From Burkholderiaceae bacterium (GTDB taxonomy: Bacteria; Pseudomonadota; Gammaproteobacteria; Burkholderiales; Burkholderiaceae_D), in contig JBEKVI010000021.1 in NCBI GenBank assembly GCA_049514215.1, positions 1 to 64,000 on the forward strand: 64,000 bases of DNA, written 5' to 3'. Below the pieces are notes generated by a model. It saw only the letters and a list, made by a program, of their open reading frames with translations, was not told where the DNA came from and did no database searches. Positions 1 to 64,000 of this stretch are shown piece after piece (the stretch's first letter is position 1; the number at the start of each line of letters is the position of its first letter). A program made the translations under genes and the position numbers.

Positions 1-1965
1 GATTCCCTGCGTGGTCGCATCGCCGAAATTGACGGGTTGCGAAACCCAGCGCGGGAACTTCGAATAGACGACCGTCTCAAGCGTGGTGACGTTGCGCATG
101 AGATCGTGGATATCGCGATCGAATACGCTAATCGACATGACGCCGCTGTGGAAATCGTAGTGTTCCAGGGCAATGTCCAGACCGGTGGCGAGTTCGGGCT
201 TCAGATGGGGATTGCCCACCGTGTCGGGCGCCGAGGCGACGTTGGTCCCGGTGACGGGATAGAGCGTGGTCACGCTTGGCAGCGCGATGAGCTGCTGCAG
301 CGTGGGCGCCCGGTAGCTGCGCGTGACGCTGATGCGTAACTGGTCGCGGTCCGGTTCGTCGAAGCGCCAGACGGCATGCGCCAACGGCGTGAGGACATCG
401 CTTGTGTTGGTGACCTGATTTAAGGCGTTATCGCTGGTCGTCGTGATTCCTTCCCAGCGCAGTCCCAGTTCGGCCGCCCAATGCTCGAATGGCGACCAGT
501 CATCCTGCAGGTAGGCGGCCGAGCGCATGACCGATGCCTGAACGTCAGCGCCGAATGCCGCAAGGAGCGGCACGCCGTTTTGAATCGTGGAGGCCGACTC
601 GTTGCGATTGAGATTCTCCAGCTCCGCGCCCGTCACGAACGTCTGGGTCGGCGAGAGCCGTGTGGTCACCTTGCCTGTCAACTGCCAGGACACGTCGTGA
701 ATGTCGCTCAGTGCGAGCTGGGTGAGCGCGCGTGCGCCGTCGGATTCCAATTCGTCGATGAGCGAATTGGTCTCTGACTCGAAGGCCCCGACGTAGCTAT
801 GAATCTCGAGCTTGGTGTCATGCCCCAGGGGCTTGACCCATTGCAGCTGAACGCGTTCCAGGGCCGAGTGCGCCCCACCCGTGGTTAGACTGGTGGCGTA
901 AGGAGGAAGCGAGAGTCCGACAGGCTGGTAGAGCGTGCCGTCGATCTGGTTCTGGCTCTTGGAGAGCGTGAAAAACGGCTGCAGCGTCAGCTGTTCTCCG
1001 CCGCCTAGCTGCCACTGCAGGCGTGAGGTGAAATGGACATTATCGCGTCGGCCGACCTGCTCGGTGTTGACGTCCTGCTCCAGCTGCGTGGCGCCCGTAG
1101 TCGCATTGGTGAAATCGTAGCGCGTGAGCGTATCCGTCAGAAAGTTCGTCTGGGCCACCGACAAGGTGATGTTGTAAGTCCCATGTTCGCCCATGATGTC
1201 ATTGCGGATCCACGAGACATTCGACTGGCCGCGGCCGGCTTCGTCGCCGAGCTGGACGCGCACTTCGTTGATGTGCGTGCGCAGCGCTTCGCGCAGCACG
1301 ATATTGATCGTTCCCGCGATCGCCCGTGCTCCGGTTTCCGCCGTGGGGGCGCGATAGATCTCGATGCGTTCGACCTGATCGGGCATGAGCTGGTCGATCG
1401 AGAAGCCCGGTGGCACGCGTTCCCCGTTGATGAGGATCTGCGTATAGCCGTGCCCCATGCCGCGCATGACGATACTGCCGCCGCGGCGGGCCCGGCCCAC
1501 GATCGAAATGCCCGGGAGGCGCTTGAGGACCTCGTCGAGCGTCGAGTCACCGAAGCGTTCGATTTCCTCGCGCCCGATGACGATCTTCGCGGCCGTCGAC
1601 TCGCGGCGCTGATCGGCGTCGGATTTCACCCCGGTGATGTCGATCTGCTCCAGAGGTTGGCCTGGCTGGACCTTGCCATGGGATTCCTCGTTCTCGCCAG
1701 ACGGAGTCGGCTCCTCGTTCATCTCCGGATTGCCCGGCGGATTGCCTGCCGGCGGCCCGCCGGGCGCGGTTCCGGGGATGCCACCCGTATCCGGCGCGCC
1801 ACTTGAAGCGGGGCTGCCTGGAGTGTCGCCAGGCGGTGCGGCTTCGACGTTTCCCGCGTACAAGGCCAAGGTAACGGCACCCCCTACGAGGACCAAGGCA
1901 GCATCCAGGCGAGTGCGCTTGGGATCTTGGGGAGTTGCAGACTGGCGGATCCGGCCGGGCCTCAT
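1..1965 (-). CDS. TonB-dependent outer-membrane receptor; only the N-terminal part is in the window (gene runs off the 5' window edge)
   Basis: Uninterrupted minus-strand frame from ATG (revcomp of cat at 1963-1965) to position 1; not in the ORF track because no stop lies in the window. My translation gives a signal peptide (MRPGRIRQ..ALVLVGGAVTLALYAGNVEA), a TonB-box-like DITGV, plug-domain motifs (GGSIVMRGMGHGYTQILINGERV; ERIEIYRAPTAETGARAIAGTINIVLR), then beta-barrel-like repeats. Confidence 0.8.
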   Translation of the reverse strand, partial: MRPGRIRQSATPQDPKRTRLDAALVLVGGAVTLALYAGNVEAAPPGDTPGSPASSGAPDTGGIPGTAPGGPPAGNPPGNPEMNEEPTPSGENEESHGKVQPGQPLEQIDITGVKSDADQRRESTAAKIVIGREEIERFGDSTLDEVLKRLPGISIVGRARRGGSIVMRGMGHGYTQILINGERVPPGFSIDQLMPDQVERIEIYRAPTAETGARAIAGTINIVLREALRTHINEVRVQLGDEAGRGQSNVSWIRNDIMGEHGTYNITLSVAQTNFLTDTLTRYDFTNATTGATQLEQDVNTEQVGRRDNVHFTSRLQWQLGGGEQLTLQPFFTLSKSQNQIDGTLYQPVGLSLPPYATSLTTGGAHSALERVQLQWVKPLGHDTKLEIHSYVGAFESETNSLIDELESDGARALTQLALSDIHDVSWQLTGKVTTRLSPTQTFVTGAELENLNRNESASTIQNGVPLLAAFGADVQASVMRSAAYLQDDWSPFEHWAAELGLRWEGITTTSDNALNQVTNTSDVLTPLAHAVWRFDEPDRDQLRISVTRSYRAPTLQQLIALPSVTTLYPVTGTNVASAPDTVGNPHLKPELATGLDIALEHYDFHSGVMSISVFDRDIHDLMRNVTTLETVVYSKFPRWVSQPVNFGDATTQGI

Positions 1966-2313
1966 CCGGGTGGTTGGCGGCGCGAACGGATCACCGGAGG
2001 AAGGGGGCTTGAACAAGGATCTCTGGCTGGACTGGGTTGCCGGGTCGCGTCATTTGCGCATTGAAATTCGCAGCGAGTGTGCCCGAGACGCGCGTCTGAA
2101 TGATCACAACGAAGGGCTGGTCTGTCATCAAATCTCACGGCGAGCCCAAGAGGGGCTTCCAAGCGAAGAAGCGCGTGCTGGAATAAAATAGCGTTTTTGG
2201 AGCGCAAGCGGGGACCGCCTCGACTGCGCCCGCCCACCTCCGATCGATACTGCGGCCGTCACCCGCCTGTCTTGCCCGCGCCGCCGCGGTGTCCCTCCAA
2301 GAGAGCCTTCTAC

Positions 2314-3567
2314 ATGAGCACAACGGTTTCAAGTCTTCGTCCAGCGGGCGCCCCGCCGTCGGAGACCACGGGGTTTGGCGTCCTTGGGGCGCTCAGTTTC
2401 TCGCATTTCCTCAACGACATGATGCAGTCGTTGATCCTTGCAATCTATCCGCTGCTCAAGGGCGACTTTAGCCTCAGCTTCGCGCAAATCGGTCTCATCA
2501 CGCTGACCTATCAGGTGACCGCCTCGTTGTTGCAACCGATCGTGGGGCTCTACACCGACAAGCACCCGAAGCCCTATTCGCTGTCGATCGGCATGGGATT
2601 CACCCTGATTGGGTTAGTCGCCCTCTCGATGGCACCGAATTTCGAGACCGTGCTCCTGGCGGCCGCCTTGGTTGGGACCGGCTCATCCATCTTCCATCCG
2701 GAATCCTCACGGGTCGCCCGCATGGCCTCGGGAGGCCGCCATGGCCTTGCCCAGTCGCTGTTTCAGGTCGGAGGGAATGCAGGCAGCGCGATGGGGCCGC
2801 TTTTGGCGGCATGGATCATCATTCCCCACGGGCGGCCGAGCCTGGCCTGGTTTTCGTTGGCGGCCCTGTTGGCCATGATCGTGCTGTTTCAGGTGGGAAC
2901 CTGGTACAAGCACAGCCGCCAGGCGGCGCGCGCGAAGACGGCAACGCCGCGTCCGATGCTGGTTTTGCCCCGCTCGAAGGTCATGCTCTCGGTGGGCGTG
3001 CTTTTGGTGCTCGTCTTCTCCAAGTACTTTTATCTGGCGAGCCTGAACAGCTACTACACGTTCTACCTGATGCACCGATTCCAGCTCTCGGTACAGGCCG
3101 CTCAGATCTATCTGTTCGCGTTTCTCTTCGCTGCGGCCGTGGGGACTTTGGTTGGAGGTCCGGTCGGTGACCGGATCGGCCGCAAATACGTCATCTGGGG
3201 CTCGATTCTGGGTGTCGCACCCTTTACGCTCGCGCTTCCCTACGCGAACCTCTTCTGGACGGCGGTCCTGACGATTATTATTGGTCTGATCATCGCTTCG
3301 GCGTTCTCGGCAATCGTGGTCTATGCCCAGGAACTGATTCCCGGCAAGGTCGGAACGGTCTCCGGACTTTTCTTTGGGTTCGCCTTCGGCATGGGTGGGG
3401 TCGGGGCGGCCGTCCTCGGGAAACTGATCGATCTGACGGATATCACCTTTGTTTATCGGCTCTGCGCTTTCTTGCCCCTGATCGGTTTGGTCACAGCTCT
3501 CCTGCCCGACCTCGAGCGCGCCAAAACCACCACGGCCGCCAAGGGGGCAGGCAGCGCTGCGGTCTAG
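2314..3567 (+). CDS. fsr: MFS transporter, fosmidomycin-resistance (Fsr) family
   Basis: Internal Met (MSTTVSS) of ORF 2197..3567. FSHFLNDMMQSLILAIYPLLKGDFSLSFAQIGLITLTYQ...HPESSRVARMASGGRHGLAQSLFQVGGN..YVIWGSILGVAPFTL is near-colinear with E. coli Fsr from memory. Confidence 0.85.
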   Translation: MSTTVSSLRPAGAPPSETTGFGVLGALSFSHFLNDMMQSLILAIYPLLKGDFSLSFAQIGLITLTYQVTASLLQPIVGLYTDKHPKPYSLSIGMGFTLIGLVALSMAPNFETVLLAAALVGTGSSIFHPESSRVARMASGGRHGLAQSLFQVGGNAGSAMGPLLAAWIIIPHGRPSLAWFSLAALLAMIVLFQVGTWYKHSRQAARAKTATPRPMLVLPRSKVMLSVGVLLVLVFSKYFYLASLNSYYTFYLMHRFQLSVQAAQIYLFAFLFAAAVGTLVGGPVGDRIGRKYVIWGSILGVAPFTLALPYANLFWTAVLTIIIGLIIASAFSAIVVYAQELIPGKVGTVSGLFFGFAFGMGGVGAAVLGKLIDLTDITFVYRLCAFLPLIGLVTALLPDLERAKTTTAAKGAGSAAV

Positions 3568-4517
3568 AGGCGCCGAGCCCAGGCGGCCGCCGCTTGCGGC
3601 GCGAGCAGATAGCCGCGCGAGCCGAAACGACCCAGGTGCGCAAGCCCTAATGGAAGGTCGGCGCTCTCGAGCCTGACGCCGTGCCAGCGCAACTTCGGGG
3701 TGAGCGGCTTCTGAAACACGTCTTGGCAACGCTCGATGAGGCGTTCGTAGGCGGTAAGGCTCTCGCTTTCCGATGGGAAATGCTTGAACTGGGCTTCGGT
3801 GGTCGACCCGACGATGCTGCCCTCGCGATGGGGCGCGCAGTACAGTCCGTAGGAGAGCGCCTCCTCGGAGAGGCGCTCTCGGGTGAGGAGCACGCTGCCG
3901 GGCCGAAATCGGGCATTGGCTCCGATCTGCGCGGCGCCTCGCGCGCCGCCGCACCACAGAAGCGTGCGACCGACGATGGTCCGGCCGTCGTCCAGCATCA
4001 ATTGGTTTTGCGCGACGTCGATGCGAGCGACGCGGGCCTGCATGAACTTTGCCGCGCTGGCCTTACGCAGAGCATCGAGTAAAGGCGCCGTCTCCACCCA
4101 ACCGGAATCGGGAAGGTAGAGGGTCGCGACCCAGTCCCCGCGGACGACAGACCGTATTTTCTCCCCGCTCTCCCACGCGTGGCGGACACGATCCCTCAAG
4201 ATCGCGGCCCATTCGTCGCGCTGCGTGGTCTCAGGCACGGGTCGCCAGAGCCCGCGCCCGAAGGCCAGACGATGGCCCTCCACCCGGAGCGCCTCGATGA
4301 GTTCGAAGGTCGTTCTTGCGCCTTCGATGTCGAGCGGCGAGAGCCGCGCACGATAGCCCCTGACCGGGTTAATCAGCGCCGTGGGGACGTGGCTTGCGCA
4401 GTCGAGCCCGGAGTCGATGACAAGACAGCGGCGATTCCGACGCGAGGCGAAGTAGGCCGCAGACAGGCCGGCGATACCGGCTCCGACGATCACGACGTCG
4501 GCATCGCTTGCGTGCAT
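3564..4517 (-). CDS. mnmC: FAD-dependent oxidase, MnmC C-terminal (DAO) domain homolog
   Basis: Start at MHASDADVVIVGAGIAGLSAAYF (Rossmann GxGxxG). DAO-type fold. Lies immediately downstream of the MnmC methyltransferase-domain ORF. Confidence 0.7.
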   Translation of the reverse strand: MHASDADVVIVGAGIAGLSAAYFASRRNRRCLVIDSGLDCASHVPTALINPVRGYRARLSPLDIEGARTTFELIEALRVEGHRLAFGRGLWRPVPETTQRDEWAAILRDRVRHAWESGEKIRSVVRGDWVATLYLPDSGWVETAPLLDALRKASAAKFMQARVARIDVAQNQLMLDDGRTIVGRTLLWCGGARGAAQIGANARFRPGSVLLTRERLSEEALSYGLYCAPHREGSIVGSTTEAQFKHFPSESESLTAYERLIERCQDVFQKPLTPKLRWHGVRLESADLPLGLAHLGRFGSRGYLLAPQAAAAWARRL

Positions 4518-4530
4518 GGAAGCACGGCTC

Positions 4531-5226
4531 CTAGGTTTTTTGGGCGCGCAACCATTCGCGCTTGCCCGGCAGACCTTCGCAGCGCTCGACTTCGAGCCCC
4601 GCGGCGGACAGTGCCCGGCGCACCTCTCCGGCGGCGCTATAGGTGGCAATCCAGCCCGAAGGCCGCAGACAACGGGCAAGTCGGCACACGAACGCGGGCG
4701 TCCACAGTTCGGGATTCACCTTCCTCGAGAATCCATCCAGATAGACCGCATCGGCCCATGCGGTCGGAAGCAGCGCCGAAGTCGCATCGGAAAAAATGAC
4801 CCGCAGCCGTCGCTCGCCAATCTCGAGCTCCACGGGTTGGTGTTCGCAACCGGGCGATTTCGACTCGCGCGGCCAGGCGTCGATGAGCGCCTGCCAGAGG
4901 GGCTCGTTTGTGCCGGGATGAGACTGTGCGCAGGCGGCCAGGACCGCGGCCGGCTGCGGATCGAATTCGTAGGCCAGATAGTCCAGAGCGCTCTTGCGCG
5001 CGGTCACATCGGCGAGCGTGACTAAGAAATTCAAGCCCAGGCCGAATCCGATTTCCAGGACGTGCGCATGGGCACAGCGATCGAGCTGGGTCCCCCCAAG
5101 AAAGACGGTGCGCGCCTGCGTGAGGGCTCCAAAGCGGCTGTGATAGTGCTCGCCAAAGCGCGAGGAGAAGCGTGTCGTGCTCCCATCGGCGGTTGGCTCG
5201 AACTCCGCCGTGGGATCGAGGACCAC
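4531..5226 (-). CDS. mnmC: tRNA mnm5s2U34 methyltransferase domain, MnmC N-terminal domain homolog (separate ORF)
   Basis: 231 aa with a SAM-MTase-like core (HVLEIGFGLGLNF...VYLDGFSRKVNPELWT). Stop at 4531-4533; the next ORF starts 14 nt downstream in a different frame. Confidence 0.65.
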   Translation of the reverse strand: MVLDPTAEFEPTADGSTTRFSSRFGEHYHSRFGALTQARTVFLGGTQLDRCAHAHVLEIGFGLGLNFLVTLADVTARKSALDYLAYEFDPQPAAVLAACAQSHPGTNEPLWQALIDAWPRESKSPGCEHQPVELEIGERRLRVIFSDATSALLPTAWADAVYLDGFSRKVNPELWTPAFVCRLARCLRPSGWIATYSAAGEVRRALSAAGLEVERCEGLPGKREWLRAQKT

Positions 5227-5227
5227 C

Positions 5228-6754
5228 TCAATCCTCGGCCCGCAGATGCGGAAAGAGAATGACGTCGCGAATGTTGGGCGAGTCGGTCAAAAGCATCACG
5301 ATCCGGTCGATCCCCACACCACAACCTCCGGTCGGAGGCAGCCCGTACTCGAGAGCACGGATGTAGTCGGCGTCGAAGAACATCGCCTCCTCGTCTCCGG
5401 CCTCCTTGGCCAGAACCTGCTTTCTGAAGCGTTCGGCCTGATCCTCGGGGTCGTTGAGTTCGGAGAAGCCATTGGCCATTTCCCGACCCGAGATGAAGAG
5501 CTCGAAGCGGTCGGTGAGTTCGGGGTTCTGATCGGACGCCCGCGCCAGCGGCGAGACCTCGGCCGGGTAGTCCATGATGAACGTGGGGTTCCACAGATGG
5601 GCTTCGGCCACCGCCTCAAACAGGGCCAGCTGCAGCGCACCGGCTCCTGCGTTGCGCAACGCCGGCGCTTCGAGACGGGTATGGTGACGCTTCAGTTCCG
5701 CCCGCAAGAACGCCGCGTCGTCGAGTTGAGCGTCGTGGTATTCGGGCGCATGCCGCAAAATCGCCTCGCGGATGGTCAGACGCTCGAAGGGTCGCTCCAG
5801 GTCAAGCTCGCGCCCCTGGTACTGGATCACGGCGTGACCGAGGGTGTCGAGTGCGGCCTGGCGGATGAGCCCTTCGGTGAAGTCCATGATCCAGCGATAG
5901 TCCGCGTAGGCGGCATAGAACTCGAGCATCGTGAACTCGGGATTGTGGCGCGGAGACGTGCCTTCATTGCGGAAATTGCGGTTGATCTCGAAGACCCTCT
6001 CGAAGCCGCCCACCACGAGGCGCTTGAGGTAGAGCTCGGGGGCGATGCGCAGGTACATCTGCATGTCGAGCGCATTGTGATGCGTGACGAAAGGACGCGC
6101 GGCCGCGCCACCGGCGATGGGATGCAGCATCGGCGTCTCCACCTCCAAGAAGGCGTGGCGGTCCATGTAGCTGCGAATCGAAGCGATCGCCCGGGAGCGC
6201 GCGACAAACGTGCGGCGCGTCGACTCCTCGACGATGAGATCGACGTAGCGCTGACGGTAACGCAGTTCCTGGTCGGCGATGCCGTGAAATTTGTCCGGAA
6301 GCGGTCGCAGCGCCTTGACCAGAAGGCGAAGGCTCTCGACCTTGACCGAAAGCTCGCCCGTGCGGGTCTTAAAGAGGGTCCCGGTCGCCCCGACGATATC
6401 GCCCAGATCCCAGTGCTTGAATTCACCATAGGCCTCGCTTCCCAATGCGTCGGCCGTGACATAGAGCTGGATGCGTCCGGTGACGTCCTGGATAGTCGCA
6501 AAGCTGGCCTTGCCCATGACCCGTTTGAGCATGATCCGCCCTGCCACACACACCGCATGCGGAGTCTCGCCCAGCGCTTCGGCCGGCACTTCGCCGAATT
6601 GGGCATGGAGTGCATGGGCCTTGTGTGTCGGGACGAAATCATTGGGATAGGCAATGCCTTCGCGCCGCATCTGGGCGAGCTTGGCGCGCCGTTCGGCGAT
6701 GATCTGGTTATCGTCCAACGAGGAAGGCTCTCTCGGGGGAATGGAGGTGCTCAT
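5228..6754 (-). CDS. lysS: Lysyl-tRNA synthetase, class II
   Basis: 508 aa, colinear with E. coli LysS ([19 protein letters not shown]..., [35 protein letters not shown]). Confidence 0.95.
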
Positions 6755-7530
6755 GAGTGCGCAGTAGGAGGAGAGGGGCTGGAGTGATTGCGCAGGTCGT
6801 CGATTTCGTTTTGACCGAAATCCGCGCGGCCGATGAATTCGAGGATGCGTTTTGCGACGTCAGACGCCTGAGCGAGCTGATTGCCGGCCTTCATCGCACG
6901 AAAGCGCTCAACGTTGGGGAAATCGCCCTGGTCCTGACCGCGAATCTGCGTTTGCATCTCGGTATCGATGACTCCCGGGGCCAGCGAGACAATGAGCGCC
7001 GGATTCGGTTGTGTAGCCTGTTCGAGCTTGACGCAGCGCGAGAACATGTCGAGCGCCGCCTTGGTGGCGCAGTACGCGCTCCAGCCCTGGTAGGGATTGC
7101 GCGCGGCACCCGAGGAGATATTCACGATACGACGCGCACCGCTAAACGTCTCGGTCGCCTTCAGAAAGCGCGACGTGAAGATCATGGCGGCCGTCACGTT
7201 CAAGTTGAACGCCATGGCCAACTCATCGCTGGGAAGGTTGGACGCCTGTGCGACCGGCCCCACCATGCCCGCATTGTTGATGAGCACAAGGCGCAGTGCC
7301 TTTTCGTCGAGCTCGTCGCAGATCGACTGGGCGAGCATGTCGGTGGCTTCGATCTGGCTGAGGTCCTGCAGATAGTAGTCGAGCCATCCCGAGGCGTTCT
7401 GGGCTTTCTCTTCCAGCGCGCGATTGGGGCCGCGCGCAACGCAGATCACGCGCCGCTCGGGCGAGATGAGCTCCTCGGCAAGCGCGGCTCCCAGGCCGCG
7501 CGAGGTGCCGGTAACGATGAACACTTCCAT
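6751..7530 (-). CDS. Short-chain dehydrogenase/reductase (SDR) family oxidoreductase
   Basis: [17 protein letters not shown] (TGxxxGxG), NNAG, YxxxK (YCATK). Stop overlaps the lysS start codon (ATGA). AGGAGG RBS upstream. Confidence 0.8.
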
Positions 7531-7558
7531 GGCACTCCTCCTGATGCGCGACAAAGCG

Positions 7559-8663
7559 CTAGACGCCCTGCTTTAGGCTGGCTGCGATAAAGGGATCGAG
7601 ATCGCCATCGAGGACCTTGCCGGTGTTGGAGATCTCCACATTGGTGCGCAAATCCTTGATGCGCGACTGGTCCAGCACGTAGCTGCGGATCTGATGCCCC
7701 CAGCCGACGTCGGTCTTGGACGCCTCGAGCTTGTCCTGCTCGGACTGGCGCTTGCGAATCTCGAGTTCATAGAGCTTCGATTTGAGCATCGCCATGGCCT
7801 CGGCCCGGTTGCGATGCTGCGAGCGATCATTTTGGCATTGAACGACGATGCCGCTGGGCAGGTGCGTGATGCGCACCGCCGAGTCGGTCTTGTTGATGTG
7901 CTGGCCGCCGGCGCCGGAAGCGCGAAAAGTGTCGATGCGCAGATCCGCCGGATTGATCTCGATCTCGATGGAATCGTCGACCTCGGGATAGACGAACACG
8001 CTTGCAAACGACGTATGGCGGCCGCCGGCCGAATCGAAAGGCGATTTGCGGACCAGTCGATGCACTCCGGTTTCCGTGCGCAGATACCCGTAAGCGTAGT
8101 CGCCCGAGACCTTGATGGTCGCGCTCTTGATTCCCGCGGTCTCGCCCTGGGATTCCTCGAGCAGTTCGGACTTGAAGCCCTTTCGCTCGGCATAGCGCAG
8201 GTACTGACGCTCGAGCATCGAAGCCCAGTCCTGGGCCTCGGTTCCGCCCGCGCCAGCCTGGATATCGATGAAGCAGTTCAAAGGGTCGGCGGGATTGGAG
8301 AACATCCGGCGAAATTCCATGCCTTCCACCGTTTCGCGCAACTTGGAGACGTCGGCTTCCACCGCCACGAGCGTGGCATCGTCGTCTTCAGCGCGTGCCA
8401 TCTCGAAAATCTCCGCTGCGTCATTTAACCCGGTGTCGAGTCCGCGCAGGTTCCCCACCACGTCCTCCAGGGCCTTCTTTTCTCGGCCCAGGTCCTGCGC
8501 GCGCTTGGGATCGTCCCAGACCTTGGGGTCTTCGAGAGCGTGTTGAACCTCGATCAGGCGATTAGCCCTGGTTTCGAAGTCAAAGATACCTCCGCAGTTC
8601 GCGCGCACGTGCGCGCAGGTCGTCTAAAGTCGATTCAATCAGGTTGAGGCGTTCGGCTTCCAT
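7559..8663 (-). CDS. prfB: Peptide chain release factor 2, with programmed +1 ribosomal frameshift
   Basis: Frame 0 reads [27 protein letters not shown] then CTT TGA C (minus strand, stop at 8580-8582). The +1 frame continues [12 protein letters not shown]... through the GGQ motif ([18 protein letters not shown]) and SPF motif. An AGG sits upstream of the shift site. Confidence 0.95.
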
Positions 8664-8736
8664 GGCGCTGGGTCTTCGGGAAACCGAAATTATAACCCCC
8701 GCGCGGCAGGCGCAGTTCTTTCGCTGCGGACTTCCG

Positions 8737-8979
8737 CTAACGGGTGCGTTTGGGCCGTCCCGGACGCCTTCGGGCGCTGCTCTTTTTGGGCTGCAGCGCG
8801 AGGGTGTCGTCGGCCGGATTCCAGGGCAGTCCGGTCCTTTGCTCAATGAAGCCGCGAATCAGTCGGCGAACGACCTGCGAGGGGGTCGTATCTTCATCGG
8901 CGCAAAGGCGTTCAAAGACCCCCTTCTTGCGCGGATCGATGAGGACCGTCAGGCGGGCAGTGCGATTTTCGATGGGCAT
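8737..8979 (-). CDS. Ribbon-helix-helix (CopG/Arc-like) DNA-binding protein with basic C-terminal tail
   Basis: MPIENRTARLTVLIDPRKKGVFERLCADEDTTPSQVVRRLIRGFIEQ fits an RHH beta-alpha-alpha fold. Tail is Arg/Lys-rich. No cognate toxin gene follows. Confidence 0.5.
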   Translation of the reverse strand: MPIENRTARLTVLIDPRKKGVFERLCADEDTTPSQVVRRLIRGFIEQRTGLPWNPADDTLALQPKKSSARRRPGRPKRTR

Positions 8980-9020
8980 GGTCGGCGCCTCGGTAGAACC
9001 TCTTGGGGGATGTTCATTGT

Positions 9021-9039
9021 ATGATAACTGGATTATCAT
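9021..9039. promoter_or_regulatory. AT-rich inverted repeat ATGATAA-N5-TTATCAT in the divergent RHH/sulP intergenic region (candidate operator)
   Basis: 7-bp perfect arms read from the sequence. Embedded in the only AT-rich stretch locally (9010-9055), just upstream of the GGAGG RBS and ATG of sulP. Hexamers resemble Fur-type TGATAA/TTATCA motifs. Confidence 0.35.
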
Positions 9040-9064
9040 CAAAGTTAAATATCATGGAGGTGGC

Positions 9065-10783
9065 ATGGTCGCGTTGACGACCCGCGAATACGCGCGTTTA
9101 TTCCTGCCCAAACTCGTCACCGTGCTGCGCGAGGGCTACGGCCTGCGCGATCTGCGGGCCGACACGCTGGCCGGGCTTACGGTCGCGATCGTCGCGCTCC
9201 CGCTGGCCATGGCGCTTGCGATCGCAAGCGGGGCGTCGCCGGAAAAGGGCATCTATACGGCGATCGTGGCCGGATTCCTGGTTTCCGCCTTGGGCGGCTC
9301 ACGGGTGCAGATCGGGGGACCCACGGCGGCGTTCATTCCGGTGGTCTTCGGGGTCATCCAGCGCTTCGGATTCGGTGGCTTGATCCTGTGCACGCTTCTA
9401 GCCGGGATCCTCTTGATCGCGGCCGGGCTGCTCAGACTGGGTACGCTCATGAAGTACATGCCTCAACCCGTGATCACGGGCTTTACCGCGGGCATTGCCG
9501 TGAGCATCTTCAGCAGCCAGGTGAAAGACGCCCTGGGCCTGTCGATGGATCAGGTGCCGGCCGAGTTCGTCGATCGCTGGGCTGCCTATGCCGCCCATGT
9601 GACCACGGTCCAACCCGCGGCCTTGTTTTTGACGGTCTTCTCGCTCGTGGTGATCTTCGCGCTGCGGCGCTATCGGCCACAGTGGCCGGGCTTCCTCGTT
9701 GCGGTCGTCTTGTGCACGCTCATTGCGGCCGGCCTTCATTTCTCCGTCGACACCATCGGCACGCGCTTTGGCGGTCTGCCCTCGAGTCTGCCGGTTTTCG
9801 CAATTCCGAGGATCCCCTTCGAGCGTACCGGGGAGCTCTTGCGCAGCTCCTTTACCATCGCCTTTCTGGCCGGGGTCGAATCGCTCTTGTCCGCGGTCGT
9901 GGCCGACGGTATGACCGGGGGGCGCCACCGTTCCAATGCCGAACTCGTGGCCCAGGGCGTGGCTAATATTGGGTCGGCGGTTTTCGGAGGACTTCCAGCC
10001 ACGGGCGCCATCGCGCGGACCGTCACCAATATCCGTACCGGTGGCCGCACGCCTGTGGCCGGCATTACGCATGCCTTTTTCCTGCTCATTTTCGTTCTGC
10101 TCCTCGGGCCCTACATGCGCTACGTCCCGCTCGCGGCGCTGGCTGGCGTGCTGCTCGTCGTGGCGTGGAACATGAGCGAGATCGAACAGTTCCGTCAGAC
10201 CCTGTCGGCACCACGCGGCGACTGGTCGGTGCTGATTCTGACCTTTGTCCTGACGGTGGCGTTCGATCTGACGCTCGCAGTCGAGGCCGGACTCGTGGTG
10301 TCTTCGTTCGTCTTCATGTTTCGCATGTCGCAAAGCGTCGAGGTGGCAGCCGGTCGCGGCACGAGCGAGGCGATCGAGAGCGAGGACAATGACGGAGAGG
10401 ATCCGACCCAGCGCTTAAGACTGCCGGCCAACGTCGAGGTCTACCAGATTACCGGACCTCTATTTTTCGGCACGGCAAGCCGGATGGATGCGCTCCTGGA
10501 TCAATTCCAACGCCGTCCGAAAGCGCTCATCCTGCGCATGTCGCTCGTGCCGCTGGTCGACGCGACGGGAGTGCACGCCCTAAAGGGATTGTGCGATCGT
10601 TGCCGGCGCACGCACATCACGCTCGTCATCGAAGGTTTGCAAGCCCAGCCGCGTCGCGTCGTGGACCAGATGCACCTGACCGAGCGCGCGGGTGACTTCT
10701 ATCTCGTCAACGACTACGAAGCCGCCCTTGCGCTGGTCGCAGCCGAGATCAAGCCTGGCGTGGCCGCGGCTTCGAAGGCTTGA
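9065..10783 (+). CDS. SulP-family anion (sulfate/bicarbonate) permease with C-terminal STAS domain
   Basis: Starts at MVALTTREYARLFLPKL after GGAGG. Multiple TM segments. The C-terminus (LRMSLVPLVDATGVHALKGL) is STAS-like. Confidence 0.85.
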   Translation: MVALTTREYARLFLPKLVTVLREGYGLRDLRADTLAGLTVAIVALPLAMALAIASGASPEKGIYTAIVAGFLVSALGGSRVQIGGPTAAFIPVVFGVIQRFGFGGLILCTLLAGILLIAAGLLRLGTLMKYMPQPVITGFTAGIAVSIFSSQVKDALGLSMDQVPAEFVDRWAAYAAHVTTVQPAALFLTVFSLVVIFALRRYRPQWPGFLVAVVLCTLIAAGLHFSVDTIGTRFGGLPSSLPVFAIPRIPFERTGELLRSSFTIAFLAGVESLLSAVVADGMTGGRHRSNAELVAQGVANIGSAVFGGLPATGAIARTVTNIRTGGRTPVAGITHAFFLLIFVLLLGPYMRYVPLAALAGVLLVVAWNMSEIEQFRQTLSAPRGDWSVLILTFVLTVAFDLTLAVEAGLVVSSFVFMFRMSQSVEVAAGRGTSEAIESEDNDGEDPTQRLRLPANVEVYQITGPLFFGTASRMDALLDQFQRRPKALILRMSLVPLVDATGVHALKGLCDRCRRTHITLVIEGLQAQPRRVVDQMHLTERAGDFYLVNDYEAALALVAAEIKPGVAAASKA

Positions 10784-10910
10784 CGGGGCCCGTTCCTGGC
10801 GGGCCGTGTCAGCACGCCCGTCGCGCCAACGCCCGCAGCGGCGGCGTCGTATCGATTCGACGTGGCCTGCGCCTCGCATTAAGATGGCGGCACAACTCTG
10901 GAGACGATTC

Positions 10911-11441
10911 ATGCATTTGCTCGGGCCCGATGTATCCCGGCGCCGGTTATTGCTAGCGGGGATCACGGCAGCGGCAGCCAGCGCCAGTCGCTTTTGCCTC
11001 GCCGCGGACGCCGCGGGGGCGAATGCGCCGCCGGCTGCGACCCCGTCGGCAACGGACACGCCCGCCCAAGCCGTGACGCAGCAGTGGGCCCGGTTCTGGA
11101 ACGCCGAGTCGCTCGATGCGCTCATGGCGCTCTACGCCAAAGACGGCGAGTTCTATCCGACCTCGGGCGAGCGCGTGACCGGAACGAGCGCGATCCGTGC
11201 TCTGTTTCAGGATGCACTGGCCGCCAACAAGCCCGTCATCCAGATGACGAGTGTGACCAGTGCGCGCTCGGGGACTCTCGCCTTCGATAGCGGAGATTAC
11301 GTCGAGATCATCACGAAAAGGGCCAACGGGACCGCCTTTCCGGTCACGGGCCGCTATCTTTTCGTCGTGCGCCAAGCCAGTGGCGGCCACTGGCTCATTG
11401 CCCAGCAGATGTGGACGGAAGGTCCGCAAAAGGCCAAGTAG
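10911..11441 (+). CDS. Secreted NTF2-like / SnoaL-like (DUF4440-type) protein
   Basis: GGAGA RBS 9 nt upstream. Twin-arginine-like signal RRRLLLAGITAAAASASRF. Domain WARFWNAESLDALMALYAKDGEFY...GGHWLIAQQMW. Confidence 0.6.
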   Translation: MHLLGPDVSRRRLLLAGITAAAASASRFCLAADAAGANAPPAATPSATDTPAQAVTQQWARFWNAESLDALMALYAKDGEFYPTSGERVTGTSAIRALFQDALAANKPVIQMTSVTSARSGTLAFDSGDYVEIITKRANGTAFPVTGRYLFVVRQASGGHWLIAQQMWTEGPQKAK

Positions 11442-11463
11442 GAACGGTCCGCCCGGCGGCGTC

Positions 11464-12951
11464 CTACTCCTCGGGAGCGCCGATCGCCTCGAACAGCGCC
11501 GCCGTGTCGAGTAGCCGCGCACTGGCGCTGTCGATCTGATTGGTCCGCTCCTCCTGCCAGGTCTGCTCGCTGTTGACCACGGCCAGGATCGTCTCGCTTC
11601 CGAGGCGGTAGCGGCGTTCGGTTTCCTCGAAGAAGTTGCGCGCCGCACCTTCGGCACCCTTTCTTTCGGATTCGAGGTGGGCATCTTCCTCGAGGGTGCG
11701 CAAGGCATCGGCTACATTTTGGAACGCACGCAAGACAGCCGAGCGGTAGCGCTCGCGCGCCGACTCGAGGTCATCCTGGGCCTGCCTTTGACGCGCGCGC
11801 AGCGAGCCGCCCGCGAACAGCGGCTGAGTCACCCCGGCCGCGAGGCCCCAGACCGTGGTCGGGCTACGCAGGAATTCGCCACGCGTGAAGCTTTCCGATC
11901 CATAGGTGCCGGTCAGACTGATCTGGGGGTACAGATTGGCGGTGGCCAGACCGAGCTTGGCATTGGCTGCATGCAGGCTGGCCTCGGAGGCCAGGATGTC
12001 AGGCCGGGTATGCACGAGTTCGGAGGGCACGCTGATCGGAAGATCGGAGGGCAGCGTAAGACTTGCGAAGGGAAGATCCTCGGGCGCTTGTTCCGGCGTG
12101 CGGCCCAGAAGGACTGCAAGCGCGTGGCGGTCGTGCGCCCACTGCGTGCGAAGCGGAGACAGCGCGGCAGCTGCAGTCTCCTTCGCGCGCAGAGCATCGA
12201 GCACGTCGCGGTGCGGGGCGGCCCCCAGGGCGTAACGCTGGCGGGTCAGGGCTTCGGCCGTGCGGGCCAGCTCGACCAAGCGCTCGGTCGCCTGGATCTC
12301 CTCGTGGAGCGCGGCAGCGCGAATCGCCGTCATGACGATATTGCCCGCGAGCACCTGGCGCGCGGCGCGCAACTCGAGTGCCTGCATCTCGACTTGTGCG
12401 CGACTGGCCTCGTTGGCGCGGCGAATGCCGCCAAAGAGGTCGAGGTCATATCCCACGTTGATCACGCCCGCATAGAGCTTGTAGATGGAGGTGGGTGGAC
12501 CAAAGTCGGGAAGCCCGATGGAGCGCTCGTGCGCGAGTTCCCCCGAAAGGCTCGCATAAGGCAACTCGGAGGATCCGACCTGGGCCGAAAGTGCTTCTCT
12601 TGCGCCAAGCAGAGATGACGTCGCGCTCGCGATATCGGCGTTGTGGGCGAGCCCCTCTTCGACCAGGGCGTCCAGCGTCTTCGAGTGGTAGGCCTGCCAC
12701 CAGCGCACGGGTGGCGCGCCAAAGGAAATGACCTGCGGACTGTCCAAGCCAGGGGAGAGGTCCGGCGGCGTCGCATCTGCGGTGTAGTGCGTGCTTGGAG
12801 GCGCTTGGGGTCGCTCAAAATCAGGGCCTACCGCACAACCCGCGATGCACCAGGCCAAGGTCAGAAATGGGGCCCAGTATGGCGTGCGCTGTGCGGCGAG
12901 CCCAACGGCTCTCCTGCCCACCTTTGCAAGACGCTCGCGCGTATCGCTCAT
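11464..12951 (-). CDS. RND efflux outer-membrane factor lipoprotein (NodT/OprM family)
   Basis: Lipobox IAGCAVGPDF, typical OMF length (495 aa). ATGA overlap with the upstream RND gene. Confidence 0.85.
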   Translation of the reverse strand: MSDTRERLAKVGRRAVGLAAQRTPYWAPFLTLAWCIAGCAVGPDFERPQAPPSTHYTADATPPDLSPGLDSPQVISFGAPPVRWWQAYHSKTLDALVEEGLAHNADIASATSSLLGAREALSAQVGSSELPYASLSGELAHERSIGLPDFGPPTSIYKLYAGVINVGYDLDLFGGIRRANEASRAQVEMQALELRAARQVLAGNIVMTAIRAAALHEEIQATERLVELARTAEALTRQRYALGAAPHRDVLDALRAKETAAAALSPLRTQWAHDRHALAVLLGRTPEQAPEDLPFASLTLPSDLPISVPSELVHTRPDILASEASLHAANAKLGLATANLYPQISLTGTYGSESFTRGEFLRSPTTVWGLAAGVTQPLFAGGSLRARQRQAQDDLESARERYRSAVLRAFQNVADALRTLEEDAHLESERKGAEGAARNFFEETERRYRLGSETILAVVNSEQTWQEERTNQIDSASARLLDTAALFEAIGAPEE

Positions 12952-15900
12952 GGTGCAAGCGGCGCGTTGATCTCGTCGGCCCCAACGCGGAACCAGGCGG
13001 CGTAGAGCGCCGGCAGATAAAAGAGCGTCAGAACGGTCGCAACCGTGATCCCCCCCATGAGTGCCGTTGCCATCGGACCGAAAAAATTGCTGCGCAAGAG
13101 CGGAATCAAGGCCAGTACGGCGGCTGCGGCAGTCAGGGTGATGGGTCTAAAGCGCCTGACCGTGGCCCCGATGATCGCCTCCCAGCGCGGGATGCCGGCT
13201 CGAATGTCCTCATCGATCTGGTGCACGAGGATGACCGAGTTGCGCATGATGATTCCAAACATGGCGATGATCCCCAAGAGCGCCACAAAGCCGAACGGTT
13301 TGCCAAAAGCCAAGAGCGCCGCGACGACGCCGATCAATCCCAGCGGAGCGGTCAAGACCACCATGAGTACACGCGAGAGGCTTTGCAGCTGCAGCATGAG
13401 CAAGGTGAGCACCACAAGGACCATGATGGGCATCTGCGCGTTGATCGATGACTGCGCCTTGCCGTTTTCCTCAACGGCGCCGCCGATTTCGATGTGGTAC
13501 CCGAACGGCAGCCGGCTGCGGAGACCGGTCAGGCGCTGATCGATCTCATGCGTGACATCGATCGGCTGCACGGATGGAATCGTGTCCGACTGGACCGTGA
13601 TCGTCGGCTGCCGGTCGCGTTCCCAAACCACCCCGTATTCGAGCGTATTGGTGACGTGCACCAGCTGCGCCAGAGGGATGATGGCTCCAGAGGGCGCGCG
13701 AAGCGTCAAAGATCCGATCGTATCGGGGTCGACGCGCTGCGCCGGCAAGGCGCGCAGATCCACCGCGATGAGCTTGTCACGCTCCCGGTATTGCGTGACC
13801 GTCATGCCAGTGAGCGTCAGATTCAAGAAACGGGCGACATCGTCGGAACTCAGGCCCACCAGGCTTGCCTTGGCCTGGTCGATCTCGAGTCGCACGCTGC
13901 GCTCGGCCGGTTCATCCCAGTCGAACTGCACGTTCGCAAGTCTGGAGTCGGCACGCATGAGTTCGGCAAGCTCATCGGCGATCCTGCGCACCGTTCCGAT
14001 CTCTTTTCCCTTGACGCGAAAGCGCACCGGAAATCCCACCGGAGGGCCGCTCTCCAGGCGGGTGATCCGTCCATGGGCTGCGCTAAAGTCCGAGCGCAGC
14101 CTTTGAGCCAGCCAGCGCGCCAGCGACTCGCGCTGAGCGACACTGCCGGTCGTCACGAGAAATTGGGCAAAATTCGGTTGCGCGAGCTGCTGGTCAAGTG
14201 GCAGGTAGAAGCGAGGGGCACCCGAGCCGACGAAACTGGCGAAGTTGACGATTTCGGAGCGCGCATTCAGAAGCGCTTCCATCCGCTTGACGAGCTCGAG
14301 CGTGGCGTTAATCGAGGCCCCCTCGGGGAGCCTCAGGTCGATAAGAAGCTCGGGGCGATCCGAACTCGGGAAGAACTGCTTGGGGATCTGGCCAAAGCCG
14401 GCCATTGCGACTGCGAAGAGCACGATCGTGATGAAAAGGACCACGAAGCGGCGCTTGACGCACCAGTTCAAAACGACCCGCAGCCGGCTGTAGAAGGGCG
14501 TGTCGTAGACGTCGGGTTCTCCGTCGTGCGTGACCTTTTGGACGAAGTTCGCAGGTCTTGGCGCCGGCCGCAAGGCGCTGGGAACGAAGCGATGCCACCA
14601 GGGGGCCACACGCGTAGCTCCGGGCGCCAGCGCACCATGTCCGTCGGGCAGCAGGTAGTAGCCCAGAAGCGGGATGATGATCACTGCTGCAAGCCAGGAG
14701 ATGATCAAGGCAATCGCCGAGACCTCGAATATGGAGCGCGTGTATTCACCGGTTCCCGACCGGGCCAGCGCGATCGGCAGAAATCCGGCGGTGGTCACAA
14801 GCGTGCCCGTGAGCATCGGAAAGGCCGTGCTCTGGTAGGCGAAGGCCGCCGCGCGCGTGCGTTCCCATCCCTGCTCGAGCTTGACCTTCATCATCTCGAT
14901 GGCAATGATGGCATCGTCGACCAGAAGGCCCAGCGCAAGGATGAGCGTCCCCAGGGACACCTTGTGCAATCCGACGTCAAACGAGCGCATGAGCCACGCT
15001 GTTGCCGCAAGGACAAAGGGAATCGCGATGACCACGACCAGTCCGGTACGTACTCCGAGGCTGACCAGGCTCACCAGCAGCACGATCCCGATGGCCTCGG
15101 CGACGGCCTCCGCGAAGTCGTCGACCGAGCGCGCGACCGCATGCGGCATGCTCGTGACTTCGACAAGCTTTAGACCCGCCGGCAGACGCTGACCGAGCCG
15201 CTTGACCTCGGCATCGAGCGCGTGTCCGAGCTGGATCACGTCGCCTGCCGGTTGCATTGCAATGCCGATGCCCAAGACGGTCTGGCCGTCGACGCGCATG
15301 AGTTGAGCGGGAGGATCGTCATAGCCGCGGCGGATCGTGGCGATATCGGCCAGACGCACCGGCCGGCCATTGATCCGAAGCATGGCTTCGCCGATGTCTG
15401 ACACCTGTTCGAATTGACCGGAGGTGCGCACATAGACGCGGTCTCCGGCTGCCGTGTAGGTGCCCGAAGGGCCCACGGCGTTCTGGTGGCCAAGCGCTTC
15501 TGCGATGTTCTCCAGCGAGAGCCCCAAGCGTGCGATTTTCGCGTTGTCGAGTTCGACGTAGATGCGCTGGGTCTGATCGGCGATGAAGTCGATCTTGGCA
15601 ACATTTTCGATCGGCAGGAGCTCGGCACGGATCTGCTCGGCGTAGTCGTGCAGCTGGGCAGGCGAATATCCGTCGCCTTCGAGCGCGTAGAGATTCGTAT
15701 AGACGTCTCCGAACTCGTCATTGAAGAACGGACCGATCACCCCGGAGGGCAATGTGGCGAGGATGTCGGCTACCTTTTTTCGGACCTGGTACCAGGTGTA
15801 TGGGACCTCCTGGGGTGGCGCCGAGTCCTTGATGTTGAAAAACAGCTGTGACTCTCCGGGTCGGGAGTAGCTGCGGATAAAGTCGACGTTGGGCGTTTCC

Positions 15901-16127
15901 TGGAGCTTGCGCGCGATGCGGTCGGTCACTTCCTCTTGCATCTGGCGCGCCGTTGCCCCGGGCCAATAGGTTTGCACGACCATGACCTTGAACGTGAAAG
16001 GCGGGTCTTCAGACTGGGACAGACGGGTATAGGAGATTGCGCCCAGGATCGCCACGACGACCATGACGTAGATGACCAAGGCCCGGTGGCGTAGTGACCA
16101 CGCCGAGAGGTTCCAGCGCTCGTTCAC
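12948..16127 (-). CDS. RND efflux transporter permease subunit (AcrB/HAE1-like)
   Basis: 1059 aa with 12-TM RND architecture. N-terminus colinear with AcrB-type pumps. ATGA overlap with the MFP gene. Confidence 0.9.
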   Translation of the reverse strand: MNERWNLSAWSLRHRALVIYVMVVVAILGAISYTRLSQSEDPPFTFKVMVVQTYWPGATARQMQEEVTDRIARKLQETPNVDFIRSYSRPGESQLFFNIKDSAPPQEVPYTWYQVRKKVADILATLPSGVIGPFFNDEFGDVYTNLYALEGDGYSPAQLHDYAEQIRAELLPIENVAKIDFIADQTQRIYVELDNAKIARLGLSLENIAEALGHQNAVGPSGTYTAAGDRVYVRTSGQFEQVSDIGEAMLRINGRPVRLADIATIRRGYDDPPAQLMRVDGQTVLGIGIAMQPAGDVIQLGHALDAEVKRLGQRLPAGLKLVEVTSMPHAVARSVDDFAEAVAEAIGIVLLVSLVSLGVRTGLVVVIAIPFVLAATAWLMRSFDVGLHKVSLGTLILALGLLVDDAIIAIEMMKVKLEQGWERTRAAAFAYQSTAFPMLTGTLVTTAGFLPIALARSGTGEYTRSIFEVSAIALIISWLAAVIIIPLLGYYLLPDGHGALAPGATRVAPWWHRFVPSALRPAPRPANFVQKVTHDGEPDVYDTPFYSRLRVVLNWCVKRRFVVLFITIVLFAVAMAGFGQIPKQFFPSSDRPELLIDLRLPEGASINATLELVKRMEALLNARSEIVNFASFVGSGAPRFYLPLDQQLAQPNFAQFLVTTGSVAQRESLARWLAQRLRSDFSAAHGRITRLESGPPVGFPVRFRVKGKEIGTVRRIADELAELMRADSRLANVQFDWDEPAERSVRLEIDQAKASLVGLSSDDVARFLNLTLTGMTVTQYRERDKLIAVDLRALPAQRVDPDTIGSLTLRAPSGAIIPLAQLVHVTNTLEYGVVWERDRQPTITVQSDTIPSVQPIDVTHEIDQRLTGLRSRLPFGYHIEIGGAVEENGKAQSSINAQMPIMVLVVLTLLMLQLQSLSRVLMVVLTAPLGLIGVVAALLAFGKPFGFVALLGIIAMFGIIMRNSVILVHQIDEDIRAGIPRWEAIIGATVRRFRPITLTAAAAVLALIPLLRSNFFGPMATALMGGITVATVLTLFYLPALYAAWFRVGADEINAPLAP

Positions 16128-17269
16128 GGCCGTGCGGTTGCGAAGTCCGAAGTCTGTGGCGAGACGACCTGGCCCGCGTTGACGGTGTGAACTCCCTGAG
16201 CGACGATTTCTTCTCCGGCCCGGATCCCGTCGGACAGATCAACGACTTCAGCGCCATAGCGCGCAATCGAGACCTTGCGCAGTTCGAGTTTGCGGTCTGC
16301 CGGATGGATCACCCAGACCGCGGTCGCGTCGCCCTGGTGAAACAGGGCGGATGCGGGGATCCGGAACACGGTCGTGGCTCGGGCGTTGGCCAGCCGCGCG
16401 CTGGCCGTCATCCCGAGACGGACCTCGGGCGCTTCGCCCTCGAGCGCGAGCTTGACGCGATAGGTCCGGCTCTGAGGGTCGGAGGCTTCGGCCAGTTCGC
16501 GAACGTGCGCAACATAGGAGCGACCCGGCAGTGATCCGAGGGTCACGATGGCTTGGGCCTTGGGGGCAAATGCGGCAATACCCTCCTCTGGGACATCGAT
16601 GAGAATGTCCTTCTCACCACCCCAGGCGAACCCGAACACGGCCTGACCGGGTCCAACCACACTGCCGACCTCGGCCAGTTCTGCCGTGATCACGCCATCG
16701 CTTGGCGCAGCCAGCGTGGTATAGCGTGCCTGGTTTTGCGCGAGCGCAATCTGTTGCCGGCTTTGTTCGAGTTCGGCCCGTCGCACCGCCAGGTCGGCTG
16801 CGCTTTGATCGTGTTCGGCGTGGCTGATGAGATCGGCCTGGGCTTGCTGTCCATTGCGCGCCTCGATCTGGCCGGCCAGCGTGAGACGCTCCTCGGCCAC
16901 ACGCGCGGCGGCCAGTGACTGGGCCAGATTGGCTTGGGAGTCGGCCTGGTCGAGTACGGCCAGCGCTTGCCCCACGCGCACCTTCTCGCCCAGATGCGCG
17001 TGCCGGGCCTTCAGTTGGCCCGCGATCCGAAACGACAGGGGTGTCTCGAAATGCGAGCGAACCTCGCCCGCGTAGACCACACTTTCGCCCGCCGGTGCGG
17101 CGAGAACCGTGGCCGAGAGGATGGGCTGAGGGCTCTCGTTTGCAACCGGGGACTTGGAGCAGGCGGCAAGGACGAGGGCAACCCACAGGAAGGCGGTGGC
17201 GCACACGAGGCGGCCGACGGCGTTGCCTGCGGGCTCGCGGAATCGATTGTGCCATTGGACCAACCCCAT
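16124..17269 (-). CDS. RND efflux periplasmic adaptor (membrane fusion protein)
   Basis: Signal/lipobox LAACSKSP, coiled-coil hairpin (QANLAQSLAAARVAEERL...), beta-barrel domain. Confidence 0.85.
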   Translation of the reverse strand: MGLVQWHNRFREPAGNAVGRLVCATAFLWVALVLAACSKSPVANESPQPILSATVLAAPAGESVVYAGEVRSHFETPLSFRIAGQLKARHAHLGEKVRVGQALAVLDQADSQANLAQSLAAARVAEERLTLAGQIEARNGQQAQADLISHAEHDQSAADLAVRRAELEQSRQQIALAQNQARYTTLAAPSDGVITAELAEVGSVVGPGQAVFGFAWGGEKDILIDVPEEGIAAFAPKAQAIVTLGSLPGRSYVAHVRELAEASDPQSRTYRVKLALEGEAPEVRLGMTASARLANARATTVFRIPASALFHQGDATAVWVIHPADRKLELRKVSIARYGAEVVDLSDGIRAGEEIVAQGVHTVNAGQVVSPQTSDFATARP

Positions 17270-17329
17270 GCTGACCTCGCAAGAACCTGTCGAATGCGCG
17301 CTGCTGCGGCGCGGAAGGATCTCGCGAAA

Positions 17330-17360
17330 GTTATATAATCATTGAACAGTTGTCAATGAT
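17330..17360 (-). promoter_or_regulatory. TetR-type operator palindrome ATCATTGA-N7-TCAATGAT overlapping a sigma70-like promoter (minus strand TTGACA ... TATAAC) for the efflux operon
   Basis: Perfect 8-bp arms at 17338-17345 and 17353-17360. Minus-strand reading gives TTGACA-N15-TATAAC. Sits between the tetR stop (17360-17362) and the MFP start (17269). Confidence 0.55.
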
Positions 17361-18028
17361 TAGTTATGGCTTCGGCGCACGATTCCGTGAAACTGGATTT
17401 CGATCAGTTTTGCGACGAGCTCTTTCTTGCTCGCCCAGGGAAAGCCCGTCATGGTGTTGAGCAGCGCGACCAAACCATGGCCGGCCGCCCAGAGGCACTG
17501 GGCGACCACCGCCGGCTCGAAGTTGAGCTCGCCCCTGCGTCCGATGAGCGCGATGTGCTCTTGCAGCAGGAGAAAACACTGAATGCCCTGGGGCTGCATT
17601 TCCGCGGGCAAATCCATGTTCTTGGCCTCGGTATGGTCGTCATGTCGGCTCAACATGAAAGCGATACGATATTCGTCACTGTGCTCGAGCCCGAACTCGA
17701 CGTACGCTTGCATGAGAAGGCGCAACTTCTCCAGGGGCTCGCCTTCCCCTTCGGTGACCTTGCGAAACAGACCCACAAGCTTGGTAAAGCAGCGTTCGCA
17801 CAGCGCATCGAGGATGGCATCCTTGGTCGGAAAGTAAACGTAGAGCGTCGTCTGCGAGATCCCAAGCGCGTCGGCGATGCGACGCGTCGAGACGCTCTCA
17901 AAGCCGTGCTCCACAAAAAGCCGGGCGGCCGCGCCTAGGATCTCATCGCGCCGCTCATGGCCCCGGCCCCGCGGCTTACGCTGCCCGGGTTCGCTCAAGA
18001 AGATGCTCGATTGGTGTTCTTTGGTCAT
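17360..18028 (-). CDS. TetR/AcrR family transcriptional repressor
   Basis: HTH ILGAAARLFVEHGFESVSTRRIADALGISQTTLYVYFPTKDAI. Start at MTKEHQ. Directly upstream of the efflux operon. Confidence 0.85.
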   Translation of the reverse strand: MTKEHQSSIFLSEPGQRKPRGRGHERRDEILGAAARLFVEHGFESVSTRRIADALGISQTTLYVYFPTKDAILDALCERCFTKLVGLFRKVTEGEGEPLEKLRLLMQAYVEFGLEHSDEYRIAFMLSRHDDHTEAKNMDLPAEMQPQGIQCFLLLQEHIALIGRRGELNFEPAVVAQCLWAAGHGLVALLNTMTGFPWASKKELVAKLIEIQFHGIVRRSHN

Positions 18029-18173
18029 GTTGGCTTCCTCGGAGCAAAGCGCCCAGAGGTTTCGGGTTTCCTTTTTTTTAGTGTACAGCGCAAGCCCCTG
18101 CACAGGTCCAGCGCGCGTGATGATCTGAAACCCGGCAGGCTCGCCTCGCCCGCGCAACACCCAGGCCCTCAGT

Positions 18174-19895
18174 TCATGCCGCTTCGGCCTGCTCGATTAC
18201 GAGTTGCAGGCGCGCGACGCCGCGAAAGCTGTCTTCGGCGAGCCGGTAGGCAAGCCGCGCGCGTGGGGGCAGGGCATCGCAATGGTTGAACCAGATCGCC
18301 TCGAAGCTGCGACCGGCGTCACTGCGCAAGACGAGCTTGAGGTGTTTGTCCTGGAGGACTTGCTGTTTCACGACCATGAACTCGTTGCAGAAGAGGGGAA
18401 TCGCGAAGCCCTGTCCCCAGACCTCGGCGGCGATCGCCCGCGCCGTGGCCGCGGTGGCCTCGGCGTCGTCGAGCGGCCCGTCGACTTCGAGCGTGCGCGC
18501 GAGCAGCTTAGGGTCGAGCGTCGCGCTCACGGCCGCCTCGAAAGCCTCGGAAAATGCGTCAAAGGCCGTCTTCTCGATGGTCAGGCCCGCGGCCATGGCG
18601 TGCCCTCCGAACCGTTGGATCAATCCGGGATGGCGTTTGCTGACGAGATCGAGGACATCGCGCAGATGCAGACCAAGGATCGATCGCCCCGAGCCTCTCA
18701 GGGTGCCGTCGGCATTCGGTGCAAACGCGACGGTGGGACGGTGAAAGCGGTCCTTCAGCCGCGAGGCCAGGATTCCGACCACGCCCTGGTGCCAGGCTGC
18801 ATCGTAGAGGCAAAGGCTTGCGCGATGCGAGGCGATCGATTCGGCGCCCAGCCGTTCCACCAGCTCGAGCGCCGTGGTTTGCATCTGTTCTTCGATGCCT
18901 CGCCTTTCCCGGTTGATCGCATCGAGCTGTTGCGCGATTTCAAGCGCTCTTTCGAAGTCGTCGGTCAAAAGACATTCGATTCCGAGCGCCATGTCTGCAA
19001 GGCGGCCGGCGGCGTTTAAGCGCGGACCCAGCGCGAACCCCAGATCGTGGACACTGGCGAGCCGCGCCTGCCGGCCAGCGGCCAGAAAAAGCGCAGTGAT
19101 GCCTGGTTGCGTCCGCCCCGCCTGGATGCGCTGCAGCCCCTGGGCGACGAGCCGCCGGTTGTTCGGGTCCAAGCGCACGACGTCGGCGACCGTCCCCAGG
19201 GCGACGAGACCCAAAAGGCTGTCCAGGCGCGGTTGCGGCGCTTCGCGATACGCGCCCAGTGCGCGCAGGTGCGCGCGCAAAGCCAGGAGAACGTAGAACA
19301 TCACGCCCACTCCCGCCAAGTGCTTGCTCGGAAAGCGGCACCCCGGCTGATTTGGGTTGACGATGCAAGCTGCCTCGGGAAGGACATCGGCCGCCAGATG
19401 ATGGTCGGTGACGAGGACGTCGATGCCCAGCCGCCGCGCCTCGAGAGCCCCTTCCACGCTCGCGATCCCGTTGTCGACCGTGATGATGAGATCGGGCCGG
19501 AAACGCTCGTGGGTCAGGCGAACGATTTCCGGCGTAAGGCCATAGCCGTATTCGAAGCGGTTGGGCACGACATACTCGATCTTCGCCCCGAACAGGCGCA
19601 GGCCCCGTACACCCACCGCACAGGCCGTGGCTCCGTCGCAGTCATAGTCGGCCACGATCACCATTTTCTTGTCGGCGGCGATCGCGGCGGCCAGAAGCTT
19701 TGCCGCATCCTCCACGTTCTTTAATGTGTCGGGCGGCAAGAGCTGACCGAGCTCGAGATTGAGTTCGGCCGCATCGAGCACCCCACGGGCGGCAAACAGT
19801 CGCGCGAAAAGCGGGGAGACCCCCGCCTCGACCAGTCTGCGCAAGGCAGGTTCATGAATCGGCCGTGCCACGAGTTGCATCGAAGAGGTGCCCAT
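18174..19895 (-). CDS. recJ: Single-stranded-DNA-specific exonuclease RecJ
   Basis: DHH/DHHA1 motifs (VIVADYDCDGATACAVG, TVDNGIASVEGA, VTDHHLAADVLPEA, GGHAMAAGLTIE), colinear with E. coli RecJ. The long N-terminal extension of ORF 18174..20432 is discarded; start placed at MGTSSMQLV. Confidence 0.9.
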   Translation of the reverse strand: MGTSSMQLVARPIHEPALRRLVEAGVSPLFARLFAARGVLDAAELNLELGQLLPPDTLKNVEDAAKLLAAAIAADKKMVIVADYDCDGATACAVGVRGLRLFGAKIEYVVPNRFEYGYGLTPEIVRLTHERFRPDLIITVDNGIASVEGALEARRLGIDVLVTDHHLAADVLPEAACIVNPNQPGCRFPSKHLAGVGVMFYVLLALRAHLRALGAYREAPQPRLDSLLGLVALGTVADVVRLDPNNRRLVAQGLQRIQAGRTQPGITALFLAAGRQARLASVHDLGFALGPRLNAAGRLADMALGIECLLTDDFERALEIAQQLDAINRERRGIEEQMQTTALELVERLGAESIASHRASLCLYDAAWHQGVVGILASRLKDRFHRPTVAFAPNADGTLRGSGRSILGLHLRDVLDLVSKRHPGLIQRFGGHAMAAGLTIEKTAFDAFSEAFEAAVSATLDPKLLARTLEVDGPLDDAEATAATARAIAAEVWGQGFAIPLFCNEFMVVKQQVLQDKHLKLVLRSDAGRSFEAIWFNHCDALPPRARLAYRLAEDSFRGVARLQLVIEQAEAA

Positions 19896-19900
19896 GGCTC

Positions 19901-20902
19901 TTAGGATAACGCGGCTTCGGGCGCTGCCAGGAGCTCGTGCGGCGTTCCGCGTTGCCACACTTTCCAGAAGTCGCGCCGCTTCAGACGTACCGTGCGCAGC
20001 GTCGCGGTATCGCACAACACCAGGATGAGTTCCTTCAGCATGCCCGAGCGCACCTCGGCGATACGCTGGCCTATCCGGATGTCGAGCTCCTGCAGTGCTT
20101 CTTGCCAGGCGATCCAGTCTTCGCGCCGGGCAGGATCGGAAAGCCCCTGGAAAGTCTCGAGCGCGAGCCTTGGTTTTTCGCTCGTGCCCAAAGCCGACCA
20201 GGGCATGGCACTTTGGCGCACATCCGAGTAGCGCAGCCGTGGCATGTCGGTGGATCCATTGCCCGAAAGCCAGAGGGTGTTCACGACGGGTTGGCCTTCG
20301 GCCTCGCGCGCGGTATTGACGCCGTGCGTAAACCAGGTCATCTGGATCTCGTTTTGCGCGTTGCGCCAGGCGCGCGCGGCTTCCTCGTCGCCCTCGGGCA
20401 GCCAGTCGAGAAGACTTCGGCCAATGGCGCATTCGATGCTGGCCCCGCGAAGGCGAAGCGCACGGTGGGAACGCAGGAGCCAGCGTTCACGGGAGGCGAC
20501 CTCCAGGTCGAATCCATGATCCGCGAGGATCGGGCGCGCCATGGCCGCAAGCGCTTGGCTTTCCGCGTCGTCTAGTGCGAGCTCGGCCGGATTTCCGAGC
20601 ACCAGCTGGTTTTGCCCGACGGTGAAATGTGCTGGTTCGAGCATCCAGAGGGAAGCGTTGGGCAAAGGCGGGGCGGCATCGAGCGCGTTGGCCCAGGCGA
20701 GCGCAAGATTCGCGTTGGAATCCCCCAGTATCCACTGCTGCGCTGCCGTCAATGGCGCCTGGCCCTCGAGAGGGACGATGCTTTTGGCCGAGCCCCGCAT
20801 CGCGACCAAGCGCAAGGCCGGAAGATTGAGCCCCGCCACGAGTGCGGGTGCGATCTCGGCCGGAATCAGGGCGTCGGGCACGACGATTTCCAGGGCATCC
20901 AT
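19901..20902 (-). CDS. Conserved hypothetical protein adjacent to recJ (possibly RpfE-type family)
   Basis: 333 aa from MDALEIVVPDALIPAEIAP. No recognisable catalytic motif. Sits immediately upstream of recJ, a position occupied by rpfE-like genes in some proteobacteria (from memory, unverified). Confidence 0.4.
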   Translation of the reverse strand: MDALEIVVPDALIPAEIAPALVAGLNLPALRLVAMRGSAKSIVPLEGQAPLTAAQQWILGDSNANLALAWANALDAAPPLPNASLWMLEPAHFTVGQNQLVLGNPAELALDDAESQALAAMARPILADHGFDLEVASRERWLLRSHRALRLRGASIECAIGRSLLDWLPEGDEEAARAWRNAQNEIQMTWFTHGVNTAREAEGQPVVNTLWLSGNGSTDMPRLRYSDVRQSAMPWSALGTSEKPRLALETFQGLSDPARREDWIAWQEALQELDIRIGQRIAEVRSGMLKELILVLCDTATLRTVRLKRRDFWKVWQRGTPHELLAAPEAALS

Positions 20903-20929
20903 GCGGGCGAATTGTAGGCCATCGAAACT

Positions 20930-22237
20930 ATGGCAAACTTCTCGCTTCCCCCTTTCACGGCCAGGCCGCATTTGACACTTCCGTTCGAGCTGCAAATTGG
21001 ATTGCGCTATACGCGCGCCGGAAAACGGCGCCAGGGCGCGGGCTCTGGCAATGGTCTCATCTCCTTCGTGTCCCTGATCTCCGTACTGGGCATCGGCTTG
21101 GGGGTCGCAGCGCTCATCACGGTGCTCTCTGTCATGAACGGGTTTCAGAAGGAGGTCCGCGACCGGATGCTGGGGGTCCTGGCCCATATTGAGATATCGG
21201 CCGCGAGCGGCAGCATCGGCGACTGGCAGGCCCTGGCCAATGACGCCCGACGCAATCGCGAGGTCACCGGCGCTGCGCCTTATGTGACCGGTCAGGTCCT
21301 TCTGACGCGGGGCGACACCTTTCGGGGTGCCCTGCTGCGGGGCGTGTTGCCCTCAGCCGAACCCCAGGTGTCGGATCTCGATCGCGACATGATCCTTGGC
21401 CATCTCACGGACCTGGTCCCCGGCGAATTCGGGATTGTTCTGGGCTCGGAACTTGCCCGCTCGTTTGGCGTTGGTCGAGGCGACAAGGTCACGATGGTGG
21501 TGCCCGAAGGGCAGGTGACTCCGGCCGGGGTCATGCCCCGCTTTCGCCAGTTCACGGTGGTGGGCGTGTTCGAATCGGGGCACTACGAATACGACAGCAC
21601 GCTTGCGCTCGTACAGATCGATGACGCCACCAAACTCTTTCGGCAAGACGGCTACACCGGTGTGCGCCTGAAACTGCGCGACATGCAGGATGCGCCCGAA
21701 GTCGCCTACGCGCTCTCGCGCCAGCTACGCGGGGATTACCTGGTGCTCGACTGGACCCAGCAGAACCGCAACTGGTTCGCGGCCGTCCAAACCGAGAAGA
21801 AAATGATGGCCGTCATCCTTGCGCTCATCATCATGGTGGCAGCGACGAACCTGGTTTCTTCGCTCGTCATGACCGTGCGCGACAAACAATCCGACATCGC
21901 GATCCTGCGCACGCTCGGTGCGGCGCCCGGCTCGATCACGGCGATTTTTGTGATCCAGGGCGCGCTAATCGGACTGCTCGGATGCGGGGCAGGCGTTCTT
22001 TTGGGCGTGTTCCTCTCGCTGAACATCGGATCGATCGTCTCGGGAATCGAGAATCTGTTTGGCGTGAGTTTTCTGCCCAAGGACGTCTATTTCATCAATA
22101 CCATGCCTTCGGACATGCACCTGTCCGACATCGTGGTCATCGGCTGCTTCTCGATCGTGCTAAGCCTCGTTGCGACGCTCTATCCGAGCTGGCGCGCGGC
22201 GCGCGTCCAGCCGGCCGACGCGCTACGCTACGACTGA
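20930..22237 (+). CDS. lolC: Lipoprotein-release ABC transporter permease (LolC/LolE family, FtsX fold)
   Basis: LPFELQIGLRYTRAGKRRQG...ISFVSLISVLGIGLGVAALITVLSVMNGFQKEVRDRMLGVLAHIEI is colinear with LolC/E. 4 TM segments plus a periplasmic domain. Confidence 0.9.
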   Translation: MANFSLPPFTARPHLTLPFELQIGLRYTRAGKRRQGAGSGNGLISFVSLISVLGIGLGVAALITVLSVMNGFQKEVRDRMLGVLAHIEISAASGSIGDWQALANDARRNREVTGAAPYVTGQVLLTRGDTFRGALLRGVLPSAEPQVSDLDRDMILGHLTDLVPGEFGIVLGSELARSFGVGRGDKVTMVVPEGQVTPAGVMPRFRQFTVVGVFESGHYEYDSTLALVQIDDATKLFRQDGYTGVRLKLRDMQDAPEVAYALSRQLRGDYLVLDWTQQNRNWFAAVQTEKKMMAVILALIIMVAATNLVSSLVMTVRDKQSDIAILRTLGAAPGSITAIFVIQGALIGLLGCGAGVLLGVFLSLNIGSIVSGIENLFGVSFLPKDVYFINTMPSDMHLSDIVVIGCFSIVLSLVATLYPSWRAARVQPADALRYD

Positions 22238-22719
22238 TGATGGATTGTCTCGTGCGTCGCGCCAAGGAATGCGAGGCTCAGGAACTCACGGCGCTTGCAT
22301 TGCGCGCCAAGGCGGCTTGGGGCTACGCTGGCGAACAGCTTCGCCAATGGGCAGCCGAGCTCTCGATTGGAACTGAATTGGTGCGGGAGAACCTGTGTCT
22401 GGTCGCCGAGCGTGAAGGACAGATCGTCGGTTGCGCGATCGTCCTTAAGCGCAGCTCCGAGTGGATCCTCGACGCGCTCTGGGTCGAGCCCAACCTCTTC
22501 GGGCAGGGAGTCGGAACGCGGCTTTTGCAGGACGCTGCGGCGAACGCACGACAGGAGGGGGCGTGTAGGCTCACCATTGATGCAGACCCCAACGCCGAGG
22601 GATTCTATGCGTCCCGGGGCGCATGCACCGTGGCTCGGGTAGCCGCACCGATTGCAGAGGATCCGGCCCGCATGCGTCCCCAGATGGTTCTAGGGCTCGT
22701 CGGCGGCCCTTCCTCATAA
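22237..22719 (+). CDS. GNAT family N-acetyltransferase
   Basis: 160 aa. Acetyl-CoA-binding motif (QIVGCAIVLKRSSEWILDALWVEPNLFGQGVGTRLL). Start ATG overlaps the lolC TGA (TGATG). Confidence 0.7.
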   Translation: MMDCLVRRAKECEAQELTALALRAKAAWGYAGEQLRQWAAELSIGTELVRENLCLVAEREGQIVGCAIVLKRSSEWILDALWVEPNLFGQGVGTRLLQDAAANARQEGACRLTIDADPNAEGFYASRGACTVARVAAPIAEDPARMRPQMVLGLVGGPSS

Positions 22720-22743
22720 AAAACTCTTCTTCGGAGACCAATC

Positions 22744-23346
22744 ATGAAACTTGTGGGCTTGTACGATTCACCGTTCGTGCGCCGAGTGGCCATCTCCTTG
22801 CACGTACAGGGCTACACGTTTCATCATGTTCCGCTTTCGGTCTTTCGCAATATCGACGCGTTTCGCCTCTACAATCCCCTGATCAAGGCCCCAACGCTCG
22901 TCCTCACCGACGGCACCGTACTGGCCGAGAGCAGCTTGATCCTGGATTACCTCGATGAGCGTGTGGAGCGGCGCCTCGTTCCTGGCGCCGGGTCCGAGCG
23001 GGTGGCGGCGCTGCAGACGATCGGCACCGCACTTGTCGCCTGCGAAAAAGTGGCCGCCTGCGTCTATGAGACTGAGCTGCGTCCCGTCGAGAAGCACTAC
23101 GCTCCCGTGATCGATCGCTATCGCGGCCAGATTGCGACGGCGCTTGAGATCTTGGACGGCAAGGGCATTACGCTCGCAGTGGGTCAGCCGCTCGATCAGG
23201 TTGTGATCACCACGGCTGTGGCCTATCGTTTTGCCGGACACGCGATTCCCGACCTTCTAGGGCACGGCCGCTATCCGCATCTCGCGGCGCTTTCGGCGCA
23301 GTGCGAGGAACTACCGGCCTTCCTGTCCGCGCCCCTGGAGGGTTGA
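22744..23346 (+). CDS. Glutathione S-transferase
   Basis: GST N-domain ([19 protein letters not shown]...[21 protein letters not shown]) and C-domain. RBS GGAGAC. Confidence 0.8.
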
Positions 23347-24014
23347 TGCCGACGGTGCTATCGGCCGAGCATCTCGCCAAGACCTTTCGTCTTGGACCCA
23401 CCACAGTGGAAGTGCTGCGCGATGTCAATCTGTCCATCGCGCAAAGCGAAACGGTGGCCATTGTCGGCGCATCAGGTTCGGGCAAGAGCACGCTGCTGCA
23501 TTGCTTGGGGGGCCTTGATGCGCCCACGCACGGCAAGGTGTTCGTCGATGGCGTTGACCTCGCCACCCTTTCTGAGCAGGGGCGTGGCAAGGTCCGCAAT
23601 GAGCGTCTTGGGTTCGTGTACCAGTTTCATCATCTCCTGGCCGAGTTTTCGGCCGAGGACAACGTGGCCATGCCCCTGCGCATCCGTCGCATGCCCGCAA
23701 TAAAGGCCCGTAACGCCGCGCGCGCCATGCTCGAACGCGTCGGCCTCGGGCACCGGCTCGAGCACCGGCCCGGAGAGCTTTCGGGCGGCGAGCGCCAGAG
23801 AGCGGCGCTCGCCCGGGCGCTGGTCACCGAGCCCGCCTGTGTGCTTGCCGACGAGCCGACCGGCAATCTGGATCGCGGGACGGCACACGAAATCTTCAAC
23901 CTCTTGCTGGAGCTCAATAGCGGCCTTAAGACCAGTTTTGTTGTGGTCACGCACGATCTGGAACTGGCCGGTCAGATGAATCGCACGCTTTCATTGCGCG
24001 ACGGTGCGCTCTAG
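23346..24014 (+). CDS. lolD: Lipoprotein-release ABC transporter ATP-binding protein
   Basis: Walker [10 protein letters not shown], signature LSGGERQR, Walker [12 protein letters not shown]. Start overlaps the GST stop (TGATG). Confidence 0.85.
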
Positions 24015-24027
24015 CGAGGGCTTGTGA

Positions 24028-24906
24028 ATGGACGAGGCCGGATCGACGAGCGGGCAGAACGATCGCGCGACGCCGTCCGAGGTGGGCTGGATCGATACGC
24101 ACTGCCACCTGGACGCATCGGAATTCGATTTGGATCGCGATGCGGTCGTCGACGGTGCGCGTGCCAACGGGGTCCGTCAGATCGTCATTCCCGCCGTCCA
24201 CGTTGGCAACTTCGCGGCCGTACGCGCTCTCGCACACAGGATTCCGGGTGCGGCCTATGCGCTCGGGATTCATCCCATGGCGACGCCCCATTCCCAGAAA
24301 AGCGACATCGAACGCCTTCTGGAGGCGCTCGAGGCGTCTCGGGACGATCCAAAGCTGGTCGCCATTGGTGAGATCGGGCTGGATTATTTCGTCACCGACC
24401 TCAAATCGGACTCCGCGCGTGACACCCAGGAGTGGTTCTATCGCGAGCAACTCAAGCTCGCCAGACGGTTCGCTCTACCCGTCATCTTGCACGTGCGCCG
24501 CTCGGCCGACCGCCTGCTGAAGGACTTGCGTCAGATCGAAGTGCCAGGAGGGATCGGCCACGCCTTTAATGGAAGTGAACAGCAGGCCCAGGGTTTCGTG
24601 GATCTGGGCTTTCGTCTCGGGTTCGGGGGAGCGATGACCTTCGAGAGGGCATTGCAGATCCGCCGGCTTGCGCAGTCCTTGCCCGAGACGGTACCCGTGC
24701 TTGAGACCGATGCCCCGGATATCGCACCGGCCTGGCTCTATCGTCAGCGTAATGCTCCCGGGGAGTTGCCGCGCATCGCGGAGACGCTCGCTTTGCTGCG
24801 GCGCTGGAGCCCTCTTGAGACCGCACGAATAACAACCGAAAACGCCTACGCGGCGCTGCCTCGCCTTAAGGCCCTTGGCCAGTCGGCCACGCAAACGGCT
24901 CGCTAG
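24028..24906 (+). CDS. tatD: TatD-family metal-dependent hydrolase/DNase
   Basis: IDTHCHLD motif, GIHP, EIGLDY, LPVILHVR, ETDAPD. Confidence 0.85.
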   Translation: MDEAGSTSGQNDRATPSEVGWIDTHCHLDASEFDLDRDAVVDGARANGVRQIVIPAVHVGNFAAVRALAHRIPGAAYALGIHPMATPHSQKSDIERLLEALEASRDDPKLVAIGEIGLDYFVTDLKSDSARDTQEWFYREQLKLARRFALPVILHVRRSADRLLKDLRQIEVPGGIGHAFNGSEQQAQGFVDLGFRLGFGGAMTFERALQIRRLAQSLPETVPVLETDAPDIAPAWLYRQRNAPGELPRIAETLALLRRWSPLETARITTENAYAALPRLKALGQSATQTAR

Positions 24907-24918
24907 GCCAGAATGAGT

Positions 24919-24960
24919 GACGGGGCGAAAGCCGCAATTGGCTTTCGCCCCGTCTTTTCG
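24919..24960 (+). terminator. Rho-independent terminator hairpin between convergent tatD and flotillin genes
   Basis: Perfect 15-bp stem GACGGGGCGAAAGCC / GGCTTTCGCCCCGTC, 6-nt loop GCAATT, followed by TTTTCG. Confidence 0.7.
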
Positions 24961-24976
24961 CGTGCGCAACAACCGA

Positions 24977-27040
24977 TTACGTGCTGCCGCCCGACGAGTC
25001 ACCGTGGCTCGATGCGCCGTTTAAGCCCGCGCCACCGCGCACACCACCGCCTTCCAGACGGCTCGAGGCGCCTCGCAGGAGCCCGCTGCTCGCCCTCGGT
25101 GCGAACCCAGCGCCCTGCTCGCGCACCACGAGGGCAAGTAGGGCATCGACTAGTGAGCCCCCGGCGCTGGTGCCATCACCGGAGCCGCCCACCTGGATCT
25201 GCGGGACGATGGGAATGCCGCCCGCTTTGATGGCGTCGGCGAAACGCTCGAAAACCTGTTGCGCCAATTGATACTCAGGCCCGCCAAACGCGTCGACTTT
25301 CAAGCGCGTTGCGCTGGCTTCGGCTCCTCCGACTTTCGCAATGCGTTGAGCCTCGCCTTCGCCCAGCAGCGTGAGTCGCTCCGCTTCGGCGCCAGCAGCA
25401 ATGCGGATGCGTCGCGCGTCCTGTTCGGCAAACGCCGCCGCGGCCCGGCCTTCATTGGCCCGGACTTCGACCGAAAGGAGGGAGCGCGTGATATCGCCTT
25501 GCTGGGCCGCCTTGGCTTCTGCCTCGCGCAGGGTACGCTCCTGAATGGCGGCACGTTCGCGCAATTCAAAGGTTGCAACCTGCTCGATGGCGATTTGGCG
25601 TTCGCGCAGCTGACGCAGGATCTCCTCGATCTGGCCATTGGCCCGGTCCGACGAGCGCGGGGTGCCGATGAGGACCTCCTGCAATTCGAGCGAATAGGCG
25701 GCAAACTTGGTCTTCATGTCTTCGGAGCTCAGGCGTTGAATATCGGAGCGCTCTTGCAAAAGCTCGATCAAGGTCTTGGTCTGGGCGATATTTTTGAAAT
25801 AGGCCGAGACCATGGGGTCCAGGGTCTGTTCGACTAGACGCCGGATGTCGCCGAAACGCTGTACCACCAAGGGCGCTTTCATGTAATCGATGTGAACCAC
25901 GACCGACAGCGGGAGCGAGGGCTCGAAGGCATCCTTGGTGATGAGCGAGACTTCCTTCAGGTTCTGGTCAAACTTGTGTTCGCTCGTCACCTCTGCGCTC
26001 CATTTCAGAATGAAGTTCGTCGTAGGAACGAGGACGACTTGGCCGGCATAGGTGTTAAAAGCATATTTGCCGGGCAGAAGCGGAGTGGCCCACACGCCGC
26101 GAAACCCGGTCTCGACCAGCTCCCCATGGCGGTAGGCATCGCCCGAGACATCCCTGCCTTGTTTTCCGGTGTAGGAGACGACGACGCCGGCGTGTCCGAC
26201 CGGAATGACGGTCTTTCCAATCAGTTCCACCGTGGCGAAGAGTCGGTTCAGGTAGTACGAGCCATCCACGAGGACCTGGTACTGGCGCCCCCGATATCCG
26301 GCCTTCAGAAACCGGTCCGGATCCTGAAAATTGTTGTGAAAGGCCGCCGAGCCCGGCGCATCTCCAACCGCGGGCGCGATGATCTCGCCAGCCGGTAGCG
26401 CCGGTCCGTCATGGATGGTCACGACGCCAACCAAATCATCGCGGTCCTTGATGACCAGGGGCGTATACCCATGCCGTTCCTCGAGCGTGGCTCCGGTCTG
26501 TGCGAAAAGCGCCTCCTCGCTCGCGTCCAGCTGGAGAGCGAAGAGCTTGCCTTCGGTCAAGACGACGAATTGGGCCAGATTTAAGGCATAGGTCCCTTCC
26601 CGCAGGATGGTCCGTTGGGGACCCTTTTGACCGCCGGCCAAGAGGAAGACACGCACGTTCTCGAAGGAGGCGGCCTCATCGTTAGAGGCGAGGGTCTGGC
26701 CGGCCGAGAGCGGGCGCCCGTCCCGGGCGAAGACGTAGCCGATCTGACCTTGCGTGATGGTCACGAGCGGGACATGATGGATCCGGTATTGAAACGGGGC
26801 GAAAAAATGAAAACCGCCCCGAAGCACTTCCGGCTGATAGCCGGCTTCACCGGCGAGCGCCATGAGGCCCGTCTCTACCGAACCCTGGGCACTCCAGATT
26901 TTTTCCACGATGCCGACCTGGCTGTTCGGAATGTATCGAATCACGCCTGAGATTCGGATGAGCCAGGCGAGAACCAGCACGGCAGCCACGACGTAGGCCG
27001 CCCGCGGAATGAGGCTCAATAGCTCACTTAAGGTATCCAT
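24977..27040 (-). CDS. Flotillin-like SPFH/band-7 domain membrane protein (YqiK-like)
   Basis: N-terminal TM (AAYVVAAVLVLAWLI), SPFH domain, long Ala/Glu/Arg coiled coil (EAEAKAAQQ...AERLTLLGEGEAQRIAKV), Gly/Ser-rich C-terminal tail. Confidence 0.75.
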   Translation of the reverse strand: MDTLSELLSLIPRAAYVVAAVLVLAWLIRISGVIRYIPNSQVGIVEKIWSAQGSVETGLMALAGEAGYQPEVLRGGFHFFAPFQYRIHHVPLVTITQGQIGYVFARDGRPLSAGQTLASNDEAASFENVRVFLLAGGQKGPQRTILREGTYALNLAQFVVLTEGKLFALQLDASEEALFAQTGATLEERHGYTPLVIKDRDDLVGVVTIHDGPALPAGEIIAPAVGDAPGSAAFHNNFQDPDRFLKAGYRGRQYQVLVDGSYYLNRLFATVELIGKTVIPVGHAGVVVSYTGKQGRDVSGDAYRHGELVETGFRGVWATPLLPGKYAFNTYAGQVVLVPTTNFILKWSAEVTSEHKFDQNLKEVSLITKDAFEPSLPLSVVVHIDYMKAPLVVQRFGDIRRLVEQTLDPMVSAYFKNIAQTKTLIELLQERSDIQRLSSEDMKTKFAAYSLELQEVLIGTPRSSDRANGQIEEILRQLRERQIAIEQVATFELRERAAIQERTLREAEAKAAQQGDITRSLLSVEVRANEGRAAAAFAEQDARRIRIAAGAEAERLTLLGEGEAQRIAKVGGAEASATRLKVDAFGGPEYQLAQQVFERFADAIKAGGIPIVPQIQVGGSGDGTSAGGSLVDALLALVVREQGAGFAPRASSGLLRGASSRLEGGGVRGGAGLNGASSHGDSSGGST

Positions 27041-27409
27041 AACACTTTCCTTCCTTTCTTTTTATGTGCCGCGCGACTCGGGCGGGACCTCCCCACCCGC
27101 GCTCCGGCAATCCCAGCCTAGGTTTGCCGCCATAAAGATTCCGTAAAAGCCGACTGACGGCAGGCGGTGGGGGACCAGGAACCGGCAGGCACAGGCTTGG
27201 TGCCGTGAGGCGTGGGGACCGCGTCAGGGTGTTACTCGGGTGCACCGAATCGGTGTGGGATGCCCGCAGACGAGTCGCGCGAATGCTCGTAAATGGCGCG
27301 CTTCTTGCTAAACTGCGGGGTCGAATGCCATGGGGATCAGGATTCGTCCGAAACATTATCCAAGGACGGGCACTGCGGTAAGTCAGCGTCACAGATTTGC
27401 GGGGACTGC

Positions 27410-28837
27410 ATGTCGGGAAAGCGCAGCAACCAGTTTTTTGACGAAATGTCCGAGGCCGAAGGCGGAATCCGAACGCACTACCAGGCGTTCAAGAGCTGGC
27501 TCGATGGGCAAGGGGAAGAAGCGTTAACTGCCAAGCGCGCCGAGGCTGAAGTGATCTTTCGGCGAGTGGGCATTACCTTCGCCGTCTACGGCGACAACGC
27601 GGGCACCGAGCGCACCATCCCCTTCGACATCATCCCCCGCATCTTTCCGTCGGCAGAGTGGCGCCAGCTCGAGATGGGTTTGCGGCAACGCGTGAAGGCG
27701 TTGAACCTGTTCATCCACGACGTCTACCACGACCAGAAGATCATTAAAGCCGGCATCATCCCGGCCGACCAGATCCTGAACAATTCGCAGTACCGTCCCC
27801 AGATGCGGGACGTGGATGTGCCTTTGAACATGTATGCGCATATCGCGGGAATCGACGTCGTGCGCGCGGGCGAGGGCGAGTTCTACGTCCTCGAGGACAA
27901 CCTGCGGGTGCCTTCGGGTGTGTCGTACATGCTCGAAGACCGCAAGATGATGATGCGCCTGTTTCCCGAACTGTTTTCGTGTAACCGCGTCGCCCCGGTC
28001 GCGCACTACCCCGACCTGCTTTTGGATACGCTGCGTGCGGTCGCGCCGCAAGCCGGCACCGAACCCACCGTCGTCGTGCTCACTCCCGGGAGCTACAACT
28101 CGGCGTATTTCGAACATGCGTTTCTCGCCCAGCAGATGGGAGTGGAACTGGTCGAGGGGCAAGACCTTTTCGTCGACGACGGCTACGTCTACATGCGAAC
28201 CACCCGGGGCCCGCGGCGTGTGGATGTGATCTACCGGCGCGTCGATGACGATTTTCTCGATCCACTGGTGTTCCGGGACGACTCCACCTTGGGGGTGCCG
28301 GGGATTCTATCGGTCTACCGCCACGGCAATGTCACCCTGTCGAATGCGATCGGGACCGGAATCGCCGACGACAAGTCGGTGTATCCCTTCGTGCCGGAGA
28401 TGATCCGCTTCTACCTCGATGAGGACGCCATCTTAAACAACGTGCCGACGTATCAGTGCCGAAGGAAGGACGAGCTTTCCTATGCGCTGGCCAATCTCTC
28501 CCAGCTCGTGGTCAAAGAGACTCATGGCGCGGGCGGCTATGGCATGTTGATCGGGCCGGCTGCGACCAAGGCTGAAATCGAGAAGTTCCGTGCGGTCCTC
28601 ATTGCCAATCCCGAGAAATACATCGCTCAACCCACGCTCGCGCTTTCGGCATGCCCGACTTTCGTGGAAAGCGGCGTCGCTCCGCGCCACATCGATCTGC
28701 GTCCTTTCGTGCTTTCGGGCAAGAGTGTGAGAATGGTGCCAGGCGGACTCACCCGCGTGGCACTGCGTGAAGGCTCGCTCGTGGTGAATTCCTCGCAGGG
28801 CGGGGGCACCAAGGACACCTGGGTGCTGGAGGAATGA
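27410..28837 (+). CDS. Circularly permuted type-2 ATP-grasp protein (COG2308; DUF404/DUF407)
   Basis: MSGKRSNQFFDEMSEAEGGIRTHYQAFKSWLDG... Family signature in the ORF translation; first gene of a conserved ATP-grasp/alpha-E/transglutaminase operon. Confidence 0.85.
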   Translation: MSGKRSNQFFDEMSEAEGGIRTHYQAFKSWLDGQGEEALTAKRAEAEVIFRRVGITFAVYGDNAGTERTIPFDIIPRIFPSAEWRQLEMGLRQRVKALNLFIHDVYHDQKIIKAGIIPADQILNNSQYRPQMRDVDVPLNMYAHIAGIDVVRAGEGEFYVLEDNLRVPSGVSYMLEDRKMMMRLFPELFSCNRVAPVAHYPDLLLDTLRAVAPQAGTEPTVVVLTPGSYNSAYFEHAFLAQQMGVELVEGQDLFVDDGYVYMRTTRGPRRVDVIYRRVDDDFLDPLVFRDDSTLGVPGILSVYRHGNVTLSNAIGTGIADDKSVYPFVPEMIRFYLDEDAILNNVPTYQCRRKDELSYALANLSQLVVKETHGAGGYGMLIGPAATKAEIEKFRAVLIANPEKYIAQPTLALSACPTFVESGVAPRHIDLRPFVLSGKSVRMVPGGLTRVALREGSLVVNSSQGGGTKDTWVLEE

Positions 28838-28838
28838 G

Positions 28839-29822
28839 ATGCTAAGCCGGACCGCAGATCACCTGTTCTGGATGGCCCGCTACGTCGAGCGCGCGGAAAA
28901 CACGGCCCGCATGCTCGATGTCAATATCCAGATGTCGCTTTTGCCGCAGTCCAATATCGGGGTCGACGAAGGTTGGCGCGCCATGCTGGGAATCTCCGAG
29001 CTCCAGCGCGCCTACGATGCGCGCCACGATTCGGTCACTTCGCGCGAGGTGATCGAATTCATGGTGCGCGATCCGAGCAACAACTCGTCGATCCATTCGT
29101 GCTTGCACGCCGCCCGCGAAAACGCCCGCGCGGTTCGGGGAACGCTGACCACCGAAGTGTGGGAGACGCACAACGCCACCTGGCTGGAATTGAACAACCT
29201 GCTTTCCGGCAGAAGCCTCGAGCGCGACCCGAGCGAATTCTTCGAATGGGTCAAGTTCCGCTCGCACCTTTCGCGCGGTGTCATGATCGGCACCATGATC
29301 AAGGACGAGGCCTTCCACTTTGCCCGACTGGGGACCTTCGTCGAGCGCGCCGACAATACGGCGCGCATCTTGGACGTGAAGTATCACGGCTTGGCCGAAC
29401 TGGGACGGCTGGTCGAGCCCGGCAGTGTCGATACCAAGGGCGAGCCCGAAGTCAATATCCACCGCGACTTCTACCACTGGGCCGCGGTGCTGCGCTCGGT
29501 ATCGGCCTTCGAGATCTATCGCAAGGTGTATCGCGACGTGATCACGCCTGCGCGCGTGGCGGAGCTTCTCATCTTGCGCCAGGACATGCCGCGCTCCCTG
29601 GCCGCGTGCGTCCAGGAGGTCATGCAAAACCTGGCGAAGGTCTCCAACGACCACTCGGGTGAAACCGAACGCCGCGCCGGCATGCTCTCAAGCGAACTCG
29701 GGTACGGTCGTATCGAGGACATCCTGCAAACCGGGCTGCATGCGTATCTCACCAATTTTCTCGAACGCGTCAACGATTTGGGCTCCAGAATCAGTCGTGA
29801 CTTCCTGGTCTGGAGCCAGTAA
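28839..29822 (+). CDS. Alpha-E domain protein (COG2307; DUF403)
   Basis: MLSRTADHLFWMARYVERAENTARMLDVN is the canonical alpha-E N-terminus. 1-nt gap after the ATP-grasp stop. Confidence 0.85.
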   Translation: MLSRTADHLFWMARYVERAENTARMLDVNIQMSLLPQSNIGVDEGWRAMLGISELQRAYDARHDSVTSREVIEFMVRDPSNNSSIHSCLHAARENARAVRGTLTTEVWETHNATWLELNNLLSGRSLERDPSEFFEWVKFRSHLSRGVMIGTMIKDEAFHFARLGTFVERADNTARILDVKYHGLAELGRLVEPGSVDTKGEPEVNIHRDFYHWAAVLRSVSAFEIYRKVYRDVITPARVAELLILRQDMPRSLAACVQEVMQNLAKVSNDHSGETERRAGMLSSELGYGRIEDILQTGLHAYLTNFLERVNDLGSRISRDFLVWSQ

Positions 29823-29844
29823 GCACCCTCCTTAAGGGATCAAC

Positions 29845-32800
29845 TTGTCCATCCACGTCGCACTAAAGCATGTCACCGAATATCGGTACGACCGTCTCGT
29901 TGGCCTGTCGCCGCAGATCGTGCGTCTTCGTCCGGCTCCGCATTGCCGCACGCCGATCCTCTCCTATTCCCAAAAGGTCGAGCCGACCCAGCATTTCATC
30001 AACTGGATGCAGGATCCCTTCGCCAATTACCTGGCGCGCTTAGTCTTTCCCGACCGCACGCGCGACTTCAAGGTGACCGTCGATCTGGTCGCGGAGATGG
30101 CGGTCTACAACCCCTTCGATTTTTTCCTTGAACCCTACGCTGAGAAATTTCCGTTTCGCTACGACGCCGAACTCGCCCGTGAACTGGCTCCCTATCTCGT
30201 CAAGCTCGACGAGGATCTCTCGAAGCATCCGCGTTTCAAGTCGTTTCTGAAGAGCGTCGATTTGACCAAGCAGGGCACGGTGGACTTTCTGGTCGAGCTC
30301 AACCGCCATGTCCAATCGGACGTCGCCTATCTCATCCGGATGGAGCCGGGCGTCCAGTCACCCGAGCAGACCCTCGTTAAGGCCGCCGGGTCTTGTCGCG
30401 ATTCGGCCTGGCTTTTGGTCCAGCTCCTGCGCCATCTCGGTCTTGCGGCGCGCTTCGTGTCAGGTTACCTCATCCAGCTCAAAGCGGATGTGAAGGCCCT
30501 CGATGGGCCTTCGGGCGCCGAGACCGATTTCACCGACCTGCACGCCTGGTGCGAGGTCTATCTGCCGGGCGCGGGATGGATCGGCTTTGACCCTACCTCC
30601 GGACTTCTTGCAGGGGAAGGTCATATCCCGCTCGCCTCGACCCCGGAGCCGGGCAGCGCCGCTCCCGTGACCGGGGCCGTGGACAAGTCCGAAGTCGAGT
30701 TCACGCACACCATGTCTGTCACGCGCATCTACGAGTCGCCGCGCGTGACCAAACCTTATTCCGAGGAACAGTGGAAGGACATCCTCTCGCTCGGTGAAAT
30801 GGTCGATTCCCGCCTGGATGCAATGGATGTCCGCCTGACCCAGGGGGGCGAGCCCACCTTCGTGTCGGTTGATGACCGCGACGGGGAGGAATGGAATACC
30901 GCGGCGCTTGGCAAGACCAAGCGCGGCTATGCCACCGAGCTCGTCCAGAAGCTGCGCGACCGTTATGGTCAGGGTGGCTTTTTACACTTTGGTCAGGGTA
31001 AGTGGTATCCGGGAGAGCAGCTGCCGCGCTGGGCACTTTCGGTCTGCTGGAGGGCGGACGGGCAGCCGTGCTGGGCCAACCCGGCCCTGTTTGCCGACGA
31101 GCGCCTGCCCTCGTCGTATACCCCCGAGGATGCCCGGCGTTTCATCGATGCGCTAACGACGCGCTTGGATCTGGATCCGCGCTTCGTCATCCCTGGCTTC
31201 GAGGATGTTTTCTATTACATGTGGCGCGAGCGCCGGCTTCCGGTCAATGTCGATCCCTTCGATTCGCGCGTGGACGACGAAATGGAGCGCGAGCGTCTGC
31301 GCCACGTCTTCGATCGCGGCTTGAAAACCGAGGTGGGATTCGCGCTGCCGATCCGGGTGAACACCGACGCGCGTCCGGGACAGCCGCGCTGGATCAGCGG
31401 ACCCTGGTACATGCGCGACGAGCGCATGTACCTGTTTCCCGGCGACTCGCCCATGGGCTACCGGCTGCCGTTGGATTCGCTGCCCTGGATCACGCAAGGC
31501 GACCAGATCCCCAGTTTCGCGCAGGATCCTTTCGCCGCGCAGAACGCCTTGCCTGCGTACGCCCAGTTGCGCATGCAGTCCCCGCAGCATCTTGTGGGCT
31601 TCGGTCCCGGAGGTCTGGCCTACACCGGCAACGTGCACGGCGCCTCCGAGCCCGCGCTGCAAGAAGGCGCCTTGGCGGCAACGGGCCTGCCTGCCGGCCG
31701 TGGCGCCGGTCCGGCCGCCCCGGCCGGCGCCGGTGCGCGGCCGCCGGCTGCCACGACGCTTGTGCCAGCGCTTGATAAAAAGGAAGCGCGCATGCCGGCA
31801 CGCTTCGAATCAGCGGGCTGGCTCACGCGCACGGCGCTATGTGTGGAGACGCGCAAAGGCGTTCTCTACGTATTCATGCCGCCACTGACCGCACTCGAGG
31901 ATTACCTCACCTTGCTTGCGGCCGTCGAGATGACGGCCGAGACTTTAGGCGTGAAAATCGTGCTCGAGGGCTATCCCCCGCCACGCGATGCGCGCCTGAA
32001 ACTGCTGCAGGTCACACCGGACCCTGGCGTCATTGAAGTCAACATCCATCCGGCCGCGAATTGGGCCGAACTGGTGGATCACACCGAGTTTCTCTACCAG
32101 GCCGCGTTCGAGACGCGCCTGTCGACCGAGAAGTTTATGGTCGATGGGCGGCACACCGGAACCGGCGGTGGCAACCACTTCGTCCTGGGCGGCGCGACGC
32201 CGGCCGACAGCCCCTTCCTGCGCAGGCCCGACCTGCTGGCGAGCCTCGTGTCGTATTGGCACAACCACCCCTCGTTGTCCTACCTCTTCACAGGCCTTTT
32301 CATCGGACCCACGAGCCAGGCGCCGCGCATCGACGAGGCGCGCAACGACCAGGTCTACGAAATCGAAATTGCGCTTCAGGAGATCCACAAGCGCTCGGGG
32401 CCGGGAACGGTGCCTCCGCCCTGGCTCATCGATCGGACCCTGCGCAACATCCTGGTTGACGTGACGGGCAACACCCATCGCTCCGAATTCTGCATCGACA
32501 AGCTCTATGCCCCCGAGGGTCCGACCGGGCGGCTGGGCCTGCTGGAGTTGCGCGCCTTCGAGATGCCCCCCCACGCGCGCATGAGCCTGGTGCAGCAGCT
32601 CCTCTTGCGCGCCCTCGTTGCGGCTTTCTGGAAGAAACCCTACACCGCGAAATTGACGCGCTGGGGTACGGAACTGCACGATCGCTTCCTTCTGCCCAGT
32701 TTCGTCGCCTTGGATTTCGAGGACGTGCTCTCGGATTTGGCCGAGCAGGGTTTCGTGTTCCAGAAGACGTGGTTCGCCCCGCACTTCGAGTTTCGCTTTC

Positions 32801-33336
32801 CTCTTTTAGGCGAGGTCGCCGCACGCAGCATCCATCTGTCGCTGCGCTCGGCGCTCGAGCCCTGGCATGTGCTAGGCGAGGAGGGCGCAGCCGGCGGCAC
32901 GGCCCGCTATGTCGACTCGTCTTTGGAACGCATCGAGGCCAAGGTGACCGGATTTAACGACACGCGCTACATCATTACCGTCAATGGTCGCGCGCTCCCG
33001 CTCCATCCGACCGGACGTGTGGGCGAGTTTGTCGCCGGGGTCCGCTACAAGGCATGGGCGCCCACGAGCGCATTGCATCCGACCATTGGCGTGCATGCCC
33101 CGTTGGTTTTTGACATCGTCGATACGTGGAACAACCGCTCGCTTGGGGGTTGCCAGTATCATGTGGCGCATCCCGGGGGCCGCAACTACAACACGTTTCC
33201 GATCAACGCCTATGAAGCCGAAAGTCGCCGCCTTGCTCGCTTCTCGAGGCTTGCCCACACGCCGGGGCGGTTTGACGTGGCCGCTGCGGTGCGAAGCCTC
33301 GAATTCCCCTTCACACTGGATCTGCGCCATGACTAG
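29845..33336 (+). CDS. Large transglutaminase-family protein (Bact_transglu_N + transglutaminase core + DUF2126-like C-terminal region)
   Basis: 1163 aa. N-terminus HVTEYRYDRLVGLSPQ. Cys-His-Asp core (GSCRDSAWLLVQLLRHLGLAARFVSGYL ... DLHAWCEVYLPGAGWIGFDPTSG). Confidence 0.85.
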   Translation: MSIHVALKHVTEYRYDRLVGLSPQIVRLRPAPHCRTPILSYSQKVEPTQHFINWMQDPFANYLARLVFPDRTRDFKVTVDLVAEMAVYNPFDFFLEPYAEKFPFRYDAELARELAPYLVKLDEDLSKHPRFKSFLKSVDLTKQGTVDFLVELNRHVQSDVAYLIRMEPGVQSPEQTLVKAAGSCRDSAWLLVQLLRHLGLAARFVSGYLIQLKADVKALDGPSGAETDFTDLHAWCEVYLPGAGWIGFDPTSGLLAGEGHIPLASTPEPGSAAPVTGAVDKSEVEFTHTMSVTRIYESPRVTKPYSEEQWKDILSLGEMVDSRLDAMDVRLTQGGEPTFVSVDDRDGEEWNTAALGKTKRGYATELVQKLRDRYGQGGFLHFGQGKWYPGEQLPRWALSVCWRADGQPCWANPALFADERLPSSYTPEDARRFIDALTTRLDLDPRFVIPGFEDVFYYMWRERRLPVNVDPFDSRVDDEMERERLRHVFDRGLKTEVGFALPIRVNTDARPGQPRWISGPWYMRDERMYLFPGDSPMGYRLPLDSLPWITQGDQIPSFAQDPFAAQNALPAYAQLRMQSPQHLVGFGPGGLAYTGNVHGASEPALQEGALAATGLPAGRGAGPAAPAGAGARPPAATTLVPALDKKEARMPARFESAGWLTRTALCVETRKGVLYVFMPPLTALEDYLTLLAAVEMTAETLGVKIVLEGYPPPRDARLKLLQVTPDPGVIEVNIHPAANWAELVDHTEFLYQAAFETRLSTEKFMVDGRHTGTGGGNHFVLGGATPADSPFLRRPDLLASLVSYWHNHPSLSYLFTGLFIGPTSQAPRIDEARNDQVYEIEIALQEIHKRSGPGTVPPPWLIDRTLRNILVDVTGNTHRSEFCIDKLYAPEGPTGRLGLLELRAFEMPPHARMSLVQQLLLRALVAAFWKKPYTAKLTRWGTELHDRFLLPSFVALDFEDVLSDLAEQGFVFQKTWFAPHFEFRFPLLGEVAARSIHLSLRSALEPWHVLGEEGAAGGTARYVDSSLERIEAKVTGFNDTRYIITVNGRALPLHPTGRVGEFVAGVRYKAWAPTSALHPTIGVHAPLVFDIVDTWNNRSLGGCQYHVAHPGGRNYNTFPINAYEAESRRLARFSRLAHTPGRFDVAAAVRSLEFPFTLDLRHD

Positions 33337-33381
33337 GTCAGCGAGCTTCTGCCATCGCGCACACGTGGGTTACGACGGGCG

Positions 33382-35988
33382 TTGTCGGGCTGGTCCCCTG
33401 CGCCACCGATGCGCGAGCGCTTTGGCCTGATCGTGCCCAACACGCTGTTCCAGACCGAGGAGGGTACCGAGGCCGCAGCGACCGCAGCGCGGCTGGCCCT
33501 TCCGCCTAAGCCGGGATATTTCGACGAATTGCGCAGTGACGCGGCCCTGCTAAGGCCGACGTGGCAGCGCTTTTTTGACCTCCTGGGCTCATCGGGCTTC
33601 GCCGACCTCGATCACCGCGTCGAGGTCGTCGCGCGCCAGATCCGCGAAAACGGCATCACTTACAACATCTACGCGGACAGCGACGGACCGGCGCGTCCCT
33701 GGTCACTCGATCTCTTGCCCTTTGTGATCGACCAGAACGACTGGTCCCAGCTCGAAGCCGGCCTGAAGCAGCGAGCCGAGCTGCTCAATGCGATCCTAGC
33801 TGACGTCTACGGCGCGCAGCAGCTGCTGCATCGCGGTCTTCTGCCCCCGGCCCTGGTCAATGGCCACCCCGGGTATCTGCGCGCCGTGCGCGGGTTCTCA
33901 CCTCCGAAGGGCGTCTATCTGCACATCGCCGCCTTCGATATCGCCCGCGCGCCCGACGGGGGCTGGTGGGTGGTCTCCCAGCGGACCCAGGCGCCGTCCG
34001 GGCTCGGTTACCTCCTCGAGAATCGCCTGACGATATCGCGGCTGTTTCCCGACGCGTTTCGCGAGATGCACGTGCAGCATCTCGCAACGAGCTATCGCCT
34101 TCTGGTCGACAATCTGGTGCGTTTAAGTCCTGCAAGCGAGGGGGCTCCGCGCATCGTGCTTCTCACGCCGGGTCCCTACAACGAGACCTACTTCGAGCAT
34201 GCCTACCTGGCGCGTTATTTGGGGCTGCCGCTGGTGGAAGGAAGCGACCTCACCGTCCGCGAGGATCAGCTTTTCCTGAAGACGCTCTACGGCTTAGAGA
34301 GGGTGCATGGCGTCCTCAGACGTCTGGACGACGACTATCTCGACCCGCTGGAACTGCGCTCGGATTCGACGTTGGGTGTGCCCGGCTTGCTGCAGGCGAT
34401 GCGCTCGGGCAATGTCCTCATCGCCAATGCTCCAGGCACCAGCTTTCTCGAGTCGCCCGCCATCAACGGGTTTTTGCCGGCGATCGCACGCTACCTGACC
34501 GGCAAAGAGCTGTCCTTGCCTTCGCTGTCGTCCTGGTGGTGCGGCGAAGACGCGGCACGACAGCAGATCCTGCCCTATCTGCAGGATCTGGTCGTCAAAC
34601 CCACCTATCCGACGGCGAGTTTCGAGCCGATCATTGGTGCGAACGTGAGCGCTGGCGAAATCGAGAGTTGGCGTGCGCGTATCGACGACGAGGGCGCAGA
34701 CTATACGGTGCAGGCCTACCTGCCGCTGTCGCAGGCGCCCACCTGGACGGCCGGGCGCATTGTGCCGCGGGCGGCCATGGTCCGGGTGTTTGCGATTGCC
34801 AACGAGGAGGGGGGCTGGCACATCCTGCCTGGTGGACTCACGCGCATTGCAAGTCTGGATCAGCAGGTGGTCTCGATGCAGCGGGGCGGCAGCAGCCTCG
34901 ACAGCTGGGTGCTCACGGATGGGCCGGTCGATGCCTTTTCCATGCTTCCGCATCAGCTGGGGCCAGACGAGCTCGCCCAAAAGCGCCGACCAGTCTCCAG
35001 TCGCGCTGCAGAGAATCTGTTCTGGATGGGACGCTATGCCGAGCGTGCCGAGAACGCCGTGCGCCTCGCACGCGTCGTTCTCACCTGGCTTAACGGCGAC
35101 GAAGATGCACCGCCCCCGTTTCTGGATGCCCTGGGCCAGCTGTGCGTCTTGCGCGGCTTGGTCGCCGAGACCGTGCCTTCGCCTGCGACCGACGCCCGCG
35201 AATTCGAGCATGCGCTTACGGCCGCCATGGCGGACAGCCAGACTTCCACGAGCGTGGGCTTTAACGTGCACGCCATGGGTTATGCCGCAAGCCAGATCCG
35301 CGACCGACTCTCGCCCACCCACTGGAGGTTGATCCTGGCTGCAGGCGACGAATTCTTCGCCAAGCTTCGGCAAACCGCCGAGGAGGTCTCGACGGTGGAA
35401 GTGCTGCCGGCGCTCGAGTACCTGGGGATGCAGCTTTCGGCCATCACCGGTGCCCAGACGGATCGCATGACCCGCGATTCGGGATGGCGCCTTATGACCA
35501 TTGGGCGCCAGATCGAACGTCTGTCGAGCATGAGTTCGACTCTGTGGGCGTTGTTTCAGGACCAGGTGGTGCTGCTTGAACCCGGCTTCGATCTGCTGCT
35601 GGATCTGTTCGACAGCACGATCACCTATCGCGCGCACTACCAAAGGCGCCACGAGATACCCGCTCTTTTGGATCTGTTGGTCATGGACCCGGAAAACCCG
35701 CGCTCGCTTGCGTGCGTTCTCGAGGTGCTGCGCAACCAGATTCTCCTGCTACCGGCATCGGATTCCAAAAGCGGGGCACAAGCCGTAGGCGACCTGCTTG
35801 CGGTATTGCCCTTTGCCGGAGTCGGCATGAACCTCGAAGAACTCTGCGAGCGCGATGACCAGGGCCACTTCGTGAAGCTTCTTGCGCTCGCGAGTCGGAC
35901 GAGCGAGGCCGCGCGCACACTTTCCGACGAGATCGGAAGGCGTTATTTCAGTCATGTCGCCGAACCGGATCGGGCGCTAGCCGCATGA
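33382..35988 (+). CDS. Fusion protein: circularly permuted ATP-grasp (COG2308) N-terminal + alpha-E (COG2307) C-terminal
   Basis: 868 aa. N-terminal half parallels gene 27410-28837 (TLLTPGPYNETYFEHAYLARYLG, DDDYLDPLELRSDSTLGVPGL). C-terminal part carries ENLFWMGRYAERAENAVRLARV (alpha-E). An alternative start MRERFG lies at 33409. Confidence 0.8.
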   Translation: MSGWSPAPPMRERFGLIVPNTLFQTEEGTEAAATAARLALPPKPGYFDELRSDAALLRPTWQRFFDLLGSSGFADLDHRVEVVARQIRENGITYNIYADSDGPARPWSLDLLPFVIDQNDWSQLEAGLKQRAELLNAILADVYGAQQLLHRGLLPPALVNGHPGYLRAVRGFSPPKGVYLHIAAFDIARAPDGGWWVVSQRTQAPSGLGYLLENRLTISRLFPDAFREMHVQHLATSYRLLVDNLVRLSPASEGAPRIVLLTPGPYNETYFEHAYLARYLGLPLVEGSDLTVREDQLFLKTLYGLERVHGVLRRLDDDYLDPLELRSDSTLGVPGLLQAMRSGNVLIANAPGTSFLESPAINGFLPAIARYLTGKELSLPSLSSWWCGEDAARQQILPYLQDLVVKPTYPTASFEPIIGANVSAGEIESWRARIDDEGADYTVQAYLPLSQAPTWTAGRIVPRAAMVRVFAIANEEGGWHILPGGLTRIASLDQQVVSMQRGGSSLDSWVLTDGPVDAFSMLPHQLGPDELAQKRRPVSSRAAENLFWMGRYAERAENAVRLARVVLTWLNGDEDAPPPFLDALGQLCVLRGLVAETVPSPATDAREFEHALTAAMADSQTSTSVGFNVHAMGYAASQIRDRLSPTHWRLILAAGDEFFAKLRQTAEEVSTVEVLPALEYLGMQLSAITGAQTDRMTRDSGWRLMTIGRQIERLSSMSSTLWALFQDQVVLLEPGFDLLLDLFDSTITYRAHYQRRHEIPALLDLLVMDPENPRSLACVLEVLRNQILLLPASDSKSGAQAVGDLLAVLPFAGVGMNLEELCERDDQGHFVKLLALASRTSEAARTLSDEIGRRYFSHVAEPDRALAA

Positions 35989-36917
35989 GCGAGCGCCTTC
36001 AGACCCGGCTGCGGGTGGTGCACGAGACCCGCTACAGGTACGCGAGCCGGGTCGAATTCGCCCATCATCTGGCCTATTTACGGCCGCTTGAGGCGGCATC
36101 GTTCCAGATGCTCGACCGCTTTGGTCTGACGATCACACCGCGGCCTTCGTATCTTGCGGAGAACCGCGACTCCTACGGCAACGCGCGCGTGTTCTTCTCG
36201 CTCTATGTCCCGCATCGCGAGCTCATCGTGCGCGCCGAAAGTGCGTTGACCATCGCCGACCGCTTCGCCGGTGTCGATCTGGATGCGGGCATCAGCTGGG
36301 AGAAAGTGCGCAAGAGCCTGCGTTACGAGGCGGGCGAGCCGTGGCTTGAGCCCACCGAATACGTGTTCGCCTCTCCCTTTGTACTCCTGCACGCCGAACT
36401 GCGCGACTACGCCCTGGGCTCGTTTACGCCGGATCGACCACTGCGCCAGGCTGCCTTGGATCTCATGCACCGGATCCATGCGGACTTCACCTACGAGTCG
36501 GCCAGCACCGATGTCTCCACGCCGCTGTTGGAGGCGTTCCAGATGCGGCGTGGCGTGTGCCAGGACTTCGCGCATGTCTTCATCAGCTGCATGAGAAGCC
36601 TCGGACTGGCTGCCGCCTATGTGAGCGGCTATCTCCTCACGCATCCGCCTGCAGGCCGTCCTCGACTGACGGGGGCCGATGCCTCGCATGCCTGGGCCTC
36701 GGTGTGGTGCCCCGACCTCTCGGCCAACTCGGGATGGCTCGATCTGGATCCGACCAATGATCTCGTGCCCTCGATGGGGCATGTCGTTCTCGCCCGCGGA
36801 CGCGACTACGGCGATGTCGCGCCACTCAGAGGGGTGATCCGCGGGGGTCGCGATCACGAGCTCTCGGTCGCCGTCTCGGTCGAGCCGGTGGGCACACCCG
36901 AGTACTCCCAGCCCTAG
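35985..36917 (+). CDS. Transglutaminase-family protein (short form: Bact_transglu_N + core)
   Basis: VHETRYRYASRV...GVCQDFAHVFISCMRSLGLAAAYVSGYL...HAWASVWCPDLSANSGWLDLDPTND. ATGA overlap with the upstream fusion gene. Confidence 0.85.
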   Translation: MSERLQTRLRVVHETRYRYASRVEFAHHLAYLRPLEAASFQMLDRFGLTITPRPSYLAENRDSYGNARVFFSLYVPHRELIVRAESALTIADRFAGVDLDAGISWEKVRKSLRYEAGEPWLEPTEYVFASPFVLLHAELRDYALGSFTPDRPLRQAALDLMHRIHADFTYESASTDVSTPLLEAFQMRRGVCQDFAHVFISCMRSLGLAAAYVSGYLLTHPPAGRPRLTGADASHAWASVWCPDLSANSGWLDLDPTNDLVPSMGHVVLARGRDYGDVAPLRGVIRGGRDHELSVAVSVEPVGTPEYSQP

Positions 36918-36927
36918 TTTTTTTGGC

Positions 36928-38199
36928 TCAGGGATACAGGCCGCGTTCCTCCCGGGCCTGCAGCACCCGTGTGCAGGCCACCACGAACGCCGCGGTGCGC
37001 AGCGGTATGCGGTGCTGGTCGGCGGTCTCCCAGATGCGTTTGAGGGCGTCGACCATGATCCGGTCCAAGCGCACGTTGATCTCGTCCTCGCTCCAGAAAA
37101 AGGAGCTGAAGTCCTGCACCCACTCGAAGTACGAGACCGTGACCCCGCCGGCGTTGGCGATGACATCCGGCACGACCAGGATGCCGCGATCGCCGAGGAC
37201 CAGGTCGGCGTCCGGCGTGGTCGGTCCATTCGCGCCTTCGAGAACGATGCGCGTCTTGACGCGCTCGGCGCGGGCGCGGTTGAGCTGACCCTCGAGAGCG
37301 GCCGGAATCAGAAACTCGGACGGAACATCCCAGAATTCTTCCAGCGTGATCTTCTCTCCCCCCGCGAATTCGCCCACACCCCCTTTTTGATGGAGTTCGG
37401 CCATGAGGTTGGCGATGTCCAGGCCGTTGGGGTTGTAAATCGTCCCGGTGTGATCCTGTACCGCGACGATTTTTGCGCCGTTGCCGGCGAATAGTTCCGC
37501 GGCAGCCGAGCCGACGTTGCCGAAGCCTTGGACGGCGACGCGCGCGTTCTCCAAGGGAACATTCTGGCGGCGGGCAGCCTCGCGGCCCACCACGAAGACG
37601 CCGCGGCCGGTGGCCTTGACGCGGCCAAGCGAGCCTCCCAGAGGAACGGGTTTGCCCGTCACGACGCCCGTGGCGGTCGAGCCGACGTTCATCGAGTAGG
37701 TGTCCATCATCCAGGCCATGATCTCGGCGTTGGTGTTCACGTCCGGCGCCGGGATGTCCTTGTCCGGCCCGATGATGAGGCCAATCTCGCTCGTGTAGCG
37801 GCGCGTAAGGCGTTCGAGCTCCTTGCGCGAAAGCTCTTTGGGGTCGACGCGCACGCCGCCTTTGGCGCCGCCAAAGGGCAGATTCACCGCCGCCGTCTTG
37901 ACCGTCATCCAGGCCGCCAGGGCCATCACTTCCTCCAGCGTCACATCCGGATGAAAGCGCACCCCGCCTTTGCCCGGCCCGCGCGAGAGGTTGTGCTGGA
38001 CGCGATAGCCCTCGTAGTGGGCGACGCTGCCGTCGTCCAGTTCGATGGGAACGTCGACGACCAGGCACCGCTTGGGGCGGCGCAGGGTTTCGGCCCAGCG
38101 CGCGAAATGTCCGAGATAGGGCACTACGCGCTCTACCTGGTCGAGGTAGGTGCCCCACGGGCTGTTGGGGGAAGGAGAGACGTAGGAAAGGTTCGGCAT
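36928..38199 (-). CDS. gdhA: NAD(P)-dependent glutamate dehydrogenase
   Basis: Glu/Leu/Phe/Val dehydrogenase signature [11 protein letters not shown]. Rossmann [10 protein letters not shown]. Start at MPNLSYV. Confidence 0.9.
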
Positions 38200-38347
38200 G
38201 GGGCAACTCCCAGAATCGGAAATGGGCGCGACGATACAGGAGTTCAGGGGAGCATGTCCTGTTGCGTTGCAGCAAAGGAAGAGGGGAGCATTTGCCCGCT
38301 TTATTGTTAATCCGCGGTGCAAGCGTTGTATGGGACGCGAGTCTGGG

Positions 38348-38376
38348 GGTCAAACGAGACCGAAGGCGCCTACAAT
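38348..38376 (+). promoter_or_regulatory. Candidate sigma70-type promoter for the Anbu gene (GGTCAA-N16-TACAAT)
   Basis: TACAAT at 38371-38376, about 35 nt upstream of the ATG at 38412. The -35 match is weak. Confidence 0.3.
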
Positions 38377-38411
38377 GCCAAGATACTCCACAAGCATACC
38401 GGCTGGGCTTT

Positions 38412-39293
38412 ATGACTTATTGCGTTGCGATGCGCCTTGACGAGGGATTGGTATTTCTCTCCGATTCACGAACCAACGCAGGGGTGGACCAGATCAGCAC
38501 CTTTCGCAAGATGCTGGTTTTCGAGCGGCCATCCGAACGCGTCCTGGTGTTGATGACCGCGGGCAACCTTGCCATCGGGCAGTCGGTCCGACAGTTGATC
38601 GAGGAGCGGACCAGCGCCCGCGGCAAGAATATCTGGACCGTGTCCTCCATGGTGGACGCCGTGCGCTTAGTCGGCGAGGCCGTGCGCGATGTGCGCACGC
38701 GCGATGCCGAAGCGCTCACCGAGGCCGGCATCGAATTTAGCATCAGCTTCATCTTGGGTGGTCAGATCGGCAACGAGCGCACGCGCCTTTTCATGGTCTA
38801 TGCGGCGGGAAACTACATCGAAGCCCACGACGAGAGCCCCTACTTTCAGATCGGCGAATCCAAGTACGGAAAACCCGTGATCGACCGCATGATCCGGCCG
38901 GAAAGCTCGCTTGACGAAGGTGCGAAGTGCGCACTGGTCTCGATGGATTCGACTCTGCGCTCCAATATCTCGGTGGGACTACCGCTCGATCTTCTGTGCT
39001 ACGAGGTGAATTCGCTCTGTGTGACGCGCTTTACGAGCATTGACCATCGCAACCAATACTTCCAGATGATCCACAACACCTGGGGCCAGCGCTTAAAGCA
39101 GATTTTTGCCGAGATCCCGGACCCGGTTTGGAACGAGAACCAACCCAAGGAGGAGGGCAGCCGCAGGGCGGCCTTGGGTGAGCCGGTACGCGCGATCCTG
39201 CCCGAGTCCCTCGCCTCGCCCAATGAGACCGTGCCGTCGCGGCGCTTTCAGACACTCGCCGAACAGGAACCGAACACGACCCAGTTTCTCTGA
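38412..39293 (+). CDS. Anbu (ancestral beta-subunit) proteasome-homolog peptidase, Ntn-hydrolase T1 family
   Basis: Starts MTYCVAMRLDEGLVFLSDSRTNAG, with Thr directly after the initiator Met (Ntn nucleophile position). About 293 aa. Classically linked to COG2308/2307/1305 operons. Confidence 0.8.
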   Translation: MTYCVAMRLDEGLVFLSDSRTNAGVDQISTFRKMLVFERPSERVLVLMTAGNLAIGQSVRQLIEERTSARGKNIWTVSSMVDAVRLVGEAVRDVRTRDAEALTEAGIEFSISFILGGQIGNERTRLFMVYAAGNYIEAHDESPYFQIGESKYGKPVIDRMIRPESSLDEGAKCALVSMDSTLRSNISVGLPLDLLCYEVNSLCVTRFTSIDHRNQYFQMIHNTWGQRLKQIFAEIPDPVWNENQPKEEGSRRAALGEPVRAILPESLASPNETVPSRRFQTLAEQEPNTTQFL

Positions 39294-39326
39294 CGCCGCG
39301 CAACACGCGCGCGTGCAGCCGAGGCT

Positions 39327-40115
39327 ATGGCGCTTGTCCAGTTTTCCCACGCCAACGGCTTTCCGGCCGGAAGCTATCAGACGTTTCTTGGGTATTGGCC
39401 GCCTTCGCTGAAGGTGCGAGCCGTCGAGCGTATCGGTGTGGACCCGACCTATCCCATCACCGACGGCTGGCCGCACCTCGTGCGGCAACTCGTCGAACAA
39501 ATCGAAGACGCCAGCGAGGCGCCGATTCTGGTCGGGCATTCGCTGGGAGGACTACTGAGCCTGCAGGCGGCCTATCGTGTGCCCAAGCGGGTGCGGGCGG
39601 TGATCCTCTTGGAAGCGCCGATACTGAATTCGCGGCGCGCGGCGATCTTCGCGCTCGCTAAGCTCGTTGGAATCGAAACACGCGTAACGCCAGCGGGCTT
39701 GACGCAGCGGCGGCGCGAGCGCTGGCCCACGCGCGCCGATGCGCGCCGCCATTTCCTGGACCGCGGCGTGTTTTCGCAGTTCGACCCCCGGGCACTGGAC
39801 GACTATATCCGGGCCGGGCTCGTCGATGACAGTCAGGGCGTGTCGCTGGCGATCGACCGGACCATTGAATCGAACATCTACCGCACCATTCCCCACACCC
39901 TGCATCGACTCGCCAAGCGCCCTTCGATCGTGCCCTTCGGATTCATCGGTGGCCGGCGTTCCCGCGAGATCGCGCTGGCGGGAGCGGCACTCTCAGAGCA
40001 GTTTTGCGAACCCCATTTTCGCTGGATCGACGGCACGCACCTGTTTCCCATGGAGCATCCCGAACAGGCGGCGCAGGTGATTGTCGATCTCATGGTCGAG
40101 ATGAAGCTTCTGTAG
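39327..40115 (+). CDS. Alpha/beta-hydrolase fold protein
   Basis: Nucleophile elbow GHSLGG. 262 aa. Only 33 nt after the Anbu stop. Confidence 0.7.
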   Translation: MALVQFSHANGFPAGSYQTFLGYWPPSLKVRAVERIGVDPTYPITDGWPHLVRQLVEQIEDASEAPILVGHSLGGLLSLQAAYRVPKRVRAVILLEAPILNSRRAAIFALAKLVGIETRVTPAGLTQRRRERWPTRADARRHFLDRGVFSQFDPRALDDYIRAGLVDDSQGVSLAIDRTIESNIYRTIPHTLHRLAKRPSIVPFGFIGGRRSREIALAGAALSEQFCEPHFRWIDGTHLFPMEHPEQAAQVIVDLMVEMKLL

Positions 40116-40208
40116 GCGAAACCCGGCAAGCGCTGAGCGCTCCGGGCTTGCAGAATTCGCTTAGAATCAGAACGTGCCGATGTAAGCCAACCCGTTTCGG
40201 ATGCCCGC

Positions 40209-41096
40209 ATGCCCCTCGAGCCGCGCCTTTTGGATGTCCAGTGCATAACCTCGGCCGGACTGCACCGGATGGCCTATGCGGAGTGGGGCGATCCGGCCAA
40301 TTCCCGCGTGCTCGTGGCCGTCCATGGCCTCTCACGCGTGGGTCGGGACTTCGACAATTTTGCGCGCGCCTTCTGCGACGAGTACCGGGTCGTCTGCCCG
40401 GATGTGGTCGGACGCGGCCGCTCGGACTGGCTCAAGAATCCGATGCTCTACCAGTATCCGACCTACGTGTCGGACATGGTGACGCTTCTGGCGCGCTTGA
40501 ATGCAAAAACCGTGCACTGGTTCGGCACCTCGATGGGGGGATTGATCGGGATGGGGATTGCGTCACTGGACTCCAATCCGATCGAGCGTCTGATTCTCAA
40601 CGACGTGGGCCCGGTGGTTCGCGTCGAAGCCTTGCGACGCATCGCGGAATACTTTGGCCGCCCGATCCGGTTTGCGAGCATCGATGAGGCAATCCAGTAC
40701 ATCCGCACCGTCTCGGCGCCCTTTGGGCCGCATAGCGACGCCGAATGGCGTTATCTTACGGAAATCGTGCTGCGGCGGGACGGCGAGGGCTGGGTGCTCC
40801 ACTACGATCCCCGGATCGCAGAGCCGTTTCGCGCCGACATGGCGGCAAATCCTGGACGGGGCGACATGCTGCTTTGGGACGTCTACGACAAAATCCGCTG
40901 TCCTACGCTTGCGGTCCGTGGGGCGCTCTCCGATCTTCTGAGTCCGCAGGACCACGAGGAGATGGGCAAACGCGGCCCGAAAGCGACACTGGCGACCATT
41001 GAAGGCGTGGGCCACGCCCCCACCTTCATGCATGCCGACCAGATCGCGGTGGCGCGGCGCTTTCTGGCGTCCGACGAGCTCCAGACCCATGGTTAG
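40209..41096 (+). CDS. Alpha/beta-hydrolase fold protein
   Basis: Nucleophile elbow GTSMGG, HGLSRVGRDF. 295 aa. Confidence 0.7.
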   Translation: MPLEPRLLDVQCITSAGLHRMAYAEWGDPANSRVLVAVHGLSRVGRDFDNFARAFCDEYRVVCPDVVGRGRSDWLKNPMLYQYPTYVSDMVTLLARLNAKTVHWFGTSMGGLIGMGIASLDSNPIERLILNDVGPVVRVEALRRIAEYFGRPIRFASIDEAIQYIRTVSAPFGPHSDAEWRYLTEIVLRRDGEGWVLHYDPRIAEPFRADMAANPGRGDMLLWDVYDKIRCPTLAVRGALSDLLSPQDHEEMGKRGPKATLATIEGVGHAPTFMHADQIAVARRFLASDELQTHG

Positions 41097-41460
41097 TCTC
41101 GGTCAGGGACCCGTCAAACGGCTTCATGTCGGACCGCGCCTGTCCGAGACGGCGATCCATAACGGCGTGGTCTACCTCGCAGGTCAGATCGCCGAAAACG
41201 AGGCGCCCACCGTCTACGAGCAAACGCGTGAGGTGCTAGGGCACGTCGACCGGCTGTTGGCCGAGGCCGACAGTGACAAGACCCTGATCCTGTCGGCGAT
41301 GGTGTTCATCAAGGATATGGCGCAGTTCAACGAAATGAATCGCGCCTGGGATGAATGGGTGATGCCGGGCCATACACCGCCGCGGGCGACGGTCGAGGCG
41401 CGTCTGGCCCGCGAGACGATCTTAGTCGAGATCAAGATTATCGCAGCGCAGTATACCTAG
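41089..41460 (+). CDS. RidA/YjgF/TdcF-family reactive-intermediate deaminase
   Basis: 123 aa (SETAIHNGVVYLAGQIAEN...PRATVEARLARETILVEIKIIA). Overlaps the preceding gene by 8 nt. Confidence 0.8.
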   Translation: MVSLGQGPVKRLHVGPRLSETAIHNGVVYLAGQIAENEAPTVYEQTREVLGHVDRLLAEADSDKTLILSAMVFIKDMAQFNEMNRAWDEWVMPGHTPPRATVEARLARETILVEIKIIAAQYT

Positions 41461-41510
41461 GCGGGGTCGAGTTTCGGCTCAGCACAGCGGGAGCCGAAGG
41501 CAATGCACGA

Positions 41511-43898
41511 ATGCAGTACGCAGCGACGGCAGCGGCCAAGCCTGCGCGCATCATCGAACCCTACCGGACCTATAATTCCATCATGGCGCCGACTTCCACT
41601 TCGCAAACGGCGTTAGGTCTTCCGAACGACCTCGCAAAGCTTGCGGAACGGTCGGCCGAGGACGCTGTCACGCCTCTCATTGCCCATCTGGACGAATCCG
41701 ATGCACGTCGGGTCCGTCAGGCGTGGGAATTCGCGCACGCGCTCTATGGAGGCACCCGTCTGTCGACAGGCGAGACCGCAAGCGGTCATGCCTTGGGACT
41801 GCTGGCCATCCTCGACTCGGTGCGCGCGGATGCCGCGGCCCGGGCCGCGGGCGTGCTGTTCGGGGCCGCCGATCTGCTCGCGCGCCCCGAAGAGCAGCTG
41901 CTCGAAACGTTCGGTCCGGAAATCGCTCCGATCGCTCTGGGCGTGCGTCAGCTGGCCCGCATCGGCGAGCTCACGCGCCGCTCGGACCATTCCAATCCGC
42001 GGCTGCGCGATCCAAGGGAGGTCGAGCGGCAGGTCGAGATGCTGCGCAAGATGCTTCTCGCGTTCGCGACCGATATTCGGGTCGTGCTCGTTCGGCTCGC
42101 CTCGCGCCTGCAGACGCTACGCCACTTCGCCGCGAGCAAGCTTCCGATCGCGCCTGAGCTCGCGCGCGAATCGCTCGACCTGTATGCCCCGCTGGCCAAT
42201 CGCCTTGGCGTGTGGCAGATCAAGTGGGAGTTGGAAGACCTCTCGTTTCGATTCATCGAGCCCGATACCTACAAGCGCATCGCGCGCCAGCTCGACGAGA
42301 AGCGGGTCGAGCGCGAGGCCTTCATCGAAAGTTCGATCGCACAGACTCGAGCCCTCCTCGAAAAAGCCGGGATTGCCGCCGAGGTCACCGGACGCCCCAA
42401 GCACATTTTTAGCATCGTCAACAAGATGCGGGCCAAGGGACTGGATTTCGAGAACCTCTACGACGTGCGCGCATTGCGTGTCATCGTCTCCGACGAGAAG
42501 GCGTGCTACAACGCTTTGAGCGTCATCCACGGGCGATGGGCGGCGCTGCCCGAGGAGTTCGACGACTATATTTCGCGTCCCAAGCCCAACGGCTACCGCT
42601 CCTTGCACACGGTCGTGCGCGACACCAACCAGAGGCCCTTCGAAGTCCAGATCCGCACCCGCGAGATGCACCGCTTCGCCGAGTACGGTGTGGCTGCGCA
42701 TTGGCGCTACAAGGAGTCCGGTAGCAACCAGGGGGCGCAGGGACGCTATGAAGAGAAGATCGCGTGGCTAAGACAGCTTCTGGCCTGGAAGGCCGAGGTC
42801 GCCGACTCGGTCTCGACGGGCGATGGGTCCACGGGCGGGCGCGACATGCCCGACCAGATCGCCCCCGCTCGCATTCTCGATGAGCACATCTATGTGTTGA
42901 CACCGCACGCGCAGGTGATCGAGTTGACGGCCGGATCGACGCCCGTGGACTTTGCCTATCATCTGCACACCGACGTCGGCCACCGCTGTCGCGGGGCGCG
43001 CGTTGACGGCGCAATGGTCCCCTTAAATACGCAGCTTAAAAACGGCCAGACGGTCGAGATCATCATGGCCAAACCGGGCAGTCCCGGGTTTGGCCCGTCG
43101 CGGGACTGGCTTAACGCGCAACTCGGCTTTCTGGCGAGCCCGCGTGCCCGGGCCAAGGTGCGGCAATGGTTCAATGCGCTCGATCTGTCCGAGACCGTGG
43201 CCGTCGGGCGTGCTTTGGTCGAAAAGACTTTGCAGCGCGAAGGCAAGACCGCGGTCAATCTGGACGAGCTCGCCCAAAGGCTCGGCTTTGCTCGAACCGA
43301 AGAATTGTTTGCGGCAGTCGCCAAGGACGAATTCAGCCTGCGTCTGGTCGAATCCGCAGTGGCGACCCCGCGTGGCGCGGGGCTGGACACCGATGTCGCC
43401 CAAGACGAGCCGTTTGTTGCGCGCAAAAGTCGTGCGGGCGAAGGTGTCTCGGGAAAAGGTGTACTGGTCGTGGGCGTTGATGCGCTCATGACCCAGTTGG
43501 CCAAGTGCTGTCGTCCCGCCCCACCGGACCCGATCGTCGGGTTCGTCACGCGCGGGCGAGGTGTCTCGATCCACCGGCGCGATTGCGCCAATCTCTCGAC
43601 CATGTGTCAAAGGCATCCCGAGCGCGTCATCGATACCGCCTGGGGAGACGCCGACAATGCGGTCTATGCCGTCGACGTCATGGTGATTGCGACCGACCGC
43701 CAGGGGCTCTTGCGCGACATTTCCGAAGTGTTCTCGCGCGAGAAGATCAATGTCGTGGGTGTGAACACCGAGTCCCGAAAGGGGATCGCCCGGATGCGCT
43801 TTACGGCGGAAGTCGATGACGCCAATCAGTTGCAGCGGGCGCTTTTGCAGATCCGGGAAGTCAAGGGTGTCGAGGAAGCCCGGCGCGGCGCACTCTAG
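41511..43898 (+). CDS. relA: (p)ppGpp synthetase RelA/SpoT-family protein (RelA-type, HD motif degenerate)
   Basis: RelA_SpoT synthetase domain (HIFSIVNKMRAKGLDFENLYDVRALRVIVSD...RPKPNGYRSLHTVV), TGS and ACT domains. No His-Asp hydrolase dyad seen in the N-terminal region. Confidence 0.8.
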   Translation: MQYAATAAAKPARIIEPYRTYNSIMAPTSTSQTALGLPNDLAKLAERSAEDAVTPLIAHLDESDARRVRQAWEFAHALYGGTRLSTGETASGHALGLLAILDSVRADAAARAAGVLFGAADLLARPEEQLLETFGPEIAPIALGVRQLARIGELTRRSDHSNPRLRDPREVERQVEMLRKMLLAFATDIRVVLVRLASRLQTLRHFAASKLPIAPELARESLDLYAPLANRLGVWQIKWELEDLSFRFIEPDTYKRIARQLDEKRVEREAFIESSIAQTRALLEKAGIAAEVTGRPKHIFSIVNKMRAKGLDFENLYDVRALRVIVSDEKACYNALSVIHGRWAALPEEFDDYISRPKPNGYRSLHTVVRDTNQRPFEVQIRTREMHRFAEYGVAAHWRYKESGSNQGAQGRYEEKIAWLRQLLAWKAEVADSVSTGDGSTGGRDMPDQIAPARILDEHIYVLTPHAQVIELTAGSTPVDFAYHLHTDVGHRCRGARVDGAMVPLNTQLKNGQTVEIIMAKPGSPGFGPSRDWLNAQLGFLASPRARAKVRQWFNALDLSETVAVGRALVEKTLQREGKTAVNLDELAQRLGFARTEELFAAVAKDEFSLRLVESAVATPRGAGLDTDVAQDEPFVARKSRAGEGVSGKGVLVVGVDALMTQLAKCCRPAPPDPIVGFVTRGRGVSIHRRDCANLSTMCQRHPERVIDTAWGDADNAVYAVDVMVIATDRQGLLRDISEVFSREKINVVGVNTESRKGIARMRFTAEVDDANQLQRALLQIREVKGVEEARRGAL

Positions 43899-43951
43899 CG
43901 AAGTGCGCCCGCACCGCGCAGCAGGCCCTCAAATAACGACGGAGGTGGGCG

Positions 43952-44443
43952 GTGAAGTGGAACGTCGTGGTTTTCTCCGGACTCATTATTCTGGGTCTGG
44001 GTGGTCCGGCCGCAGCACAGGTGGCCGTGTCTGCCGCAAGCGACCAGGAGGCTCTTCTGGTTTCGGGTGACGCGAGGCTTGCCGCAAACAAGCGGCTCGT
44101 CTACGACTTCTGGCGCGAGGTCTTCGAAGGAGGACATCTCGATCTCGCGCCCCAGTATCTCGCGCCCGGATACATCCAGCACAATCCGAACGTCCCCACG
44201 GGGCGTGAAGGCTTCGTTCTCTTTTTCTCCAAGTTTGCCAAGCCCAAGCCCACCGAGGCGCGCATCAAGGCACCTTTGGTCGCGATCGTCGCCGAGGGTG
44301 ATCTGGTGGTCTTTAGCTTTGCCCACGAACTCGCTGATCCCAAGGATGCCTCGCATCACTACACGACGACCTGGTTCGACATGTTTCGCGTGGCCGACGG
44401 AAAAATCGTGGAGCACTGGGACCCCGCCGAAATTAAGCACTAA
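43952..44443 (+). CDS. Secreted SnoaL-like/NTF2-fold protein (ester-cyclase-like)
   Basis: Signal peptide MKWNVVVFSGLIILGLGGPAAAQ. Core YDFWREVFEGGHLDLAPQYLAPGYIQHNP. Confidence 0.6.
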   Translation: MKWNVVVFSGLIILGLGGPAAAQVAVSAASDQEALLVSGDARLAANKRLVYDFWREVFEGGHLDLAPQYLAPGYIQHNPNVPTGREGFVLFFSKFAKPKPTEARIKAPLVAIVAEGDLVVFSFAHELADPKDASHHYTTTWFDMFRVADGKIVEHWDPAEIKH

Positions 44444-44568
44444 TCCTCCGGGCGAGGTGCCTAAGGGGTCCACGGCCCCCGGTTCACCGCAGCCTTTAAA
44501 TCAGCCGGGCGACCAGAGGGACGTTTCGGGAGCGCGTCACAAGCGTTCGGGGATGGTTCTGCCGCAAT

Positions 44569-44584
44569 TGGCATGAACTCTGCT
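44569..44584 (+). promoter_or_regulatory. Candidate sigma54 (-24/-12) promoter TGGCAT-N6-TGCTT upstream of the allophanate hydrolase gene
   Basis: GG at 44570-44571 and GC at 44582-44583 are 11 nt apart as in the TGGCAC-N5-TTGC consensus. ATG at 44621. Confidence 0.4.
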
Positions 44585-44620
44585 TGTGTTCCATGTGGTA
44601 TACCAGTCGGCGCCTCCCCC

Positions 44621-46357
44621 ATGCCCCTATCGCTTCCCCTGCAGGAAAAGCTGCGGCACTTTCATGAAAGTGCCGATCATGCAGCTCCTTCGATCTGGAT
44701 TACGCGCGGGCCTCAGTATCTGCTTGCCAACGCGAGTGATCAGGGTGGGGCGCTTGCCGGCAAGCTCGTGGCGGTCAAGGACAATATCGATGTCGCCGGC
44801 TTTCCGACGACGCTGGCGTGCCCGCCCATGACCTATCAGCCCACGCGTTCGGCGCGGGTCGTGGAGCGCCTGGTTCAGGCGGGGGCGCTCGTCGTGGGCA
44901 AGACCAATCTTGACCAGTTCGCCTGCGGATTGGTCGGCACCCGCTCTCCCTATGGTGCCGTACCCAATGCCTTTTTGCCCGAGTACATCAGCGGCGGGTC
45001 GAGCTCGGGTTCGGCCGTGGCCGTGGCTTTGGGACTGGTCGACATTGCGCTCGGTACCGATACGGCAGGCTCAGGCCGAATCCCGGCCGGCTATAACAAC
45101 ATCGTGGGGCTAAAGCCCTCGCGCGGCCTAATTAGCGCCCGCGGTGTCTTTCCCGCTTGCCAGCATCTCGACTGCGTCTCGATCATGACGCGCGAGGTGG
45201 GATTGGCGGCCGAGGTGTTAAGGGTTTGCGCGGGAGCCGATCGCGAAGACCCGTTCTCCCGGGCGCTTCCCCTTTTGCCCGGGTTTGTCGCCGAATCCTT
45301 CCAGTTCGGGGTACCCGGTGCCAAACAACTGGAGTTCTTCGGCGACGCCTTGTCTGCCGAGGCCTTTGGCCGGGCGCGGGCGCTACTGGCCGGGCTTGGC
45401 GGGCGCGAGAATACGATCGACTTTGCGCCTTTGGCCAAGGCCGCTGACGCGCTCTACGAAGACGCTTGGGTGGCCGAGCGCTATGCAGCCATTAGGTCCT
45501 TCTTCGATCGTCAGCCCGAGGCCATCGATCCGGTGGTGCGCGCCATTATCGAGCGCGGCAGGCACCATTCTGCGGCAGATCTCTTTGACGCGATGGTGCG
45601 CATGGGCCACTGGCATCAGCAGGCCCAAGCCCTCTGGGACGGGCTCGACGTGCTGGTGGTGCCTACGGCGCCTAACCACCCGACGATTGCCGAAGTGCAA
45701 AGCGATCCCGTCGAAACCAATCGACGTCTGGGCGTCTACACCAACTTCGTCAATCTCCTGGATCTGGCGGCGGTCGCCGTTCCGGCATCGATGCGTCCGG
45801 ATGGCCTTCCTTTCGGGATCACGCTCATCGGTCCTGCTGGCAGCGAGTGGCGTCTGTTGGATCTGGCGAAGCGCATCCACGCCGCCACGGGGCTTGCGGG
45901 AGGATTGGTGGGCGAGCCGGAAGTCTCCACCGGACCCATGGCACGCGCGCCAGGCGCGATCGTCCGGGTGGCAGTGGTGGGCGCGCACCTCGATGGACTG
46001 CCCTTAAACGGGCTCCTACGCTCGCGGGGCGCGCGACTGGTGTGCCTGACGAGCACGGCTCCCGTCTATCGCCTCTACGCGCTTCAGGGAACAAGGCCCG
46101 CCAAACCGGGACTCGTGCGCCAGGGCGCATCCGGCAAGGCCGGGCTTGCGATCGAAGCCGAGATCTGGGAGCTGCCCACGGCGCACTACGGTGCCTTTGT
46201 CGCCGAGATTCCGGCGCCTTTGGGCATCGGCATGATCGAGATGGCCGACGGCAGTCGCGTGCAGGGCTTTCTGTGCGAAGCAGCGGCCGTCGAGAACGCG
46301 CTCGACATCTCCCATTTCGGGGGCTGGCGCGCGTACCTGAAGCATTCGAGCACATGA
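44621..46357 (+). CDS. Allophanate hydrolase (AtzF-like: amidase-signature domain + C-terminal allophanate-hydrolase domain)
   Basis: Amidase signature GGSSSGSAVAVALG...GTDTAGSGRIPA. About 130-aa C-terminal extension (VGAHLDGLPLN...) typical of AtzF. 578 aa. Confidence 0.8.
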   Translation: MPLSLPLQEKLRHFHESADHAAPSIWITRGPQYLLANASDQGGALAGKLVAVKDNIDVAGFPTTLACPPMTYQPTRSARVVERLVQAGALVVGKTNLDQFACGLVGTRSPYGAVPNAFLPEYISGGSSSGSAVAVALGLVDIALGTDTAGSGRIPAGYNNIVGLKPSRGLISARGVFPACQHLDCVSIMTREVGLAAEVLRVCAGADREDPFSRALPLLPGFVAESFQFGVPGAKQLEFFGDALSAEAFGRARALLAGLGGRENTIDFAPLAKAADALYEDAWVAERYAAIRSFFDRQPEAIDPVVRAIIERGRHHSAADLFDAMVRMGHWHQQAQALWDGLDVLVVPTAPNHPTIAEVQSDPVETNRRLGVYTNFVNLLDLAAVAVPASMRPDGLPFGITLIGPAGSEWRLLDLAKRIHAATGLAGGLVGEPEVSTGPMARAPGAIVRVAVVGAHLDGLPLNGLLRSRGARLVCLTSTAPVYRLYALQGTRPAKPGLVRQGASGKAGLAIEAEIWELPTAHYGAFVAEIPAPLGIGMIEMADGSRVQGFLCEAAAVENALDISHFGGWRAYLKHSST

Positions 46358-46403
46358 TGGGATTCCTTTTTTCCAACGCCGGCCTTCCACAGAAGACATC
46401 ACC

Positions 46404-47435
46404 ATGACCGATACAAACGATGATTTGGGTGTGCGCTGGAAAAGCGGCGATGTGCGGACGGGCCGTCGGCGTTTTGTCGGACTTGCAGGCGCGTCAGCCG
46501 CCGTCGCCTTGGCGCCTTGGCGCGCAGCGCGCTCCGAGTCGGGCACCAAGGTGCGCATCGGCTACTGGCCGATCGCAGCGGGGCTGCCGTTTTACGCAGC
46601 TCTCGAGAAGGGCTACTTCAAGGAGGCCGGCCTTGATGTCGAAGGGGTGAAGTTTGCCGGTGCGCAGCAAGTGATGGAAGCGATGCTTTCGGGGCGCTGC
46701 GACGGCAGTGCCAATGGCACGGGATCGGCCAATCTCGCCATCGGCGAGATCGCCTCGCCTGGCCTGTTGAAGATCTTCGCATCGAATCCGAGCAACGCGA
46801 GCGCGGTCCTCGACGAATTCCTGGTGGCCAGCGCAAGTCCCGTGAAATCCATCTCCGAACTGAAGGGCAAGAGGGTCGGCTCGGGTCCGGGCATCCAGAA
46901 CGTGACACTGGCCAAGGCCGTGCTCGAGAAGGCCGGCGCAAGCGGAGCCACGGTGGTGGAGTTGCCCATCGCAGCGCACGTCGGTGCGCTGGCTGCCGGG
47001 CAGATCGATGCGGTGTACACGCTCGAGCCCACAGGTACGGTCGGGCGTCTTGCCGGATCCACGCGCATCCTCGAGCCCGGCGTCATCGCCCACTATGTCC
47101 TGGGCGATCCGCAGGCACCGTGGTTCGGCGGTTCGGCCTCCCTGACGTCGTCATTCATCAAGGACCATCCGGCGGAGACGAAGGCGTTTATCGCGGCCTA
47201 TGCCCGCGGCATCGATCTGGTCAGAAAGGACCCCAACGAAGCGCGCAAGTATCTCAAGGGGTATACGGCGATCGACGGAAGCCTGACCCAGGAGGTGCCG
47301 CTGGCAGCCTATAAGCTCTCGACCGAGTTCACGCATTCCGACGTCGAGATGTTCCAGAAGTTCTTCGACCTTTTCTCCGACAAGGGTATCTTCAAGTCGC
47401 GCGTACTGGTCGAACCGATGCTCTATAAGGGATGA
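46404..47435 (+). CDS. ABC transporter substrate-binding protein, NitT/TauT (NMT1/SsuA-like) family
   Basis: Tat-like signal RRRFVGLAGASAAVALA. NMT1-like fold. Confidence 0.75.
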   Translation: MTDTNDDLGVRWKSGDVRTGRRRFVGLAGASAAVALAPWRAARSESGTKVRIGYWPIAAGLPFYAALEKGYFKEAGLDVEGVKFAGAQQVMEAMLSGRCDGSANGTGSANLAIGEIASPGLLKIFASNPSNASAVLDEFLVASASPVKSISELKGKRVGSGPGIQNVTLAKAVLEKAGASGATVVELPIAAHVGALAAGQIDAVYTLEPTGTVGRLAGSTRILEPGVIAHYVLGDPQAPWFGGSASLTSSFIKDHPAETKAFIAAYARGIDLVRKDPNEARKYLKGYTAIDGSLTQEVPLAAYKLSTEFTHSDVEMFQKFFDLFSDKGIFKSRVLVEPMLYKG

Positions 47436-48265
47436 CCATGGAGACTTCCAGTGGCGATCTGGTGGCACCCGAAGCGTTAGCGCAAAAGCCGGTGAGACGA
47501 TTCACCCTGGGGTCGGTTGCGACCGCACTCATCCCGCTTCTGGGGCCGCTTGCGCTTTTCATCGTCTGGGACGTCATGGTGCGTGCCCGCATCGTCAGTC
47601 CCGTCCTTTTACCGCTACCCCTGGCCACGCTCGTCACGCTCGTGACGGGCATGTTCTCGGGCTCGCTGCTTCAGGATTTCGGCTACACCCTCTTGCGCAC
47701 TCTGGAGGCCTTTGGTCTGGCCGCAATTGTGGGCGTGCCCCTGGGCGTTCTTTTGGGCAGTAACGAGCGCGCCTATCGCAGCGTGGAATTCCTGATTGAC
47801 TTCTTCCGATCCACGCCCTCGTCGGCCCTGATCCCGCTGTTTCTCATGATCTTCGGTGTCTCCGACATCAACAAGGTCGCCATCGCCGCATTTGCGGCAC
47901 TCCTCGTCATCCTCTTTAACAGCGCCTATGGCGTCATCAATGCGCGCAAGCAGCGCGTCATGGCCGCTCAAGTCATGGGCGCCTCGCGCTGGCAGATCTT
48001 CCGGGACGTCCTCATCTGGGAGAGCCTGCAGCCGACTTTCGTGGGCCTGCGCAGTGCCATCTCGATGGCCTTGGTCATCGTCATCGTAGCCGAGATGTTC
48101 ATCGGCTCCGAAAACGGGCTCGGCCATCGCATCATCGATGCGCAGCAGGTACTGAACGTGCGCGACATGTATGCGTCGATCCTCGCCGCCGGAGGCCTGG
48201 GATATGCGCTCAACATCCTTTTTCTCGTGCTCGAAAAACGCATCGTCCACTGGAGCGGCAGATAG
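47432..48265 (+). CDS. ABC transporter permease, NitT/TauT family
   Basis: Six TM segments. ATGA overlap with the upstream binding-protein gene. Confidence 0.8.
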   Translation: MTMETSSGDLVAPEALAQKPVRRFTLGSVATALIPLLGPLALFIVWDVMVRARIVSPVLLPLPLATLVTLVTGMFSGSLLQDFGYTLLRTLEAFGLAAIVGVPLGVLLGSNERAYRSVEFLIDFFRSTPSSALIPLFLMIFGVSDINKVAIAAFAALLVILFNSAYGVINARKQRVMAAQVMGASRWQIFRDVLIWESLQPTFVGLRSAISMALVIVIVAEMFIGSENGLGHRIIDAQQVLNVRDMYASILAAGGLGYALNILFLVLEKRIVHWSGR

Positions 48266-48267
48266 TC

Positions 48268-49086
48268 GTGCGTCCCGTCAATCCCCCCCTAGCCGATACC
48301 ACCCCAACCCCGGTGTTTGTCCCGGGGCCGCCCGGAACACACATTACCATCCGCGGGCTCACCAAGTTCTTCGCGGGGCGGCCCCTCTACCAGAACTTTG
48401 ATCTGGACATTCCTAAGGCCAGCATCGTCTCGGTGTTTGGGCCCAATGGATGCGGAAAGTCGACGCTCATCAACATGATCGCCGGGCTCATTCCGATCGA
48501 CTCGGGCTCGATCCTGTTCGACGGAAAATCGCTCGCCCAAACGAAGATCGGCTATGTCTTTCAGAACTACCGCGAGGCGCTTTTCCCGTGGCTGCGCACG
48601 ATCGACAACATTGCCTATCCGCTGCGTCTGGAGGGCAAAACGCGCGCCCAGGTCGAGCAGCGCGTGGCCGAACTGGTGGCCTCGTTTGACGTCAAGTTCG
48701 ATCTGCACCGCTATCCCTACGAGCTCTCCGGCGGCCAGCAGCAGACCGCCTCCATCATGCGGGCTCTTGCTCCCCAGCCGGAAGTGCTCTTTCTGGACGA
48801 ACCCTTTTCGGCACTGGACTTCGAGATGACCCTGTTCATCCGCGAAAAGCTCCAGGAGGTCTTCATGGCGACCGGCACCACGATGATGCTGGTCTCGCAT
48901 GACCTCGAGGAGGCCGTCTACCTGGCCGACCAGGTTCTCCTGTTGACCAAGCGCCCCACCCGCATTGCCGAAATTCTGACCTACGCCGATCACCGTCCGC
49001 GCACCGTCGAGACACTCTCGGCACCCAGTTTCATCCATACCAAGGCCAAGAGCCTTGAAATCTTCCAGCGCGAAGTCCGCCGATAG
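48268..49086 (+). CDS. ABC transporter ATP-binding protein, NitT/TauT family
   Basis: Walker A GPNGCGKST, signature LSGGQQQ, Walker B LFLDEPFSALD. Confidence 0.85.
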   Translation: MRPVNPPLADTTPTPVFVPGPPGTHITIRGLTKFFAGRPLYQNFDLDIPKASIVSVFGPNGCGKSTLINMIAGLIPIDSGSILFDGKSLAQTKIGYVFQNYREALFPWLRTIDNIAYPLRLEGKTRAQVEQRVAELVASFDVKFDLHRYPYELSGGQQQTASIMRALAPQPEVLFLDEPFSALDFEMTLFIREKLQEVFMATGTTMMLVSHDLEEAVYLADQVLLLTKRPTRIAEILTYADHRPRTVETLSAPSFIHTKAKSLEIFQREVRR

Positions 49087-49101
49087 AAAGACACGATCCC
49101 G

Positions 49102-49284
49102 ATGCAGCCCAGTGAATACGAAGAGTACGTGGCCGCCGCCTTAACGCTTGCGGGCTATTCGTTTGATGCGCCGCAGCGCGCGTTGATCGCGGCCGAGTTC
49201 GCGCGCATCGCCGGCATCGCCGCCGACTTTGTCGACGAACCCCTGGCCGTGGAGCTCGAGCCGATCACGCTGTTTCGTCCATGA
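49102..49284 (+). CDS. Small (60 aa) AtzG-like subunit partner of the downstream amidase
   Basis: 60-aa ORF whose stop overlaps (ATGA) the amidase start. Position and size match AtzG of atzG-atzE-atzH operons. Confidence 0.5.
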   Translation: MQPSEYEEYVAAALTLAGYSFDAPQRALIAAEFARIAGIAADFVDEPLAVELEPITLFRP

Positions 49285-50729
49285 CTGTGACGACCGCCCA
49301 GCAAATCGGCGCGGCGATCCGTGTGGGATCCATCAGCGCGAGCGCGGTCGTGGAGGATTGTCTGGAACGCATCGCAAGGCGCGATCCGGTGCTCAACAGT
49401 TTTACCGAGGTCACTGCCGAGCGCGCGCGCCGTGAGGCGGCCGAGATCGATGCCCTGGCGGCCCGGGGAGCTGCGCTGCCGCCGCTCGCCGGAGTACCGT
49501 ATGCGGTGAAGAATCTGTTTGATGTCGAGGGGGTGATCACGCTCGCCGGGGCCAAGATCAATCGCGACCGCGCGCCTGCCAAGGCCGACTCGGTGCTCGT
49601 AGGACGCATGCGCGCGGCCGGCGCCATCCTGGTTGGCGCGCTCAATATGGATGAACATGCCTACGGCTTCACCACGGAGAACACACACTTCGGGGCGACG
49701 CGCAATCCGCATGATCCTAGCCGGACTGCGGGCGGCTCTTCCGGAGGCTGCGGAGCCGCGGTGGGCGCCGGACTCGTTCCGATTGCGCTGGGCTCGGACA
49801 CCAATGGTTCGATTCGCGTGCCGTCCTCGCTTTGCGGCGTCTTTGGTCTGAAGCCAACCTATGGCAGGCTGCCACGTACCGGAACGTTTCCGTTCGTGCA
49901 CGGCCTAGACCACCTCGGACCCTTTGGGGCTTCGGTGGGCGATCTCGCCTTGTCTTACGATGCCATGCAGGGTTTTGATGCGGGCGATCCGGCCTGCGCA
50001 CCCCGTGGCTTGGAGCCGACCTTTGCCGCCGTGCGGCGCGGTGCGCCGCCTCCCGACGGAGAACGCATGGCCGTCTTGGGCGGACACTTCGAGCGATGGG
50101 CGTCTCCACGGGCGCGCGCGGCCACTGCTGAGGTCGCGGCTGCTTTGTGCGTCACGCACCGGGTCGAATTGCAGGGGGCCAACCAGGCCCGTGCCGCGGC
50201 CTTCATCACCACCGGCTCGGAGGGCGGCGCACTGCATCGGCATGCCCTCATCGAGCGCTACGCCGAGTTCGAGCCGCTCTCTCGCGACCGGCTGGTCGCA
50301 GGCTCGCTCATACCGGCCAGTTGGTACATCGCAGCCCAGCGCATCCGCGCGCGCGTCTTAAGTGAGGCACTTGCCCTGTTTGAGCAGTACGAGGTGTTGA
50401 TTGCGCCTGCGACGCCCGTCTGTGCGCCGGTGCTGGGCACCGAGTGGCTCGAGATCAATGGCCAGCGGGTTCCCGCGCGCGCAAGCCTGGGGCTACTGAG
50501 TCAACCGATCTCCGCACTGGGACTGCCGGTCTGCACCGTTCCGATCTGGCCTAGCCTGGTGCAAGAGAGCGATCCCGCGGACCGGCCGCGGCCTGCCCAG
50601 GACCCGGACGGTCATCTTCCCCTCGGTGTGCAGATCATCGCGGCTCCGTGGCGAGAAGACCTGTGTCTGATGGTGGCAGCCCGCCTGGAGGCCTTGGGCA
50701 TCGCGCGTTGCATGAGCCCCTTGAGCTAG
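49281..50729 (+). CDS. AtzE-like amidase (1-carboxybiuret hydrolase family; Ser-cisSer-Lys amidase signature)
   Basis: [68 protein letters not shown]. Close to AtzE as I recall it. Confidence 0.7.
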
Positions 50730-50740
50730 AGGACCGATCC

Positions 50741-51124
50741 ATGGAAATCAATCGACCCGAAGTCTTAGCCGAGGTCACAGCGGCCTTTGAGAGCTACGAG
50801 AAGGCCCTCGTGGGCAACGATGTCGCCATGCTCGATCGCCTGTTTCGCGATGCGCCCGAGACCCTGCGTTACGGCGCCACCGAGAACCTCTATGGCTTTG
50901 CCGCCATTTGTGCGTTTCGCGCCGGTCGCTCGCCGCAGGGCCTCAAGCGACGGGTGCTGCGCTGCGTGATCACGACCTACGGACGCGACTTCGCCACAGC
51001 CAACATCGAATTCCAGCGCGAAGGCCAAAGCGCGGTGGGTCGTCAAAGCCAGACCTGGGTGCGTTTTGACCTGGGGTGGCAGGTGGTCGCAGCACACGTG
51101 AGTTTCCTTGCGATGGCGGCCTGA
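50741..51124 (+). CDS. AtzH-like NTF2-fold protein (DUF3225)
   Basis: 127 aa ([28 protein letters not shown]...). Immediately follows the AtzE-like gene. Confidence 0.55.
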
Positions 51125-51126
51125 AG

Positions 51127-51864
51127 ATGCGCATTGCGGCACCCAAGCGGCGCGATCCAGGCGAGCCCACGCTCGCCGACCAGGCCTACGAGCGCATCAA
51201 GGCGGAGATCTTCGATTTCGAGCTGGTCCCGGGCGACCGTTTCTCCGAAGCCGAACTTGCGCAGCGCCTGGGGATGTCGCGCACCCCGGTGCGCGAAGCC
51301 TTAAGCCGGCTGCAGCGCGAAGGCTATCTGGAAGTCCATTTCAAAAGCGGCTGGTCGGTCAAACCCTTCGATTTCGAGCAGTTCGAGCATCTCTACGACT
51401 TGCGCATGGTCTTGGAGACGACCGCAATCCGGCGCCTTTGCGAGGGAGCGGAAACGTTGATTCTGGCCGAGCCGATCGAGGAGCTCAAACGCATCTGGCT
51501 CGTCCCCAAGGAAGGCCGGGAAAGTGAGGGCTCCAAGGTCGCTCGGCTGGACGAGAACTTTCACGCCGCCCTGGTCGAGGCGGCCGGCAATCCCGAAATC
51601 GCGCGAGTACACAGAGCCGTCACCGAGCGCATCCGCATCATCCGGCGCCTGGATTTCACCCAGGCTGCGCGCATCGACAGCACCTACGACGAACATGCCC
51701 AGATCCTGCGCGTGGTGCTGGCGCGGCGTGCGCCCCAGGCCGAACTCCTTTTGCGTTCGCACATCGAACAGAGCAAAGCCGAGGTGCGCAAGATCACGCT
51801 TCACAAGCTCTATACGGTGCGAGCCGCCTCGGCCGAGCGCCATCGCGTCAAGCCCGAACTCTGA
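51127..51864 (+). CDS. GntR-family transcriptional regulator (FCD-type C-terminal domain)
   Basis: HTH GDRFSEAELAQRLGMSRTPVREAL. 3-nt gap after the AtzH-like stop. Confidence 0.8.
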   Translation: MRIAAPKRRDPGEPTLADQAYERIKAEIFDFELVPGDRFSEAELAQRLGMSRTPVREALSRLQREGYLEVHFKSGWSVKPFDFEQFEHLYDLRMVLETTAIRRLCEGAETLILAEPIEELKRIWLVPKEGRESEGSKVARLDENFHAALVEAAGNPEIARVHRAVTERIRIIRRLDFTQAARIDSTYDEHAQILRVVLARRAPQAELLLRSHIEQSKAEVRKITLHKLYTVRAASAERHRVKPEL

Positions 51865-51993
51865 ACGCCCGACGCCGGCAGGATCGGCTTCACAAGTCCC
51901 CTCTTGCCCGCGAGCGCGCGAGCGCCGTTGACATGGAGCGCCCCCTCTGCGAGCGTATGCGCCTAAAGTAGGCTCCGGCGAAGGAGACAGGCT

Positions 51994-53172
51994 ATGACAT
52001 TGCGACGTCGCGATCTTCTGGCGGCAGCCGGAAGTCTCGGTTGGATATCGGTCCTTAATGCCTGCGGCGGCGCGAATACCGAATCGGGAAACACGCCGCC
52101 GGCCTCGAACATCGATTTGAAGCTCCTAGCCGGCAGCGCACGGCAAAGCCCGGTCAGCAACGATGGTGTGGGCAGCGCTGCGACCTTCACCTCGCTTTTT
52201 TCCTGCGTGACCAACTCCCTCGGCAATATCTACGTCGGCGATACCGATGCGCTACGCATCGTCAGCCCGACGGGTGCGGTCTCGACCGTGGCAGGGCTTG
52301 CGAACAGTTCCGGCTACGCGGACGCGTTGGGATCGTCGGCCCGCTTTGGAATTCTGGGGGCGCTCGCGATCGATCAGAGCGGCAATATTCTGGCTTCCGA
52401 TCAGTACAGTTTCGCAATACGCCAGATCACCCCCGCAGGACAGGTGAGTACCCTCATCGGGGTGACCGGACGCACCGTCCCAGGCGCAGGTGGCGCCAAC
52501 GTCCCTGTCAACGGAACGCTCACCAACATCACGCTGCCCTTTGGCAGCTACGCTGGCGCCATCGCCCTCGATGGCAGCGGAAACATCTATCTCGCCTTTG
52601 CATCCGAGATCCTGAAGGTGTCCACGACGGGCGTGGTGACCACCTTCGCCGGCAGCGCGACCCAAGGCACCACCGACGGCGTCGGAAGCGCCGCCACGTT
52701 TGGCGTCATCACCGCGATGACCAGCGATGGCCTGGGCAATCTCTACGTCACCCAAAACACCGGTGCGGTCGAGACGGCGGGCGTGGCGAGCGTTGCCGCG
52801 ACGGCCTCGGTGCGCAAGATCACACCCGGCGCCGTGGTCAGCACCATCGCCGGGGGCACCAGCGGCAACGCCAACCCGTATGGATACAAGAACGGAGCGG
52901 CGGCTCAGGCCCAGTTCACGCTGCTCGAAGGTATTGCCCTGGATCCCGCAGGTGATTTCTACCTGGCCGACAATGGCAATGGCGTGGTGCGCAAGCTATC
53001 GGCGGGCGGTACTGTGACGACCGTGGCGGGAACCACCGATCCTGTTGGGACCACGATCGTGCCTGGCCCTCTTCCGGCGGAGATCCTGCCTCCTGTCGGC
53101 CTTGCCCTCGCGGGAAGCAAGCTCGTCATCCTCTGTCCGAACGCGGTCCTTCAGACGACCGGCTTGCCTTAG
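51994..53172 (+). CDS. NHL-repeat-like beta-propeller lipoprotein
   Basis: Lipoprotein signal MTLRRRDLLAAAGSLGWISVLNAC. Repeated Gly/Thr/Ala-rich blades (SPTGAVSTVAG..., ITPAGQVSTLIG..., VSTTGVVTTFAG..., ITPGAVVSTIAG..., LSAGGTVTTVAG). Confidence 0.55.
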   Translation: MTLRRRDLLAAAGSLGWISVLNACGGANTESGNTPPASNIDLKLLAGSARQSPVSNDGVGSAATFTSLFSCVTNSLGNIYVGDTDALRIVSPTGAVSTVAGLANSSGYADALGSSARFGILGALAIDQSGNILASDQYSFAIRQITPAGQVSTLIGVTGRTVPGAGGANVPVNGTLTNITLPFGSYAGAIALDGSGNIYLAFASEILKVSTTGVVTTFAGSATQGTTDGVGSAATFGVITAMTSDGLGNLYVTQNTGAVETAGVASVAATASVRKITPGAVVSTIAGGTSGNANPYGYKNGAAAQAQFTLLEGIALDPAGDFYLADNGNGVVRKLSAGGTVTTVAGTTDPVGTTIVPGPLPAEILPPVGLALAGSKLVILCPNAVLQTTGLP

Positions 53173-53458
53173 AGAGTGGATAGACGTCACGCGTCCTTCG
53201 GTTGGCCTTTCTCGATCTTTTTCGAGTTGCGTTGTAAGCGAGATATTGTCATTGTTTTTCAGCCCGCTCGAACGCCAAGATGAAAAGAGTGCGCAGAGGC
53301 ATCCGCTTTTGCGCGTCGCAAAGACCTCCAGGGTGTCGTGCTCGCCGGTCACCCCCAAAACTCGTCCGGCTACAATCATCCCAGGTGTCCGGGATCGGAA
53401 GATTCGGCCGTTTTGAAGAGCTGCGCGGGCCCGCCCCTATCAAACGAGGAGTCAGACC

Positions 53459-53848
53459 ATGGCGATACAAGGTATGAGCCACTTCACCGTCCTGACGAAT
53501 GACGTGCCGGCGACCGAGCGCTTTTACTGTGATCTTCTCGGTCTTGAAGTAGGCTGGCGTCCGGATTTCAACTTTCCGGGGCTCTGGTTGTACTCCGCCG
53601 GTGTCCCCATTCTCCACGTCATTGGCGGCCGTACGGAGGCAGAACTCCGAGCTGGCGTCATCGATCACATGGCGTTTGACGCCGTTGACCTTCCGACCAC
53701 TGTCGAACGACTGAAGAACCAAGGCGTGAAATACGAGCTGCGCCGGACCGCAGGAAGCGCCCAAGGAATCTGGCAACTGTTCTGCTTTGATCCCAACGGC
53801 GCAAAAGTTGAACTCGATTTCAAGGCAAGTGAATCGCCGCCTGCCTGA
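53459..53848 (+). CDS. VOC/glyoxalase-bleomycin-resistance family protein
   Basis: 129 aa (HFTVLTNDVPATERFYCDLLGLEV...HMAFDAVDL). GAGGAG RBS. Confidence 0.7.
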   Translation: MAIQGMSHFTVLTNDVPATERFYCDLLGLEVGWRPDFNFPGLWLYSAGVPILHVIGGRTEAELRAGVIDHMAFDAVDLPTTVERLKNQGVKYELRRTAGSAQGIWQLFCFDPNGAKVELDFKASESPPA

Positions 53849-53892
53849 GAGCCTAAGACGCGCCGATTCGACACCCGGGATGGCAAGACGGC

Positions 53893-54573
53893 CTAGACCG
53901 TGACCGGGCCAAGCGCTTCCTCTAAGGCCGACAACGGGGCGGTCCATCCCACGATGGCGCCCTGGGCCGTGATCATCTCGAGGGTCGCTTTCTTGAAGGC
54001 CGGGAAATAGCTCTCGGTTGCGTCCTCGATGAGGAGCCCGTTATAGCCGCGATCGTTGGCCTCGCGCATGGTGGTCTGCACGCACACTTCGGTCGTCACG
54101 CCGGCAAAGATCAGGTGCGTGATCTCGCGCGCGCGCAGCACCTGCTCGAGTGGCGTGGCGTAAAAGGCGCCCTTACCGGGCTTGTCGATGACGAGTTCGC
54201 CAGGCTTCGCCGCGAGCTGGGCCACGATGTTATTGCCCGGCTCCCCGGTGATGAGCACGCGTCCCATCGGGCCCGGGTCCCCGATGCGAAGCGAAGGTGA
54301 TCCGCGCAGGCGCTTGGCCGGCGGGCAGTCCGAAAGATCGGGGCGGTGGCCCTCGCGGGTGTGGATGACGGCGATCCCGTGCGCACGGCAGGTTTCAAGA
54401 AGCGCGAAGACCGTCGGCACGATCGCCTCGAGCCGGCTGACGTCATTGCCCAGCGACGCGCCAAATCCGCCGGGCTCGACGAAGTCGCGCTGCATGTCGA
54501 TGACGATCAATGCCGTGTGGGCGGGGTCGAACGCGTATTCGAAAGGGGTGGCTGCAAGGCGGCGCTCGGTCAT
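53893..54573 (-). CDS. Isochorismatase-family cysteine hydrolase (BiuH/TrtA/RutB-like), paralog A
   Basis: Catalytic triad context [12 protein letters not shown] (Asp), DKPGKGAFY (Lys), [12 protein letters not shown] (Cys). 226 aa. Confidence 0.75.
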
Positions 54574-54590
54574 GGCAAATCGATTCCGGA

Positions 54591-56189
54591 TCAGTGTGTC
54601 AGCGCGGGAGATTCCGAGTGCCCGGCCATGTGTCGCCCGATCTCGCGCATGTCGGCATTCTGGACATCAGTCTCATAGACCAAGCGGCCCTCGGACATCA
54701 CGGCGATCCGGTCAGCGAGCTCGAAAAGCTCGTCTAAGTCCTCGCTGACCAAAAGCACCGCCGTCCCGCCGTTGCGTGCCGCGATGATGCGATCGTGAAT
54801 CTCGCTGACGGCGGCGAAATCGAGGCCGAACACGGGATTGGCGACAATGAGCAAGGATACCGGAGCCGAAAGCTCGCGCGCGAGCACTGCGCGCTGCACG
54901 TTGCCTCCCGACAACGTTCCGATGGCGGCCTTGGGCCCCTGCGTTTTGACTTTGAACTCACGAATCCAGCGTTCGGCCTGTGTGCGCGCCGCGCGCCGGT
55001 TAAGCCAAATGCCCATTGCCAGAGGGGCCTGGTCGAAGTTGCGTAGCGCCATGTTGTCGGCCACGCTCATGCGGGCGACGCAGGCGTTTTTCAGGGGCTC
55101 TTCGGGCAGGCTAAAGACGGCGAAGCTGCGGATCTCGTCGCGCTTGGAGTGGTACGGCAGGCCATCGACTGTGATCGATCCCGAACTGGGTTCGCGTTGA
55201 CCGATCAAGGCTTCCACCAGTTGACGCTGCCCGTTGCCCGACACGCCGGCGATGCCGAAGATCTCTCCCGGCCGAACCGAAAGGCTCACCTTCTCAACGG
55301 CCGGCATGCCGATGTCATCTTCGACGACGAGATCGGTGACCAAAAGACGTGGTGCGACATCGGCCTTGAGCGGCGTTTTCTTGGTGTCGGACTGCGGAAT
55401 CTGGCGCGAGCCCACCATCATCTCGGCCATGCGCTGCGCATCGAGCTCGGCAATCGGTGCGCCGCCCGCGAGCCGGCCGCGCCTGAGCACCGTGACGGCG
55501 TCGGCAAAGCCCAGGACCTCGCGAAATTTGTGCGTGATCATGAGAACCGAAAGCCGGCCCGACTGTGTCATCTCCTTGAGCATCCCGAGCACTTCGTCGG
55601 CCTCCTCGAGCGTGAGCACGGAGGTGGGTTCGTCTAAGATCATGAAGCGGCTCTTCAGATAGAGCTGCTTTAGGATCTCGAGCTTTTGTTTCTCGCCTGC
55701 GGCCAACCTTGAGACGGGGCGGTCGAGCGGCACCTGGAACGGGACCGATTGCATGAAGGCCGCGATGCGCTCGCGCTCGTCGCGCCAGCGGATGACCGCG
55801 GGCACGTCGGCACGCGACATGACGAGGTTTTCCGTGGCCGTCATGCTGGGTACGAGGGTGAAATGCTGGTAGACCATGCCGATGCCCAACGCGTGCGCAT
55901 CCTGGGGGGTCGAGATGACCTGTTCGCGGCCGTCGACCATGATCTGACCTTCGTCGGCCAGTTGGTAGCCGACGAGACATTTGACGAGCGTGCTCTTGCC
56001 GGCTCCGTTTTCGCCGAGCAAGGCGTGAAACGATCCCGGCATGACCCGCATCGAGACATCCTCGAGCGCAGCAAATGAGCCAAAGCGCTTGGTCAGGTGC
56101 AAGACTTCGACTCCGACGGCGCGCTCGCTTGGGACCGCCGGATGGGTCTCGCTGCTGACCACCCTGAGCATTTCCGAAGGAATCGACAT
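54591..56189 (-). CDS. ABC transporter ATP-binding protein with duplicated ATPase domains (CUT2/BMP-type)
   Basis: Two Walker A sites (GENGAGKST; GVSGNGQRQ) and two signature/Walker B sets. 532 aa. Confidence 0.85.
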
Positions 56190-56196
56190 GGGCTTC

Positions 56197-56868
56197 CTAG
56201 AGGGCGACGGTCAGTTCGGCGCTGGTTGCGACGGCACCGAACACGCCGCCTTGCATCTTGATCATGTGCAGCGCTGCCCGATGATTGCCCGCGTCGGTGG
56301 CCGCGGTGCAGTCGGCCAGCAACAGGCATTCGAACCCGCGATCGTTGGCGTCGCGCATGGTGGTATGGACGCACACGTCGGTGGTGATGCCCGTGAGAAT
56401 CAGGTTGCGGATGCCACGCGTGCGCAGCACCAGTTCCAGGTCAGTCGCGTAGAACGAGCCCTTGCCGGGTTTGTCGATCACGATTTCGCCGGGATGGGGC
56501 GCAAGCTCGGCGATGATCTCCCAGCCCGGCTCACCGCGCACCAGGATCTTGCCGCAAGGACCCGGATCGCCGATACCGGCACCGATCTGGCGCGAGCGCC
56601 AGCGCTTGTTGGCGGGCAGATCCGACAGATCGGGACGGTGGCCTTCACGGGTGTGGATGATGAGATAGCCCGCCTCGCGCATGGTCGCAAGCAGCGACTT
56701 GATGGGGCCGATGGGCGCGCGCGTGAGCGCCAGATCGTAGCCCATCTTGTCGACGTAGCCGCCTTCGCCACAGAAGTCGGTTTGCATGTCGATGATGATG
56801 AGCGCGGTGTTGCCGGGACGTAGATCGCCGTCGAAGGGCCACGGATAGGGGTCGGCTTGAACGAACAT
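56197..56868 (-). CDS. Isochorismatase-family cysteine hydrolase (BiuH/TrtA/RutB-like), paralog B
   Basis: [33 protein letters not shown]. 223 aa. Start overlaps the upstream permease stop (TAATG). Confidence 0.75.
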
Positions 56869-57788
56869 TATTTTTGGATCGAAAGTTCGCCGGGGGCTCC
56901 GGCCAGCGCGCGGGTGCGCGAGGAGGTCATGATCATGATTGCCAGGGTGAGCGCGTAGGGTGTCGCGTTAAAGAGGTAGTAGCCGCTCGTGATGCCGACC
57001 GACTGAAGTGCCGGACCCAGAGCTCCCGCACCCCCGAAGAGCAGGGCGGCCCAGAAGCAGTTCACGGGATTCCAGCGCGCGAAAATGACGAGCGCGACGG
57101 CGATGAGTCCCTGGCCGCTCGAGAGGCCCTCGCTCCAGCTGCCGGGGTAATAGAGGGAGAGGAAGGAGCCTCCGATTCCCGCAAAGATGCCGCCCACGCC
57201 GGTGCAGCCGATGCGCACGAGATTGACGCGGTAGCCCATGGCGCGCGCGGCTTCGGCGCTGTCTCCGACGATGCGGACCACCAAGCCGATGCGCGTCGTG
57301 CGAAATGCGTAGGCCAGCCCAATGGTCAGGACGATGCCGATCAAGAACAGGGGGTTGATCACCAACGCCGCGCGCAGTGGGGCCAGATCGCTCCAGTTTC
57401 CGAGCGCGAGCCCCGGAAGGAGCTTGGCCTGGGGCTGGATGAAGGGCTTGCCCAGATAGAACGCAAGCCCGGTCCCAAAGAGCATGAGTGCGATGCCTAC
57501 GGCGATGTCGTTGACGCGCTTGAGACTGCAGAGCATGCCGTGCAAAAGGCCAAAGAGTAATCCCACCCCGCCTGCGGCGATCACCCCCCACCAGGGGCTG
57601 CCGGAAAGATAGGAGATCGCATAGCCAGTCATGGCGCCCATGACGAGAATGCCCTCCAGACCCAGATTGATGCGTCCGCTGCGCTCGGTGATGCACTCAC
57701 CTAGGCTCACGAACAAGAAGGGCGTGCTCACGCGAATCGCGCCCGAGAAAATCGCCAGCGGCACGCCCCACCAGCCGATCCCGTTCAT
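56868..57788 (-). CDS. ABC transporter permease (BMP-family importer)
   Basis: Start taken at [16 protein letters not shown] (idx 31 of ORF 56868..57881). Multiple TM segments. ATGA overlap with the upstream permease. Confidence 0.75.
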
Positions 57789-58891
57789 GACGTGGCCTCC
57801 TTGGCTAAGGGCTGTGGCGTGGCCGCGATGCTCGTTGGGGCCGGCTTGGCCCAGTTGATGCGGCCGTAGAGCGTTTCGCAAGCCAGGATGAGCAAGAAGG
57901 CAATGCCCTCAAGAACGAGCACGGCCGCATCAGGCATGTCCAGACGCCGCTGCAGCATCCCGCCGCTGGCTGAAATGCCGCCCAGCAGGATGGCCACGGG
58001 CACGATGGCAATGGGATTGTGGCGCGCGATGAACGCGACCAGGATCCCGGCGTAGCCGTAGCCTGCGATGAGTGACGCGTTGGCCGCGCCATGGACGGCG
58101 GCGACTTCCACCGCGCCGGCCAAGCCCGCCGCAAGTCCTCCGAGCGCGCAGGCCAGAAGCACAAGCCCCCCGGTCGGAAGTCCCGCAAGCAGGCCCGCAC
58201 GCAGGTTTCCGCCAGCCACCCGCATGGCAAAGCCGATGGTCGTGCGATACACGAGGGCATAGGAGAGGATGCAGGCAATGATGCCAAAGCCCAGCCCCCA
58301 GTGGACATTGAGACCGGGCAGATTGCCCAGGCGATTCTCATCGCCAATGGGAAAGGTGGAGGGCTTGTTCAGGCTCGCCGGGTCGCGCAAGACACCTTCG
58401 ACCAAGTGATTGAAAAGGGCGATGGCGATGTACGCCAACAGAAGGCTCGAGATGGTCTCGTTGACGCCCCGGTAATGGCGCAGGCCGCCGGCCAACATGA
58501 TCCAGACCGCGCCCGTGACCATGCCTGCCAGAAGCATTCCGGTATCGACGATGAAAGCACCACTACCCGAGAGCAGATGTCCCATGACGGCAGCCGCAAG
58601 CCCGCCCAGAACGAGTGCGCCTTCTCCACCGATGATCATGAGTCCGACCTGGGCAGGCAGGGCGACACACAGCGCGGTGAGGATGAGAGGCGCAGCCCTC
58701 GAGAGTGTGTTCTGCCAGGAAAAGCCGCTCGCAAACCCGCCCCGGTAGATGAGTGCGTAGACCTCGAGCGGATCTTTGCCGAGTACCCAGACGAAAGCTC
58801 CAAAAAGAACGGCTGCCGCGCACAGCGCAATCAGCGGCACCGCGACCGCCTCGACAGCGGGTCCGAGCTGCGCTCTGCCGGGCCGTTCCAT
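57785..58891 (-). CDS. ABC transporter permease (BMP-family importer)
   Basis: 368 aa, 8-10 TM segments. Confidence 0.8.
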   Translation of the reverse strand: MERPGRAQLGPAVEAVAVPLIALCAAAVLFGAFVWVLGKDPLEVYALIYRGGFASGFSWQNTLSRAAPLILTALCVALPAQVGLMIIGGEGALVLGGLAAAVMGHLLSGSGAFIVDTGMLLAGMVTGAVWIMLAGGLRHYRGVNETISSLLLAYIAIALFNHLVEGVLRDPASLNKPSTFPIGDENRLGNLPGLNVHWGLGFGIIACILSYALVYRTTIGFAMRVAGGNLRAGLLAGLPTGGLVLLACALGGLAAGLAGAVEVAAVHGAANASLIAGYGYAGILVAFIARHNPIAIVPVAILLGGISASGGMLQRRLDMPDAAVLVLEGIAFLLILACETLYGRINWAKPAPTSIAATPQPLAKEATS

Positions 58892-58898
58892 GGGAGCT

Positions 58899-60026
58899 CT
58901 AGATCTTGCCGACCACGCCGGTCACCAGATAGTTCATCTGCTCCAGAACCGGGTCCGTCTGCTGATAGGACGTGCCCGAGGCAATCACGGTCTTGCCCGC
59001 GTTGTCCACGAGGGGACCTTTGAAGATCACGAAGTCGCCCTTCACCATCGAGGCCTTGATGCCATCGGCGGTGCTGCGCGCCGTGGCGCTGGCGCCTGGT
59101 CCGTAGGGGGACATCTTGACGAAGCCCTCCTTGAGGCCGCCGCGCAGGAAGTTCTTCATCGGTGCGCCCGACATCGCGTCATTGACGTGTACGGTGTAGG
59201 GCGTAAGCCAGTTCCACTCCGCCCCCGTCAGATAGCCCTTGGGTGCGAGCGCGGACTGGTTTGCGTGGTAGCCGCACACAAAGATGCCACGCCGCTCGGC
59301 CGTCTCGACGATGACTTTCGGGCTGTCGACGTGGCACGTGATGACGTCGACGCCTTGGTCGATGAGACTGTTGGCCGACTCCGCCTCCTTCACGGGCAGC
59401 GACCAGTCGCCGGTGATAATGAGCTGGGTCGTGATCTTGGGATCGACGCTGCGCGCGCCCAGGGTAAAGGCATTGATGTTGCGCAGCACCTGGGGAATCG
59501 GTTTGGCGGCGATGAAGCCGAGCTTCTTGCTCTTGCTCGCATGGCCTGCGACGACGCCGTTGAGGTACTGGCACTCGTCGATGTAGCCGAAGTAGCTGCC
59601 GGCATTTTTGGGATGCTTGCCTTCGGTCCACATGCCGCCGCAGTGGGCAAAGCGCACCTTCGGATACTTGGCGGCCATGCGCAGCATGAAGGGGTCGAAA
59701 TAGCCGAACGAGGTCGCAAAGATCAACCCGGCGCCGTCTTGTTCGACCATCGAGGACATGGTGTTTTCAACATCGGTGGTTTCAGGTACCTTTTCCTGCT
59801 CGACCACGGTCACGCCGGGCAGCTTCTTGATCTGTGCGGCTGCCTGGGCTTGCGCCTGGTTGTAGCCGTAGTCATCGCGAGGGCCCACGTAGATCACGCC
59901 GACCGTGAGTTTGTCGGCGGCGAACGCGCGCGAAAGCGAAAGTGGACCGACCGCGCTGGCCGCTGCGCCCATCGCGATTTGCTTTAGCACAGCACGGCGG
60001 GACGGGCTCTTGGGCGATGAACTCAT
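58899..60026 (-). CDS. BMP-family (Med/PnrA-like) ABC transporter substrate-binding lipoprotein
   Basis: Tat-type signal SRRAVLKQIAMGAAASAVGPLSLSRAFA. BMP fold (LTVGVIYVGPRDDYGYNQA...). AAGGAGA RBS on the minus strand. Confidence 0.8.
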   Translation of the reverse strand: MSSSPKSPSRRAVLKQIAMGAAASAVGPLSLSRAFAADKLTVGVIYVGPRDDYGYNQAQAQAAAQIKKLPGVTVVEQEKVPETTDVENTMSSMVEQDGAGLIFATSFGYFDPFMLRMAAKYPKVRFAHCGGMWTEGKHPKNAGSYFGYIDECQYLNGVVAGHASKSKKLGFIAAKPIPQVLRNINAFTLGARSVDPKITTQLIITGDWSLPVKEAESANSLIDQGVDVITCHVDSPKVIVETAERRGIFVCGYHANQSALAPKGYLTGAEWNWLTPYTVHVNDAMSGAPMKNFLRGGLKEGFVKMSPYGPGASATARSTADGIKASMVKGDFVIFKGPLVDNAGKTVIASGTSYQQTDPVLEQMNYLVTGVVGKI

Positions 60027-60088
60027 GCCGTTTTCTCCTTATCCATGGAAAATAAAATCTGGGATACCAGACGGTGCGCAACATGGAA

Positions 60089-60105
60089 TGCAATAGGCAT
60101 GCCAG
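60089..60105 (-). promoter_or_regulatory. Candidate sigma54 (-24/-12) promoter CTGGCATGCCTATTGCA (minus strand) for the BMP-ABC/hydrolase operon
   Basis: Minus-strand read matches TGGCAC-N5-TTGCA with GG and GC 11 nt apart. About 60 nt upstream of the ATG at 60026. Confidence 0.5.
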
Positions 60106-60252
60106 CCGCCAGACCGTGCAGGACCCGTCTCAAGGGCACGCCCTGGGCTTCGCGGCCGAAGCCGCATCCACATTGATTCTTAAGGGCGCCCGCGCGTAGT
60201 GTTAAGCGCAGCCGATGGGGCAGGTGATGAGGGCAGGCCTCGAGCCTGCAGC

Positions 60253-60281
60253 AGGCGCGTGGCCCGCTTTGGTGCACGCGC
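60253..60281. promoter_or_regulatory. Inverted repeat GGCGCGTG-N13-CACGCGCC about 150-190 bp upstream of the sigma54 element (candidate enhancer/activator site)
   Basis: Perfect 8-bp arms read from the sequence. Distance from the -24/-12 element is typical for bacterial enhancer-binding-protein sites. Confidence 0.25.
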
Positions 60282-60359
60282 CAAACCGTTCTAGTGCGGA
60301 TCGGTGCCGAGATGGGGGATGGCCGAAGTCATCGCCGCGGGCACCCGGGAATCCCCTGT

Positions 60360-62462
60360 CTAGTGGGGGCCTGCGAGCAAATCGAGCAGCTCTTTCTGGC
60401 CGTCGATGCGTTGTGCGCGGGTGCGCACGCGTGTCCAGGCGCCGTCGCCATCCATCTCCCAGGCGAGGACGTTATCGCGCAGGTGAATGAGCAGGCCTTC
60501 CTGGATGACGCGTTTTTTGAGCTTGGGGTCGCGTACGGGAAAGCAGAGTTCGACGCGTCGAAAGAAATTACGGTCCATCCAGTCGGCGCTGGAAAGATAG
60601 ACGTCCTTGGCGCCGTCATTGTGAAAGTAGAAAATGCGGCTGTGTTCGAGAAAGCGGCCGATGATCGAGCGGACCGTGATGTTCTCCGACAACCCTGGAA
60701 CGCCCGGACGCAGGGCGCACACGCCGCGCACCACGAGATCGATTTTCACGCCGCTTTGGCTGGCAAGATACAACTCGGCGATGACCTCGGGCTCGAGCAG
60801 GGCGTTCATCTTGGCGATGATGCGCGCAGGCTTCTGGCTGCGTGCGTGCTTGGCCTCGCGGCGAATCGCAGAGACCGTGTTGTCGTGCAGCGTGAAAGGC
60901 GAATGCCAGAGTTCTGCCAGAGGCTTGGCACTTCCTAGCCCCGTGAGTTGCTGGAAGACCTCATGGACATCACTGCAGATATCCTCGTTGGCCGTGAAGA
61001 GCCCGAAATCGGTATAGAGCCGCGCCGTGCGAGGATGGTAATTGCCGGTCCCCAGATGCGCGTAGCGCTTGAGGCGGCGAACTCCGTTGCGCGTGAGTTC
61101 GCCGCGCACCACGAGCGCCATCTTGGCGTGGGTTTTGTGCCCCACGACCCCGTAGACGACATGGGCTCCGACCTGCTCGAGCCGCGCTGCCCAGTTGATG
61201 TTGGTTTCCTCGTCGAAGCGCGCCATGAGTTCCACGACGACCGTGACCTCCTTGCCCGAGCGGGCAGCGGTCAGGAGCGCCTCCATGAGCGCGGAGTCGG
61301 TTCCGGTGCGATAGATGGTCTGCTTGATGGCCACCACGGCCGGGTCGGCGGCCGCGCTGCGCAGAAAGTCGAGCACCGGATTAAAGGACTGATACGGGTG
61401 ATGCAAAAGGATGTCCTGCTTGGCGAGGACCTTGAAGAAATCGCTGTGTTTGAGCTGGGCCTTTTGGATCGCGTTGGGAAGCCCGGGACTGAAGGCCGAG
61501 AACTTCAGATCCGCCCGGTCGACGAGATCGGGCAGCTGAATCAGGCGAACCAGATTCACCGGACCGGAGACGCGGTAGACCTCGCGCGGCTCAAGCACGA
61601 ACTCGCGCATGAGCAGCTGCGCGATCGCCTCCGAGCACGTGGCCGAGATCTCCAGGCGCACCGCATCGCCGAAGTGACGCTGTGGCAGCTCACCTTGGAG
61701 AGCCACCCGCAGGTTGGTAATTTCCTCGTCGTCGACAAACAGATCACTGTTGCGGGTCACCCGAAACTGATGGCACCCGTGTACCTGCATCCCGGCGAAC
61801 AAGTCCGCGACGCAGGCTTGCATGATCGAGGTCAGCATCACGAAGCTATAGGGATGGCTGGCCAGTCCGTCGGGCAAGCGAATCAGGCGGGGCAGTGCGC
61901 GTGGCGCCTGCACGATGGCCACGCCCGAATTGCGACCGAACGCGTCCTTGCCACCCAACTCCACGGCGAAGTTCAGGCTCTTGTTGAGCACACGTGGAAA
62001 CGGATGTGCCGGATCGAGCCCTATGGGAGTGAGAACCGGCAGAATCTCGCGATGAAAGTAATCGCGCGCCCAAGCGGCGATCTCATCGTTCCAGTTGGTC
62101 ACGAGTTGCAAAAAGACGCCCTCGGCCTCGAGCGCGGGCAAAAGGGTCGAATTCAACAGTTCGTACTGGCGCGCCACGAGTTCCCGGGCCCGGTCCGAGA
62201 CCATCTGGTAGGTTTCGGAGACGGTGTGGCCGTCGACGTCGCGAAAGCCCGGATTCTGCAGGATCTGTTCTTTCATGCCCGCGATCCGGATCTCGAAGAA
62301 CTCGTCGAGGTTGCTGCTCGTGATGCACAAAAATCGCAACCGCTCCAAAAGCGGCAGGCTCGGGTCCTCAGCCTGGGCAAAGACGCGCTCGTTAAAGGCC
62401 AGAACGCCCAATTCGCGATTCAGAAAGCGCTGCCCGGTAGCCGTCTTTTCCAGTGTCTGCAC
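60360..62462 (-). CDS. ppk: Polyphosphate kinase 1
   Basis: 700 aa, colinear with PPK1 (FLNRELGVLAFNERVFAQA..., PLD-like HKxxxxD region HAKMALVVR). Confidence 0.9.
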   Translation of the reverse strand: MQTLEKTATGQRFLNRELGVLAFNERVFAQAEDPSLPLLERLRFLCITSSNLDEFFEIRIAGMKEQILQNPGFRDVDGHTVSETYQMVSDRARELVARQYELLNSTLLPALEAEGVFLQLVTNWNDEIAAWARDYFHREILPVLTPIGLDPAHPFPRVLNKSLNFAVELGGKDAFGRNSGVAIVQAPRALPRLIRLPDGLASHPYSFVMLTSIMQACVADLFAGMQVHGCHQFRVTRNSDLFVDDEEITNLRVALQGELPQRHFGDAVRLEISATCSEAIAQLLMREFVLEPREVYRVSGPVNLVRLIQLPDLVDRADLKFSAFSPGLPNAIQKAQLKHSDFFKVLAKQDILLHHPYQSFNPVLDFLRSAAADPAVVAIKQTIYRTGTDSALMEALLTAARSGKEVTVVVELMARFDEETNINWAARLEQVGAHVVYGVVGHKTHAKMALVVRGELTRNGVRRLKRYAHLGTGNYHPRTARLYTDFGLFTANEDICSDVHEVFQQLTGLGSAKPLAELWHSPFTLHDNTVSAIRREAKHARSQKPARIIAKMNALLEPEVIAELYLASQSGVKIDLVVRGVCALRPGVPGLSENITVRSIIGRFLEHSRIFYFHNDGAKDVYLSSADWMDRNFFRRVELCFPVRDPKLKKRVIQEGLLIHLRDNVLAWEMDGDGAWTRVRTRAQRIDGQKELLDLLAGPH

Positions 62463-62593
62463 AACGAAGCGGTTTTTCAGAAATGTTTCAAATGGTCGAA
62501 TTCATGCTGCGGCCTTATATATTTCAAGGTCTTGGGTGGCCCTAGCCACTGTTCTGTAATATGCGGGGCTTAAGCTCGTCCTACCATTACATC

Positions 62594-64000
62594 ATGCCCT
62601 CCACTCGCTTGCTTGCTGCGGTCGATCTCGGTTCGAATAGCTTCAGGCTGCTCATCGGCCGAGTCGTCGAGAACGCGGGTGGCTCGCAAGTGTACCCGCT
62701 CGACAGCCTGAAGGAGACCGTGCGGCTCGCTTCGGGTCTGTCGAAGGAAAAGCGATTGGATGCGGCATCCCAGCAGCGCGCTTTGGCCGTGCTGCAGCGC
62801 TTTGGCGAGCGTTTGCGCTCCTTCGCGCCCGACCAGGTCCGTGCGGTCGCCACCAACACCCTGCGCGTCGCAAAAAACGCGGGGGACTTCCTAAAGACCG
62901 CCGAGGCGGCATTGGGGTTTCCCATCGAAGTCATCGCGGGCCGCGAAGAGGCGCGCCTGATCTATAGCGGCGTCTCGCATACTTTCCCGCCGCAGACGGG
63001 ACAAATGCTGGTCGTCGACATCGGTGGCGGTTCGACGGAATTCATCATCGGCGAAGGACACGAACCCAAGCTCATGGAATCGCTCTTCATGGGTTGCGTG
63101 AGCTACAGCATGCAGTTCTTCCCGGGTGGCGAGATCGACCGCTACACGCTCAAGCAGGCCGAGCTTGCCGCCCAGAAGGAAGTCGAGGTCATCGCGCGCG
63201 ATTACATTGCGACCGGCTGGTCTCTTGCCGTCGGATCCTCGGGGACCGCCAAGGCGCTCGGGGAGATCCTGGAAGAAAACGGCTTTTCAGAGCATGGGAT
63301 CACGCGCGAAGGACTCGAAAAACTGCGTGATGTGCTCCTGCGCGCGGGCAATGCAAGCCGCGTGCGCCTGGAAGCCTTAAAGACCGACCGCGTGCCCGTC
63401 ATCCCGGGAGGCTTTGCGATCATGTCCGCCGTCTTTAGCGTGTTGGGTCTTGAGCGCATGGATGTGGCCGAAGGGGCGCTGCGCCAGGGCGTGCTCTATG
63501 ACCTTCTGGGACGCAGTCAGCGCCAGGACATGCGCGATGTCACCATCGAGCAGTTCACCCAGCGCTATGGCGTCGATCGGCCCCAGGCGCGACGCGTAGG
63601 CCAGCTGGCCGTGAAGCTGTTGCACCAGGCCGCGCAAGGCAGCGAGGAAGAGCGAGAGGCGATCGAAAAGATCGTGACCTGGGCTGCGGCGCTTCACGAG
63701 ATCGGATTGTCGATCTCACACTCGGCCTATCACAAGCATTCGGCTTACATCCTGTCGAACGCGGACATGCCGGGATTTTCTAAAATGGACCAAATCAAGA
63801 TGGCTGCTCTGGTGCTGGGGCACACCGGCAAGCTCACCAAGCTGTCCGGACAGCTTTCTGGCCCTAACGACTGGCTGGCCGTCCTTTGCCTGCGGCTGGC
63901 CGTCCTGTTGTTTCGGCGCAGGGCGGAAATGCCGGTGCCCGAGCTGCGCCTGAAGGCCTCTTCCAAGGGCTATACCCTGCATGCCGACGCCGACTGGCTC
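62594..64000 (+). CDS. ppx: Exopolyphosphatase / guanosine pentaphosphate phosphohydrolase (Ppx/GppA); 3' end beyond the window
   Basis: Open frame from ATG 62594 to the window end (no stop, so absent from the ORF track). My translation MPSTRLLAAVDLGSNSFRLLIGRVV...IAGREEARLIYSGV...VVDIGGGSTEF gives Ppx/GppA ASKHA motifs. Divergent from ppk. Confidence 0.85.
   Translation, partial: MPSTRLLAAVDLGSNSFRLLIGRVVENAGGSQVYPLDSLKETVRLASGLSKEKRLDAASQQRALAVLQRFGERLRSFAPDQVRAVATNTLRVAKNAGDFLKTAEAALGFPIEVIAGREEARLIYSGVSHTFPPQTGQMLVVDIGGGSTEFIIGEGHEPKLMESLFMGCVSYSMQFFPGGEIDRYTLKQAELAAQKEVEVIARDYIATGWSLAVGSSGTAKALGEILEENGFSEHGITREGLEKLRDVLLRAGNASRVRLEALKTDRVPVIPGGFAIMSAVFSVLGLERMDVAEGALRQGVLYDLLGRSQRQDMRDVTIEQFTQRYGVDRPQARRVGQLAVKLLHQAAQGSEEEREAIEKIVTWAAALHEIGLSISHSAYHKHSAYILSNADMPGFSKMDQIKMAALVLGHTGKLTKLSGQLSGPNDWLAVLCLRLAVLLFRRRAEMPVPELRLKASSKGYTLHADADWL

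Follow-up and report, generated by a model that had tools for sequence, protein, structure and literature searches.

A probable triuret and biuret assimilation cassette built around a BMP-family importer in a Burkholderiaceae bacterium

Which compound would be imported and degraded by an operon that interleaves two paralogous cysteine hydrolases with the genes of an ABC transporter? The question is raised by a minus-strand operon in a 64-kb window (the whole stretch of DNA analysed here, 64,000 nucleotides), in which genes for a BMP binding protein, two permeases, one hydrolase (hydrolase B), an ATPase and a second hydrolase (hydrolase A) follow one another. Six open reading frames were confirmed, Pfam upheld the family assignments of all six products, and the operon order, coordinates and tight junctions of the original prediction matched on re-examination of the open reading frames. 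The operon comprises:

58899-60026, minus strand: Tat-exported periplasmic substrate-binding protein, BMP/PnrA family, nucleobase/triazine-binding branch (PF02608, 142.9 bits)
57785-58891, minus strand: ABC permease 1 (PF02653)
56868-57788, minus strand: ABC permease 2 (PF02653)
56197-56868, minus strand: biuret hydrolase BiuH, hydrolase B (NF050097 equivalog and identity to 6AZO)
54591-56189, minus strand: two-domain fused ABC ATPase (PF00005, two matched stretches)
53893-54573, minus strand: triuret hydrolase TrtA, hydrolase A (best solved match 6XIX)

Permease 1 starts 7 nt past the stop codon of the binding-protein gene, the two permease genes share an ATGA overlap, and permease 2 and hydrolase B share a TAATG overlap; gaps of 7 nt and 17 nt separate hydrolase B from the ATPase and the ATPase from hydrolase A, respectively. 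The start of permease 2 was set at the ATG at 57788, which has an AAGGAGG ribosome site upstream (the mechanical open reading frame extends to 57881). We conclude that the region is very probably a triuret/biuret assimilation cassette, with an importer, TrtA, BiuH, neighbouring genes that would lead to ammonia and putative sigma-54/GntR control.

Hydrolase A has an isochorismatase-like domain (PF00857, 148.7 bits), and its best solved match is TrtA from Herbaspirillum (6XIX; 322 bits, 67.9% identity), whereas RhdBiuH (223 bits), BiuH (198 bits, 47.5% identity) and RutB (116 bits) are weaker matches. Its D26, K131 and C164 align to the TrtA triad D24, K129 and C162, the TrtA substrate contacts E72, K132 and Q202 are present as E74, K134 and Q204, and V159-T160 matches, by sequence, the TrtA cis-peptide pair V157-T158. 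The TrtA and BiuH consensus sequences differ at six positions, F35/N41/A134/E160/Y187/I205 against Y/Y/S/D/T/V (Tassoulas et al., PMC7948467); hydrolase A reads FNAEYI there, all TrtA-type, and it fails the NF050097 BiuH equivalog model (255.6 bits against a cutoff of 370). Because TrtA specificity rests on second-shell residues and a single mutation never switches it (PMC7948467), 68% identity together with the six markers is strong evidence, short of proof. On sequence grounds, we identify hydrolase A as an orthologue of the triuret hydrolase TrtA. Characterised TrtA converts triuret to carboxybiuret with an approximately 10^4-fold preference over biuret.

Hydrolase B passes the same NF050097 model (424.9 bits against 370), matches the crystallised Rhizobium BiuH (6AZO) at 389 bits and 75.7% identity, and carries the BiuH consensus, YYSDTV, at all six discriminating positions. 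The BiuH activity residues D36, F41, K142, K145 and Q215 are present as D27, F32, K133, K136 and Q206, and the catalytic cysteine is C166, so that the Asp-Lys-Cys triad foreseen for both paralogues is found in each (D26/K131/C164 in hydrolase A and D27/K133/C166 in hydrolase B). Substrate-contact residues are likewise retained in both. By these measures hydrolase B is an orthologue of the biuret hydrolase BiuH. Comparison by score and identity with BiuH, TrtA and RutB, the enzymes named in the proposed check, sorts hydrolase A with TrtA and hydrolase B with BiuH, and neither with RutB or PncA. The closest homologues, the equivalog model and the six residues thus favour the predicted sequential hydrolysis of triuret and then biuret, which an allophanate hydrolase encoded nearby also fits.

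The original prediction regarded the interleaving of hydrolase and transporter genes as unusual, but it is the published standard layout: of 54 independent loci that could be tested, drawn from several phyla, 52 have the order BMP, permease, permease, BiuH, ATPase, TrtA, which is therefore no chance juxtaposition. The BiuH-slot gene reads YYSDTV in 61 of 64 cases, and the TrtA-slot gene reads FN.EYI in all 80 of 80. The same interleaved layout occurs on pRL10 of Rhizobium 3841, the source of the characterised BiuH. Among 80 related loci, 28 have a formamidase gene inside the cassette and 2 have atzD. The co-occurrence of trtA and biuH and the biochemistry of TrtA have been published (Tassoulas, Elias & Wackett 2021, PMC7948467), with an 'ABC transporter cassette' and a GntR regulator in Supp. 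Fig. 1 of that paper, and bmpA-nupABC has been collocated with trtA/biuH/atzF (mSystems 2025, PMC12625717). The operon in the window is another copy of this published uptake-and-breakdown cassette for triuret and biuret. It has the two paralogous hydrolases known from the trtA-biuH locus of Herbaspirillum sp. BH-1 and of Rhizobium johnstonii (leguminosarum) 3841 pRL10, and their specificity-linked residues agree; BiuH again lies between permease 2 and the ATPase and TrtA behind the ATPase, and a GntR regulator and atzF are nearby. However, on pRL10 the cassette also encloses a formamidase gene and atzD, and a cupin gene follows trtA, whereas the operon here consists of the six core genes alone, with the cassette inverted relative to an atzF...gntR unit and two unrelated genes between them.

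That plus-strand unit comprises:

44573-46357 (true start probably 44621), plus strand: allophanate hydrolase AtzF (TIGR02713, 739.8 bits against a cutoff of 511; NF006043, 773 bits against 487)
46404-49086, plus strand: second ABC importer, NitT/TauT type (binding protein, permease and ATPase)
46404-47435, plus strand: its binding protein (SsuA-family match, below equivalog cutoff)
47432-48265, plus strand: its permease (SaoP/TauC-like match, below equivalog cutoff)
48268-49086, plus strand: its ATPase (SaoA/TauB-like match, below equivalog cutoff)
49102-49284, plus strand: candidate 60-residue AtzG-like small subunit (ATGA overlap with the atzE-like start)
49281-50729, plus strand: AtzE-family amidase, 1-carboxybiuret hydrolase-like (NF006631; AtzE 6C62)
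50741-51124, plus strand: AtzH-like NTF2-fold protein, NCBI name HpxZ (PF11533, 191.7 bits)
51127-51864, plus strand: GntR/FCD-family transcription regulator (PF00392 and PF07729)

The amidase scores 641.8 bits with NF006631 (cutoff 461), a model that also fits the oxalurate enzyme HpxY, and 506 bits with AtzE 6C62. The 60-residue product has the position and size expected of AtzG, a borderline Pfam score (PF13318, 23.8 bits against a cutoff of 24), a weak HpxX match (16 bits) and no match in the PDB. The AtzH-like protein (NF033625, 197 bits against 135; AtzH 6BJT, 168.6 bits) retains the AtzH residues Tyr22, Arg46 and Arg73 (PMC6219798) as Y19, R43 and R70. It is the sole AtzH-family product in the window and is of the AtzE-linked type; a TrtB-type carboxybiuret decarboxylase gene, which stands beside trtA in many loci, is absent from the window. 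Orthologues of the GntR regulator (52-63% identity) adjoin trtA in most related loci. Comamonadaceae/Burkholderiales clusters described previously have the same succession of allophanate hydrolase, ABC transporter and atzG/atzE/atzH homologues, and the catalytic residues of AtzH in those clusters are kept here (PMC6219798). 'ABC transporters and amidase enzymes' were noted downstream of such atzF-(ABC)-atzG-atzE-atzH clusters (Esquirol et al. 2018, PMC6219798); those genes shared the strand of the cluster and were given no function, whereas in the window the genes lie on the opposite strand, converge on the unit and can be named BiuH and TrtA.

Together, the two units suggest a route by which the adjacent plus-strand genes would complete the pathway to ammonia. 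In the periplasm, the Tat-exported binding protein would capture triuret, biuret or both, for import through the two permeases with the fused ATPase. Inside the cell, TrtA would deaminate triuret to the unstable 1-carboxybiuret. This product may decarboxylate to biuret, the substrate that BiuH would deaminate to allophanate; alternatively, the AtzE/AtzG-like amidase may turn it into 1,3-dicarboxyurea, from which the AtzH-like protein would form allophanate. Nearby AtzF would then convert allophanate to ammonia and CO2, a step with which all four nitrogens of triuret would be released.

The four non-hydrolase genes make up a complete BMP-family ABC importer: they encode a Bmp-domain protein, a pair of BPD_transp_2 permeases and a fused two-domain ATPase whose nearest matches are CUT2-type and BMP-associated ATPases. 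The N terminus of the binding protein, MSSSPKSPSRRAVLKQIAMGAAASAVGPLSLSRAFAADK, carries a twin-arginine signal (SRRAVLK ... AFA|AD), and there is no cysteine, and thus no lipobox cysteine, among its first 45 residues; it is therefore a Tat-exported periplasmic protein and not the lipoprotein originally proposed. Nor does the earlier nucleoside framing of the importer suit its relatives. The nearest solved proteins, AtzT (6PI5; 203 bits, 38.7% identity) and 3S99 from Brucella (180 bits), are binders of purine or triazine bases; AtzT takes up guanine at 0.11 uM and leaves GTP essentially unbound (Kd >8000 uM; PMC6834077). Nucleoside-binding BMP proteins reach only 25-48 bits. PnrA/TmpC and BmpD share the Pfam Bmp domain and the architecture of the partner permeases and ATPase, but are lipoproteins from a context of nucleoside salvage, in contrast to the ureide hydrolases found here. 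The Tat signal, the BMP/PnrA fold family, the Tyr/Trp sandwich and the Ser-Phe backbone contacts are common to AtzT, 3S99 and the window protein, whose identity to the other two is only 35-39%. Operon-linked binding proteins appear to form a distinct BMP clade in which the aromatic sandwich is kept and Gln replaces the purine-binding Glu. In the literature, we found no measured ligand for the transporter of this cassette from any organism.

Given these relatives, the substrate of the ABC system might be a purine base or a different nitrogen heterocycle (guanine, adenine, ammeline or cyanuric acid), with TrtA and BiuH acting only on intracellular ureides, such as those formed when urate is broken down oxidatively or a ring is opened. 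Guanine or adenine is the ligand held by AtzT and 3S99, which accept hydroxy-triazines as well, and pocket mapping shows that the stacking pair (Y55/W208), Ser106 and the His/Asp pair known from 3S99 are all retained; natural triuret has been suggested to stem from urate oxidation (PMC7948467), and atzD inside the Rhizobium cassette means that cyanuric acid could be the ligand there. We nonetheless consider this account unlikely. At the position of Glu165, which contacts the purine, 47 of 52 operon-linked orthologues have Gln, as do the Rhizobium and Enterobacter copies, and Thr139 is also Gln in this clade. atzD is rare, and purine-catabolism genes (xanthine dehydrogenase, uricase and allantoinase) were not found among the approximately 49 longest non-overlapping open reading frames scanned in the window. 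Furthermore, the translational interleaving of hydrolase and transporter genes across phyla argues for one substrate stream.

For other hydrolase identities, the two proteins score 118.7 and 129.8 bits with the RutB ureidoacrylate amidohydrolase model (TIGR03614, cutoff 377.95), which leaves little room for the pyrimidine or RutB-type catabolite offered as an alternative in the original prediction, and 39-41 bits with PncA (cutoff 174); nicotinamidases and isochorismatases in the PDB score 22-51 bits, and PncA and isochorismatase matches taken together reach only 26-66 bits. It is highly improbable that hydrolase A acts on another ureide or amide (carboxybiuret, formylurea, guanylurea or ureidoacrylate) and that the pair serves a pyrimidine or other route: isochorismatase-like hydrolases vary widely in function, RutB can be recognised as a relative (116-130 bits) and the formamidase gene of some cassettes hints at further amides in some hosts, but hydrolase A is far closer to the ultraspecific TrtA than to BiuH (~48%), keeps its six markers and substrate contacts, and lies in an operon in which a Pfam and NCBIfam scan found no rut genes.

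Triuret/biuret assimilation, the preferred reading, also extends to regulation. Three putative control elements were located:

60089-60104, minus strand: sigma-54 type -24/-12 motif TGGCATGCCTATTGCA, putative promoter, 63-78 nt ahead of the start codon of the binding-protein gene
60058-60071, minus strand: palindrome TCTGGTATCCCAGA, candidate operator of GntR/FadR type, lying between promoter and ribosome site
44569-44607, plus strand: sigma-54-like motif TGGCATGAACTCTGCT (one mismatch), then palindrome TGTGGTATACCAGT, at the head of atzF

The first is the only perfect TGGCAY-N5-TTGCW match in the window, and in 9 of 48 loci the strict motif also precedes the orthologous gene, where shuffles predict 0.01. 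The palindrome core TGGTATNCCA is present at only two sites in the window, the upstream region of the operon and 44596-44605 (0.10 expected), and 6 of the 48 upstream regions of orthologues contain a related motif, T.GTATAC.A (0.07 expected). Both elements are consensus matches of modest conservation. The arrangement at the head of atzF mirrors that of the BMP-operon promoter and suggests that atzF starts at the ATG at 44621. A search for an NtrC-type site yielded none that was convincing. A sigma-54 promoter probably drives the BMP operon, which would mean nitrogen control, and the adjacent GntR-family regulator may gate expression through the candidate TGGTAT.CCA operator ahead of both transcription units.

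Triuret and biuret are nitrogen-rich fertiliser impurities, and the cassette is predicted to strip their nitrogen. We tentatively propose, as a possibility that is somewhat short of an even prospect, that the operon-linked BMP clade has switched from purine bases to triuret/biuret, and that the cassette and atzF-atzGEH form one sigma-54/GntR regulon with two routes for 1-carboxybiuret. If true, this ligand-switched clade would give the BMP/PnrA type its first importer of a non-heterocyclic ligand, in the form of open-chain, pseudo-cyclic ureides.

By all available sequence criteria, the two isochorismatase-family hydrolases of the six-gene transporter operon on the minus strand are very probably a triuret hydrolase (TrtA; hydrolase A) and a biuret hydrolase (BiuH; hydrolase B), with catalysis inferred. 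ORF calling and Pfam families locate all six genes exactly where the original prediction had placed them:

58899–60026, minus strand, binding protein (Pfam Bmp, PF02608)
57785–58891, minus strand, permease 1 (Pfam BPD_transp_2)
56868–57788, minus strand, permease 2 (Pfam BPD_transp_2)
56197–56868, minus strand, hydrolase B (Pfam Isochorismatase)
54591–56189, minus strand, two-domain ABC ATPase (Pfam)
53893–54573, minus strand, hydrolase A (Pfam Isochorismatase)

The predicted tight junctions are present in the sequence: in operon order, 7 nt separate the binding-protein gene from permease 1, the two permease genes overlap by ATGA, permease 2 overlaps hydrolase B by TAATG, and gaps of 7 nt and 17 nt lie before and after the ATPase gene. 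Permease 2 most likely starts at ATG 57788, which follows AAGGAGG, rather than at the mechanical TTG 57881. A consensus scan gave no convincing intrinsic terminator 3′ of trtA, and the scan match at 60072–60057 is simply an operator-like palindrome followed by a T-run.

Hydrolase B scores 424.9 bits against the biuret-amidohydrolase equivalog model NCBIfam NF050097 (cutoff of 370 bits) and hydrolase A scores 255.6 bits. Among all PDB chains, the best match of hydrolase B is Rhizobium BiuH (6AZO, 389 bits) and that of hydrolase A is 6XIX (322 bits), which is TrtA from Herbaspirillum sp. BH-1 (PMC7948467); lower matches of hydrolase A include Rhodococcus BiuH (223 bits), Rhizobium BiuH (198 bits) and RutB (116 bits). 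Pairwise identities are 67.9% between hydrolase A and TrtA, 75.7% between hydrolase B and BiuH, and 51.8% between the two hydrolases, in agreement with the approximately 50% reported for TrtA versus BiuH (PMC7948467). At the six published positions that discriminate between these enzymes, hydrolase A carries F-N-A-E-Y-I and hydrolase B carries Y-Y-S-D-T-V. As predicted, the alignment shows that both retain the catalytic triad; the contacts E72, K132 and Q202 and the cis-peptide Val-Thr pair are found in both alike. Assignments as RutB, PncA, isochorismatase or YcaC were dropped on score, as the RutB, PncA and YcaC models fall far below threshold for both proteins. In public records the genes are still annotated as ‘isochorismatase family cysteine hydrolase’, and even as ‘RutB’. 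The enzyme identities support the leading reading of the original prediction, in which an imported nitrogen-rich amide, such as triuret and then biuret, would be hydrolysed sequentially.

A scan of one genome per species recovered at least 592 trtA relatives, of which the best 80 loci were compared; a near-identical locus is absent from the genome collection, in which the best match is 77%. Gene order could be evaluated in the 54 of these loci with enough upstream sequence. The exact order of BMP, permease, permease, BiuH, ATPase and TrtA occurs in 49 of the 54, in three more the order is the same except that a second ABC transporter separates BiuH from the ATPase, and two deviate. Hosts include Beta-, Alpha- and Gammaproteobacteria, Rokubacteria, Methylomirabilota and Nitrospira. 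Among the best 80 loci, FN.EYI was found in all 80 genes of the post-ATPase slot, and the BiuH signature in 61 of 64 genes of the slot between permease 2 and the ATPase. The interleaved layout, which had been described as unusual, is not, because the order is widely conserved and the association is already published. The window is without the formamidase, atzD and cupin genes. Elsewhere, a ‘formamidase’ gene lies between permease 2 and BiuH in 28 of the 80 loci, with 70–81% identity to the copy on Rhizobium 3841 pRL10 (7943–8959 of locus L082); its role in ureide breakdown is left unexplained by the published pathway. Two loci (L077 and L079) encode a TrtA orthologue (69–72% identity) without the conserved cassette; there, trtA adjoins both a distant BMP/ATPase/permease set (25–39% identity) and a BiuH-like gene (38–39%) on the opposite strand.

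The pRL10 locus, from which the characterized BiuH came, has the order GntR, BMP, permease, permease, formamidase, BiuH, AtzD, ATPase, TrtA-type hydrolase (FNAEYI) and cupin. IncR plasmids of Enterobacter, Klebsiella and Citrobacter carry the cassette with atzF and GntR between IS1 copies; an Enterobacter hormaechei plasmid (NZ_CP058178.1; L081) and similar records have atzF, BMP, permeases, formamidase, BiuH, ATPase, TrtA and GntR. These IncR-type plasmids are small, their hosts are clinical and wastewater bacteria, and one record labels TrtA as RutB. Clustering of trtA with biuH has been described, together with trtB, atzD, atzF, a GntR regulator and an ‘ABC transporter cassette’ (PMC7948467 and Supplementary Fig. 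1 therein). In Comamonadaceae and Burkholderiales, atzF-(ABC)-atzG-atzE-atzH clusters are followed by ‘ABC transporters and amidase enzymes’ (Esquirol et al. 2018, PMC6219798), and in nitrifier genomes atzF is collocated with biuH, trtA, trtB and ‘bmpA-nupABC’ (2025, PMC12625717). Published work therefore already covers the enzymes, their pairing and specificity determinants, and the link to a BMP-type ABC cassette, GntR and atzF.

A plus-strand unit adjoins the cassette and is convergent with it; two unrelated genes separate them:

44573–46357, plus strand, AtzF, allophanate hydrolase (739.8 bits against a cutoff of 511)
46404–49086, plus strand, NitT/TauT-type ABC importer, between atzF and atzG/E/H
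in the unit, plus strand, AtzG-like ORF of 60 residues, with an ATGA overlap with the next gene
in the unit, plus strand, AtzE-family amidase (641.8 bits against a cutoff of 461; 506 bits to AtzE 6C62)
50741–51124, plus strand, AtzH-like protein (168.6 bits to AtzH 6BJT)
in the unit, plus strand, GntR/FCD regulator (Pfam)
51994–53172, NHL-repeat protein, between gntR and the trtA end
53459–53848, VOC/glyoxalase-family protein, between gntR and the trtA end

The AtzG-like ORF has only borderline profile matches and no meaningful PDB match. The AtzH-like protein retains equivalents of the catalytic Tyr22 and Arg46 (residues from PMC6219798). In loci L010, L019 and L046, orthologues of the NitT/TauT-type importer interrupt the BMP cassette and separate BiuH from the ATPase. 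In Variovorax, Hydrogenophaga and relatives, the unit and the cassette are on one strand with GntR last, and in most related loci gntR is directly 3′ of trtA on the same strand; the cassette in the window thus appears inverted relative to the atzF...gntR unit. Comparison of identity and context between loci (L006–L080) divides the AtzH family: genes that adjoin an AtzE gene are 55–72% identical to the window copy, versus 37–54% where the gene directly follows trtA or atzF and no AtzE gene is present. The latter group probably represents the carboxybiuret decarboxylase TrtB; the window has the AtzE-linked type only. The NCBI HpxZ model calls both types ‘oxalurate catabolism protein’.

In the model with the most support, triuret and/or biuret would be imported by the BMP-type ABC system and TrtA would convert triuret to 1-carboxybiuret. 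This product could be decarboxylated to biuret, which BiuH would convert to allophanate, or could yield allophanate via the AtzEG/AtzH-like enzymes; AtzF would then release ammonia and CO2.

The sole perfect sigma-54 consensus in the 64-kb window (−24/−12 with a 5-nt spacer), TGGCATGCCTATTGCA at 60104 to 60089, is located 63–78 nt upstream of the start codon of the binding protein, and 9 of 48 upstream regions of orthologues also contain the strict motif (0.01 expected). It is followed by a palindrome, TCTGGTATCCCAGA, a candidate operator. The palindrome core, TGGTATNCCA, has one other copy in the window (44596–44605; 0.10 expected), where it immediately follows, at the head of atzF, a sigma-54-like motif with one mismatch, and a related sequence, T.GTATAC.A, is found in 6 of 48 orthologous promoters (0.07 expected). 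The layout of a sigma-54-type motif and then a TGGTAT.CCA palindrome is shared by 60058–60104 (minus strand) and 44569–44607 (plus strand). This shared motif and palindrome suggest that both units may form one nitrogen-controlled, GntR-gated regulon that uses sigma-54. The mechanical atzF start, ATG 44573, falls within the sigma-54-like motif; the next in-frame ATG, 44621, is more likely to be the true start, although it lacks a clear ribosome site upstream. Matches to the NtrC-type enhancer TGCACY-N5-RGTGCA with up to two mismatches number 10 versus 7.9 expected, so the NtrC-like site at 60260–60276 is indistinguishable from chance. A perfect inverted repeat at 60254–60282 (GGCGCGTG-N13-CACGCGCC) lies between ppk and the operon, approximately 150 nt 5′ of the sigma-54 motif. 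It contains a weak NtrC-like half-site and could serve as an enhancer or form the stem of the ppk terminator.

Other genes in the window are ordinary chromosomal genes (LysRS, RF-2, RecJ, RelA, GDH, PPK and an RND efflux pump). Genes for circularly permuted ATP-grasp, Alpha-E, transglutaminase-like and DUF2126 proteins form a large cluster (27293–36917) of two sets (27293–33336 and 33382–36917), followed by an opposite-strand glutamate dehydrogenase gene and a weak proteasome-subunit-like ORF (38262–39293).

The binding protein had been described as a lipoprotein; its N terminus (MSSSPKSPSRRAVLKQ...SRAFA/ADK) instead has a twin-arginine signal and no cysteine, which makes it a soluble protein of the periplasm exported by the Tat pathway, like its relative AtzT. 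Among solved structures, it most resembles AtzT of Pseudomonas sp. ADP (6PI5), at 203 bits and 38.7% identity, and then the Brucella protein 3S99, at 180 bits; BmpD and PnrA, which bind nucleosides, reach 48 and 25 bits. AtzT binds guanine (0.11 μM), ammeline, adenine and 2-hydroxyatrazine, cyanuric acid weakly (340 μM) and GTP essentially not at all (Kd >8000 μM), and 3S99 holds adenine (PMC6834077). We mapped the AtzT pocket onto the window protein and 52 operon-linked orthologues. The stacking pair (Tyr45 to Y55 and Trp194 to W208), Ser97 and Phe98 are retained in the window protein, Glu165 is replaced by Gln (47 of 52 orthologues) as is Thr139 (45 of 52), and the last two positions are His and Asp, which 3S99 also has. 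None of the nine pocket positions differs in the Rhizobium and Enterobacter copies. The pocket points to a flat, neutral, hydrogen-bond-rich ligand. Triuret is folded in the TrtA active site, with one intramolecular hydrogen bond (PMC7948467), and in this form might fit such a pocket. We found no binding or uptake measurement for this transporter in the papers searched; triuret or biuret is a plausible ligand that we favour slightly.

Hundreds of sequenced genomes and plasmids carry the cassette, which has little discovery value in itself. The main value here is the correct annotation of these genes, and the conserved Glu-to-Gln change in the pocket provides a concrete, testable handle on the ligand of the transporter.
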